The position numbers were made by a program, and so were the translations under genes. A stretch of DNA of 60,459 bases, the filler included, from Hausera hauseri (Eukaryota), in the NCBI GenBank assembly GCA_046269625.1. It is 11 parts of 11 records of this genome, joined end to end, with 100 filler letters (N's around TTAATTAATTAA, not from the genome) between each part and the next. Parts side by side here need not be neighbours in the genome. Positions count along the whole stretch, not along the records: positions 20,936 to 25,197 come from JBJURY010670551.1; positions 25,298 to 30,451 come from JBJURY010320494.1; 9 more parts are not named here. The stretch is one strand, 5' to 3'. A model generated the notes under the pieces. It had not been told where the DNA came from. It searched no databases and saw only the letters and a list, made by a program, of their open reading frames with translations. Below are positions 1-60,459 of the stretch, piece after piece. Each line of letters starts with the position of its first letter. Positions within the stretch are counted from its first letter, which is position 1.

Positions 1-3000
1 AGCCTCTTTTTCCATTTACCAGCTTCCATCAAAACTAAAATTACCAATACCACCGATATCCTTCAGCACTCAGATCTATATATTCAACTTTACAATGCTG
101 TTTTTAAGCTTACTCAGCCGTCAATCGATTCAATCATTCAAGGATTCATCAACAATAACGCCATGGGCCTTCAGAAGCCTTCTGAATTCTTACGCACATC
201 CTTGTCTCACCTCAACACCCTTGGCGTAACCTCTAAACACAGTTCCTAGCTTCTTCGTCACTAATTTTTAAATGCATTGCCCCTTCAAATAAGAGCTTTG
301 CTAACTATTGGTAAAAACTCTGCGGCTCTTCACAAGCTAGGCGAGCTGGCAGACAAAGCATACGAAGTACTGCACTCACATGCAGCACCAACTATCTCTG
401 CAGCATTATCGACAGAACAACAACAACAAAATACAATGCTGCAGCAACAAGTTGCACACTTACGCACAGAAAATAAAATATTGCAAAAAAGCAATTAACA
501 GCATTAACGACAAACTAAACAAATTAACGCTGCATCGTCGGGGTTTTTCTAGGTTTGCTTCCCCTATTGTATTTAATCAACGTCAAAGTCGGTCGTCTTC
601 ACCCGCGAGGTCATTAATTTGCTATTATCATAGCAAATTTGGCAACAAGTCTCAAAAATGCTGCATCGGTTGTAAATTTTATTCCCTGATTTTAATACAA
701 GCAACATCGTTTGCATCCACCACTTAAAATTTGGCATAAAAGCACAAAAATGCCTACCTAGCTGTACCTACAGCACACACAATAAGACCAACCCTAATAA
801 GCTTACACAAAAGAGTAGACCAAACTTACCAGCTCCAAAAAACTAATTTCGCCGCTAGGACACGCGGCACGTCCTAGCAAAGGCAACAACCTCCAAAATC
901 ATGGCCGACACATTTCCTTTGCTGTATTCACGTTGAAAGCAGCAGTTGTCACTTCAACAAAGCAAAACATTAATTTTCATATAGACACCGGCGCAGCAGT
1001 CTATCTACTGCCACCAACACAACACATTCAACACAATTACACTTCACAAAAGCAACTGTTCACTGTGTCCCGTGAACCTTTATAAATTTTTGGAGTTACC
1101 ACATTAACATTCACTTTCCCACACTTCGAAAACATATTCACATGAAAATTTACAGTAACCAAAGTACGCACACCTATATTGGGTTCAGACTTTCTGTCCC
1201 ACTACAATTTACTTGTAGATTACAAACAATGTTCCTTAAAGAGCGGAAATAATTTTAATCAAATTAGCATCATTTCGATGACCACCCCGGCGATTGCTTC
1301 CATCAAGTCAGTACTAAAGCAAACGACCTTCGATTTAAATTATTTTTATATTCATACATTATACAGAAATTTTTACTACGGTGACAAATACGATATTGCC
1401 AACTGCGTGGCACCTATTACTAATAGCACAGTTGCAAACATCATCTTTAACACCAACATCCTGCACCAAATACCACCCAGTCAAAACACCCCGTCTATAA
1501 CTCATACTTCAACTGCATCCAGTCACGATGCATCGACACCATGGGATAATTTGTCATCGTTGCCTTCTGATCTACAGCAATACATTTCGTCTTCCTGAAC
1601 GCGTCTGTTGCAGAAGGACAAATCATTCGTACCACCTCAATACACCTTCCATCACATAGTAACAGCACATCAGAGACCAATACGGCAAACGGTCCGCCCG
1701 CTATCACCTCGTCGCAGACAGGCAGTGGAGGCTGAGTTTCTTGAAATGGAAAGATCGGGCATATTCAAAAGATCCAAATCCCCCTATTCTTCACCACTGC
1801 ATGTGGTTCCAAAAGAAGATGGCACCTTTCGCCCATGCGGTGATTACCGCCAACTCAATACTATAACAACAATGGATGCCTACCCTCTACCATTAATCAA
1901 CGCTATCCTTCACAGGCTCCGTGGTTCGACCATCTTTTCCTGCATTGATTTTCACAAAGCATACCACCAAATTCTTGTGGCCGCAGCAGATATTCCGAAA
2001 ACGGCTGTCATTACACCTTTCGGCCTTTTCGGATACCTCTTCATGCCTTTTGGACTCCGTAGCGCGTAACATACAACTACCATGTACATCAACAGAGATG
2101 CGTTCTTTCCTCGGAACCTTGCACTTTATTCATAAGTACGTTCCACATTGCTCCACTTTAACTGCTCCATTTGCATCATTAAGCTCTGGCAAAAAGAAGC
2201 TGCCCATTCAATGGACCACCAAGCTAGTCAACACTTTCGATCACCTCAAAGACAATTTAAAAACCATGGAAATCCTGTCCTATCCAGACTCCCATGCTGA
2301 ACTCTTCTTAACCACGGATGCATCCATAACAGCTGCAGGTGCTGTCCTCCATCAAGTCAAAAATTGATCTCATGAGCCATTGGAATTTTTTTCTCGAAAA
2401 TTTACAGCACAAGAGCAAAGATATTCCACCTTTGACCGAGATCTGCTTGCAATGGTCCTTGCCGTGAAACACTTCAAACATCTGCTAACCGCACGAACTT
2501 TTAAAATTCAAACGGACCACAAGCCCTTGCTCCAAATTCTCACAATGAAATCGCCTTGTCCACGTCTGGAGAGGCAAATATCGTATTTGTCAACATGTAA
2601 TTTTGTAATTAAGCACTTAAACGGAGTCGTCAACTTAGTAGCTGAGTTCTTGTCCCGATCGGTCAGCTCGATTGATTTTAAACCAACTTTTCCTCAATCC
2701 AAACTTTAACAAAACCAGCCACCTCCTGACACCTTAAATCTTTTACATCTTGCAAAACCATCGACGGTGTGGCCTTTGACACCTTCAAATCTAATAATCC
2801 CAAAATCATCTTTCCTGAATCACTTCAAAAAGAAGCACTCAACAACATCCATTTGTTGCACCATCCTGGTGCCAAGGCCACTTTTCGACTGTTACAACGC
2901 CAAGTAGTACGGCCGTCGACGCGCTCTTACGTGCAGGCATGGGTTAGGCAGTGTGTGGCATGCCAAAACTACAAAGTTACCAAACATTAAAGCCACCACT

Positions 3001-4185
3001 ATTTCATTTTCCCTTCGCGTTTCGTTTCGATTCTGTGCACATTGACCTCGTACGCCCATTACCCTTAGACAACGGTCATCAGTTTATCCTCACAATAATG
3101 GACCGTTCCTCGCGATGGCCACAGGCCGTCCCGCTTCGGAGCACCAACACAGAAACCATCGCAGACGTTTTCATCCACACTTGGATCAGAAGGGTTGGAT
3201 CACCTCGCCACAACATTTCGGACCAAGGTCCACAGTTCAAATCCAACCTGTTTAAAGCTCTTGTCAATCAATTGGGAATTAATCACATTTATACATAACC
3301 ATATCAGCCCCAATCGAATGGCCTTTTCGAACGCTGTTACAGAACAATGAAAACGTCTCTCAAAATCCTCGTTGAGTCCAATCGCAGTTGGACCACACTC
3401 GTTCCGTACGTTCTGCTTAGCTGGCGGAACACACCATCTACTTCTACAGGCTGTTCACCTGCAAAAGCATTATTTGGCACTTCCATCAGATCATTATTCG
3501 AGCTGACTGAGCTGGACAACACTCCTACAGAAGAAACTATACAAGCGGCACAGAGACACTTCGTTGAGATCAGCAAAGACTCATTTTGCAGATTGTTACA
3601 CGCAAATAAACTCTACATACCCGACGATTTATATACTGTCACGTTCGTTTGGTTAAAGAATCAGACGCTGTGTGGTTTTCAACCTCAATATGTTGGTCCT
3701 TACAAAGTAATTCGCTTACACTCCCACAACATCAACATTCTCAAAGACGACAAAGTAACAGTTCACATCAACAACGCCAAGCCGGCCTTCTTCATGGACA
3801 GTACGTCTCCCATCGAAGTCACTTCTCCATCAACATCTTCATACGATGTGCAGCAATCCAACAATTCACCTTCCAACTCTTCTCAATGTCTTACTCCACT
3901 TTCCCTTACGTTTTCTCCCAAAACTTCCACTTCAATTTCTTCTCACAATTTAGCCTCTTTCTCCCCATCCGATTTTGCACCTTTAAGCCTTCCACCACCC
4001 TCTTTATCCCCTCACAACAACCTACCTTCTTCTTTTACAGAACTTCCTCCATCAAACACCAATTCGACTTCACCAATCTCTCCATCTACACCTTTCATCA
4101 TTCCAACCTCTTGCACACCATCCTCCAACTACTTTCCTTTGCCTTCTCCATCTTCTCACTCTCTTTCGCCTTATACCTCTTCGCC
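1..4185 (+). mobile_element. Degenerate Ty3/gypsy LTR retrotransposon (CsRn1/Kabuki-like), gag-PR-RT-RH-IN, truncated by window start and contig end
   Basis: CHCC-type Gag finger ICYYHSKFGNKSQKCCIGC (~620-672). Protease IDTGAAV (~980) and ILGSDFL. RT SPYSSPLHVVPKEDGTFRPCGDYRQLN...MPFGLRSA. RNase H TDAS...YSTFDRDLLA...TDHKPL. Integrase HHPG..CVAC, VHIDLV, SDQGPQF, PQYVGPY. Many stops and frameshifts. Confidence 0.95.
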
Positions 4186-4285
4186 NNNNNNNNNNNNNNN
4201 NNNNNNNNNNNNNNNNNNNNNNNNNNNNNTTAATTAATTAANNNNNNNNNNNNNNNNNNNNNNNNNNNNNNNNNNNNNNNNNNNN
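4186..4285. other. Artificial contig linker (N44-TTAATTAATTAA-N44); also at 8981-9080, 16788-16887, 20836-20935, 25198-25297, 30452-30551, 34908-35007, 40981-41080, 45583-45682, 50741-50840
   Basis: The same 100-bp spacer, with stops in all six frames, occurs ten times. Confidence 0.98.
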
Positions 4286-7200
4286 ATAATATGCATTATC
4301 GTCAAAATTATAACGATTATTCTTTCTTGACATCAATATTGGTCAAAGTATACGGTAAGTATGTTAATGCAGAACTTGATCCCACGAACCCATTGACTTG
4401 TATAAACTTATGATTATATACGCGAATTACTCGTTATATACCTGAAGCTTGTGGAAAATAGATGTTACTTGCTACGCCAACCAACAAGAGTCGTATTTTT
4501 ATCTTATTATTGGTTTAGATGTATTATACAAGTTGGATGGAGCAGAACTCAAAGTCATTGGACAATCGATTATATTCAAGTGCAACAATTACCAAGATAG
4601 AAAACCTCAACATAATGATCAACGGTAGTTCGCGCCAGGCGAAGAGACTGCTCCACTCTCATTAAATTATGTTATATTAAAGCAAACAACCGAACAAAAT
4701 ACAGAATCCACACTAGCCCGAAAAATAATGCAAACTCGAATAATAGAAACACCCTCAACTAATACTCCCGGAATGATTTCCGGAAATCCTTTTAATTTGC
4801 TTACTATAACCTTGATAACCTTAATACTACTTATAATATTTGAATGCGCGAGCGTCCAATCAACCTGACGGACGAATACTTAGACCACCAGGAATTAACA
4901 AAGACCTTGAAAGAACTTTGCAAAATACAACCAATATTAAATCAAAGCTCCCATACACACTCTCCATCAGAACTGATACGCTGCGCCCGTACCTTTGATT
5001 GGGACCTGCAAAGATGTGAATTAATAAATGACGATGAGAATGATTACACTAAAATGAAATTGACAATATTCGACTATTTTTCTTGAGGAAATACAATTGA
5101 ATATAAACCCTTATTCATAGAAAGCCCACAAGAGCTAATCTTTCTTACTCATTTTTAAAGAGGAGAAGTACTACGCATCCCTGTTGTAAATATACTTGCT
5201 CTATTATAACAAACATTTCCGTTATGCAACGTTTACGTATCTTAAGAAAGAGATTAAAAGTTAGGAGAAAGATGCATTGGACTGTTCAAAAATTATGGTG
5301 GAAAAATAGTGAATGAAAAAGTAGCCAACTAATTCATGATCAATTTTTGGTTAACATATACACTAATGACGATAAAAGATGAAATAGGAAAAGAGGAAAT
5401 AGAGAAAATGGAAAAGGAAGAAGCTCGAGCATTATGGAATAACTATTTATGTAGAGACAAAGATACACCTCTAACTACAGAAGACATAGAAGAAATTGAT
5501 CCATTGGATCAAGTAAACATTAGAGGACTATCCGGCAATGTAAAAGCTTTACGATATCGACTACTATATTGTATGTTGAATGACGGCCAGGAAATAGCCA
5601 AGCATTTTCAAAGAGAACGCGAAGATTTTATCCGTGATAAAACCACTCTCAAGAATAAAAAATTTTCACCCCAAATTACTATACCAGACACACTATATAT
5701 GACGGAATCTCCGACAAGTGACAAAGGACTAAAGAACGAAATGTTGGATTACAAGTACAAACCAGAGTTCATGCGAAAAAATTCATTGTATTACTCGTTT
5801 GAATGACGGCTATTGAAAGAAACAGATCACGAACAGACGACACATAACGACAATTACTCCAACCTTATTGTAATAGTGAGAAAATATCAAAAAGAAAAGG
5901 TAAAGCACAACTGTTCCTCTTATATAAAGAAGAGGATACCATACCCAAACCAATTTAAAGACTGGAAAACTACCGAATTTGAACATCACCTCCCTCCAAA
6001 GAAACGAAAATATTACTGTTCTAAATAGATGTTTCAGGAAGGTTATACTGATACTGAAGAATGGGAAAAATTACCTGAACCAATACAAGGAGTTATGGAT
6101 GAATTAAACAGAAACGGAAACAAATGAAAACGATATAGAACTAAATGGGCAATTGCGTCAGATTTAATAGAAGCAATACAGGGATATCTTAACTTGTCAC
6201 CAACAACGACAACACTCGAAACTAACACAATTCTCGCCAACATTGCAAACATAGTAAAATCCGTAGGAGAATACAATTATACGATTGCTAACCGTATAAT
6301 TCCATACCTCAGGATAATAAATACCCTAAGAATAAACCCAAGTAACCTCCCACTGACCCGAGAGTAATTAGATCGAGTAATGGACCACCCCATTGTTAAC
6401 TTACTGGAAATATGTCCCCAAGCCCAAGATATCTCAAACACTATAAAAAGCTACGCCTTATAGCAAATAAGATCGAACAATGGTTAGACGATATTGAATA
6501 AAAAAACGACCAACCTATCACCATACTTTATGATTATTAGGCTACTACCATACTTCGAATATTCTGAGATACCCCTCATGAATGGGTTAGGGATATTATT
6601 AATTGTTTATTGTTAGGAGGTAGTATAGATCAAATGCCCAATGATGATCGAAAAGATTTAATAAAATTTTATATGGTCTTATAGGAACCATATTTTGATC
6701 GACTAAAACAGGAAACCGGAATAAACTTTAAAGAATCAGATTATAAATACCAATTACTTCTGATAGCTAGAATCTTATATACTTCTTACAAAATTCCAGC
6801 CGATAGATTACTATTCTGTCAGTTAAGTAATTTTCGAGCCAAAGTGTACTATGAGGGATTTTACCTACTTCGACGAATTTTAATGGAAATATTCTTACAA
6901 CCTATATGTCTACAACCTATCAATATTATGATGGGGACCTGGAATGATATAATGGGGATACCAGGCAATAAACCCATATGTTCAAAACATGAATGATTGT
7001 TAAAAGCCCGAATAAAAACCCATTCTACAGATAATACGTCGCCTTCAGTCATTTGACCCACTAATAGAAAATTACCGGCTAACCCACAAAGAAAGCAGTG
7101 TATAGAGATAAAACCAAATATCAACCTTTACTCGTCGGAAGACGTAGAGAACGTGTACTGATCACTCGTTCCTTACGAGGAAAATCACTATTATTTCCCG

Positions 7201-8980
7201 TAGCGGACATAGTTAGTCTTCCCCAAAGAATCTCCCCGGAATTAATAGCCAATAAACCTCCGAGAAGAATTGCAAAATTGGCCGATAGATGTCTAGAATT
7301 ATTCAAGTATTACGGTGAAGAGCTAACAAACAAAACTCAAACATTTTTGGATGGTATACACACTCATGGCAATAAATAATGACCTTATCTAGGAACAGAT
7401 AGATGCCTATGAAGAGGAAGAAGCACGAATAGTATGGAATAATTATCTGAATATGGATATAAATACACCATTAATTTCGTTTGATTACGAAGGTATAGAT
7501 AAGTTTGATATGATAAACGCAAGTAGATTTTCAGGCAAACTAAATGCATTAAGGTGCCATCTAATATGCTGCTAGTTAAATGACAGTCACGAAATAGCTA
7601 AGCCATTTAAAGAGGAACGGGAAAGATTAATAAATACCCGTCGACTATTATCAGATAACGAAGGAAAGGTGACAACAGATATAACAAAGAGTATACGACA
7701 ATTAAATGCCTTCGAGAAATGTGTCCTGATCATCCGTTATAATAGAGAATCATCCAAAATTGAAAAGTGCGAATATATACCGCATAGCGACGATGTCCAC
7801 GATGAGGCGGAAGGAAATAATAATTATGAACCATTAGTAATAGTTGAGGCACAACACGAAACATTTCAGCCCAACGCCAATAACGATCAAACAGTGGCCG
7901 GCGATAACATCAGTCCAGAAAAACCCATACTTATTAAGATAACTGTGCAAATAATACAGAAGGAAATTGCGAATCCTAGCACCCATAAGGAAAATGATAC
8001 CCCCACACAGCCGATATCAGGAAAAAAAACAGTTTAGCAACGGATTCACTTACTCAAAACTATTGTTATTCGCTATACCATTCATTATTTGGAACAGCCG
8101 AAGCTATTCCTCCGACAACAAGTACTAATCGGGAAATCTCATCTATATGGCTACCATTATTAATCTTAGTCAACTTAATGTTTCACATGAAGAAATCTAA
8201 ACAATCAAACAGTGACGAAGAAATCACTTCAACCGAAGGACACACCATAACTGAAGAAGTTTCAACCCTTAAACCAAAATATATGGAACGTCGAACATTA
8301 GCTAGAATAAAGGAAATAAAATTAACAAGCCATTGTTAATATATGGTGATAAGGAGAATAATGATCCTACGGGTGAACACTGCTGCAGACAAGCAGAGTC
8401 AAAAGAATCCCGAAACGTCATACCAAACACATTTCTATCACTATCTCAACAAGTAGAACGTTATGAAAGAAAAAGACTACAAGAATATAAGTGAGAAAAC
8501 GAAATCTTTATTAAGAATTTTGATAAAACAACGTAATGGTTAAATTTAGACGCCTCAGTACAATTAAACCTAGAAACCTATGCTAAAAATCCAAAACTGA
8601 ATCGCCATCATCTACAGTTAGTAGCAAAGAGCGAAGAAATTATCAATTATATAAAGGAGGAAATTTATTCTCTATTCGACACACACGCAGAGGAAATGCA
8701 AATAATCATAGGTCTAATACCAAAAGGAGTAGGATTAATAGCGGAACACCCTACTTAACTACTAGCAAAATAATTCCAATACTTCCTGATATAAACAAGC
8801 TTCGCAAAGACCGTCAGGAATTCTCAACCAAAGAATATGAACTATATACAGTGGCTAACCGTTTTGCCCAGTTACCATTAGACGACGGAACCCCGGCAAC
8901 AATATTCGAACAAACGCCGGACAAACGATCTCAGACAGGCCTACGTAACACATCTAGAATGGAAAAAGGAAATTAGACAA
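4286..8980 (+). pseudogene. Decayed long A-rich polyprotein-like coding region of unknown family (probably retroelement- or virus-derived), with an internally duplicated ~180-aa domain
   Basis: Plus-strand reading continues through scattered stops and frameshifts for ~4.5 kb, with strong A skew and no evident introns. Hydrophobic segments occur near 4790-4850 and 8050-8190. Segments 5100-5650 and 7115-7650 are paralogous. Confidence 0.55.
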
Positions 8981-9807
8981 NNNNNNNNNNNNNNNNNNNN
9001 NNNNNNNNNNNNNNNNNNNNNNNNTTAATTAATTAANNNNNNNNNNNNNNNNNNNNNNNNNNNNNNNNNNNNNNNNNNNNAGAGTTTTTAAAGTGTTTAT
9101 TTATCCATTATTTAAACAAATTAAAATAAATAATAATTTGCTTATTATTTATTTTTGTTGCACCATTACTTGTAGAAAAATAATTTTTTGGTCTTCCATT
9201 TAAATCCTTTAAGCACGACTAAAATAATAAAATTACAAAAACTTATACGTCATATTAATCATACTTGAACCATCAAATTATGCTCATAACATCCAATTAA
9301 GATTATCTAACCAAAAACGCTTACCAATAAAAACGCAAAACTTATTCCACGACCCAATAAAATAAATCGAGGATGAAAAACTTTCAACCAAATTTATTAA
9401 TATATCAGTAACAATTTATAGATTTATTAATGTATTATCTAAATTTACATTAAAATAACATGTTGGTTTCTGTAGCTTGTCACATTCACCCATTGGTTTA
9501 CCGAACAGGCGACACACTATACGTGATCTCGTTATCTTCACAACAACCAAAAATTTCACGACTTTTTCTCAGTAACGGAAATATAATTTGTATAAATGAA
9601 AGTCAAAGATAGGAAATTTTCGTCAACATTCATACCTAAATTTTCAACATTGTTGGACATTATTTCAACCACCATGTGTATTCTGCTTTTCTAACATTGA
9701 TATAGAGTAATTATTCACACACAATTACAAATTTAAAGTAACATGTATGATCTTTTACAGTACATTTCGGGTTATTTACGTCTTGTCCCAAGCCAAAATA
9801 TTTCAGA

Positions 9808-10335
9808 ATGGCAAATTTTGTCATAAGATGGGTTCAGAAAAATGATTGTCAGCCAATACTAAATCTTATTAAAACTTTAGCTCTTTATGAAAAACGGCCA
9901 AATGATGTGAAAATTACAATTAGTACACTTGAACGAGATCTATTTTCGTCAGATGTATATTGCCGATGTTTGGTGGCAGTTTCAGCAAATGACAATCAGG
10001 TTGTTGGTTACTTGTTCTTCAATTATGCTTATTCAACATGGCGTGGAAGGAAAATATATGTCGAGGATTTATTTGTTCTCGAGTCACTCAGAAATCAAGG
10101 AATTGGAAAAAGTCTCTTGATTACTTTAATGAAGTTTGCAAAAGCGAATGATGTTCATCGAATTCATTTGTCGTGTCTCGGTTGGAATACGCCATCTTTG
10201 GATTTTTATGGCCATCTGGGTTTTGAAAATATAACTGCCACGGAAGACTGGAATCTGATGGAAATTAATTCGGATGGTATTTCTAGATTAAGTTTGTTTG
10301 AAATAAGTAATGGCGTTCAGTTTTGGGATTGCTGA
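9808..10335 (+). CDS. Diamine/thialysine N-acetyltransferase (SSAT/SAT2-like GNAT), 175 aa, intronless CDS
   Basis: Motifs LIKTLALYEK, YSTWRGRKIYVEDLFV, acetyl-CoA motif RNQGIGKSL and WNTPSLDFYGHLG. ORF is intact from ATG to TGA. Confidence 0.93.
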   Translation: MANFVIRWVQKNDCQPILNLIKTLALYEKRPNDVKITISTLERDLFSSDVYCRCLVAVSANDNQVVGYLFFNYAYSTWRGRKIYVEDLFVLESLRNQGIGKSLLITLMKFAKANDVHRIHLSCLGWNTPSLDFYGHLGFENITATEDWNLMEINSDGISRLSLFEISNGVQFWDC

Positions 10336-11211
10336 GTCATTTTCCAGTCAGCGATTGAAAATTTTTTATTTGATTTATGTTTCTCTCTTGACTAAGGTTT
10401 GGTACCAGTGGATAATCATAAGACAATGTTTATCAAGGTTACAGAAGAGAAGAGTACATATCTCTTTTCTCCCTAAATGTGATTCAGCAATGTTATCAAT
10501 TTTCTGTGGAAATATCTTACTTCAGCTAAACTAATCATTATGGTTAAGTTTTATTATGAAATGTTTTATTTGTCTGAATCATTGTGCAAATGTTTAAGTT
10601 TAAAATTAATTCATTCTTTCAGTTTGTATAGTTTCTCATCAGAGAAACTCAGCAGGTCAAAATGTTCCATTTCTGCAGCTGCACAGATTACAATCTATGT
10701 TGTCAGATAAGCTGGCGTCTTGGCAAACACTCCACTAACATTCCCGTTTTATCTATGCTAATTTGACCGTGAAGTTAGACCCTTCTCTCTTTTAGAAACT
10801 AACACTTGGCCTCTTGAGATAAAAGGTTTTCCGCACCAAGCGGAGCAGACACACTTCCGTGCCAACACAGATCAGCTGTTCTCTCCTCCAGAGAAACAGC
10901 GGTTGACTCGGTGAGATTTCGCCCATCACGCCAACGGGGGGTCTCCTGAGCCGGGACAAGATACCATCAATCGTGATCCAACCTAAGCCTTAAAGTGATT
11001 GTGACATGCTAAAACAGAGATATCATTAGAAAGAAGAGCTACTGAGCCTTCATTCTGTGTACACAGAACGTTTTAATAATAAATAGTTCTCATAAAATAC
11101 GTTAAATTCCACCCCTTTCCTCTGCACTGGAGTTTTTTTTTCTTTAGAAATCTTGCCAAACACCGGCGCATTTTTATGACGCATGAAGGGTAACGCAAAA
11201 CGTAAACAACT

Positions 11212-12961
11212 ATGATGGAGTATACAGAAACAGAGGACATAGCAACCAATTTCAGTGAAGAATTGAGCGATTTATCTTCAGTTTTGGAAGAAGAAGCCGG
11301 TTCGAGTGATGAACAAGAAGCAGCTGGTTCTAATGAAGGACTGCAACCATATTTATTTGAGCCATATCGTTCAGGAAGCGATGGTGATTCTACCGTTTCT
11401 GAGGAGGAAGGGTCCGACGGTGAAGGGTTGGAGCTGGACATTATTCGTCTACAAAACACTGAATGGTAATGCGTTAAAAATATCTGTGTACATAAAAATT
11501 ATTCACCTTTAATGCAGGTTTATTTTAAGAAAAAAATCACTTTGAAGTTACTTTTGTAATGTTCTGAACATCATTCGGTAAACATCATTCCTATTTCTTA
11601 AGTCTTAAGTTTGATGTTTCTGATACCTGCACAGAATTTTCATGAAATAGGTCTGTAAATTTTATATTTTTTCCCCTAAATCTTGTTTTTTTATGTGACC
11701 CATCATATGAAACCGAAATCTAAGTCATTTTTTGTGTTTAAATAACCACAGCACGTTTTCAGAATCCTGCTTTTAAAGCTACGTTTTAATACCTGGATCC
11801 TTCTGGTGTTATTCATTGTTCCAGATACACAGCTTAGTTTAGATAAAAGTAATAACACATTCATATTTGACCTGAATCCAACTTTTTGGTTAATCTAATG
11901 ATGATAATCTAATGATATTAATTCTATACAATTGTAAAGAGGAAACCATAAATAGTATTTTAATGTTAAGAATTCACCACTACAAATAATTCAAAGCTCT
12001 GCTAAATAATGACGATAATACAAAAATATTTAGTTATTATTTTTGTCGCTAATAATGAAAAAAGTGCAGAAATATACTTTTTTAAAACTAATTTCAGACA
12101 TTTCATTAAAAGTATACATTTATAAAGCATTTGTTAATATATTTTTTCAAAATACAATTATATGGAATCTAACTGTATATTATTCCAAAAATGACTTTGT
12201 GACATTATCCTTAGTATTATGTCATGGGTTAGGATAAGATAAGCATTTATTGTCATTGTACAGAGCACTATATTACACTGCATATACTTCAGACCTTTTG
12301 AACTGTTGCATGAACCTATGCATCTTGATTCTGTAACACCATAAATTCTGCTTGACATTATTGGTTATTTCTGTTTATATTCTTAAGTAAAGTTATTACA
12401 AAAACTAAACAAATGTCAAATATATTACTATGCATAATATCAACTGAAACATATTTATTTTTCAGGTGTACCTGTAGTAATTGCCAGGCAATGCCACTGG
12501 TTATTGAATGCCAGTGTTGCAAAGAAATACCTGAAGTGCAAGAAGAAATACGGAGAAAAGGCGAAGACGTGAGATGTGTTACACAGCTCTCCAGCTTTGA
12601 GACATGTTGTCTCAATGTTGATGTATTAAGATTAGCAAACTTCGCCTTCATAGATCACTACAGGAGGCATGATGATCAGCATACTCTACAGCATGAGTAA
12701 GAACCATTTTAACGTAGTAAAGAAATGATCATACACAAACATTTACCCAAAACCAACATATCTATTTATTAACCATATGTAATCATCCTTTTTTGCAGAA
12801 AGTACCGGTACATAGCATATAGACAGTTCGTTCGGATGTGCTGGGGCCACCTGGGAAGACACAACAGAGTTCCACTACCATCATGTGTGGTGAATAAAAT
12901 CCGCAGCACTTTTCCTGCAGCAGCGGGATATACTGGATTCCAGTTCCCTCATCTGGAATGA
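11212..12961 (+). CDS. KolX / P2X7 C-terminal (ballast)-like Cys-rich protein; 3 exons 11212-11465, 12466-12696, 12799-12961
   Basis: GT-AG junctions join in frame to give RLQNTEW-CTCSNCQAM...ECQCCKEI...CVTQLSSFETCCLNVDVL...HE-KYRYIAYRQFVRMCWGHLGRHNRVPLPSCVVNKIRSTFP...YTGF. The N-terminus is acidic with LQPYLFEP. Confidence 0.9.
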
Positions 12962-15900
12962 GACTGGTATCTGGACCGTTTGTCTGCAACAGTGGCGTCT
13001 TTGTCCGGGTGCTGGAATCCGCTGCTCAGTGAAGGAGGTTCTTCATGTTGTGCACCAGCCTGGTCCTCTGATCCACGTTTGCAGAGAGCTAATACCTCTG
13101 TAGCTACATCTTCCACATAGCCTGCCAAAGAACAAAAGAAAAGAAAAAATATATATGTACATAATGAGGAACATATGTCATTGTGTTGAAAACTATCAGT
13201 ATTATTTCAACAGTTTTTGAAAGAAAATTTCAAAAAAAAAAAAATTTTTTTTTCATCCTTATGTTGTTACAATAAAAAGTTTGGATAAAAGCTAAATAAT
13301 TGAAGTTATTATGGCATTTATGTGATTTGTGAGGTCTTACAGTAAAACTCACCAAAGGTAGGATCCTGTAAGAGCTTCCTGATGACATAGCCTCCTTTTA
13401 TCCCACTTTGGAAAGGACAAACCAAATCTGGGTTTTCCAGCCATTGTCGTTTTTTGTGTCCTTTCTGCATTTTCGTTAAAATGCAAAACAGCCACCAATG
13501 TTCTGTAAAAATACAGATTTGTTAGATTATGCATGTTTTGATTTTAAGGATTATCTGTCCATTTCTTAGAAGCTAAATTTGATATATATTTTTACTTATT
13601 ACCTGCAAAGTTGACCTCTGTAGGAGAATGAGTAGGTCTTAGGAGCAAAGTGATTAAGCAGACTGTGAAAGGCTTCAAGTGAATATGTTTGTTCTTGTCC
13701 TGAGAGTTGTTGGATGTCTTTCAAGAGAGATTTTGCTGAAACGAGCTTCTCCAGTCTGACCATCAGTTTCGAATCTGAAAATACATAATTTTCAAAAAAT
13801 TGTGATGGAAACATTTGGGAGTGAGTTGACATAAACATTTACATGAAATTAATATAGAGAATTTACTTGGTTTTAGCCATTTTATTCTTGCTGCTCGGCC
13901 TGTAAGCCTTGGATGCAAACAGCGGGGGAAGACCTCATCATTGTGATGGTGAATGTTGACAATGTGGTTGAGCAGAGATAACCATTTTGCCACAATAACA
14001 TGAGGGTGGTCAGGAGGGGTTGACATCACGGACTAGTATAGATGATTTACTATGCTGTTGACCCAGTCTGACACAGGATTACAGTCCTTCTCCTTTGACA
14101 AACGCCACAGCTTCTACTTCAGGGCTAAAATAAAAGAAGAAATTCAATTTAATGTTGTGGTAATTTCTCAAAAGTTATTTTAAACACTAAAAAAAAAACA
14201 ACAGAAAAAGTAGTAAAGACATTTTAGCTACCCATGGCTATGTGCCAAATATCAAAAAAGTGAGTGATGCATGGCCTCTCCTCCTTTAGCCACTTCCTTA
14301 TCTGAACATGGCGGTCAGTTACCATCCTTCCAATTTCCAAGTCTTGATTCTCCAGAAAGGAAACTGACCGTATTAGTCCTTCTTTCTCCATGTGAGTGGC
14401 TCCGCCAACCTCATTACTCTGTTATAAGACATAACATTAATTTGAAATATATAAAATGTAGAAAATAATACATAAGGAACCTTTTCAAATATGTTTACAA
14501 CAGTCTGATGATACTTATCAATCCTAATTAAGAAAAAGGAATTACACAAAGTCTACATTTTTTACCTGTACCAGCTGTGTATCAATGATGGCATTGACAT
14601 GAACTTCAAGCATGGTATATGAGCCATACTTGGCAGAGTGTCCAGGACTATCAGCACGACCATCCCCAGCCAAAACAAGTGGCCGCTGATCAGCTTGCAA
14701 AGCTGCCAGCAACCAAGTTTGTGTATTATTCCAAACTCTGTGAACTGCTGGGAACAGATAAAGTTGCTGATGCCTGAAAAATGTCCTGAGTGAGATGACT
14801 GCAACATTCATATGTTGGAACATGCGCAGTACTTTACTGGCAATAGCACCACTACAGAGAATTGCTGTTGACAGCATAATGTTTCCTGTTGGTACATCTC
14901 CAGTGTAGGTTTGGCTGTTCCAACTAGTGACTTCATCACAAATGCTGCATCTGAGAAGTACCTGAAGCATTGTGCCCCGTGTACTTCTGGTCATCTGTAA
15001 GTTGTTTTTTTACAGCTGCTGCAAGATATTAGCTGCAGAAGTACTACAAGCTTTGTCCAACAAACCAAGTAGGACAAAGGCTTGTCATCCTCACTATTTG
15101 ATGGAGAGGAATCTGGTGATTCCTCACTCTCCATAGAACTGGCTGAAGGGACGTATTCCTCATCACTTAGTAGAGGCTGGGCTACAGGACTGCTACTTTC
15201 TATGTCTCGTTTGGAGACATATTCCTGTGTATGTGAAATAGAACTAGCAGAGAGGTCAGTTTGTGTGCTCTCATCTTGTTGGGACACCTTAGTCTGATTA
15301 CCTGCAAAAAAACAATATTAATAGTTTCAAAGTTTTCAATTTTATTGGCAAATAATACAAAACTTCCCAATCACGGTCATGAGCACTGTACAAGTACTGG
15401 TACTAATTACGGGTGCACCGATTGAAGTTCTGTGACTGATCACCAATTGAACTTGCCCATTCCAATTTTAAACAATACAGACTTTTTTTATTTTAGAAAA
15501 AATATTATATAAATATAATTTTGAAATAATTGTGGTGAGTGTCACGTTTGCTTGCTCTCAGTAAGTAAAACAAAGCCACAGTCGTTATTTCATCTGCCAT
15601 TAAATACAGAACAACAGAGGGAAACAACGAGGCTCTTCCAGATGTGCATCAACATTCAAACTTAATGCATCTGACCTGAAAGAGGACAAGCATCCAACTT
15701 GACGTGCTAGGCACATTTTGAAGCTCAAAACACATTTCGTCTGAACGTAGCATCAGGTCTCATGTAAACTGTTCTACCCTACCTCTGCACCACAGCCAGT
15801 AACTTGTTAACTGTGCCTGTGCAGACATTAGTCAGCGGACTCTAGGGACAAAAAAAGGGTTAAGTGGCTCATTTTAAGATCTTTGTAGAGATATATGATT

Positions 15901-16361
15901 ATTGTATAAGGCAGGTGTCACATTTAAGTATTGGTGGATCGATGAGGTATGGAACTCAGTGATCAAATGATTGGTACATCCCTAGTTCATATTATTAAAA
16001 ATATCAATAAAAAATATGTATTTTTCTGTTTGCAGTAATATAATAAAAGCTCAGATATACCTTTGTTTTTTGTGTCCTTTCTTAATCGAACTTGTACCCG
16101 AACAGTTCTTCTGCTAGGGCATGTTTGTGTGCTTTGAGTATTCTATAAATTCAGAAATAAAAATTTACACTTCACCATCATGTTGTTTATGTATTTTTAA
16201 AATTGTTACAATTTTTTTAAGTGAGATTATTTTTGGGTCTTTACCTTCACCAGCTGCAGCATTGGAGGTGGAAAAGTGTCACTTGCACATGAGCCAGCAT
16301 CAGGTTCTTCTTCTGTGGTGATGGTGGCTTCTGGCTTTCTTGACAGAATTTCTGCAAGTCC
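12949..16361 (-). pseudogene. Kolobok DDE transposase, multi-exon, 5'-truncated, with about 2 frameshifts
   Basis: Motifs LAGDGRADSPGHSAKYGSYT, SNEVGGATHMEKEGL, VTDRH, FFDIWH, WLSLLNHIVNIH, TYSLEAFHSLLNHFAPK, AVLHFNEN, and C-terminal PPSLSSGFQHPDK. Frameshifts lie at ~15005 (A/T run) and ~13400. Confidence 0.88.
15408..15984. mobile_element. hAT-like (Ac-type TIR) non-autonomous element in a transposase intron
   Basis: Left end TACGGGTGCACCGAT; right end reverse complement TAGGGATGTACCAAT. The 8-bp flanks GTACTAAT and GTTCATAT match at 5/8 positions. Confidence 0.6.
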
Positions 16362-19300
16362 CTACAGAGAGAGAGAGAGTGCCACATTTTACACTGAAAT
16401 CATTAACAATACTTTCAAACATATTTCACCCACACATAAATGTGTATATATACATAAAGAAGAGTAAATTAATCAATTTGGGTTGGGTAGAGCACCCAAA
16501 GTACTCTTAAAATAGTTTTTACTAAAGAAAAATTAAAATTACCATCCAAAAACTAAATACACAGTAAAATACAAGATTTAAAACCGCTTAGCAACAACAG
16601 GGTAAATAATACTACGATCTGATTTTCACTATCTACATGATGTAATCAAATAAAAAAAACTATGTAAAGCTATGTAAAAATGATTTTTATGAAGAAATAT
16701 GAAAATAATTAAATTCCATTAAATTATGTAATGATGAAATCATAAAATTAGCTAGAAGAGAATATTTTATTAATCTAATTTAGAAATNNNNNNNNNNNNN
16801 NNNNNNNNNNNNNNNNNNNNNNNNNNNNNNNTTAATTAATTAANNNNNNNNNNNNNNNNNNNNNNNNNNNNNNNNNNNNNNNNNNNNTAAAGAAAGTAAT
16901 TCTAATATGGATAGAGGGAAATCACTATAACGTGTCAAATGATATAAAAGAGAAATATAAAAGTTTTATTTTGGTTGGTATATGATTTTCGGTCACGGAC
17001 TTCAGAGAGCTGGGAATCAGGTTCTTCGTTATTTCTCTTAGCAAACTGCAAGTGTCCTTCAATGATTCTCGATTACTTGATATCGTGTGCAGTGTTTACT
17101 ACTCATGAACGGTAGCCCAGTAAACTGGTGCACCGGATCCAACTCGTTCAACGTAGTTTTTTTTTCTCAGAATTTCGTGGATGCTTCAGACTGGATTGAA
17201 GGCCAATTCTCGATTTTATGCTTTTGCTTTGAGTTCTTGCTTCTTTAGCTACATTTTGTTTAACGATTTCGTCTCTAATCAGCGTTGTTCCGACATTCAT
17301 CGGATAATGATCACCAATATGAACTGGATTGTTCATTAGAATGGGCTGTTAACTTGCTTGTCTTCAATATTTAGAATTTTAAAAATATCTTCAATTACAC
17401 CTTTTATTTCATCGACACGCACAATTGTATCGGTATTTTCAATCAAAGTATCGTTCGCAGCACGAGACCACAACAGGAAATTATTCCGTTCCATAACTTA
17501 TTGAATACTGTAACATTCAAAGTCTGTTGCCTTTGTAGATTTGCTGCAATTTTCGGATTTCATCATTTATATAAGGCGTCATGTATCCAGTGGAGTATTA
17601 ATATTTGTTTTAACAAATAACATTTTGGATTTTGGATATTTATTAGGAGGAAATAGAAATTCTGGAGATGGAAGTTCAATAGATGAGGAAAGTCTTCTTA
17701 GGATGATAATTCTTTGCTGGTTGTTGTTCAACTTCATTATAATTACTACGAACGTCAATTATGAGAATTTGGTTTCTTTCTAGGCTCTGGTTTGTAATTC
17801 GCCATTGGGTTCGCGTTATGTCTCATTTCCGTTTAATAACCGATTATCGGTTTATTTCGTTCGTCGTGGCAATCAGCGGATCGGATTTGTACTAATCATG
17901 TTATGAGTTGTGAGTAGTAGTAGTAGCACTCAATTATGAGCTCGTGGTAATTTATGCGTTCGGTTTTAAACGTCGTTGTCGTCGTCGTACAAAATAAAAT
18001 TCACCATTTTTACGAAACGAACGCATTTACAACGATAATGACGATGATGATGATTTTGACTTTTTTGACAAAGCGTTTTTTGTTTGCGTTTTTTACCCTT
18101 TTCCGTTGGTTTGATCGTGAGGCGGTTATATTATGAAAATTTTCCCAACTTGTGGGCAATGTATGAGTCCCATTTCCATCACCCGCAGACTTGAACATTG
18201 GGAAATTTTATACGACAAAAATTTTCCCAACCAGTTTTCCCCTTGTTCCCTTGATCGGACGACGACAAAATCGTGTCCATTGGGCTTACTAACATCAATT
18301 TTACCTCTGTAAAAAATTTTGGTATACCAGCAACATGTGTTGCATTGCCCGTTTTTCTTCTTCCGTTTCCTGTGCCGCCGGTTGCATTTTTCGGCTTCGC
18401 GACACTGTTGACTTTTGATTGCCTTGTCCGGCTTGACCGATTGGTCTCGGTCCAAAGTCCATTGCCCGACTTTCTTCTGTCCTTGGGAGTGGTCTCCGAC
18501 CACCTGACATGAAATGCTCAGAATTGGGAGATGGGTAGGGGAAACTGGTTTTCAGGTCGATCTAAGCATTTTTTGTGACGTGGTTAGGAGCGGGCACTGA
18601 AACCTACTCTGATTCGTTGTACATTTTTTCTTCCACCGACACATTCGAGGTAGATGCATCAATTAATTCCTCTTCATTTAAACATTCTTCCTGAAGTAAT
18701 TCTTTTACGTCTTCATGACTTAAATCTGCAAATTCTTTGTGGTGCCCACCGTGAACCGTGCCCTTCGGCCGATTTTAGCTGGACACCATCAGACGTCCTT
18801 TTCCGCCAAACCGGACCCATAGTCGGACCCGAATGCCTTTTCGAGGAGTTTCACCGAGACCCACCGTTCAAGATCTCAATCTTTCTATATTTTAGTTGAT
18901 TCTGCAGCATTTCAATTCAAAAAGCAAATTTAAATCAAAGCAGACAAAATTCTATACCAATGCTCAAAATACATCTCCTCACGCGTCAGTCTCAGCAGCG
19001 TCAACTTAGTTTACTAATTGCAGCGCAGGTGGCAGCTAGCCTTTTTCATATTTCGTTGACGAGTGCAATAAAAATAATCTGGACCCAATATTCAGACTTC
19101 CGAAAAAGTTGAAACTTTGCAGATTATTAGATACACCATTTCCGTTCGACAACGACTTGCGGAAATTAACAAAATTTCGTTCATTAACCAAATCTTTGAA
19201 ATATTTTCCAACAAAACAAACTCTACCGAAATTCTACTCGATCTTTGGAAAGCTCAAAATGTATCTCGGCAAATCATTAACAATTTAATAAAATTATTCC

Positions 19301-19864
19301 GAAAAATCGGTTGACTAGACTGACTGTCCTTGAGGTAGACCTGATACAAAACAACGTTTGATTTATATTACTAATGTTCGTTTTATCAGCCATTCAAATC
19401 TCAAATAACTTTGTAGTCATATCAACAATCTTTTGCAGTTGTGAAGTATTGCCACTATACAAATTATTGCATTTTATCACCGTTTATTCCCCTTGTGTCA
19501 CTGAGTTGTTTTTGCAGCACGGAAACTGTATTCACCCTATTTTGTACAGTTGACAGCGCACTTGGCATCCCGACCAATGAAAGGGATATATCTCATTATG
19601 CTATATAAAATGAAAATTAATAGATATTGATCTGTGGAATTCCTATTGTTTAAATAGGAAAATTAATTGTAAATTTACCAAATTTCATTGGGTCTCTGTA
19701 AATATGCTGAAATTTTATCATTTTGGAGAAAAATATATATACTTTGGATTTATTTTATTTCTGGAAGATTAAATTTTATTACAATATAATTAATGCTAAT
19801 TTGGTGCCGACGACGTTCGATGGAGATAATCTGACGCACCCACAAACGCTGGCCATTATTTTGA

Positions 19865-20835
19865 AGTAGTGGGAGACTCTATGTTCGCCATCACAACCTC
19901 CCGGGGGTAATCGATAATTCCATATTGCACGTACTAATCGATAGTGCACCCTGTGCACTATCGATCGGCACATGTGCATAGTAGCAGTGTCTTTAGATAC
20001 TGTTGCCATGGCACTCTTGCATATTTCACATATCGATCGCTGCACAGTGCAGTGTTGATCGAATCGATCGGAGTAAAGTGCTAATCGATAATGCACTTTA
20101 GTGCACATCAACTGGTGCGCAGTACAGTGCACTCGCACGTGCAAATGGGTGCAAATCAATAATATCGGTTTTCCAATAATTCCAATACTGATGGTTAGCA
20201 CACTGCACCGGGTGCAATCGATTTAAAAACGGTGCACTATACAAGTGTTAAATTACAATTTAAATCGATCGAGTGGTTCTCGAATAATAACTGTTCGAAG
20301 ATGTAAGTGAGGGCAAACATACATAGGATTTTAGGCCCTAAGGAAGCAAAATTCGATATTACATTGAGCAGGGACAGATAGGAAACTGAGTATGGAGATT
20401 TGGAATATGAAGTCGAATAATCGAAATTCGAAATATCCCCCATATCGAACTAAGCACTATTCGAAAAATCTCATGACATCATTCGACTCCTCATGTACCA
20501 CAACCCTAGAACCACTTAAAATATTTCATGAAAATGTACTATATAGATATAAAATCAATAATTCGAATTACGAAATATGAGTATTCTAAGTTCAGTAGAG
20601 AATAAATCGATAAATCTTTAAGCGCACACAAGTAGGCATCTATACATGGCGAATCCAAATCCGGAGTAAGATTTTCGAATACATTATTTAAAATCGATAA
20701 CTTCGATATTCTAACTCGAAAAGTCGGTCCGGCGTACGTTATTCGAAAAATCTGATGACGTCCTTCGATTACCCATATGTGAAATCTTCTAAACAAATCG
20801 AAATTGGCGCGGTACAATGCACCGCTGTGTATTAA
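19865..20835 (+). mobile_element. Polinton/Maverick terminus (TIR and subterminal region)
   Basis: Starts AGTAGTGGGAGAC, a Polinton-type AGT-repeat end. It is collinear with 46622-47460, which lies upstream of a pPolB gene. Confidence 0.7.
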
Positions 20836-21299
20836 NNNNNNNNNNNNNNNNNNNNNNNNNNNNNNNNNNNNNNNNNNNNTTAATTAATTAANNNNNNNNN
20901 NNNNNNNNNNNNNNNNNNNNNNNNNNNNNNNNNNNGGACACTGACAACAGTCATTTCTTAGAACCGACAATGACAACTCCACATGTCCCAGGGTTGGAAG
21001 ATCCGGCAGGGCCATGTCTGTTCCTAACTAAGAGCACCCAATGCACTCAACTGCTTCATCTACACACTTATAAGGACGATTCAGTGGTCTTTGGTAGAAC
21101 TTGCATAGATATAAAAGCCAGTTAATTGGACTTTGTAGAATTTTGCATACATATGAACTGGCCTTTGATGGGACATGCACTGATTTAAAAGCCAGATGAT
21201 CTGTGTTAGAACATGCATCGATATGAAGCTGCTTGGCTTAAAATGACCGAGGATTCCGTGGAAAATCTAAATTAAACATTCACTGCTACCCAGTAAAAT

Positions 21300-21360
21300 G
21301 TCAGTGGTCTAGTGGTGCAGTCAGTTTTATAATGTCATGTAATGTATTCGATCTTCAGGT
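21300..21360 (+). repeat. Degenerate tRNA-derived SINE head or tRNA pseudogene
   Basis: A box TGGTCTAGTGG (21305-21315) and B-box-like TATTCGATCT ~30 bp downstream. No good cloverleaf. Confidence 0.35.
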
Positions 21361-22873
21361 GATTTGCCCATTTTCTGCATTGCAATAAATGCTATTTGAA
21401 ATTTTGGATATTAAAAGAAAATGTTAGCAGGCAACATATTGATTTTCCACAATTGTCTTAACATAACATTGAGAGTGTTAAGTTGCCAATTTCCGGGGAC
21501 ATTTATGGGGCAAGCATACGAATACACGGTGGCACAACCCTCATTTAACTTTCTACCTCGCATTTTTTTGTTGTAAAGTTTGAATTAAATTATAGAGAAA
21601 AATGATTTATTTAGTAATTATCGTCAAACCTGATGTATTCCTGACATACAACGAAATTCTACACGGCTCCCGGCCTAGCGTACTGATACAACAATACAAC
21701 AATACCATATACGTAATTTTGTTTTCTACTACAAAATCTAATGAGATAGCCTACCTTCCATGACAGCCAAATTGCATTCGATGGTTTCAATTTACGAAAA
21801 CAACTGGTTGTACTCTCCAATTTAGTTTTAGCAGTCGGGAATAAACAAATAACAAAAACAGCGAGGACATGAGGTCCGATCCCATGATTGTCCCCGAAAA
21901 TCTGGGACGAATGGTCACTTTACCTTAATTGGTCTTCAGTACGACATGCATTGATATGGAAGCAAATGACTGGCATCTGATACGGGAAGCATTGCACTAG
22001 AACAATCAGAGGAATAGAACACTCAGAAGAGATCGAAACAACAGGAAAATATCTGTTCACCAGAATATACCCCCTTCGGACAAATGTGTCGGTCCCCACT
22101 TCTTGACATGGAGTTGGGGGAGGGTGGGGGAGTCGGGCGCAAATTGGTCATGACTCCTACCTAGGTGTAAGTCAGCCCCCCTGCATGAAAGTCAGTAACT
22201 GGCAAGAAAAAAATATCGACATGAAAGCCAGTAAACTTGGATTAAACTGATATTTGAGAGGTGGTGGTAGGCTGTGGTAGAGATCTCCATGTAGCTGCGA
22301 GCTAGGAGCTCTTGGCACTTATGCCGCATAGAAGAATTTGTACGTTCATATTTGTGACGTAAAGTGTTATTGTCTCTGCTTCTGTGTGAGTTATCGGTAA
22401 ACACTGGACATTTCTGTGACCGAACATTTTACGGAAATAATATCTCGAAAATCTAACAGCTGTAATTAAAAAAAATGGTGCATGCGTCTTTTTACTCTTT
22501 TCTACAACCCACTCACAAACTTTTAGATTACCTGTCTATGTTCTACTGTGGCCGTATGGTCAATTCTGCACAGTAGAACCAGACCAGGCATGACCCTCGG
22601 TGCCTTGAGGGTTTCAATGTAATCAACGGAACACTCAGGACCCGTGACTATAAGAGTAATCTCCGGAATCCACTTAACTCCCGCTGAGGGTCTCAAAGGG
22701 CAACATAATCACCCGGGCTCTTAAGTGGGTGTAGGTGAATCTGGGATCCACTTAACCTCAGTTATCAATTAAGGAAAACACTAAGACAATCTTCTTTCTC
22801 ACACAACCTCTCTGCTTCGGCGATTCACTGAATCAACAGACTAACTTAGAAAGATATAATAAATTAAATGTAA

Positions 22874-23145
22874 TCTATATAAAAACTCGTGTGCGAGTAT
22901 GTGGGTGTATGTGCGAGGTAATATCGTCAGGTATTGATCACAGAATAATTTTAACTACTGTCTCTTCAAATACAACAACACAAATCATTATGGAATTAAA
23001 AATCACTAAATTTCTAGCAACAGTAACCGACTCTAAAATATTATCTTATCTACAAAAAATACTTAATTAACTTAATTAATAAAGTAAAGTTATTCAATAA
23101 ATTAGAGATTTGTCGTCCAGGTCAACGCTACTTGACGACAGCCAG
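22874..23145 (+). mobile_element. Non-autonomous Helitron-like element
   Basis: 5' A|TCTATATAAAA followed by a GT-rich tract. 3' hairpin TGTCGTCCAGGT-loop-ACTTGACGACA, then CCAG|T (CTAG variant). Sits in an AT target. Confidence 0.6.
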
Positions 23146-23403
23146 TCTAAAGATAAATAAATAAATAGGATATTACACCTTAGCAAATAATTGTAAGTAA
23201 ACTACCATCCAATACACATTACCTACATACAAGAAGGTAAGTTATAGAACCTCATTGTCTGCAATCCCAAGAGCGTGTAAGATACGTGATTTGTTCTCCC
23301 CATTAATTAATTTAAAATCGAAGCCTCTCCCAACGTAATTAGTGAGGATTGAACATTATTGTTAATTTCTTAATATGATTAAAAGAAACTAAATTAAGAT
23401 ATA

Positions 23404-23860
23404 TCAAAAATAATTTAGACTTATGCTTTTGTTGTTCATAACATGACTGAATTTCCGAATTTCCACATTTATTTTCAAATATGACTCTGTAATTTCATTA
23501 TTTCTATTTAAACATTTTCTACTAATCATTACCTGACGAAAAGTGGACGCTAAACGCCAAGCTCTATTGAAAAAACATTTTAAGAGTGCTATTTTACATT
23601 TATGATCACAAAAACTTTTTGGTGTAGTGTGAAGATCTGCACTTGTTGGTTTATAGTACGTTGAAGTTTGATACGTATCTTCAGTTTTTTGAACCAAGAT
23701 ATTGAGAAATGGTAAGGAATTGTTTCTTCAATTTTAGAAGTTCTAAGTATTTTCTCCATGGTGATTCTCTCTAAACAGAAGAATACCATCCACGTATCTT
23801 TTTTGAAGAAATAGACACCAAAGTTGATGCTAAGGGATAGTTTTTCATCAATCAATTACT
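23404..23860 (-). mobile_element. Penelope-like element RT fragment (motif C to thumb)
   Basis: Frameshifted RYVDG, then SLPFLNILV...TSTYYKPT...SFCDHKCKIALLKCFFNRAWRLAS. Confidence 0.8.
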
Positions 23861-23959
23861 AGTTCATATGGGAATGCATCTGATGGTATCAATGTGTGTT
23901 TATTTGCATCAAGGCATATAGTTTTCATTTGACGTCGTCTACAATTTTAACTTTCCTGT

Positions 23960-24900
23960 TATACCCAAGAAATTAATGTTGTAATTTTATTATCTCACAT
24001 TTCGTTTCATTTAATGCAACTCCGGCATCTGTTAGTCGCCTCAAAACTTCTCGTAGGATTCAGCAGTATTTTTCAACCGAATCCGTTTCTATGACAATTT
24101 TTCTTGAAAAATCATCGGGTACCCTTTAAACCGAATGGTAATCTTTTCAAAGTGAACATTCCAAATGCTGTACCGAAATTTAAGTATTTTCGATTCTTTC
24201 CTCGCAGTTGTACTTGACAGTACCCATTGCTCATATCCAAAGTACTGATTATGCTTGTGTTTGCTTAATAACTTAATATTTCCTCAATTCTTGATAAATT
24301 TCCGTATTGGTGATTTCAGCTTTTAATTCACGCGGCGATAATCGACGCATAATCTTAGTTTTCCGTTTTTTATTGTGAGCTAGTACTATTGGTGCACAGC
24401 AGTCTAGGCTTCTAGTGACCTTTTCAATCATATCCTTTTTGATCAACTCTTGCAATGCAGATTCCTAACTTTCTAAACTTGTATTTGGGATTCTTCGGCA
24501 CGGAATATTGATTATAATTAATTCGATTTGACAAGGTGAGGACTTGATCTCGCTTCGGTGACAAACGTATTATGTAGCATATATTGAATGGCTTTAACTG
24601 TACCATGGTCTAGACTCGTACCTATTTCTCCAATAAATATCAGATCTTCTGTTAGGTTATAACTTATCAAGATTTGTTGGCCCCTTCGATAACGACAAAA
24701 TCCTTTGAAACTGCATGAGAATTTTTGCTTTTTTAATCACTGTAATTGATGGTCACTTTCTGGAGTTCCAAAATATGACTTTGCTCTTTCCATCGCTTCA
24801 CCTCTGCTCTCTGTTATTGCGAAATTCAATCTTCAAATATCCGAATCCATAAGACTTTCTGTAACCCTTTGTCCATTAATCCAAAAATAAACACGTCTAT
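23960..24900 (-). mobile_element. Ty3/gypsy (Mag-like) pol remnant
   Basis: IEKV...CCAPIVLA, then ISTLDMSNGYCQVQL...FGTAFGMFTLKRLPFGLKG (24120-24255). Heavily decayed. Confidence 0.75.
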
Positions 24901-25326
24901 TACTGTTTCTCGATAAATTGATCCTGAAAATTGTATTTCTTGACCACACGCCGAACACGACATTCCCATTCCTGATTCATGATTATCCAAAGATGCAAGA
25001 AACAAGCTTTTTCTAATGTTTCAAATATTCACTGAAAAGCTGGACCGCTTGAAAACATGTATCTTTTGGATCAGACACGCTTTTATATATTACTCTTTCT
25101 TTTCTTTCTGATTTCACTTTTTTGACTTGTCTTAGCCACCAAACATATGACGTTATTTTTTATTGCACCAAAAAACCAATATTTATATAATACATTTNNN
25201 NNNNNNNNNNNNNNNNNNNNNNNNNNNNNNNNNNNNNNNNNTTAATTAATTAANNNNNNNNNNNNNNNNNNNNNNNNNNNNNNNNNNNNNNNNNNNNGTG
25301 ACAGTCTCAAACCCCAATACCTGTAC

Positions 25327-27200
25327 TTGGTACAGATAATACACCAAGCTTACGAATCATCTCGCAAAGAGAGAACAAGAGCATTGTGTCATATAACCAC
25401 CACCGAAGAACGACACAACCTTCATACGAAACCGCAAACAACAACTATCGAAAACAAAATATTTACGAAGAATAGATTGCCCAATATAACAACAAATCAA
25501 GGCTTTAGATCATTATTGCTGATAACTACTATATCCCATCTTGCCGTCATAATTATATTAATGTCAACAGTGACACCATGTATTAGAAGACACCGAAAGA
25601 TTAAAAAGCGCATCACATCTCGCCAAGTACAACTTCGGAATAGCCAAAGACCTCGTCGGATGATTGTACCATTGAATATATTAGTTTGCTATATACGCAA
25701 CTCATTAACAACGCTAACCTTCAGTCTTCGGAAAATAACTACGAACCTGTCTAATCCGGTATTACTAGATACATTTTCAAATTTTATGAAATTCCTAAAC
25801 AGAAATCCAAAAACAGAACCTTGGGATATCCAGGGAATTGCACCAGGAAATATTTTCATCCAATACAATCAGAAAAAGATGCCTACTTATAAAATCCTAT
25901 CCTCAACAGAATAAAACAAACAACAACAGACCTGTAAACGAAGATTGAGGAATTCTAGCACTCTATAGAAAATCACAGGCAACATATACATCTACATCCA
26001 CTCATAAAGAAAACTGTTGTAAAGTTGTCCCAGGATCTATTTATTCGGTACAAATACATACATCAAGAAGTAAGTATTTACTTTTGTCTAAAAACCAGAC
26101 AATTGAAATAATGATACTCACGGAACAGAAGACGGTTACACTATTTTTGACGGATAATTTACGCGAACAAAAGGAACGAACTAATATTGTGAGATTATTC
26201 TTAGAAGAAAGAATATTTATAGTTCAACCTGATTATAAGAAGCAATGCTTACCTGTTGAATGGGATAAAAAAACCAAATTGTAGAGTAATGCAAATAACC
26301 ACTCGATATGCCGATATATCCACCAGCAGTAATAATATTCACTATTCCATAGAACATAATCAATCAACTTGCATATTTGCACGGCTTGATCAGGAATATT
26401 CACTAATATTTGCTATCTTTTGCATAGTAAATGTTATATGGCAATGCTTGGTAACAGGAATCGAGCGAAAAGCACCAACAATCCCATGCACCCCCACTAT
26501 TGTAGATAATAAACGAATCAACGCAAAAGTATTCAATGAAAATGAAATTTTAGTGGTTGCGCCTCAAATCAGTAGAGCCCACTATGCCCTATCGTGCGCT
26601 GCGAAACGTTATAGCGAAGACGTTTATACCCTAGAGGTCAGCAGTCCACGACCTCCAATATCGTGTACAAAGGACGACAACCGACAAATACTCCTTACAT
26701 TACAGCAACAATCCTCATGTCCAAAAACTTTCTGGTTGAGCAGCTTCCGCTACTCTGTGCATAACCAAATCCCTTATCTAATAGCAGAATTGAGACAAAC
26801 TCCAAAACAAATCAAAGTGATTCCATTCAGACCATTGGACATTTACCTTCAAGTGAGATTTGACCGTGTAATGTTCAGCTTACTAAATCCCGATTTTATC
26901 GGCACATTGGAAAATGCTAACGACGCCTGTTTCCTAGTTACCAGTACTTACGTTGAATGTACACAATTAATATCAGGTTATCCCTACTTAGCCCATATAC
27001 AGTTACCTTATTATGATCCATTACGAAAACCAAAAACGTTCGCGTTGTTAGAAGTCACTACGCTCAAAAGGGGAATAAATTCATTGTTCAGATTCCCCAC
27101 ACTCAATGAAATAATGAAAAGAGGAAAATTTATTTTTAGAATATCTACCAATTCTCCTAAAGATAGTGATACCCTGAGCATCATATCACCGTCTGTTTAA
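25327..27200 (+). pseudogene. Decayed membrane-protein/polyprotein ORFs (25327-25914, 26084-26284, 26256-27200), env- or cargo-like
   Basis: TM segment LLLITTISHLAVIIILM followed by basic RRHRKIKKR. Internal signal-like YSLIFAIFCIVNVIWQCLVTG followed by a Cys-containing domain. Intronless and A/C-rich. Confidence 0.5.
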
Positions 27201-27218
27201 TCAATACTACAATTTCAA

Positions 27219-28212
27219 ATGGATTATAATTTATTTTTGCTAATCGTAATAGTAGTACCAATCAGCGTTATACTTATCATAGCAACAATCATTGCTGTAT
27301 ACGTATATATACATAAACACGTGAAAAGGAATATACTCCGTCATAGAGCAACACTTGACAGCAGACCATTCGAAATTCCTCTAACTAATTTAGAATATGA
27401 ATTTGAAATTTACGGTAATGAGAAATGGTTATCAATTATTAAAGAGGAGGAATATTACCCTTATGTCGAAACCCATGAGGAACAAATGCTACGAAAGGCG
27501 GAACGTTACATGTTAGGATATACTGATAAACCAGCTGACCCAATAGACTATACAACAGTAAGTAACGCTAGAACAACTCCATTAATGCTAGCAGTAGCAT
27601 CAGGAAACGAAGAAAGAGCTGGAGAAGCTATATCTCAATTAGGCGAAGAAGCAGCAGAAATGTTAAAATTCCAAGATACAAATGGCAATACCATCATTCA
27701 TTTAGCCATAATGAGCGAATGTCATGATTTCTTTATACTCATGCTCATTCAATCACAAGCACCCTTACATATACCCAACGTGGACGGAGATTTTTCCTTA
27801 CTGCTCGCCATACGCCATGATCGACATAACCTTGCAACCCTAATATTCGATTATGCCTGCGACAGCAAAGTATTTCAAGCTATTTTTTAACCTCAGCTAC
27901 GCAGTACACCACCGCATAATTCAATAGTATTTAAAAGATTCCTCTTACTGGAAACCTTCCTGAATAAAAAATTCCAGCAGCGGAACCTACCTATTCGACG
28001 TAAATTATGCGCATGGTACATATGAGGAGACACCTCTCATAACTGCGTTTTTGACTGGAACCAATGGCGCAGTCTTCATCCTGATGAGACGACCAGATAT
28101 CCACCCAGAAACCCACAATTATTGAAACTTAATAATCAATGACATCCTGATACGTGACCCAATGATTAGCTCTCTCGAGCGTGAACGCTTACTAGCCATC
28201 ATGCGTCGCTAG
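27219..28212 (+). pseudogene. N-terminal TM + ankyrin-repeat protein, frameshifted after 27890
   Basis: TM FLLIVIVVPISVILIIATIIAVYVYI. Ankyrin repeats TTPLMLAVASGN, QDTNGNTIIHLAI, NVDGDFSLLLAIR, and after the shift DVNYAHGTYEETPLITAF (~28000-28050). AATAAA at 28436. Confidence 0.8.
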
Positions 28213-29029
28213 ATTGTGGTGTAAACATTTTTAGACACTTCATCAGTGCTTTATCCGTGTGTATATTTTAGTGTGACTACTTAGTTCTGTATATTATCAA
28301 CATGTTACTTCTAATCACTAACGTTCCTTATCACATACAACTATTGACACTCTTTATCTTATAGCTATTGTATGTGACTCATGATTGATATAGTATTGCA
28401 TGTTATAGTTTATTTCAACTTATGTCATTAGCGTAAATAAACTTTTATTGTTATGTTTTGTATTAAGACTAAAAATGGAGCCCTATATTTATTTACAATT
28501 TTTTATGACGCACTGGCGTCCTACCTGAGTAGATCAGTTGTATTATACTAAAGTCCGTGAAACTCCAACTCTATCCCAGACAGGTGTATCTATAGCAAAC
28601 TGCAACTGACAGCACCAATTCGTTGTCACAAGTAACCCTTACAGATAAACCAAGAAAATTTGACATTATAGCCATTCATCTCGCCCGTTGCAAATTAACC
28701 GTCAACGTCAATTATAATGATCCTATATTCGACATTAATTACGAACTACTCGATAACTCCAGTGTAATTATTACTATTCCCCTGTGGACTTATTGTCTTT
28801 TACAATTTCCTCTTTAAACAACTGTATATATACTGTGGAAGTAATCCAACCAGAACTTATATACACCCACAATGAGGAATATGATCCGCCAATACATATA
28901 TCCAAACCGTTCTCATCAATAAATAAATATATTTCAGCACCAGAAGGATTGTCCCTATCAGATTTGGAACCCTATTCAACTTCGTATCCTATAATTACGC
29001 CACCACTCAACCCAATCCGACAACTACTA

Positions 29030-29517
29030 ACCAGACCATCATTGACATTGCTATACTAGATTATAAAGGCGAAATTTTATTCCAGAAACAAATTTACCCT
29101 AGACATGAAGTCATCGACTAGATAACACCTTTTACAGGCATAACAGACGATCCCACCCTAAATAAAATCGATAACGAAGACTTCCTACCCCTAACACAAT
29201 ATATACTGAATCATAAATTCATTATAACAACACAGATAGATCTACTTCTATGCTCATTGAAACTACCCACTACTCATACAAATCATTTCTTCGATCTTAA
29301 CCATCACCCTATCGCTGCAAACTTCTCGACAGACCCAGTACTCATAATTCGTCTAAGTGAACAATTATGGAACATCACCGCCATTCTTATGCATCCATCG
29401 TTGTTAATACAAGTTCACTTGCTTAGACAAATGAATAACTACCTGACAAACTCATTTTATATTGAAGACGCTGTTGATTGTATAGATCTTAATACCACTG
29501 AATTAAATCTCAATTAA
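29030..29517 (+). pseudogene. DEDDh 3'-5' exonuclease-like domain (REX4/ISG20-like)
   Basis: IDIAILDYKGEILFQKQIYPRHEVID*ITPFTGIT...FFDL...IRLSEQLWNI reads in one frame. Confidence 0.65.
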
Positions 29518-29532
29518 TTCTACTTATTTTCA

Positions 29533-29931
29533 GATCTCCTGCAATGTGTGGAATGCCGAGTAATCCTTGATGTTGTGTACCGACTTATACCATGTCTACA
29601 TATGCTATATATGTATTGCATATATCAAACCCGAGTCAAAGCAAATTCATTGCCATATTGGACAATTTGTAAATCCGAGATTAAATATTGCATCCAGCAC
29701 ATAGCTTATTCATCTCATGATGACCAATCCCTACTCGATGCTAAAACATTCAAAATCCTTAAACCTACTGATCATACCGCATATTACTACACCTGTGATG
29801 TGTCAACCCTTTCTCTATTACATATTTCCAGCTCCATACATGTTGTTTATGCAGTAAACCCAACAAAACAGCCTACCAGTTTTGCTGTTGTAACACCGAA
29901 TATTGCTCGCATTGTTACCACTGACACTTGA
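29533..29931 (+). pseudogene. C3HC4 RING-finger protein (degenerate)
   Basis: CVEC-RVILDVVYRLIP-CLH-ML(Y)MYC...(W)TIC-KSEI, preceded by acceptor-like TTATTTTCAG. Confidence 0.6.
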
Positions 29932-30345
29932 TTTGCAGCATATGCTACTTCTGTCCCCAATTTATATATTCCTACTTTCAACACCCTAGAAGAGTCCTCT
30001 TCACTGTTACTAACACGTCAATTCTTCAGTTACTTCCAACCAGATATTTTTGATTAGAGCAACAATCATCTGCCTGAATTAAATTCCCAATCCATCGCTT
30101 TAACCCGTCCACAATAGTTAGACCACCACCAATCGTACCCCAAGTACCTTACCCCATATAAACATCACGTCCCTATTACGTCAAACATCATCAATACCGC
30201 ATACTCGTTATCGCCTTCAACAAATCATCAGACCATTACCAGCATTACCAATGCCAACACCATTAATAACACCAACACCAACTATATCTCATAGTCCTAC
30301 ATTACCATTATCCTTACAACAAGATTAGTTCCCAGTTATAAATAA

Positions 30346-30451
30346 ATGTCCAACGACCTCATTTCCGACCTAGCCCCACCAGATCTTTGGGCGTCACTGC
30401 AAATCCTATTCTACGACCAACTACCAACATATGAATGTACTATATGCCTTA
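30346..30451 (+). CDS. Start of a second probable RING protein, cut by the contig end
   Basis: MSNDLISDLAPPDLWASLQILFYDQLPTYECTICL. Confidence 0.4.
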
Positions 30452-30770
30452 NNNNNNNNNNNNNNNNNNNNNNNNNNNNNNNNNNNNNNNNNNNNTTAAT
30501 TAATTAANNNNNNNNNNNNNNNNNNNNNNNNNNNNNNNNNNNNNNNNNNNNCCAAAAAGGATGAAAACAAGACTCATTTAATGAGTGAATGAGCTAATTG
30601 TTATACCAACTTTTATAATAAATTTCTAGTGCTTAATTCAGTCTTACAATCACCGAATGACGTTGATGTTGGAATGGTAGATACGCGATCTACTAACAAG
30701 GAACATACACTGAAGACGAATTATCTGGAATCCACATATGGTCGAGGTGATTAAACTTGTGTAGGTTTTG

Positions 30771-31237
30771 TTAAATAGCGATTACATCTTGAGCCATGTT
30801 TAACGCAGAATGTGTGCCCGGTGGTCGAAATTTATTTATACGGCAGACATCTGAATAGATGACCTGACCAAAGGTGACACGCAGTAGGTCAATAACTCCT
30901 AAGAGATTTTTAATTGAGATGGAGAAAAGTGACATAAATAATCGAACATTGAACGATACTAAGACTCTATTATATGTGTTGCACGCAAAATGTGTCGATA
31001 CACAATTTCAAAATCTGGGGCGGAATCAAGGTCATGAAGGATAATACCATGACGGTGTGACTCAGAATTGGTAATACGAACAAGGGGATTAATAAGAGTG
31101 TCATATCGGAGAAGAAGTAATTCAGAATTGAGTTCAAATAAAGTGACAGCTATACATACGGATACCGATCCAGACAAAGCAGTTGAATAGCCAATGAATA
31201 GAATGTCGTCATTGACAGGTAGTCGATTAATTCGCAT
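30771..31237 (-). pseudogene. DEDDh/DnaQ-like exonuclease downstream of gypsy pol
   Basis: YDTLINP..ITNSESHRHGI..DLDSAPDFEIVY, then SMFDYL, VIDLL and THSALNMAQD (ExoIII-like). One stop and one frameshift. Confidence 0.7.
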
Positions 31238-31694
31238 GTAGGAACGGTCGAGATAGGCGGAGGGGGGAGAGTTAATTAATTGAAATCCGGTAAGCTCCGT
31301 TTTTCATCACGGTGGGATTCCCAGTAACGAAGCCAAGGGCGGTCATTATGATATTCCAATTCGAGGTAGATAATAGTCGGCACAGAAATAATATCGATTT
31401 ATGGATATTGGTCCTTCCAGATTTCGGATGAAACGAACAGTGACCTTTGCCGAGGTATTACGATACTATTTGTAGGGTCATTTATACCATTTATGTAAAA
31501 TATTAAAGATTCTTCGGCGAGTTATAGCATAAAGGTGCTGAGATAATGAGGTAAATCCGGTTTGCGACTCACATTAGCAACAAAGGTTCGTAACAGTCTT
31601 TTTGTAATATGAGGGAAGCGATGGATTTTAATGAGACGATTTTAGATACTGTTGCCCTTGTACTTGTTGCGGAGGGCATAAATAGAAGGATGGA

Positions 31695-33750
31695 TTAAGG
31701 ATGGGCGTAAATGTCCTTTGGCAGCGATTGACTTTGTGTGTTTCGATTGAAAATATTCATAGAAGATAAATCTGTCAGTTGATAACACTGAATAGAGCAA
31801 TCAATAAAACGAATCTCGAAGTTATAAGTAACAGCATCGCCGAATGTTTCATAACGTTTGGGATTACACAATGCTTTAGACAGTTTATGATCTCGTTGAC
31901 ACTGATTTGAAGGAGAAAATTGAAAAATTGGTTGGGAGGTATCCATTACATCAGAACAGTTTGAATGTATCACTAAAAGGAAGGAAAAATTTAGAAAATC
32001 CGCCACAGCAATATGCCTAGCTGCTGCAGCTAAGAAAGGAAGTAGAAAATATGCCGCAGCAATGTTCCTAGCTGCGCAGCTATCTGTCGTTGTCATAAAA
32101 TATCTTCATATATAAGGGATTTTTAGAACGATTTTGGCGATTACGTATATATAGAATATTATTAATTACATCATAATCAGTCGAGTTTTCATACAGATTA
32201 GCAGAATCAACTTCCAAAGGTAGTGATCTACATTTTTGACCGAAAAGAACAAGGACAAATATCAAAATTGCTATAAAATCATTAGGTACAATAATGAAGC
32301 AAAACCGAAAAAGCCAGTTGGTGTGAGTAGATGTAGCAGTAAAGTTGAAAGCGTCAATGGAGTACTAGTATAGTATATTGTTTTATGAAGGGGTCTGAGG
32401 ACATTAAGTGTCTTAGGGGGAGTCTTTGGCCGTGAAGTAGCTAACTGGATTGTATGGTCCCATTTTCGATTCAATGTAGCCGAATAAATAGTGCAGACCA
32501 CTGGTCCAAAATAAGGACGTGAACAGACCTGTGTTCTAAAAATAGTATACAAAATGCACAAGGGTAAGGAATTATGGACACACCTCAAAATGTGCGGTGA
32601 AGTGGTATTGGCATGAAAAGCGATGTGTTTTTAAAATTGTAACCTGAACTTCATTCCATTGCTTTATAACTGTTTCTGTAGATACAGTAGAACTGTATTG
32701 TAATGTATAAGGGATTTTAGTACTTGTCAATTGTGGCAATATGGAAGTAGTGTTCCCAAAGTTCGATAGCAATGTAACATTTAATAGAACGAATTTGTTA
32801 AAACCTGGAAGATGAATATAAGATGAATAAAATCATTAACCTTCAAGAATATATTTCTCTGACTCATGAAAGTACGAATATGTGTATACATAATACCATT
32901 TTCAAGAGATTGAAATAGTTGTCCTTTTTCATCAAGGCCGGAGATTTTGATGGCTTTATGACATTGTCCAATTTGAATAAAGCAAACTAAATTTTCAGTA
33001 ATGATAAGCACCCATGGAATGAAATATGTTTCGCTTAATTTATCACTTTGAGTTGTAGATACCATTTCCCAAAGATAGTGTTTTCGTATATTCAGGGTTT
33101 CTGGTGGGGACATTAACCACGTAAATTTCAAATATCAAATTGTTGCATTAAGGTAGAACGACATTTGTAGCCAATTTGACATGTTACATTGAAAAAATGA
33201 ATACTGTTTATTTGTGGCATTGTTCTGTGACTCACCAACTATTTTACTCCTAATTTCATATCCTTTTTTTGTTGCCACGACCATTATTCCAAGTCGATTA
33301 TTTATTTCCTGCCAATAAATGAAATAAGGAATTTTAGAGTTGTCCTGGAATATCGGCACTTCAAATATTTCTGAATCAAAACTTTTAATTTGTGTACCAT
33401 TAGCCCATTCTTCAATTGTTTGCTGTAACGGGCAAATAAATGAAAATCGGTATACACACTGTCCATTAGGTGGTTCAACTTCATATACTGAAAATATTCC
33501 TCCAAAACGATCCTTTACTGAAAACAGCCGTATTACAAGTAGATTTTTTGCATGGGATATAAAGCTATAAAATCGTATATCTTTGTTTTGTGTGCTCCAA
33601 CCCCACTGAATACTGAAACCATTAGTTGTATTGAAAACACATACAAAGAAGTGCGATATATAAAGCTGTAAACTTGGGGTTTCCTTCTATATCAATTATC
33701 TTGGCATTATTATCTCCTGTATTTTCGAACGCAGTAGTTTTATTGAAAAT
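31695..33750 (-). pseudogene. Env-like / multi-signal membrane polyprotein immediately after gypsy integrase
   Basis: Reading continues past the IN stop into FTALYIALLCMCF, then an ectodomain with N-X-S/T sequons (NTT, NGT, NAT, NMS) and Cys. Further hydrophobic segments are FIPWVLIITENLVCFI and FCFIIVPNDFIAILIFVLVLFG. Confidence 0.55.
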
Positions 33751-34907
33751 TTAGTAGTCTTTTGAAGCTTTCTTGCACCGTTCAGCCGCTATTGCAACAA
33801 TTTCTTCACGTTTTCCAATCTTTTTATTGATAAAAATATTATTTTCTGTTACCCTCTCGACTTTATGAGGTTCTTTCCACGGACGAGCCAGTTTTGGGGA
33901 CTTACCTTTTTTGACAGCTGGTTCGAACAACATTATATAGTCTCCTTCCTTAATTGTATGAGGTCTAGATTGTTTGTCAAACTGATTTTTATATTGCTTT
34001 TGGTAATCTAAGGTTAATGACTGAGCTAGTGCCCAGGCTTTGGTCAATCGTTCTTTACGATATTGGACGTAGTTAGGCTCGTAGGACGTTAATGATTCAT
34101 CGGGAATCATTTCTAAATCTCGTGGCAATAATGGATCTCGTCCGTACATTAAGAAAAATGGTGGTTGTTGCGTAGCGGAATAAGGTGCCGTTCTTAGGGC
34201 GAACATACAAGTGGGAATATATAAATCCCAGTCATCTTGTCTGTCATTTGTAACTGTTGCCAACATTGATAGTAACGTACCGTTAAGTTTTTCGACCATA
34301 CCATCACAACATGGGTGATAAGCGGCTGTTTTAAGTTTGTACATAGAAAACATCCTGCATACTTCTGAAAACATGTTGTTAACAAATTCTGTACCTTGAT
34401 CTGTTAGTATTTTTCTTGGGGCTCCGTACCGAAATACGATTTCCTCTACAAACAATGCAGCTACCGAAAATGCCGAAAAAGCTTCAGGAAATCTAGTTAA
34501 ATAATCAACGAAAACCAAAATATATTGATTTCCACTCTGAGTTTTAGGAAGCGCACCAACGATGTCCATAACTGTAAATTCCATAGGACTTGCTGGAGGT
34601 TGGATTGGATGCAAGGGAGGTTTGCATTTATAGCTTCTATTTCTTTTGGTTGCACAAACAATACAACTATCACACCAATTTTAAATATATTTATGTAGTG
34701 TACGCCAATAGTGTTTTCGCTTTATTCTACCAAGGGTCTTTTTAAAGGCTATGTGCCCTGCAAGAATTTTATTGTGTTCCTGTTTCATTATTTCACTATG
34801 TCGACTTTGTGGTAATATTACCAATTGTCCATTATTATACCAATATCGTAATAATTCAGATGATATAGCATACTTTGCACCTTGACTTATTAGATGTTGT
34901 ATCAACT
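33751..34907 (-). mobile_element. Ty3/gypsy integrase (HHCC zinc finger, DDE core, GPY/F-like module)
   Basis: EHNKILAGH..KT, CIVCA, VMDIVG, VDYLTRF, LTDQGTEF, YHPCCDGMVEKLN, KLARPWKEPH. Confidence 0.95.
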
Positions 34908-35739
34908 NNNNNNNNNNNNNNNNNNNNNNNNNNNNNNNNNNNNNNNNNNNNTTAATTAATTAANNNNNNNNNNNNNNNNNNNNNNNNNNNNNNNNNNNNN
35001 NNNNNNNAAACTGGGCAAATCGGTACCCGTCCTCCGAAAAGTCCAGCAGCGCCGTTCCAAAAATGTTATTATTTGTGCATCGCTAAGCCATAAGTCAAAT
35101 ATAATTTAACTTACTTCGACAATGAAATAACTTCGTCACTTTGATTAGTAATTTCCAAATGAAAGCTATCATCTTTAAACCTACCGTCTAAAACTCTTTT
35201 ATAACAAATAATTAGCAACATTTCGATCTCGACTAAGGCTCGAGTAATGATCTTGCTTACCAGCATGTATTTTGCTAATCTCTATTACCATCACTTTTGA
35301 ATTGTTCTTAATGCCCTGAGTAACCAGAAAGAAGTCATCTTTTTTAGAATTTTTCTTAAATATAATCTGATAAGGACTGATCGATATTGAATATAATTGA
35401 AAATTTTTCTGTAATGAATGTCTAGTTTTCATTTGCACGTCATCAATATCAACGTTGGGAGTTTTCTTTTAATTTAGGCTAATGTACTTTAACAATATGA
35501 ATTGCTTTGGTTCTGTCCGAATTTTCAATAGATTTCATTCGCAATGAATTTAATTCACTACCTACTTCGGATAGACTAAATTTGATTATATGTGCAATTT
35601 GTTCAGCTAATAATGTCAACGATGTACCACGTTCGTTTTCAGTTGTATAAGGTGGGTCGCATAGTCGAATTTTGTTCTTTATTAAATAATTTTTTATCTT
35701 TAATTTCAAATAGTAATGTGCCATACACAAAATGAACTA

Positions 35740-35865
35740 TGTAGCGACAAGGCTCCCTGCACGAGGACAACGGGTCCCGGTTAAGGCACAGCAAAAACGG
35801 AAACACGAAATCAAATGTGCCCGACCAAAATGGGCCACGGAGCAACACAGCACGTTGGCACCACA
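35740..35865 (-). repeat. Candidate short 3' LTR of the CsRn1-like element
   Basis: On the minus strand, PPT GGGGGAAGTGA is followed by TGTGG...CTACA. Confidence 0.55.
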
Positions 35866-38800
35866 TCACTTCCCCCGTGGCAAAGTGAAAACTATAAAGC
35901 AAAAAAGCAACAAAGAGCAAAATCCACAAAAAGGGAAAAGTGTTTGTGCCATATTTGGTTTTTGTGTGAACCAAACGTTGTACTTTGTCGAAATTTTGTT
36001 CTCTACTGTACTTGCTGAAAGTAACTCTGCGTGTTGTGCTTGCGTATTTTGAGTTTGCTTGCCGAGGTGTAAGTTGAGAAAAATATGTTGGATTTTGTCG
36101 TGAGTATTGTTTTAGTTGAGGAAAGTGAAGATTGCAAAGGGTAGTTAGTAAAAGGTGAAGATGAAAGAAAAGGTGGAGATGTGAAAGATTGCAGATTTAG
36201 GAAAGACTCAGAAGTTGAGAAGGATTGAGGAAAGATATGTAGTAAAGCAGAATTAGAAGAATGCGTGTTTGAAGAAAGTTGAAGATGTGAAGGAGGCTGA
36301 GAATTTGGAAAAGGTTGAAAAACAGAATCGAAAGAAGATTTGTCTTCAAGTGAAAGTCGTGTGGTTAGATAAATTGGATGGGAGTGAAATGGTGAAAAAG
36401 GAATCAATAAAAGTGTCAATAGAGTTGGTGTTGGTTTGTGTGTCTTCGGGAGAGTCATCAACTATGAAGGCTGGTTTTAGATTTGTGATGTGCACAATTT
36501 GTTCTTTACCACTTTTAAGAATAGTAGCTGTATGAGAGGATAAAGATAAAAGTTTGCATGGTCCAACGTATTATGGTTGGAAACCACAAGGTGAATGATT
36601 GCGAAGCCAGACGAACTTAGCGGTATACAAATCATTTGGTATATTTGATTTGTTATGATTTACTATTTTGAAAAATGAGTCTTTGTTTAGTGTAACAAAG
36701 TGATTTTGCGCATTCCGAATGAGCTCATCTGTTGGTGTATCGTCCAGATCAGTTAACTCATAAAGTGCTCCAATCGGTGTTCCAAACAGTGCTTCAGGTG
36801 GTGCACAACCCGTGGTGGTGGCGAGTGTGTTTCGCCAGCCAAGCAGGACAAGAGGTAAGAGAGCTGTCCAGTTGCTGTGTGGTTCAGTTAGGATTTTAAG
36901 TGAGATCTTCATTGTGCGGTGAAATCTTTCTAGTAAATCGTTCGTTTGGGGATAATATGGAGAAGTGTGTATACATTTAATCCCCAAGCGATTAACTAAG
37001 GATTTAGAGATTTGACTTGAATTGTGGACCTTGGGCCGTGATTATGAAGCGAGGGGAGCCAAATCTGCTGATCCACGTTTTGATGAAGACCTCAGCGATA
37101 GTGTCTGTGTTGGTGGAACGTAATGGAATGGCTTCTGGCCATCGAAAAGAACGATCCATCAAGGTGAGTATGAATTGATGACCGTTGTCTGGACGAAGAG
37201 TGCCGACTAGGTTTATATGGACGGATTCAAAACGGTACATACAGGGGAAGTGATATAATGGTGGCTTCAGATGCTTGTAAATTTTGAATTTTTGGCATGC
37301 CACGCATTCCTTAACCCACGCCTGTACATCTGATTTCATCAACGGCCATATAACACTACGTTGCAGAAGACGAAAAGTTGCTTTGGCACCCGGATGATGA
37401 AGAGAATGTACGTTATGAAATGCAGTTTTCTGCAAAGATGGAGACAAAATTAGTTTGTGGTTAACGGATTTAGAAGTGTCATAGTCTATTCCGTCAATGA
37501 TTTGGTGCCATTTAAAAGACTTAAGAATTTCCTGTGCTGGTACATTTGTGTAAGCACTGCCTGTGAGAAAATTGGAGTGACTCTAATGATGTTAACCGAT
37601 CTAGACAAAAAATCAGCCACCAAATTGTCAGTGCCTGTAATATGTACCGTTTTAAAATTGAATATTGACAAGTACGATATGTGACATTCTTGTCTAGGTG
37701 AAGGAGTTTTCATATCCATGATTCGATTAAGAGGTTTGTGGTCAATTTGGATCGTAAAAGACCTGGCAATTAACAAGTGTGAGAAATGTTTTACAGCTAA
37801 TACTATAGCTAGGAGCTCTCTGTCGAAAATTGAGTAACGACTTTCTGTTGATGTAAGTTTGCGAGAATACAATTCCAGAGGCTCATTGACGCAATTAGAA
37901 ATTTGATGCAATATTGCGCCAACTGCTGTGGTAAAGGCATCTGTGGTTTATATTAGCTTTGCGTCAGGCTTGGGGTAAGCTAGAATTTCAACAGTTTTTA
38001 AACCTTTACGTAAATTATCAAACTGGTTGACAAGTTCGGGAGGCCAGTGAATTAATTGTTTCTTCTTTTCTGACTATAAAAATGCAAACGGTGCAGTTAA
38101 TTCCGAGCAGTGTGGCACATATTTGTGATTAAAGTGGAGTGTGCCAAGGAAAGAGTGAATTTCAGTTGTTCGTGGCAATTGGATATTCTTAAGCTGAGTT
38201 ATGCTGTCTTACTGAGGAGAGTGGCCAAATTTGGTAATGACATGACCAAAGAAATGGATCTTGTGTTGGAAAAAAAGAACATTTGGCGAATTTACTTCTA
38301 AATTATTTTGGTGGCGGCGTTGAAAAATTGTGCCTAAGTGCTCAGAATGTTGTTTAGGAGGTGACGAATCTATGAGAATCTATGTATGGGAATGCAAAGT
38401 TTAGACCAGCAAAAATTGTGTCTATGTGCCTTTGAAATGTTTGAGAGGCACTGCGCAGACCAAAGGGTATGAAGACATACTCAAAAAGATCGAAAGGTGT
38501 TGTCACAAATGTTTTCGGTATATCAGCAGGTGAGACAGAAATCTGATGGTAGGCTTTATGAAGATCGATGGATGAAAATATGGTGTTGCCATTGAGTGTG
38601 TGTAGGATATCATTGATGAGCGGTAATGGATATGCGTCCATTACCGTAATCGCCACAGGGCCTGAAAGTACCGTCCTTCGTGGGCACTATGTGTAGAGAT
38701 GAGACCCAAGGTGACTTTGATCTTCTTACAATTCCTGTTTTTTCTAATTCATTGAACTCCGATTCCACGGCATTGCGTCTGCGTGGAAAAAGTGGCCTGC

Positions 38801-40980
38801 TCTTCTGTTTTATTGGTCTTTGGTGTTCAGTGACGATGTGATGGTACGTCGTAGAAGCAGGCTTGAAATTTGGGTCTTTATTCAATGCTCTGGGACAAGA
38901 AGTTGTGATGTAGTCACGAAGAGTTGTATCCAGTTGCATGAATGGGGAGGTAATGTGAGAGGTTGTTTCGGTGTTGGCAATTGTTTTTGCTGTTACTGTA
39001 TGAATGTAAAGGTCTCAATCGGAATTCTCAACATTTAATTTATCTAGTTTAACAAAAAAAGATTTCTTTAGTATAGTCTCCGGCGCTCCAGTCAACTGCG
39101 CAACAAGTGGTGCATTATTTGGTGATTTTGTATTATTAATTGTATTTTTTATCACGCGATGCTGTCTGCAGTCGACAAGTAAATTGTAATGTGATAGAAA
39201 ATCAGAACCTAAGATGGGAGTTTTGATATCAGCACCAATAAACTTCCATTTAAAAAGTTCAGGGAAATGTGCTAAGGTGAAGGAGAGTTGTGCAGTACTA
39301 GAAATGAGTAAGGCTTGCCCGTTGGCAGTAAATAGCTTAGCAGTGGTGGGAAGAATTTTTAAAGAATGGAAAAATGAAGGTAGTAATGAGACCACTGCAC
39401 TCAAATCAATCAAGATTTTAGTATGGTGTGGAGAAGATGCTAGTGCAGCGTCCAATAGGAAAACAGCATGAGTACGGCTATTGGGTGATGAAAGATGGCC
39501 TTTTCCAGAATTTGCCGTAGTTTCTGGAGGCTTTAGGCGTTTTTTTGAGTGGATGAAGAAGTTGGAGTGTTCTGGGTGAAAAGCGTACATCCAGATAAGC
39601 AGCGTTTTGCATTGCCTTTGAACTTACTGTGATAGATTCAGACTACATCTCGTGATTGGAAATTCTGCGTATAGAATTTACAGCCTACACAGCAATTTTT
39701 GGCATTTCGATTGAATTTGGTTTGATAATAACACTATCCGTCGCAAAGGTGACTGGGCACGCTTGGAGTTTACAGATGACTGTATACTTTGATTTGCGCT
39801 AAATCGATTACGACGCAGAAAGGACAAAGCGTTGAGTCTGCTAGATATAGCCGAAATAGCCTTATGTAAGGCCGAATTTTCGGCTTGAAGATTTTGAATT
39901 TCATAACTATATTGTTTGCGTTGTTTGATGAGTTTGTTGATTGTGGATGTGCAACTATTAGAGGTGATTGCGTTGACTGTAAATCTAAAATTGTTGTATG
40001 TGCATTATTGGTATGAAAAATTTCGTAACTTTTGCCCGCACGTTGTGCCACTTTGTCTAGCGACGTACAATCCTCAACTACAGTGAGGAGTGCGCGTATA
40101 TGGATTGGCTGAGCTGAAAGGAAGTACCGTCGGAGAAGATCGGCGTTATTTTGTTGGTTTACTCCCAAAATATTCAATTGTGATAGTGAAGTGCGCAGAA
40201 ATTTAGTGGGCTTTTGCGGCCCAAGAGCGTTCTCATTAAAACGTTTTTGAATTATAGAGTCCAGAGAAGGCTCAGTTGCTTTAGGCACAGCGTCCAATAG
40301 AGATTTTTAGGGGTCGGAGTGATTAAAAATGTCAGACAGATTAGTAATGAAGGATTTTATGTTTCGCGGCAGATGAATCAGCAAACTGTTGGCGTTTTGA
40401 AAGGAATCAGTGATTTTATGTGAGGCTAGCCACTTTGCGTGGAAGTCTAGCCATGTTCTACCTGAATTCTGACTATCGAGGAGGAAGTTAACGCACTGAA
40501 GGTGTGAAAAAGAGGAAGGAGTTGGCGACACGAAGGTTATGTTAAGCGACTTCTTAATCTCGTCGGAGTTGGGGTAGAGCTACCATGAAGTTTAGGCTGA
40601 AGCGTGATACACATGGATGAAAAGGGATGCAAAAGAAATCTGTACAGAGGATCATGTGGACGGATGATGAAGTCATTGAAAATCAAGGCAAAGTTAAACA
40701 TGTCGGTGGTGCGTAAGATTGAAGTATGTAGGTCTTTTCCTAAGGTATTGTGATTTGCGGTATGTGTATGGATGTGCATGTTGTATTTAAAAATGAAAAT
40801 GGAAAAAGTTGGCTGGCTGGAGCCAGGGGCGTGATGTGATAATTCTGCGCTGCGTGACACGCGATCCACAGCCCGGGACAAACGACCGAGCGCGCGACCC
40901 CGCAAGGATGGCACAGCGATGCCGAGCAGCAGAAATCCCCATCAAAGAGTTCGGCCGTTGATACAAACACCGATTTGGAG
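35740..40980 (-). mobile_element. Second degenerate CsRn1-like Ty3/gypsy element (leader, gag, PR, RT, RH, IN, S/P/T tail, PPT, LTR)
   Basis: Paralogous to 1-4185 throughout: LGPQKPTKFLR, ILGSDFLSHYNLLVD, FGLRSASQTFQRHID..PYID, YSIFDRELLA, HHPGAKATFRLLQR, LLERFHRTMK. Confidence 0.95.
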
Positions 40981-42375
40981 NNNNNNNNNNNNNNNNNNNN
41001 NNNNNNNNNNNNNNNNNNNNNNNNTTAATTAATTAANNNNNNNNNNNNNNNNNNNNNNNNNNNNNNNNNNNNNNNNNNNNATTTATGCGATTTGTAGTGT
41101 TTTCTTGATGTTCTTCTGAAATAAAAAATATCCATCTACCATTTGGCCTTCAGTTGGTGGTCACTCGTGTGTGTAGATTGCAAGAAAATGTTTCAAATCG
41201 AATATTAAAAGGACGTTAGTTCGAGAAAATGAACAGAAATTTTGTCAAAGTTCAAAATTCCTAAACGCTGTGGGGGAGATGTGAACAAGTGCCAAAATGC
41301 AGCCACACTCCAATCGCGGTATTTTGGCTTCATTTGGAAAATGTTTCTGTCATATTTTGCACGTCTCTCTGACAATTTGTCATAAAAACTCTGATTTACA
41401 GTTGTAGCATCATTTGAAATTCGTCGTTGTCATGTTAAATTAATGAAAACATTAGATGATATCAGCAAAAAACTTGTTTGATTAAACATTTTAATGTAAG
41501 AAAGGGTCTAATTTTTAATAAAACTAATATTTTCATTTGTTGGAAAAGACGAAAACATTTGAATGAATAAACTAACTTTCTATTTCTCAAATAAAATATG
41601 TCCGTTTATTGTTTATTCAAAATTATTGTGCAGAAAAGCAACACTTTCATAGTTAATTGACAAATCGTTTTTCTACACAAGACATTAAACGTGGATTTCA
41701 CTGAAATTTAAATGAGCGAATTACAAACAGTTTGTTGTTAATGGCTTTCGATTGAGACATTCTCAATTCTCAACGCTATTTTGACTTCTAGTTCATTCTA
41801 AAGTGTGTAGGATTTACTGATGTGGAATTATTTTTATATTTGAGCAAAGTTTTGTTTCACTCTTTCGTAATTTTTCCCCAAATATCATTCTAAATTCCCC
41901 CTGTTTATTTATTACGACTTCTATACGATTTTCTACCTTATCATCCGTTCTTTAAAACTAGCATTCTTTCCATCCATTAAAGATGAAATTTTTTTGTGTT
42001 GTTACCATTCATTTTAGTTTAAATTCTAGATTTCAAATCTTATTTACACAACCCCCAACTTTGTCTTGAAACACTGCCATAACCTTAACGTCTTGTATTT
42101 AGTTCATTTTTAAAATCCCCGTTTCTAGTTCACTTGTGTTTTTGTATTGGATGGCATTAGTACATTATAGTCACCGAATGCTTCAATCCACAGCTGTAAC
42201 TATTACTACCGCTGTAGGAAGAAAATGAAACGTTTTCCTGTCAGCTAAATAACCTTATCAAGTTAAGGGTTATTGACTATTTTAACTACATTTTCGTTAT
42301 GATCAATCTGAAGTTTCCCAAATTTTGTACCTTTCCATAATCATGTTCAAAACTTCGGCAATTCGTCATGGCATT

Positions 42376-45300
42376 TCGTCAAAAGTTAATGTTATAAATA
42401 TTTATTAATTACAGATATTGAAACAAATTTTTCGTTTATGAAAAATAAATAATTTTAATTATTTATTTTTGAGCCATCATTTTCCTCTCTTTTATGATCA
42501 TTGTTCACTATTTTCAACCATTCCACTCTTTGAATCACTACCATCTTCCATATTTTTTAGCTCCCACTGATGCGGTGAAATTTGTCGAATTAGTTGATAC
42601 GGTACTTCGAAATGATAAGCGTCTTTTCTTCTTTTTTGAGAGTCTACTTTCACGAACGATTTTTGTCCAATTTTAAAATTTCCTTTGCTTCTCTTATCCC
42701 TCACCGAAATTTTCCATTCAGTTAGGTGCCTCTATGGTATACCTTTTTCCGAAGGAAATCTTTCCGCATATTTTTTGGAATTACTGGTTGTGTGTAGTTT
42801 TGATCTTTATATACTACGAAACCGTCTGTCATCTCCAACTTATCTATCATATTGAGAATCACTTTTTCCACCATTGAGCCGTCTAACTCACATTTTGTTG
42901 TATTTCTGTACATTTTCCCTGTTCGTCTTTTATCCATTGAAAGATTGACCTAACTAATAAGGAATTACACGTGCCTTTGTTTGCTTCAGATCAGCATGCC
43001 TTGTTTGGCACTGAACACACATGCTCATACAACCGCGACAATCCATCTGCGTTTCCATGATGTTCGCCCTTCCTATTTTCCAGTGTAAAATTAAAAATTG
43101 CCATGTTTTCTAGCCATGTCTGGAATTGTGGTTGATTTGTAGCCACTCCACGACGCCGCAATGAGCGCGTAATTCTTGATAAACCTTGTGTAATAGTTTG
43201 CCAGACCTAAAAATTCTCTCAACGACCGCGTACACTTTGGGATTGGAAAATTCCGAATTTCTTACTTTTAGTTGATTTGTTGCCACTCCATGATTATTAA
43301 TGATACGTCCGAGAAATATCAACTCCGAAACACCGAATCTACACTTTTTGGGATTCACATTTAGATTGGCATTTTTCAACCTTTTCATCACTTCTAGTAA
43401 TCCACAATGTTTCAAAATCGTCTTTGAGTAAATCAACACGTCGTCTAAGTATATGACAACTTCCGCATACAGCAGGTTTACGAACAGTGCATTCATCAGT
43501 CGCTGAAAAGTTCCGGGATCTGTTGAGAGGCCAAATGGTACTCGGTTGAAACAATATTGTTGTGATTTCGTGCAAAAGGCTGTTTTCCCTGAGAGTCTTC
43601 AACCAATGCAACTTGATTATATGCTTTACTGAGGACTTTCCGGCATTGGAAAAGAAATTTTCTTTGCCATTTCATTTAACTTTCTAAAATCCAAACATTC
43701 TGATTCCTCATGTTTCTTTTGAGTGGCCACTAAGAGCAAATTTTATTTATTTTTGCATTTCCGAATAATATCCGCTTTCTCCAAGAATTTCAAAAATTCT
43801 TCAATTTTACCTTCCAGGTATACTGATTGTCTTCTAGGATTCAACAAAAAATTGGTTTACCCTCAATTTCGATTCTGTTTTACCAGATCCGTAAACTCTA
43901 AATCGTACTTATGTTTCATAAACACCTCATCATCGCGTTTTACATCCTCCCTTAATTGACCATCTGCAATTTCTGGTTTTCCCATGGTTATCACTGCTGC
44001 TATCTCGTTCGAGACTGAATAACCTCAGTTTTCATTAATTTTACACCAAATACCATTGAAATTTCTATACCCCAATGGCTTCCGGCCTGATTGTTTTTCC
44101 TACCATCAATTCAATTTTATGTACTTCAGCATCTTCCTCTACATTGACTTTTACTTTCCCAAACAGCCATCACCTTCCGAAAAGGCTCCATGCAATATTA
44201 AGGCGCACTTAGTTAGCCTAGGTTGTCTTATCGCATTCAATTCTTTTCGCCGATTACTGACACACTATCCAACAACATTTTTATTCCACACTTTTCAACT
44301 TCACCGTCTGTCTTTTCCCACTACTATTGCTGCATCTTGATTTTGTAAATTTCCTACGCCAACTCTACTGACGAAATGCTTACAAGCAGAGTTTCTGGTG
44401 TTTAAAGGTTCCATCACGTCATTTTCATATGGCACTATTTCATCCAAATATTCTTCATACATCTCTTCCGCACATCGGATTTACCTGTTGTAATTTGAAA
44501 GTTTCTAAATCCGTGTCCACTTTTCTCACAGATCAAACATAAGTTGTTTAAAGAGCAATTTCTTCTAACGTGCCCGTGTTTTCAACAACAAAAACAATCA
44601 CCTTTATACATCACTTCCTTTTTCAGTACTGGTAACTTTTCTGGCTTAATAATACACAGAGTGTGTTGGAACCTGTCTTCCATCTATGATCTAACTGAAA
44701 GGTGGTTTCTTGTCCTGAGCAACATTACTGTTCATCGATCTCTTTTCATACCTTTCTTTTCTCGGATATTCTGCTCTTCTGTTGTATATGACCAGTCTTC
44801 TGTCATATTCCATGTGTTTCACGCACGGTGTATTTCCGAGATTTCTTTCGGGAGACTGTACCGCATCCCGGAAGGACTTCTTCACTTGAGCCATTTCTCT
44901 GTACTCCTACAGTTTGGCCATTTTCAAAAATTTTAGTCTCCTCCCTCATCTATTTTTGGTTTGACAATCCGCTGTCTTAGCACTGTTGAACTAATTCGTT
45001 TTCTAAGATTTTCTTGAACGAATTCTGTTCTGTTAACTCGAAAACTTTATTGGTTGCGTGACTCACCCTGATATCAAAATTTTTTGTCCTTTTGATACAT
45101 GTCGTCCCATTCGACCAAGTCATTGAGAGGGTTCACATTTCTCAGACATAGTTTTAAACCACATTGTGACCTCTTCTTTCGACAGTTGGTTCACCTTTTT
45201 TTCTTTAAAATCCGTCCACAGAGTTGTGGCTTGTTCCGTTAATAAAAATTCACATAGCTCCACAAATGGCCGTAGCGTGTATCATATATTCCAGTCATTG

Positions 45301-45582
45301 TTTTGCTTCATCCGTAAATGAACAATCAAATTGCGGCAGTGATGCGTCATGGTATTTACGGAAATGTTACTGGTATTTCCCATTTCCATGGTCTTAGCGT
45401 GGTTTCCAGTTACGATCAGTTTGCTCGGCAAGATCGGTGGATCGAAATCCAGAATATCTTCTGACTTCTCATTGACTTCTACGTTCGACTCTGTTCCACA
45501 TATTTCGACAAAAGTTAAATAATTTATTAATTACATATATTGAAACAAATTTTTCATTTATGAAAAATAATTTTAATTATTA
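42376..45582 (-). mobile_element. Internally deleted Ty3/gypsy element with LTR remnants
   Basis: Direct repeat 42376-42465 / 45504-45582. PPT at 42480-42493 is followed by TG on the minus strand. Gag knuckle CFCC*KHGHVRRNC (~44556-44600). RT IYLDDVLIYSK...VNPKKC. Integrase core is missing. Confidence 0.85.
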
Positions 45583-45682
45583 NNNNNNNNNNNNNNNNNN
45601 NNNNNNNNNNNNNNNNNNNNNNNNNNTTAATTAATTAANNNNNNNNNNNNNNNNNNNNNNNNNNNNNNNNNNNNNNNNNNNN

Positions 45683-46620
45683 AAGCAACCGATTTTGTTC
45701 GTGATGGCGTTGCTATACAGCGGATGATTCTGCGGGTAATTGGAATTGTCCAGTAGTCCATATGCCATTATTTGTCGGAGCAGTTGGTCGATGTTGACGT
45801 TTTCCAGCTCAAGGTTAAAGCTGTTTGTGTTACCGGCAACGATACTGATCTCACAGCCGTCAGACATTTGCCGGTAACGTGCCAAGTCGCGATACTGGAG
45901 CTCGTACATTCAAAACTTGCTAAGGTCCAATACCACTTGTCCGATGCAACTTGGCCGGTCCAGAACGACTTCTTCCCAGTTTAACAGTACTGCAACTAAT
46001 CCATTGGCAATGTGCATTGACCGCCGAAACTGAACCTTACTCGTGTATGTAACCAGCCGCTTTTCAGAGTTATATAGGCGCACATTGAACCATTTTTCAG
46101 ATTCTCCACAGTTTTTCCGTACAGGGAATTGTTTTTCAGCTTGTAATAGCCCTTTTCGAACTTTGTACAAGATGCGTCTCGTTCCTCCGAATTTCCATCC
46201 ATGTACGCCTGGGATATGTGAGCCTGTGCAAATCGGATTGCACAATGCAGCCCTGTGACGCGTACACCAAACTGCATGTAAAATTGCAACACACTCCAAT
46301 GAACTATGTAATTTTGCTTGAGTTCATGCGCCATAAGCAGCTTCTTCACCTTCAAGCCCGGCTCACATTGGCAAATTTTTGCGACCGTCAGTTCATCCAG
46401 AAAGTCATGCAGCTCATCTGGTATCATGAGATCGACGTCCATCAGGTTTCCGACTGAGCTTGCTATGTCTGCTCGTGGTAGGTTGACCATTATGTCGTCC
46501 AGATATTGTCTGTCGACTATCCATTCGAATGAACCGTACGGCAAGGGTTGTGAAAGCGCCCAACCGTACATGTTATTAATGTCGATATACAACTGTGATG
46601 TGGTATCATCATTAGTTACA
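45683..46620 (-). pseudogene. Polinton/adintovirus-type protein-primed DNA polymerase B, C-terminal polymerase domain
   Basis: Motif A YIDINNMYGWALSQPLP, motif B KLKNNSLYGKTVEN, PSCIGQVVLDLSK, and motif C-like AGNTNSF. Confidence 0.92.
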
Positions 46621-46621
46621 T

Positions 46622-47780
46622 GGTAGTCGGGGAAAATAGCGGTTCGGTCCTATCCCTCCGGGGGGTGTGCGTTGTGCATTTGTGCAGCGTAGGATTGATG
46701 GAATTGATTGCGGTCAAGTGCTAATGGATACAGCACATTGAGATGCACCTTGATATATGGTGTGCAGTACAAAAACATGTGTGCAAGTGTGCAAAAATCA
46801 ATAATATCCAATTTCCGGTATTTCCAATATTGATGATTAGGATATGTGACCGGGTGCATTCAAACACAAACATGGTGTAGTATATGAATGTGCAGTTAGA
46901 ATTTAAATTTATCGATTAGATATCGATTAATATCGATCCAAAGTGCAAATTGGTCAGATTTTCCTAGGTTTTTAGGCCCTAGAGAAGCAAAATTTGATAT
47001 AACATTGAGCGGGGACAGATAGGAAATCAACTATGGTGAACTCGAATTTCGAGTCGAAAATTCGAATATTTTTGAGCTCGAATATTGAAGTTCGAACTAT
47101 TCGAAAAACCTAACAGCGGGAATCGATTCATCGTATTTGAAAACCCTTATGTACATAAAAATTATTCCATGAAAATGTACAATATAGGCGTAAAATCAAT
47201 ATTTCTAATTAAAAAAACGTGCATTTGAAGCCCAGTGAAGCGGACATCGATAAATCTAATAGCGGGGCTGGATAGAAAACCATATATGTCGAATGGGAAT
47301 ATGATGTTAGATGATCGAATACATTATTCAAACTCGAAGAATTAACGATTCTAACTCGAAAACTCGACCAAGCATGTATTATTCGAAGAATCTAATGACA
47401 TCATTCGATTCCCCATTGTCGAAAACCTATATGGCAATTAATATTAGTGCGGTGCAGTGCATTGCAATGTATGAAAACAAGGTTTTTCCAATATGGTAAA
47501 AGTACTTAATAAATACTAAGTAATTCTTATATTGATTATGCAATTGAGGTGAATTTGGAGGTGAAGCACACTGAAATCAATAAATCTTTAAGCACACATG
47601 GATAAGAAAGCATATGTGAAGAATCCAAATCTGGTGTTAGATATTCGAATACATTAATCGAACTCGAAGAAATATCGATTCGAACTCGAATATTCGGTGA
47701 AGCGTGCATTATTCAAAGAATCTGATGGCTCTAATCGATTCCACATATATGAAAACCTATTCAAATATGGCGCCGCCACA
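46622..47780 (+). mobile_element. Polinton terminus/TIR region with ~330-bp internal subrepeats
   Basis: GGTAGTCGGGGA...GTTCG...CCTCCGGGGGG aligns to 19865 AGTAGTGGGAGA...GTTCG...CCTCCCGGGGG. The body is collinear with 20150-20820. Confidence 0.7.
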
Positions 47781-48077
47781 TATTTAAGTCATTTGATGCA
47801 TTAAAACAATCGCACGATGTTGAAAAGCAATACGATGGCATAATTACGTGGCACGTTCATGCATTTGATGCATTAGAACAAACGCATGATGTTGACAATA
47901 CAACATATTGGCAACAATATACAGTGCCAAATTTACCCCGCCATTAAAATTATTTCCTTACATGAGTTTTGTTTTACTGCATCAATTATCAAAAATTAGC
48001 AGTGTAAGTTGACAGCTATATTTTTCATTATTTGCTAATTCACTTCTGCGAATGGTAAGTTTTCTTATTTGCGTTCA

Positions 48078-48519
48078 TCAAATAATTGCTTTGTTTAGAT
48101 ATGCAAACTTTACACAGAGTGCTTGGCTCCAATCCATGAGCCGGAAAATTGCAATAGTATTATGATGAAATACTTTGGGCATATGTTCAACAGGGTTCAG
48201 TATTATATATGCCCTACATATGAGGTAGTGTGCGGGACAGGGTACAAGGAATTTTACAATGTCCATATATAGCATTTGATTTCCTTCGCCAAGTCGAAAA
48301 GACCAATATGCCAATAACGTCTTTTGTGTCAAAGGAAAACCAAAGGCGCAGTTTATTGTGTATTGCACATGTACAATACATAACTCTGAGAATTTCCATA
48401 ATACCATGAGGAGCTATTATGGCCACAAATTGAATAGGATCCTCTATTATATTTGCCCAGGATGTGAGACTGTATGTGATGGAGAATACATACAGTTCCA
48501 TGAATAACACAAGCATCAT
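48078..48519 (-). pseudogene. Small hydrophobic multi-TM ORF (frameshifted), divergent from polB
   Basis: Overlapping ORFs 48214-48519 and 48078-48407 contain several hydrophobic segments. Confidence 0.35.
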
Positions 48520-48579
48520 TTGAGTGACTTCGCATCAAAGTCCAAGAAGATCATATTTAATGAGCATTGACCAGTTGCA

Positions 48580-60459: not shown

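Follow-up and report, generated by a model that had tools for sequence, protein, structure and literature searches.

A multi-copy block of membrane, ankyrin, DEDDh-like and RING genes in Hausera hauseri, possibly accessory cargo of a giant LTR retroelement

Genes for RING, ankyrin and nuclease-like proteins are frequent in large DNA viruses and virus-like DNA transposons. A 5 kb contig of Hausera hauseri, at positions 25298-30451 of the window (the whole 60,459-nucleotide stretch of joined genome parts that was analysed, filler included), carries genes of all three kinds in one row, raising the question of what sort of element they belong to. An earlier note on this DNA had read the contig as a decayed, virus-like accessory cassette, perhaps the 3′ cargo of a giant LTR element related to a gypsy-linked contig at 30552-34907. 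All parts of the contig described below, spacers included, are on the plus strand.

Layout and copy number of the block

Frames open over at least 100 codons cover 70.9% of the plus strand of 25298-30451 and 0% of its minus strand; 200 dinucleotide simulations gave a mean coverage of 3.6% and a maximum of 19%, and none reached the observed value. The dense, co-oriented ORFs of the earlier note are thus borne out, as is its A/C skew (A 0.347, C 0.228, G 0.138, T 0.287; GC skew −0.246). The description as largely intronless and decayed also holds: the nuclease-like and RING genes are colinear with their relatives P0008 and P0002, with no intron inside, and show in-frame stops and frame changes when compared with intact relatives. 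Both ends of the contig lie inside ORFs, and no long repeat was found within it. Searches of the 5 kb detected no gag, pol, integrase tail or LTR and no DNA-virus core genes for replication or capsid. No RNA dataset is among those listed as containing the sampled contig words.

Evidence on copies comes from one public run of unspecified kind (X1), which contains 38% of the sampled words. In this run 12,329 contigs align to the block and cover all 30 bins; 597 are at least 99% identical to it, 1,751 are 95-99%, 4,568 are 90-95% and 5,413 are less than 90% identical, placing 9,981 of the 12,329 below 95%. Up to 109 distinct X1 contigs were found at one site of the block. Summed depth, which is not a copy number, ranges along the block from 325 to 14,448, and a depth of 6.3 was seen in X1 for one contig with an exact match. 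The block is a dispersed multi-copy repeat, not a single-copy host locus, and its reading as a mobile, multi-copy gene block is upheld by this large and mostly diverged set of contigs.

Relatives are few in sequence databases: of 1.84 billion representatives searched, only three matched at an E value of 0.001 or lower, and no related loci were detected in IMG/VR, JGI metagenomes, GTDB or phage records (the integrase of the neighboring contig likewise has no related loci in IMG/VR). Intact relatives of the nuclease-like and RING genes are present in ENA assemblies. Relatives of both genes occur on ENA contigs of 19,467 and 2,652 bases, and these shared contig sizes point to a conserved gene neighborhood. 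Host genomes can hold expanded sets of ankyrin and RING genes, and the contig carries no mobility gene, as would suit an expanded, nonmobile host cluster of immune-type genes formed by tandem array or segmental duplications. We nevertheless consider such a cluster quite improbable, given at least five intronless genes with spacers of 20-260 bases amplified as one block, the scarcity of relatives among the 1.84 billion representatives, and the heavy decay of the window copy.

Proteins encoded by the block

The first ORF, truncated by the contig start (25298-25914; 204 stop-free codons), has one hydrophobic segment at about 25516-25572 (hydropathy 2.26) followed by a basic stretch; downstream of these the correct frame is uncertain. 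It has no Pfam match at the cut-off and no PHROG match. The 5′ contig end was considered as the C-terminal tail of an integrase and rejected, with scores of 24-25 in the shuffle range and two further searches blank, in a test of three queries of which one was off-frame and uninformative. A 111-codon open frame (25949-26284), also without a Pfam or PHROG family, overlaps the start of a 325-codon ORF (26223-27200) that contains a signal- or anchor-like hydrophobic segment (26406-26462) and 10 cysteines and whose product is likely secreted or lumenal. A candidate intron at 26070-26222 was set aside: it has a donor-like site, but its acceptor ranks only 178 of 241 on a crude ad hoc score. The 325-codon ORF has no homologues among proteins of 178-569 aa and no usable match in an Atlas search, and its single-sequence AlphaFold model (pLDDT 35) is unusable. 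Errantiviruses carry an F-type or gB-type envelope gene; a Pfam search with the upstream ORFs gave no match. What survives of the "membrane ORFs" of the earlier note is the pair of single hydrophobic segments at 25516 and 26406; nothing beyond these was found, nor any family or homologue.

The next ORF (27219-27890) encodes an N-terminal transmembrane segment, a linker and three ankyrin repeats (about 27552-27860). Pfam Ank_2 (E 3.4e-7), Ank_3 and Ank all match above cut-off and all 18 PDB matches are ankyrin proteins, so with a hydrophobic segment upstream of the repeats the proposed membrane-anchored ankyrin protein is confirmed. The mention of an IkB mimic is unsupported, none of the 18 PDB matches (E up to 0.01) being IkB. 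Polydnavirus vankyrins are soluble and their repeats are closest to IkB, whereas the protein encoded here has an N-terminal membrane segment and no IkB match. One PDB alignment extends beyond the stop of the ORF, and the gene may run on, in broken form, to about 28212. A further repeat seen by eye at 27991-28122 was not confirmed by follow-up searches, a homologue search with the first 125 residues among proteins of 122-391 aa was blank, and a receptor-kinase-like juxtamembrane stretch, suggested by resemblance, found no PDB support. The 325-codon and ankyrin ORFs are in a common frame with a single stop between them; in live copies the two may form one Notch-like receptor of ectodomain, membrane segment and ankyrin repeats.

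A T-rich spacer (28213-28474), ruled out as a membrane ORF by stops in all three frames, carries the motif AATAAA (28436) and, immediately 5′ of the next ATG, an AG at 28467 that resembles a splice acceptor (rank 11 of 241 AG sites on the crude ad hoc score). It is followed by a gene of about 350 codons (28475-29517) with a beta domain and a DEDDh-like domain, the latter at about 28981-29470. This gene is colinear with the relatives P0001, P0007 and P0008. In the window it is broken: the frame changes near 28500-28550, 28730-28835 and 28910-28980, and comparison with intact relatives reveals an in-frame stop at 29119-29121. The window copies of the nuclease-like and RING genes match no Pfam family; both were assigned through their relatives. 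P0008 matches RNase_T at E 0.0048, below the curated cut-off, with two of three members matching; the window copy, which has no RNase_T match, matches an NCBIfam 3′-5′ exonuclease at E 0.013. The nuclease-like profile retrieved four PDB matches, all DEDD exonucleases (PolC exonuclease, ISG20L2, ISG20 and SDN1) at E of only 0.028-0.18. The AlphaFold model has a pLDDT of 38, and fold searches with it retrieved no DEDD fold.

Similarity to the DEDDh exonucleases ISG20, ISG20L2, SDN1 and PolC (PDB 1wlj, 7yw5, 5z9x and 2p1j) is weak and consistent over at most 114 profile positions, with a compatible predicted order of strands and helices. In these enzymes motif I supplies Asp and Glu; here both positions are nonacidic in all four copies, holding Asn and Val/Ala, and Leu stands opposite the Asp of motif II. 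Motif III, judged only by eye from the usual spacing, also looks absent. An active DEDDh exonuclease would have acidic residues in all three motifs and a histidine as general base. Because both acidic positions of motif I are lost in all four copies, the protein is probably a pseudonuclease rather than an active exonuclease. Its conservation is selective, with identities of 72-74% in the DEDD-like domain, 64-79% in the N-terminal parts and 21-42% in the linker. The protein has about 180 N-terminal residues beyond the DEDDh enzymes and a conserved N-terminal beta domain, which in P0008 matched cupin-like sandwiches at a Z of only about 6, the background level. Of the exonuclease named in the earlier note there remains a DEDDh-like similarity, seen through relatives and below cut-offs, in a protein that lacks the motif I acidic residues and has an extra N-terminal half.

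The last gene (29545-30451) aligns colinearly with P0002 (425 aa) over residues 1-302 and encodes three cysteine fingers. In the preceding spacer (29518-29544), the AG at 29533 resembles a splice acceptor and shares rank 4 of 241 on the same crude ad hoc score. No ATG occurs from the upstream stop to the first cysteine of the RING, which means that the gene would need splicing or read-through. The first RING-HC (29545-29670) keeps six of eight ligand positions in the window copy; a middle finger of the form CC-x4-C-x2-C (about 29841-29955) follows, then a linker rich in proline; and at 30436-30451 a second RING-HC begins and is truncated where the contig ends. The window copy is broken by stops and by changes of frame near 29800, 30140 and 30330. 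P0002 matches zf-C3HC4 above cut-off (E 1.8e-4), a family that the window copy itself does not match, and has two RING stretches: residues 298-352 carry the full C3HC4 ligand pattern, and residues 3-41 carry seven ligands, the first one preceding the called start. The middle finger retrieved only two RBBP6 RING entries from the PDB, at a nonsignificant E of 0.8-1.3. Colinearity with P0002 places the two RINGs reported earlier in one gene, not two, where a third finger of cysteines separates them.

What kind of element carried the block

Continuation of the gypsy element at 30552-34907 was suggested by a shared layout, with membrane ORFs followed by an exonuclease-like ORF on both contigs. BLASTN and tblastn gave no match between the two contigs, nor did a profile comparison of their nuclease-like proteins (probability 0.2%) or a comparison of their upstream ORFs (best E 0.91), and the exonuclease-like ORF of the neighbor has weak DnaQ-type matches only (E 0.02-0.11). 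Median summed depth is 2,452 for the block and 104 for the neighbor (~24-fold), the median number of distinct contigs per listed site is 48.5 versus 6 (8-fold), and the end of the gypsy contig is an unrelated repeat of very high copy number. Sense-strand C3/(C3+G3) also differs, at 0.72 in the block and 0.53 in the neighbor (Fisher p 1.9e-5). We therefore regard it as very improbable that the block continues the same element; the close link is unsupported, which leaves a loose analogy of layout only.

Codon skew was also compared across the window. Two gypsy families have values of 0.64 and 0.63, and polB-like and DNA-transposon-like genes, named by eye, have 0.50 and 0.51. The block is nearer the gypsy families but differs from them (p 0.036 and 0.025), and because of this difference and the missing skew of the neighboring gypsy contig the skew is a weak marker of class.

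The best reading, to which we give about an even chance, is that the contig preserves one dead copy of a multigene block that makes up the accessory part of a giant, provirus-like LTR retroelement of gypsy type. A diverged multi-copy family with all long frames on one strand fits this reading, these being necessary rather than specific features. Large retroelement cargo thus stands from the earlier note without its tie to the neighboring contig. A DNA virus would likewise be compatible with spliced genes and with separate ORFs divided by an AATAAA. The block may instead belong to a large endogenous DNA virus or to a DNA transposon of virus-like type (Polinton/Maverick, nimavirus-like or Teratorn-like), with its own promoter and polyadenylation signal for each gene; this is in our view a serious though less likely candidate. 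Short spacers, the AATAAA at 28436 and a polB-like fragment (named by eye) elsewhere in the window favor it, as do the spliced RING genes and same-direction gene runs described for Nimav-1_LVa in the part of PMC7016691 available to us. It is opposed by the placing of all ORFs on one strand, by the C-over-G skew (0.72 versus 0.50 in the polB-like gene), by the want of IMG/VR relatives and of any BFVD match at E up to 0.001 (from a poor model), and by copies far more numerous and more diverged than the ~12 at >95% identity given for Nimav-1_LVa (PMC7016691, same part).

A further candidate source of the accessory ORFs is a giant retroelement without LTRs, for example a Penelope element of the Terminon kind. 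The one-strand layout and skew suit any retroelement, and Terminons (giant Athena elements) have many accessory ORFs, including DEDDy exonucleases and transmembrane ORFs, in units of up to 40 kb (PMC6431247, in the sections available). We consider this origin improbable. Elements of this kind are marked by an Athena RT and by a hammerhead motif at the 3′ end with telomeric repeats. An Rfam search of the contig gave no match, hammerhead ribozyme included, and no Athena RT was seen; depth does not rise steadily from 5′ to 3′ as expected under 5′ truncation; the nuclease-like protein resembles DEDDh rather than DEDDy enzymes; and RING and ankyrin, the cargo here, are absent from the Terminon cargo listed in section 8 of PMC6431247.

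Under the favored LTR reading, the element would be copied via one long sense transcript, and downstream genes would be expressed from spliced subgenomic messages, as the acceptor-like site and missing start codon of the RING gene suggest. The accessory proteins would target the host cell and not replication chemistry: the three-finger RING protein as a putative ubiquitin ligase removing host restriction factors, the DEDDh-like protein as a putative shield or decoy binding RNA or single-stranded DNA ends without cutting, the ankyrin protein as a putative membrane-tethered adaptor, and the upstream ORFs as putative secreted or membrane proteins.

Known systems and significance

The planarian Burro gypsy elements share with the block a high copy number, which in Burro is in the thousands, and RING-type zinc finger and ankyrin motifs as cargo, proposed to interfere with host ubiquitination and apoptosis (PMC6431247, as far as available). 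The Burro motifs lie in one polyprotein of ~4,900 aa with gag and pol (same source), whereas here the ORFs are separate and co-oriented, the ankyrin protein is membrane-anchored and accompanied by a DEDDh-like pseudonuclease, and no pol was found on the contig. No BIR, BCL2 or MATH domains were found on the contig. The bdelloid rotifer LTR elements Juno and Vesta similarly carry a DEDD-superfamily nuclease and transmembrane ORFs as retroelement cargo, but have a single ORF3 of DEDDy type with invariant residues intact, compared with the DEDDh-like protein here, with motif I acidic residues gone, its beta domain and a total of at least five genes; the words ankyrin and RING do not occur in the text of PMC5408684 at hand. 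Nimav-1_LVa is likewise a multi-copy integrated element with RING genes, some of them spliced over several exons; its RINGs, unlike those here, are in BIR-containing IAP-like proteins, its genes are on both strands, and neither ankyrin nor exonuclease occurs in the accessible text of PMC7016691. We found no paper with this gene combination in the literature covered, which lay mainly outside subscription journals and supplements; element catalogues in supplements (for example that of PMC13524379) or Repbase could contain the family.

It is possible, though doubtful, that the block represents a complex-retrovirus-like giant LTR element of an invertebrate, with at least five accessory genes expressed separately, among them an ISG20-like pseudonuclease retained as a decoy that binds RNA, a triple-finger ubiquitin ligase and possibly a Notch-like receptor, and that these genes allowed it to reach hundreds of copies. 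To our knowledge, the majority of animal retrotransposons have no more than a single extra gene. Should the flanks prove DNA-viral, the block would belong to an endogenous virus of unusual abundance. The conserved nuclease look-alike without catalytic residues offers a directly testable decoy hypothesis. A high-copy element with several conserved host-interaction genes would, if true, be an invertebrate counterpart of complex retroviruses or large DNA viruses, and would supply candidate suppressors of host silencing.

A high-copy, single-strand gene block at 25298-30451

The contig at 25298-30451 is coding: plus-strand frames of at least 100 codons span 70.9% of it and minus-strand frames 0%, and dinucleotide simulations gave a mean of 3.6%, with 0 of 200 reaching the observed value. 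The dense, co-oriented ORFs described in the earlier note were thus upheld, as was the A/C skew by the base composition. We regard the region as a real, high-copy block of accessory genes without previous annotation. The finding concerns exactly this one contig; because the contigs of the window are joined by N linkers, its adjacency to the gypsy contig at 30552-34907 is no evidence, and the remaining contigs hold gypsy, DNA-transposon and satellite fragments, a mix that would point to an animal host, probably an invertebrate.

One public run (X1) accounts for 38% of the sampled words, and 12,329 X1 contigs matched at 80% likeness cover 30 of its 30 bins. Most of these (9,981) are less than 95% identical, and the number of distinct contigs that differ from the window at one site reaches 109. 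With dozens of variants per site that diverge by 5-20%, the variation cannot be allelic, and the block is multi-copy rather than single-copy. Its summed depth in X1, which is not a copy number, ranges from 325 to 14,448 (median 2,452); one X1 contig exactly matching the neighbouring contig has, for comparison, a depth of 6.3. As a rough estimate, there may be a few hundred copies.

Joints among X1 contigs, 15 of 98 being listed, were each carried by a single contig and did not mark a shared intron. Separately, one transition type outnumbered its strand complement by 17 to 2 (p 0.0014) among the 40 best-supported differing sites listed for the block, 1,135 further rows lying outside this count. 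The neighbouring contig had a bias of 9 to 2 in the same plus-strand direction, despite its minus-strand coding. Possible causes are RNA editing, mutation linked to transcription, or an artefact of the ranking.

Gene models and a putative DEDDh-like domain lacking motif I acidic residues

A HMMER search with the 3′ frame against 1.84 billion representatives returned three matches, which cluster and homologue look-ups widened to eight ENA proteins (P0001-P0008), and colinearity with these proteins fixed the gene models. The nuclease-like gene of about 350 codons (28475-29517, plus strand) is colinear with P0001, P0007, and P0008; in the window it is broken by frame changes and one stop, and an end motif common to all four nuclease-like copies indicates that the stop at 29515-29517 is genuine. 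It is followed by a three-finger RING gene (29545-30451, plus strand), colinear with P0002 (425 aa) over residues 1-302. In P0002, two RING-HC domains flank a middle CC-x4-C-x2-C finger and, after it, a proline-rich linker. The sole PDB matches to the middle finger were RBBP6 RING entries, at non-significant E values of 0.8-1.3. Where the earlier note had placed two RING genes, the RING domains stand and the separate genes give way to one, colinear with P0002. P0008 and P0002 each lie on a 19,467-base ENA contig, and P0007 and P0003 each on a 2,652-base contig; if equal size is read as the same contig, the nuclease-like and RING genes would have been kept as neighbors in the relatives.

Several matches, each weak but mutually consistent, suggest that the nuclease-like gene carries a DEDDh-like domain: Pfam RNase_T for the relative P0008 (E 0.0048), an NCBIfam 3′-5′ exonuclease for the window copy (E 0.013), and four PDB matches, all of them DEDD enzymes (PolC exonuclease, ISG20L2, ISG20, and SDN1; E 0.028-0.18). 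Fold searches with a poor model did not confirm a DEDD fold. The acidic residues of the DEDD motifs are catalytic. In the alignments, Asn and Val stand at both acidic sites of motif I and the Asp of motif II aligns with Leu, and all four copies agree; by eye, motif III also appears absent. The domain is 72-74% identical among the three intact relatives (linker, 21-42%), and since it is conserved there while the residues are missing from every copy, their loss would be a family trait and not decay of the window copy. The proposed DEDDh exonuclease keeps its likeness and loses acidic residues of motifs I and II, and the simplest reading is a putative pseudo-nuclease that binds nucleic acid. Inactive DEDD derivatives retaining RNA binding are described in piRNA pathways in PMC5408684.

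The predicted membrane-anchored ankyrin protein (TM-ankyrin) was recovered at 27219-27890 (plus strand), with its anchor and three ankyrin repeats. The window copy cannot give intact nuclease-like, RING, or TM-ankyrin proteins. Upstream (5′) lie ORFs of 204, 111, and 325 codons, for which no family or homolog was found in Pfam or PHROG, nor, for the 325-codon ORF, among proteins of 178-569 aa or in Atlas. This last ORF shares the frame of TM-ankyrin, and a single stop, six codons before the TM-ankyrin ATG, separates them.

The neighboring gypsy contig and other elements

The contig at 30552-34907 (minus strand) encodes a gypsy integrase (Pfam rve, E 1.9e-7; Integrase_H2C2, E 2.6e-8). Beyond it, some 2.8 kb hold additional, decayed ORFs, which include hydrophobic segments and a weak DnaQ-like exonuclease ORF at 30962-31303 (minus strand, E 0.02-0.11). 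The layout had been taken to echo that of the block, a link that did not survive comparison. The two contigs have no nucleotide or translated match, nor any match between their nuclease-like proteins or between their upstream ORFs; X1 contigs number 2,380 on the gypsy contig versus 12,329 on the block, with median depths of 104 versus 2,452, and third-position skew differs. The gypsy contig is a different family, a second, lower-copy one carrying cargo, and it is very improbable that the block is part of that same element. A very high-copy short repeat (30552-30698, summed depth 197,432) adjoins the gypsy contig end, and 52 X1 contigs diverge at its edge, 30698.

Three more decayed gypsy-like pol fragments lie at 1-4185, 35008-40980, and 41081-45582, the first two about 66% identical across 1.6 kb. 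The A-rich contig 4286-8980 (A 0.395) has decayed plus-strand ORFs, an internal 219-base repeat (67% identity), and no Pfam match in its plus frames; it may belong to a further unclassified large element. On contig 9081-16787, an acetyltransferase-like ORF without introns (9808-10335), to all appearance intact, lies next to ORFs of transposase-like and cysteine-rich type, which by eye we take to resemble a Kolobok DNA transposon. Contigs 45683-50740 and 16888-20835, where a protein-primed polB-like fragment was noted, also by eye, have about 800 bases in common at 69% identity. Three contigs at 50841-60459 consist of a four-base, purine-rich satellite whose strand skew is extreme (A 0.49-0.57).

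Element class and possible working of live copies

We give about even weight to the block being part of a giant LTR element, a reading based on its single-strand layout, high copy number, skew, RING-gene acceptor, and precedent. Its sense C-over-G skew is nearer to two gypsy families of the window than to the DNA-element genes, and the RING gene lacks a start codon and sits behind an acceptor-like site. Cargo-carrying precedents are the planarian Burro elements (PMC6431247) and rotifer elements (PMC5408684, PMC6431247). Against a retroelement, or neutral, are three points: no pol, integrase tail, or LTR was found on the contig, an AATAAA lies between the genes, and an endogenous nimavirus has spliced RING genes (PMC7016691). 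The last two would also fit an origin from a DNA virus or from a large transposon of the DNA class, which we consider rather unlikely. A Penelope-type giant as the source is improbable, a host array slightly more so. Scans of viral, metagenome, and prokaryote collections with these proteins found no related locus. Each cargo type has precedent; the combination was not found described in the literature searched, and ankyrin, RING, and exonuclease do not occur in the available portions of the errantivirus and Troyka papers (PMC13524379 and PMC12440569).

For live copies, we infer that the genome would be one long transcript in sense orientation and that the downstream proteins would come from spliced messages. 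The RING protein would ubiquitinate host defense factors, the pseudo-nuclease would protect RNA ends or sequester them, and TM-ankyrin would hold partners at a membrane, perhaps as a receptor tail.

Follow-up and report, generated by a model that had tools for sequence, protein, structure and literature searches.

Which genes follow the integrase of the Ty3/gypsy element on this Hausera hauseri contig, and do they belong to the element? The window, meaning the whole stretch of DNA analyzed (60,459 nucleotides), is a chain of repeat-rich contigs containing nested elements; no tRNA genes were found. Positions 30552-34907 are one 4.3-kb contig bounded by two 100-bp N/stop-linker spacers. On its minus strand, a gypsy integrase is followed by a broken membrane ORF, a further ORF, and a DnaQ/DEDDh-like domain, in agreement with the single contig, single strand, and gene order described in an earlier sequence-only reading. 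The contig starts inside Pol, and LTRs, gag, RT, and target-site duplications fall beyond it. On balance, we favor reading it as the decayed 3' half of a multicopy Ty3/gypsy copy with two likely accessory genes, a predicted orphan glycoprotein and a probably dead DEDDh domain. That integrase, membrane ORF, and nuclease are the anatomy of one element is the likely case.

A gypsy integrase followed by decayed coding sequence

The integrase (33754..34905, minus strand) was delimited by profile, homolog, and motif searches and comprises a zinc finger, a core, and a C-terminal GPY/F-SH3-like module, with one in-frame stop at 34683. It matches the Integrase_H2C2 profile at an E value of 1.9e-13 and rve at 2.9e-7, slightly below the rve cutoff. 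Thirty Pol polyproteins were found as homologs at E<=1e-30 with identities of 27-36%, and the Pfam domains listed for them include rve in 29/30 and RT in 27/30. The HHCC and DDE motifs are retained, and the GPY/F-type module scores 60 bits against a profile built from the 30 Pol homologs. Judged by this finger, core, and module, the integrase is of the Ty3/gypsy type, as had been proposed. Searches for its relatives gave none among viral contigs and 6 distant loci among metagenome contigs.

The sequence downstream had been described as decayed coding sequence, and simulations bear this out. A run of 300 codons in it contains 1 stop, whereas none of 300 dinucleotide-matched simulations had fewer than 3, and it has five open frames at least 100 codons long, compared with a mean of 0.6 and a maximum of 4 under simulation. 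Beyond the integrase stop (33753-33751), the same frame stays open for 41 codons (33625..33753, minus strand), inside which a signal-like hydrophobic segment of 13 residues starts at 33672 (mean hydropathy, 2.31). The same position, 33672, has a motif resembling a 3' splice site, but it is weak, because this motif occurs 18 times across the contig. The long membrane ORF is in a frame other than that of the integrase; with the stop and the frame change, the integrase does not run into an env-like polyprotein in this copy, as it had been said to do.

A predicted single-pass glycoprotein

The membrane ORF has about 550 codons, is broken, and has the predicted anatomy of a single-pass glycoprotein. 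Translation, sequons, and hydropathy place a predicted ectodomain of about 450 codons at 32299..33686 (minus strand), which contains aromatic residues, Cys, and N-glycosylation sequons. In this copy the ectodomain has a stop near 33135, and its reading frame shifts near 32810, 32600, and 32340. The first 183 residues hold 5 sequons and 4 Cys, and the whole ORF holds about a dozen Cys. The sole strong predicted transmembrane helix is at 32242..32298 (minus strand; 19-residue mean hydropathy, 2.68), and the remaining hydrophobic pieces reach means of only 1.1-1.8. A predicted cytoplasmic tail follows at 32083..32241 (minus strand) with the tyrosine motifs YENS, YDVI, and NPLY, which we take to be sorting or signaling motifs. 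The proposal of a membrane-protein ORF downstream of the integrase, with a signal-like segment, sequons, and Cys, is thus upheld, while that of at least two more hydrophobic segments, or a multipass topology, fails on the single strong helix that runs from 32298.

An envelope identity, also proposed, found no support in the searches. The furin motif R-x-K/R-R is absent from six open pieces, and no family or structure match came from Pfam, NCBIfam, PHROGs, or PDB, even at E values of 1-10. No relatives of the first 301 ectodomain residues were found among 171 candidates or 3233 longer ones, and a single-sequence fold model of the ectodomain had a pLDDT of 32 and was unusable. Neither the furin site plus fusion peptide nor the F glycoprotein homology of F-type Env was found, and a query of the broken pieces gave no profile match to herpes gB. 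FN3 repeats had been suspected by eye, but a profile built from 13 bacterial FN3 domains gave 0.4 bits at best, and neither Pfam nor PDB supported them. From sequence, the product is therefore best described as a predicted membrane protein with no relative detected, and identity with a known viral envelope is not supported.

Translation and a duplication scan located an ORF without family assignment (31505..32105, minus strand) between the glycoprotein ORF and the nuclease domain. It consists of 136 open codons and two more short open stretches, holds 6 Cys, and has no match in Pfam, NCBIfam, or PHROGs. A 44-base tandem duplication at 31981-32075 is skipped by some other copies.

A DnaQ/DEDDh-like domain without its catalytic acids

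The DnaQ/DEDDh-like domain (30699..31258, minus strand), a likely pseudo-nuclease delimited by profiles and motif columns, begins 2.5 kb past the integrase. In this copy its reading frame shifts near 30980 and meets a stop near 30772, and the exonuclease motifs that had been pointed out earlier sit at 31258-30774, split over two frames. A profile built from 15 bacterial RNase_T-family domains gave the domain 11.6 bits, a score reached by 0/1000 shuffles (shuffle maximum, 4.3); over 60 frames, the top two hits of this profile were the domain itself and a DEDDh-like domain on the neighboring contig. In an Atlas search, all of the 10 best family-bearing matches belonged to the RNase_T family or clan (scores, 0.89-0.91). 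DnaQ models matched at E values of 0.063 and 0.084, phrog_192 was the sole match in PHROGs (E value, 0.016), and the best phage match was a 3'-5' exonuclease (E value, 0.07). None of these matches passes a curated cutoff; they are several weak searches in agreement. Pfam gave no match, nor did the second half of the domain queried alone. The single match in a search of 1.84 billion proteins, P0035, is a bacterial repeat protein and was rejected as spurious, because its score is summed over repeats. Together with the purpose-built profile, the agreeing searches sustain the resemblance to a DnaQ/DEDDh exonuclease noted before.

At the level of the fold, and on weak matches, the DEDDh motif pattern is present as an ExoI-ExoIII scaffold (P..I..HGI..D..AP.F, H.A), with 6 of 16 conserved columns matching (T, P, G, N, H, A). 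The four D-E-D-D acid columns hold G, S, F, and M in this copy, and an alternative ExoI register likewise offers no acid. The ExoIII Asp had been reported as replaced, which is correct but too narrow, since the same holds for the other three acids. Of the 12 bases concerned, at least 8 depart from acidic codons (binomial P at 15% divergence, 7e-5; at 20%, <=6e-4). With all four acids gone and more change than random decay gives, a pseudo-nuclease is likely; of the two options "dead or pseudo-nuclease," the second is favored over death by decay. An active accessory nuclease is contradicted, as no catalytic acid is left in this copy. Judging from the acid columns as read in this copy, this DEDDh-derived domain is probably a pseudo-nuclease.

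Other copies and the end of the contig

Contigs of public run X1 cover 30/30 bins of the 4.3-kb contig with diverged copies of every part, which confirms the multicopy family. The numbers of distinct contigs are 8 at one place in the exonuclease, 12 and 16 at two places in the membrane ORF, and 12 at one place in the integrase. The nuclease, the spacer upstream of it, and the ectodomain are covered by pieces that differ from this copy by 12-15%, and one contig bridges the integrase end and the membrane ORF (33428/33830). The distance from integrase to nuclease is not spanned by any contig (the longest piece listed covers <330 bases of the 4.3 kb), and cover is thinnest at 31720-31930, between membrane ORF and nuclease, with 1-2 contigs at the places listed. 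Of the in-frame stops in the cargo ORFs, two lie within the 40 of 783 differences listed, and each is changed in every covering contig; in our reading of the rows listed, length variants also coincide with three inferred frame junctions. Diverged copies thus lack several of the breaks of this copy, which argues that the cargo ORFs are genuine and multicopy. Among the same 40 of 783 differences, there is no excess of silent changes in the cargo ORFs (6/23; P = 0.53) and no sign of selection, as expected from postinsertion decay.

The last 147 bases of the contig (30552..30698, plus strand) belong to a different repeat, far more abundant than the rest. By its signals and copy flanks, it is probably the R-U5 end of an oppositely oriented LTR, with AATAAA at 30617, a CA end at 30698, and flanks beyond CA that vary between copies. 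No polypurine tract was found in the contig; the 20 bases preceding the repeat hold 6 purines, and the best 15-base purine windows fall within the membrane ORF. We rejected these bases as the 3' LTR of the gypsy element because there is no purine tract and the signals are on the opposite strand. The earlier observation that no PPT or LTR of the element is evident downstream of the integrase stands, and it is likely accounted for by this opposite-strand LTR-like repeat cutting the contig.

The neighboring contig of the window repeats the theme of a membrane ORF followed by a degenerate DEDDh-like domain. Its membrane ORF has ankyrin repeats after the transmembrane helix, and a RING-like finger is also present on the contig. 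No sequence kinship was detectable between the membrane ORFs or the nucleases of the two contigs, and its ectodomain gave no Atlas or PDB match. A suspected integrase tail at its start was not significant (70/1000 shuffles).

Alternative explanations

The membrane ORF could be a captured receptor-like decoy with no part in particle entry, in an element that spreads only intracellularly. The three tyrosine motifs of the tail, the missing furin motif, and the ankyrin repeats behind the transmembrane helix on the neighboring contig, a layout more receptor-like than env-like, fit this idea, which we find possible but doubtful: the FN3 likeness is unsupported by the FN3 profile, Pfam, or PDB, and tyrosine sorting motifs occur in the tails of viral envelopes too. 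A highly diverged true fusogen in an errantivirus-like element with DEDDh cargo, most plausibly of the beta-rich herpes gB type, would explain an ORF directly after pol with a signal-like segment, sequons, Cys, and a C-terminal transmembrane helix, and the available text of PMC13524379 describes gB-type Env as common in metazoan gypsy elements, with a variably conserved furin site. However, not even marginal database matches or relatives were found in the searches above, and ORF3s named env from such general features often are not, according to the available text of PMC5408684; we regard this fusogen as quite unlikely. For the orphan glycoprotein that we prefer, an env-like role falls a little short of an even chance.

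The nuclease-like domain could also be a separate insertion, another mobile element or a viral fragment, lying downstream of a gypsy element that has a single extra ORF; what would then be left is an ordinary gypsy element plus a single orphan ORF. The window is made of repeat-rich contigs with nested elements, copy cover is thinnest just between the two genes, where no record links them, and the nearest look-alikes of the domain are bacterial and viral. Against this, both genes are on the same strand, with no junction and neither inverted nor direct terminal repeats found between the integrase, membrane ORF, and nuclease genes in the contig. Nor is there a PPT or LTR between membrane ORF and nuclease or, among the 6 of 215 rows listed, a peak of loose ends between the genes; copy numbers are similar at both, and the neighboring contig has the same order. 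We consider an insertion improbable. That the family encodes an active DEDDh exonuclease whose acids were lost only by decay of this copy is very unlikely. The copy is broken throughout, the ExoIII general-base His is present in it, and bdelloid elements carry intact DEDD enzymes (available text of PMC5408684), but the acidic codons have changed beyond expectation while the catalytic residues of the integrase are kept, and 7/7 run X1 contigs over the His codon differ at its middle base, so that the His is not common to the copies.

Possible function and relation to known elements

Under the single-element reading, the element would copy itself by the usual RT/integrase route and express the glycoprotein from its own RNA, spliced or internally started. 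The glycoprotein would go to the cell or particle surface as an attachment, entry, or trafficking protein replacing a classical Env, and its tyrosine tail may steer it through membranes. The dead nuclease might still grip the 3' ends of nucleic acids, and such gripping could shield the RNA or cDNA of the element against small-RNA trimming and the 3' exonucleases of the host; this shielding is a tentative idea. The fullest version seems to us unlikely, namely, an undescribed complex, retrovirus-like gypsy lineage in this animal, its surface glycoprotein having no kinship with F, gB, or retroviral Env and its DnaQ-derived pseudo-nuclease blunting host RNA or DNA defense, with the neighboring contig as a second, deeply diverged family of like design.

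Cargo-carrying gypsy elements have precedents in bdelloid DEDDy elements, tunicate Tor, and planarian Burro, and the present element is a further variant. The bdelloid LTR retrotransposons Juno and Vesta, as described in the available text of PMC5408684, likewise place an ORF for a DnaQ-like 3'-5' exonuclease behind a gypsy-type pol. There it is an ORF3 in place of env, RNase D-like DEDDy, catalytically intact, and directly after pol, whereas ours is DnaQ/DEDDh-like, has none of the four acids, and comes after a large membrane ORF. Of the bdelloid and nematode precedents cited earlier for DEDD exonucleases, this confirms the bdelloid one; "nematode" has 0 occurrences in that text. This intact DEDDy enzyme is the one known DEDD cargo (PMC5408684, available text), and a retained dead DEDDh domain, if real, would be a concrete candidate for an element-encoded counter-defense factor in animals. 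Maelstrom and EXD1, inactive DEDD derivatives that retain RNA binding (PMC5408684, available text), also have the DEDD fold without catalytic acids and may serve as a model for a binding-only role; they are host piRNA genes, while the present domain is element cargo, likened to them by acid loss and not by sequence match.

The env-bearing invertebrate gypsy elements described so far, among them the metazoan errantiviruses, have F-type or HSV/gB-type fusogens according to the available text of PMC13524379, the main text of which does not use the word "nuclease." They share with the present element a multicopy nature and a gypsy pol followed by an ORF with a signal-like start, ectodomain, and transmembrane helix; unlike them, ours lacks a furin motif, matches no profile or sequence, and has more ORFs downstream. 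If true, the orphan glycoprotein would be a third kind of surface protein for invertebrate gypsy elements. Tor elements of Oikopleura also encode a divergent transmembrane glycoprotein after pol, from spliced or internally started RNA, but Tor Env is furin cleaved and, in the available text of PMC4402516, Tor has no nuclease cargo. The planarian Burro elements are giant gypsy elements that likewise carry abundant accessory cargo, in which ankyrin and RING-type motifs resemble those on the neighboring contig (available text of PMC6431247). Burro cargo and an F-like Env are in one polyprotein between gag and pol, upstream of PR-RT, whereas the cargo of the present element lies downstream of the integrase.

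Integrase and coding sequence downstream

On the minus strand of the contig at 30552-34907 lies a gypsy integrase (34905-33754) with one in-frame stop, recognized by Pfam (Integrase_H2C2, E = 1.9e-13; rve, E = 2.9e-7) and by Pol polyprotein matches. The HHCC finger and all three catalytic acids are kept. Identity to the Pol polyproteins (n = 30 at E ≤ 1e-30) is just 27 to 36%, so there is no close relative on record. The frame ends at 33753, five residues past the aligned region. A longer Pol tail, or even an integrase-cargo fusion, may have existed, because Pol extends 47 to 535 residues further in the 15 Pol matches checked and 41 same-frame codons with a hydrophobic segment stay open after the 33753 stop. 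The sequence-only reading had the integrase running into an env-like polyprotein; in this copy it does not, as the long ORF downstream lies in a different frame. Position 33672 carries a splice-acceptor-like motif whose phase fits that ORF, but motifs of this kind number 18 in the contig.

This membrane ORF runs from 33686 to 32083 on the minus strand as open pieces with three frame changes. A run of 300 codons carries a single stop, where none of 300 simulations gave fewer than 3, and five open frames of at least 100 codons were seen where simulations predict 0.6. The coding signal downstream of the integrase thus exceeds chance. The predicted layout is a signal-like start, then some 450 codons in which sequons and Cys occur, one strong transmembrane helix, and a tail carrying three tyrosine motifs. 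The signal-like segment, sequons, and Cys stood up as first described; of the two or more further hydrophobic segments, just one is strong. Since the others are weak, we read the product as a predicted single-pass protein. No match was found in PDB, Pfam, NCBIfam, or PHROGs, and no relative of near or longer length in the protein collection. The known errantivirus env types described in PMC13524379 are F-type, with a conserved furin site, and gB-type, with a furin site conserved in some cases. No furin motif occurs in the open pieces, and an F-type assignment is not supported. General features of this sort produced mistaken env calls earlier, according to PMC5408684.

A nuclease-like domain without its catalytic acids

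The first half of a DEDDh-like domain (31258-30962, minus strand) gave weak, concordant matches: RNase_T clusters in the Atlas (scores 0.89 to 0.91; the 10 best family-bearing matches all agree), two DnaQ models among three matches (E = 0.063 and 0.084), phrog_192 as the sole PHROGs match (E = 0.016), and a phage 3'-5' exonuclease as the best of 10 records (E = 0.07; 25% identity over 83 residues). With a purpose-built profile of 15 bacterial PF00929 domains, this region ranked first of 60 frames; with the break bridged by X it scored 11.6 bits, equalled in 0 of 1,000 shuffles. Profile searches do return weak DEDDh-type matches, but Pfam has no match for the domain. The second half searched alone gave none, and the sole match in the largest search was discarded as spurious.

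Six of 16 conserved alignment columns are matched. The proposed replacement of the ExoIII Asp holds, but the change is wider: the catalytic columns D, E, D, and D, conserved in 13 to 15 of the 15 sequences, read G, S, F, and M. Across these four codons, no fewer than 8 of the 12 bases depart from those of an acidic codon (P = 7e-5 if divergence is 15%, 6e-4 if it is 20%). Between a dead copy and a pseudo-nuclease, the two options offered earlier, these statistics and the intact catalytic residues of the integrase make random decay unlikely, and the domain is likely a pseudo-nuclease.

Diverged copies in a public run

Run X1 comes from a single public study, possibly one linked to the source of the window, and contains 0.42 of the sampled words; it was aligned to the contig at 80% likeness. 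Its 2,380 matching contigs cover all 30 bins, an unseparated share of them lying on the terminal repeat at 30552-30698; by identity, 247 are at 99% or above, 467 at 95 to 99%, 1,025 at 90 to 95%, and 641 under 90%. We examined 40 of 783 differences, 12 of 19 length variants, 15 of 22 joints, 6 of 215 loose ends, and 8 of 2,403 pieces. Among places listed, contigs number 4 to 8 for the nuclease, 4 to 16 for the membrane ORF, 5 to 12 for the integrase, and 1 to 2 for the unassigned ORF (about 31505-32105, minus strand) between membrane ORF and nuclease. Among pieces listed, those 12 to 15% diverged span 30814-31115, 31074-31362, and 32821-33134. Multiple diverged copies of the cargo ORFs therefore exist.

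Two stop codons of our copy are among the differences listed, and both are changed in every covering contig. When the length variants listed were read against the translation, some lay at three of the inferred frame junctions. Minority length variants elsewhere indicate that other copies have decayed too. The middle base of the ExoIII His codon is changed in all 7 covering contigs. In 23 classified cargo differences, silent changes are not in excess.

A probably hidden 3' end

Depth in X1 rises to about 197,000 in bin 30552-30697, versus 19 to 890 in other bins, and 52 records part from it at 30698 into sequences that agree poorly. The most frequent of these begins with what looks like a primer-binding site. 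The terminal repeat has AATAAA at 30617 and a CA end at 30698 on the plus strand, and no purine tract precedes it on the minus strand. It is likely the LTR end of another element that inserted, facing the other way, where the nuclease ORF ends, and would so hide the true 3' end. The earlier remark that no PPT or LTR is evident is borne out for the PPT.

Interpretation

The data show a gypsy integrase, cargo ORFs with coding signal, DEDDh motifs that lack the acids, and multiple diverged copies. The earlier observation is partly confirmed and its interpretation partly supported. We propose that integrase, membrane ORF, and nuclease-like domain would belong to one element. Among the joints listed, one X1 contig connects the end of the integrase with the membrane ORF, and none connects the membrane ORF with the nuclease, a point for the less probable rival view that the latter is a separate insertion. 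Under the one-element model, the glycoprotein would be made from a separate RNA, spliced or internally started, as described for Tor env (PMC4402516), and would act at the surface or in the particle. It could instead be a diverged gB-type fusogen, against which the empty Pfam, NCBIfam, PHROGs, and PDB searches speak, or a receptor decoy.

The probably dead nuclease might bind 3' ends and thereby protect against exonucleases of the host or small-RNA trimming. The model for such a role is Maelstrom and EXD1, both named in PMC5408684. Loss of the acids by plain decay is the unlikely alternative for the reasons of codon statistics and integrase integrity already described.

In literature searched by title and abstract start, most subscription journals and repeat databases lying outside the search, no paper described a gypsy element in which a membrane ORF precedes an inactive DEDDh domain. 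Element lists accompanying PMC13524379 could include this family. In the accessible parts of these sources, DnaQ-like accessory domains are credited to bdelloid work (PMC6338049), DEDD refers solely to RNase H (PMC4408406), and Burro and Terminon cargo are described (PMC6431247).

Other contigs of the window

The neighbour contig (25298-30451, plus strand), a separate record, contains a long broken ORF whose end comprises a transmembrane helix at about 27225-27300 and, at 27580-27865, ankyrin repeats (Ank_2, E = 3.4e-7), a layout reminiscent of a Notch-type intracellular domain. A degenerate DEDDh-like domain follows at 28927-29514 (second of 60 frames with the PF00929-domain profile, 9.0 bits; reached in 0 of 1,000 shuffles, maximum 7.9), then a RING-like stretch at about 29540-29680 (best PDB match a RING E3, E = 1.3). 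No integrase was demonstrated in this contig, and sequence kinship with our element was undetectable. The arrangement suggests a possible second cargo-carrying family of like design.

The window is a series of short contigs whose order across the spacers carries no known meaning. Each of the ten spacers (e.g., 30452-30551) is 100 bases long and consists of a 12-base six-frame stop linker with 44 N on either side; as these joins are artificial, adjacent parts may be non-adjacent in the genome. Gypsy fragments occur in several other contigs. Two decayed elements of one other family (1-4185, plus; 35008-40980, minus) share 66% identity over 1,627 bases and show 25 to 28% protein identity to the integrase described here. 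More Pol fragments lie at about 42980-44020 and 23950-24380. Judged by motifs, pieces at 45631-50416 resemble a family B polymerase, protein-primed and of the Polinton/adintovirus type; 20055-20835 is related to them at 69% identity. Cys-rich and transposase-like ORF pieces, read by eye at 12356-15317 (minus), likely mark a DNA transposon. An A-rich contig (4286-8980) has several unassigned open pieces of 100 to 160 codons, all on the plus strand, and 50841-60459 is a purine-rich simple repeat of about 9.6 kb (AT skew about 0.85). At 9808-10335 (plus) lies an uninterrupted host-type diamine acetyltransferase ORF, one that would suit an animal host; it is SAT1/SAT2-like, with SAT1/SAT2 as top PDB matches (best E = 5e-26).
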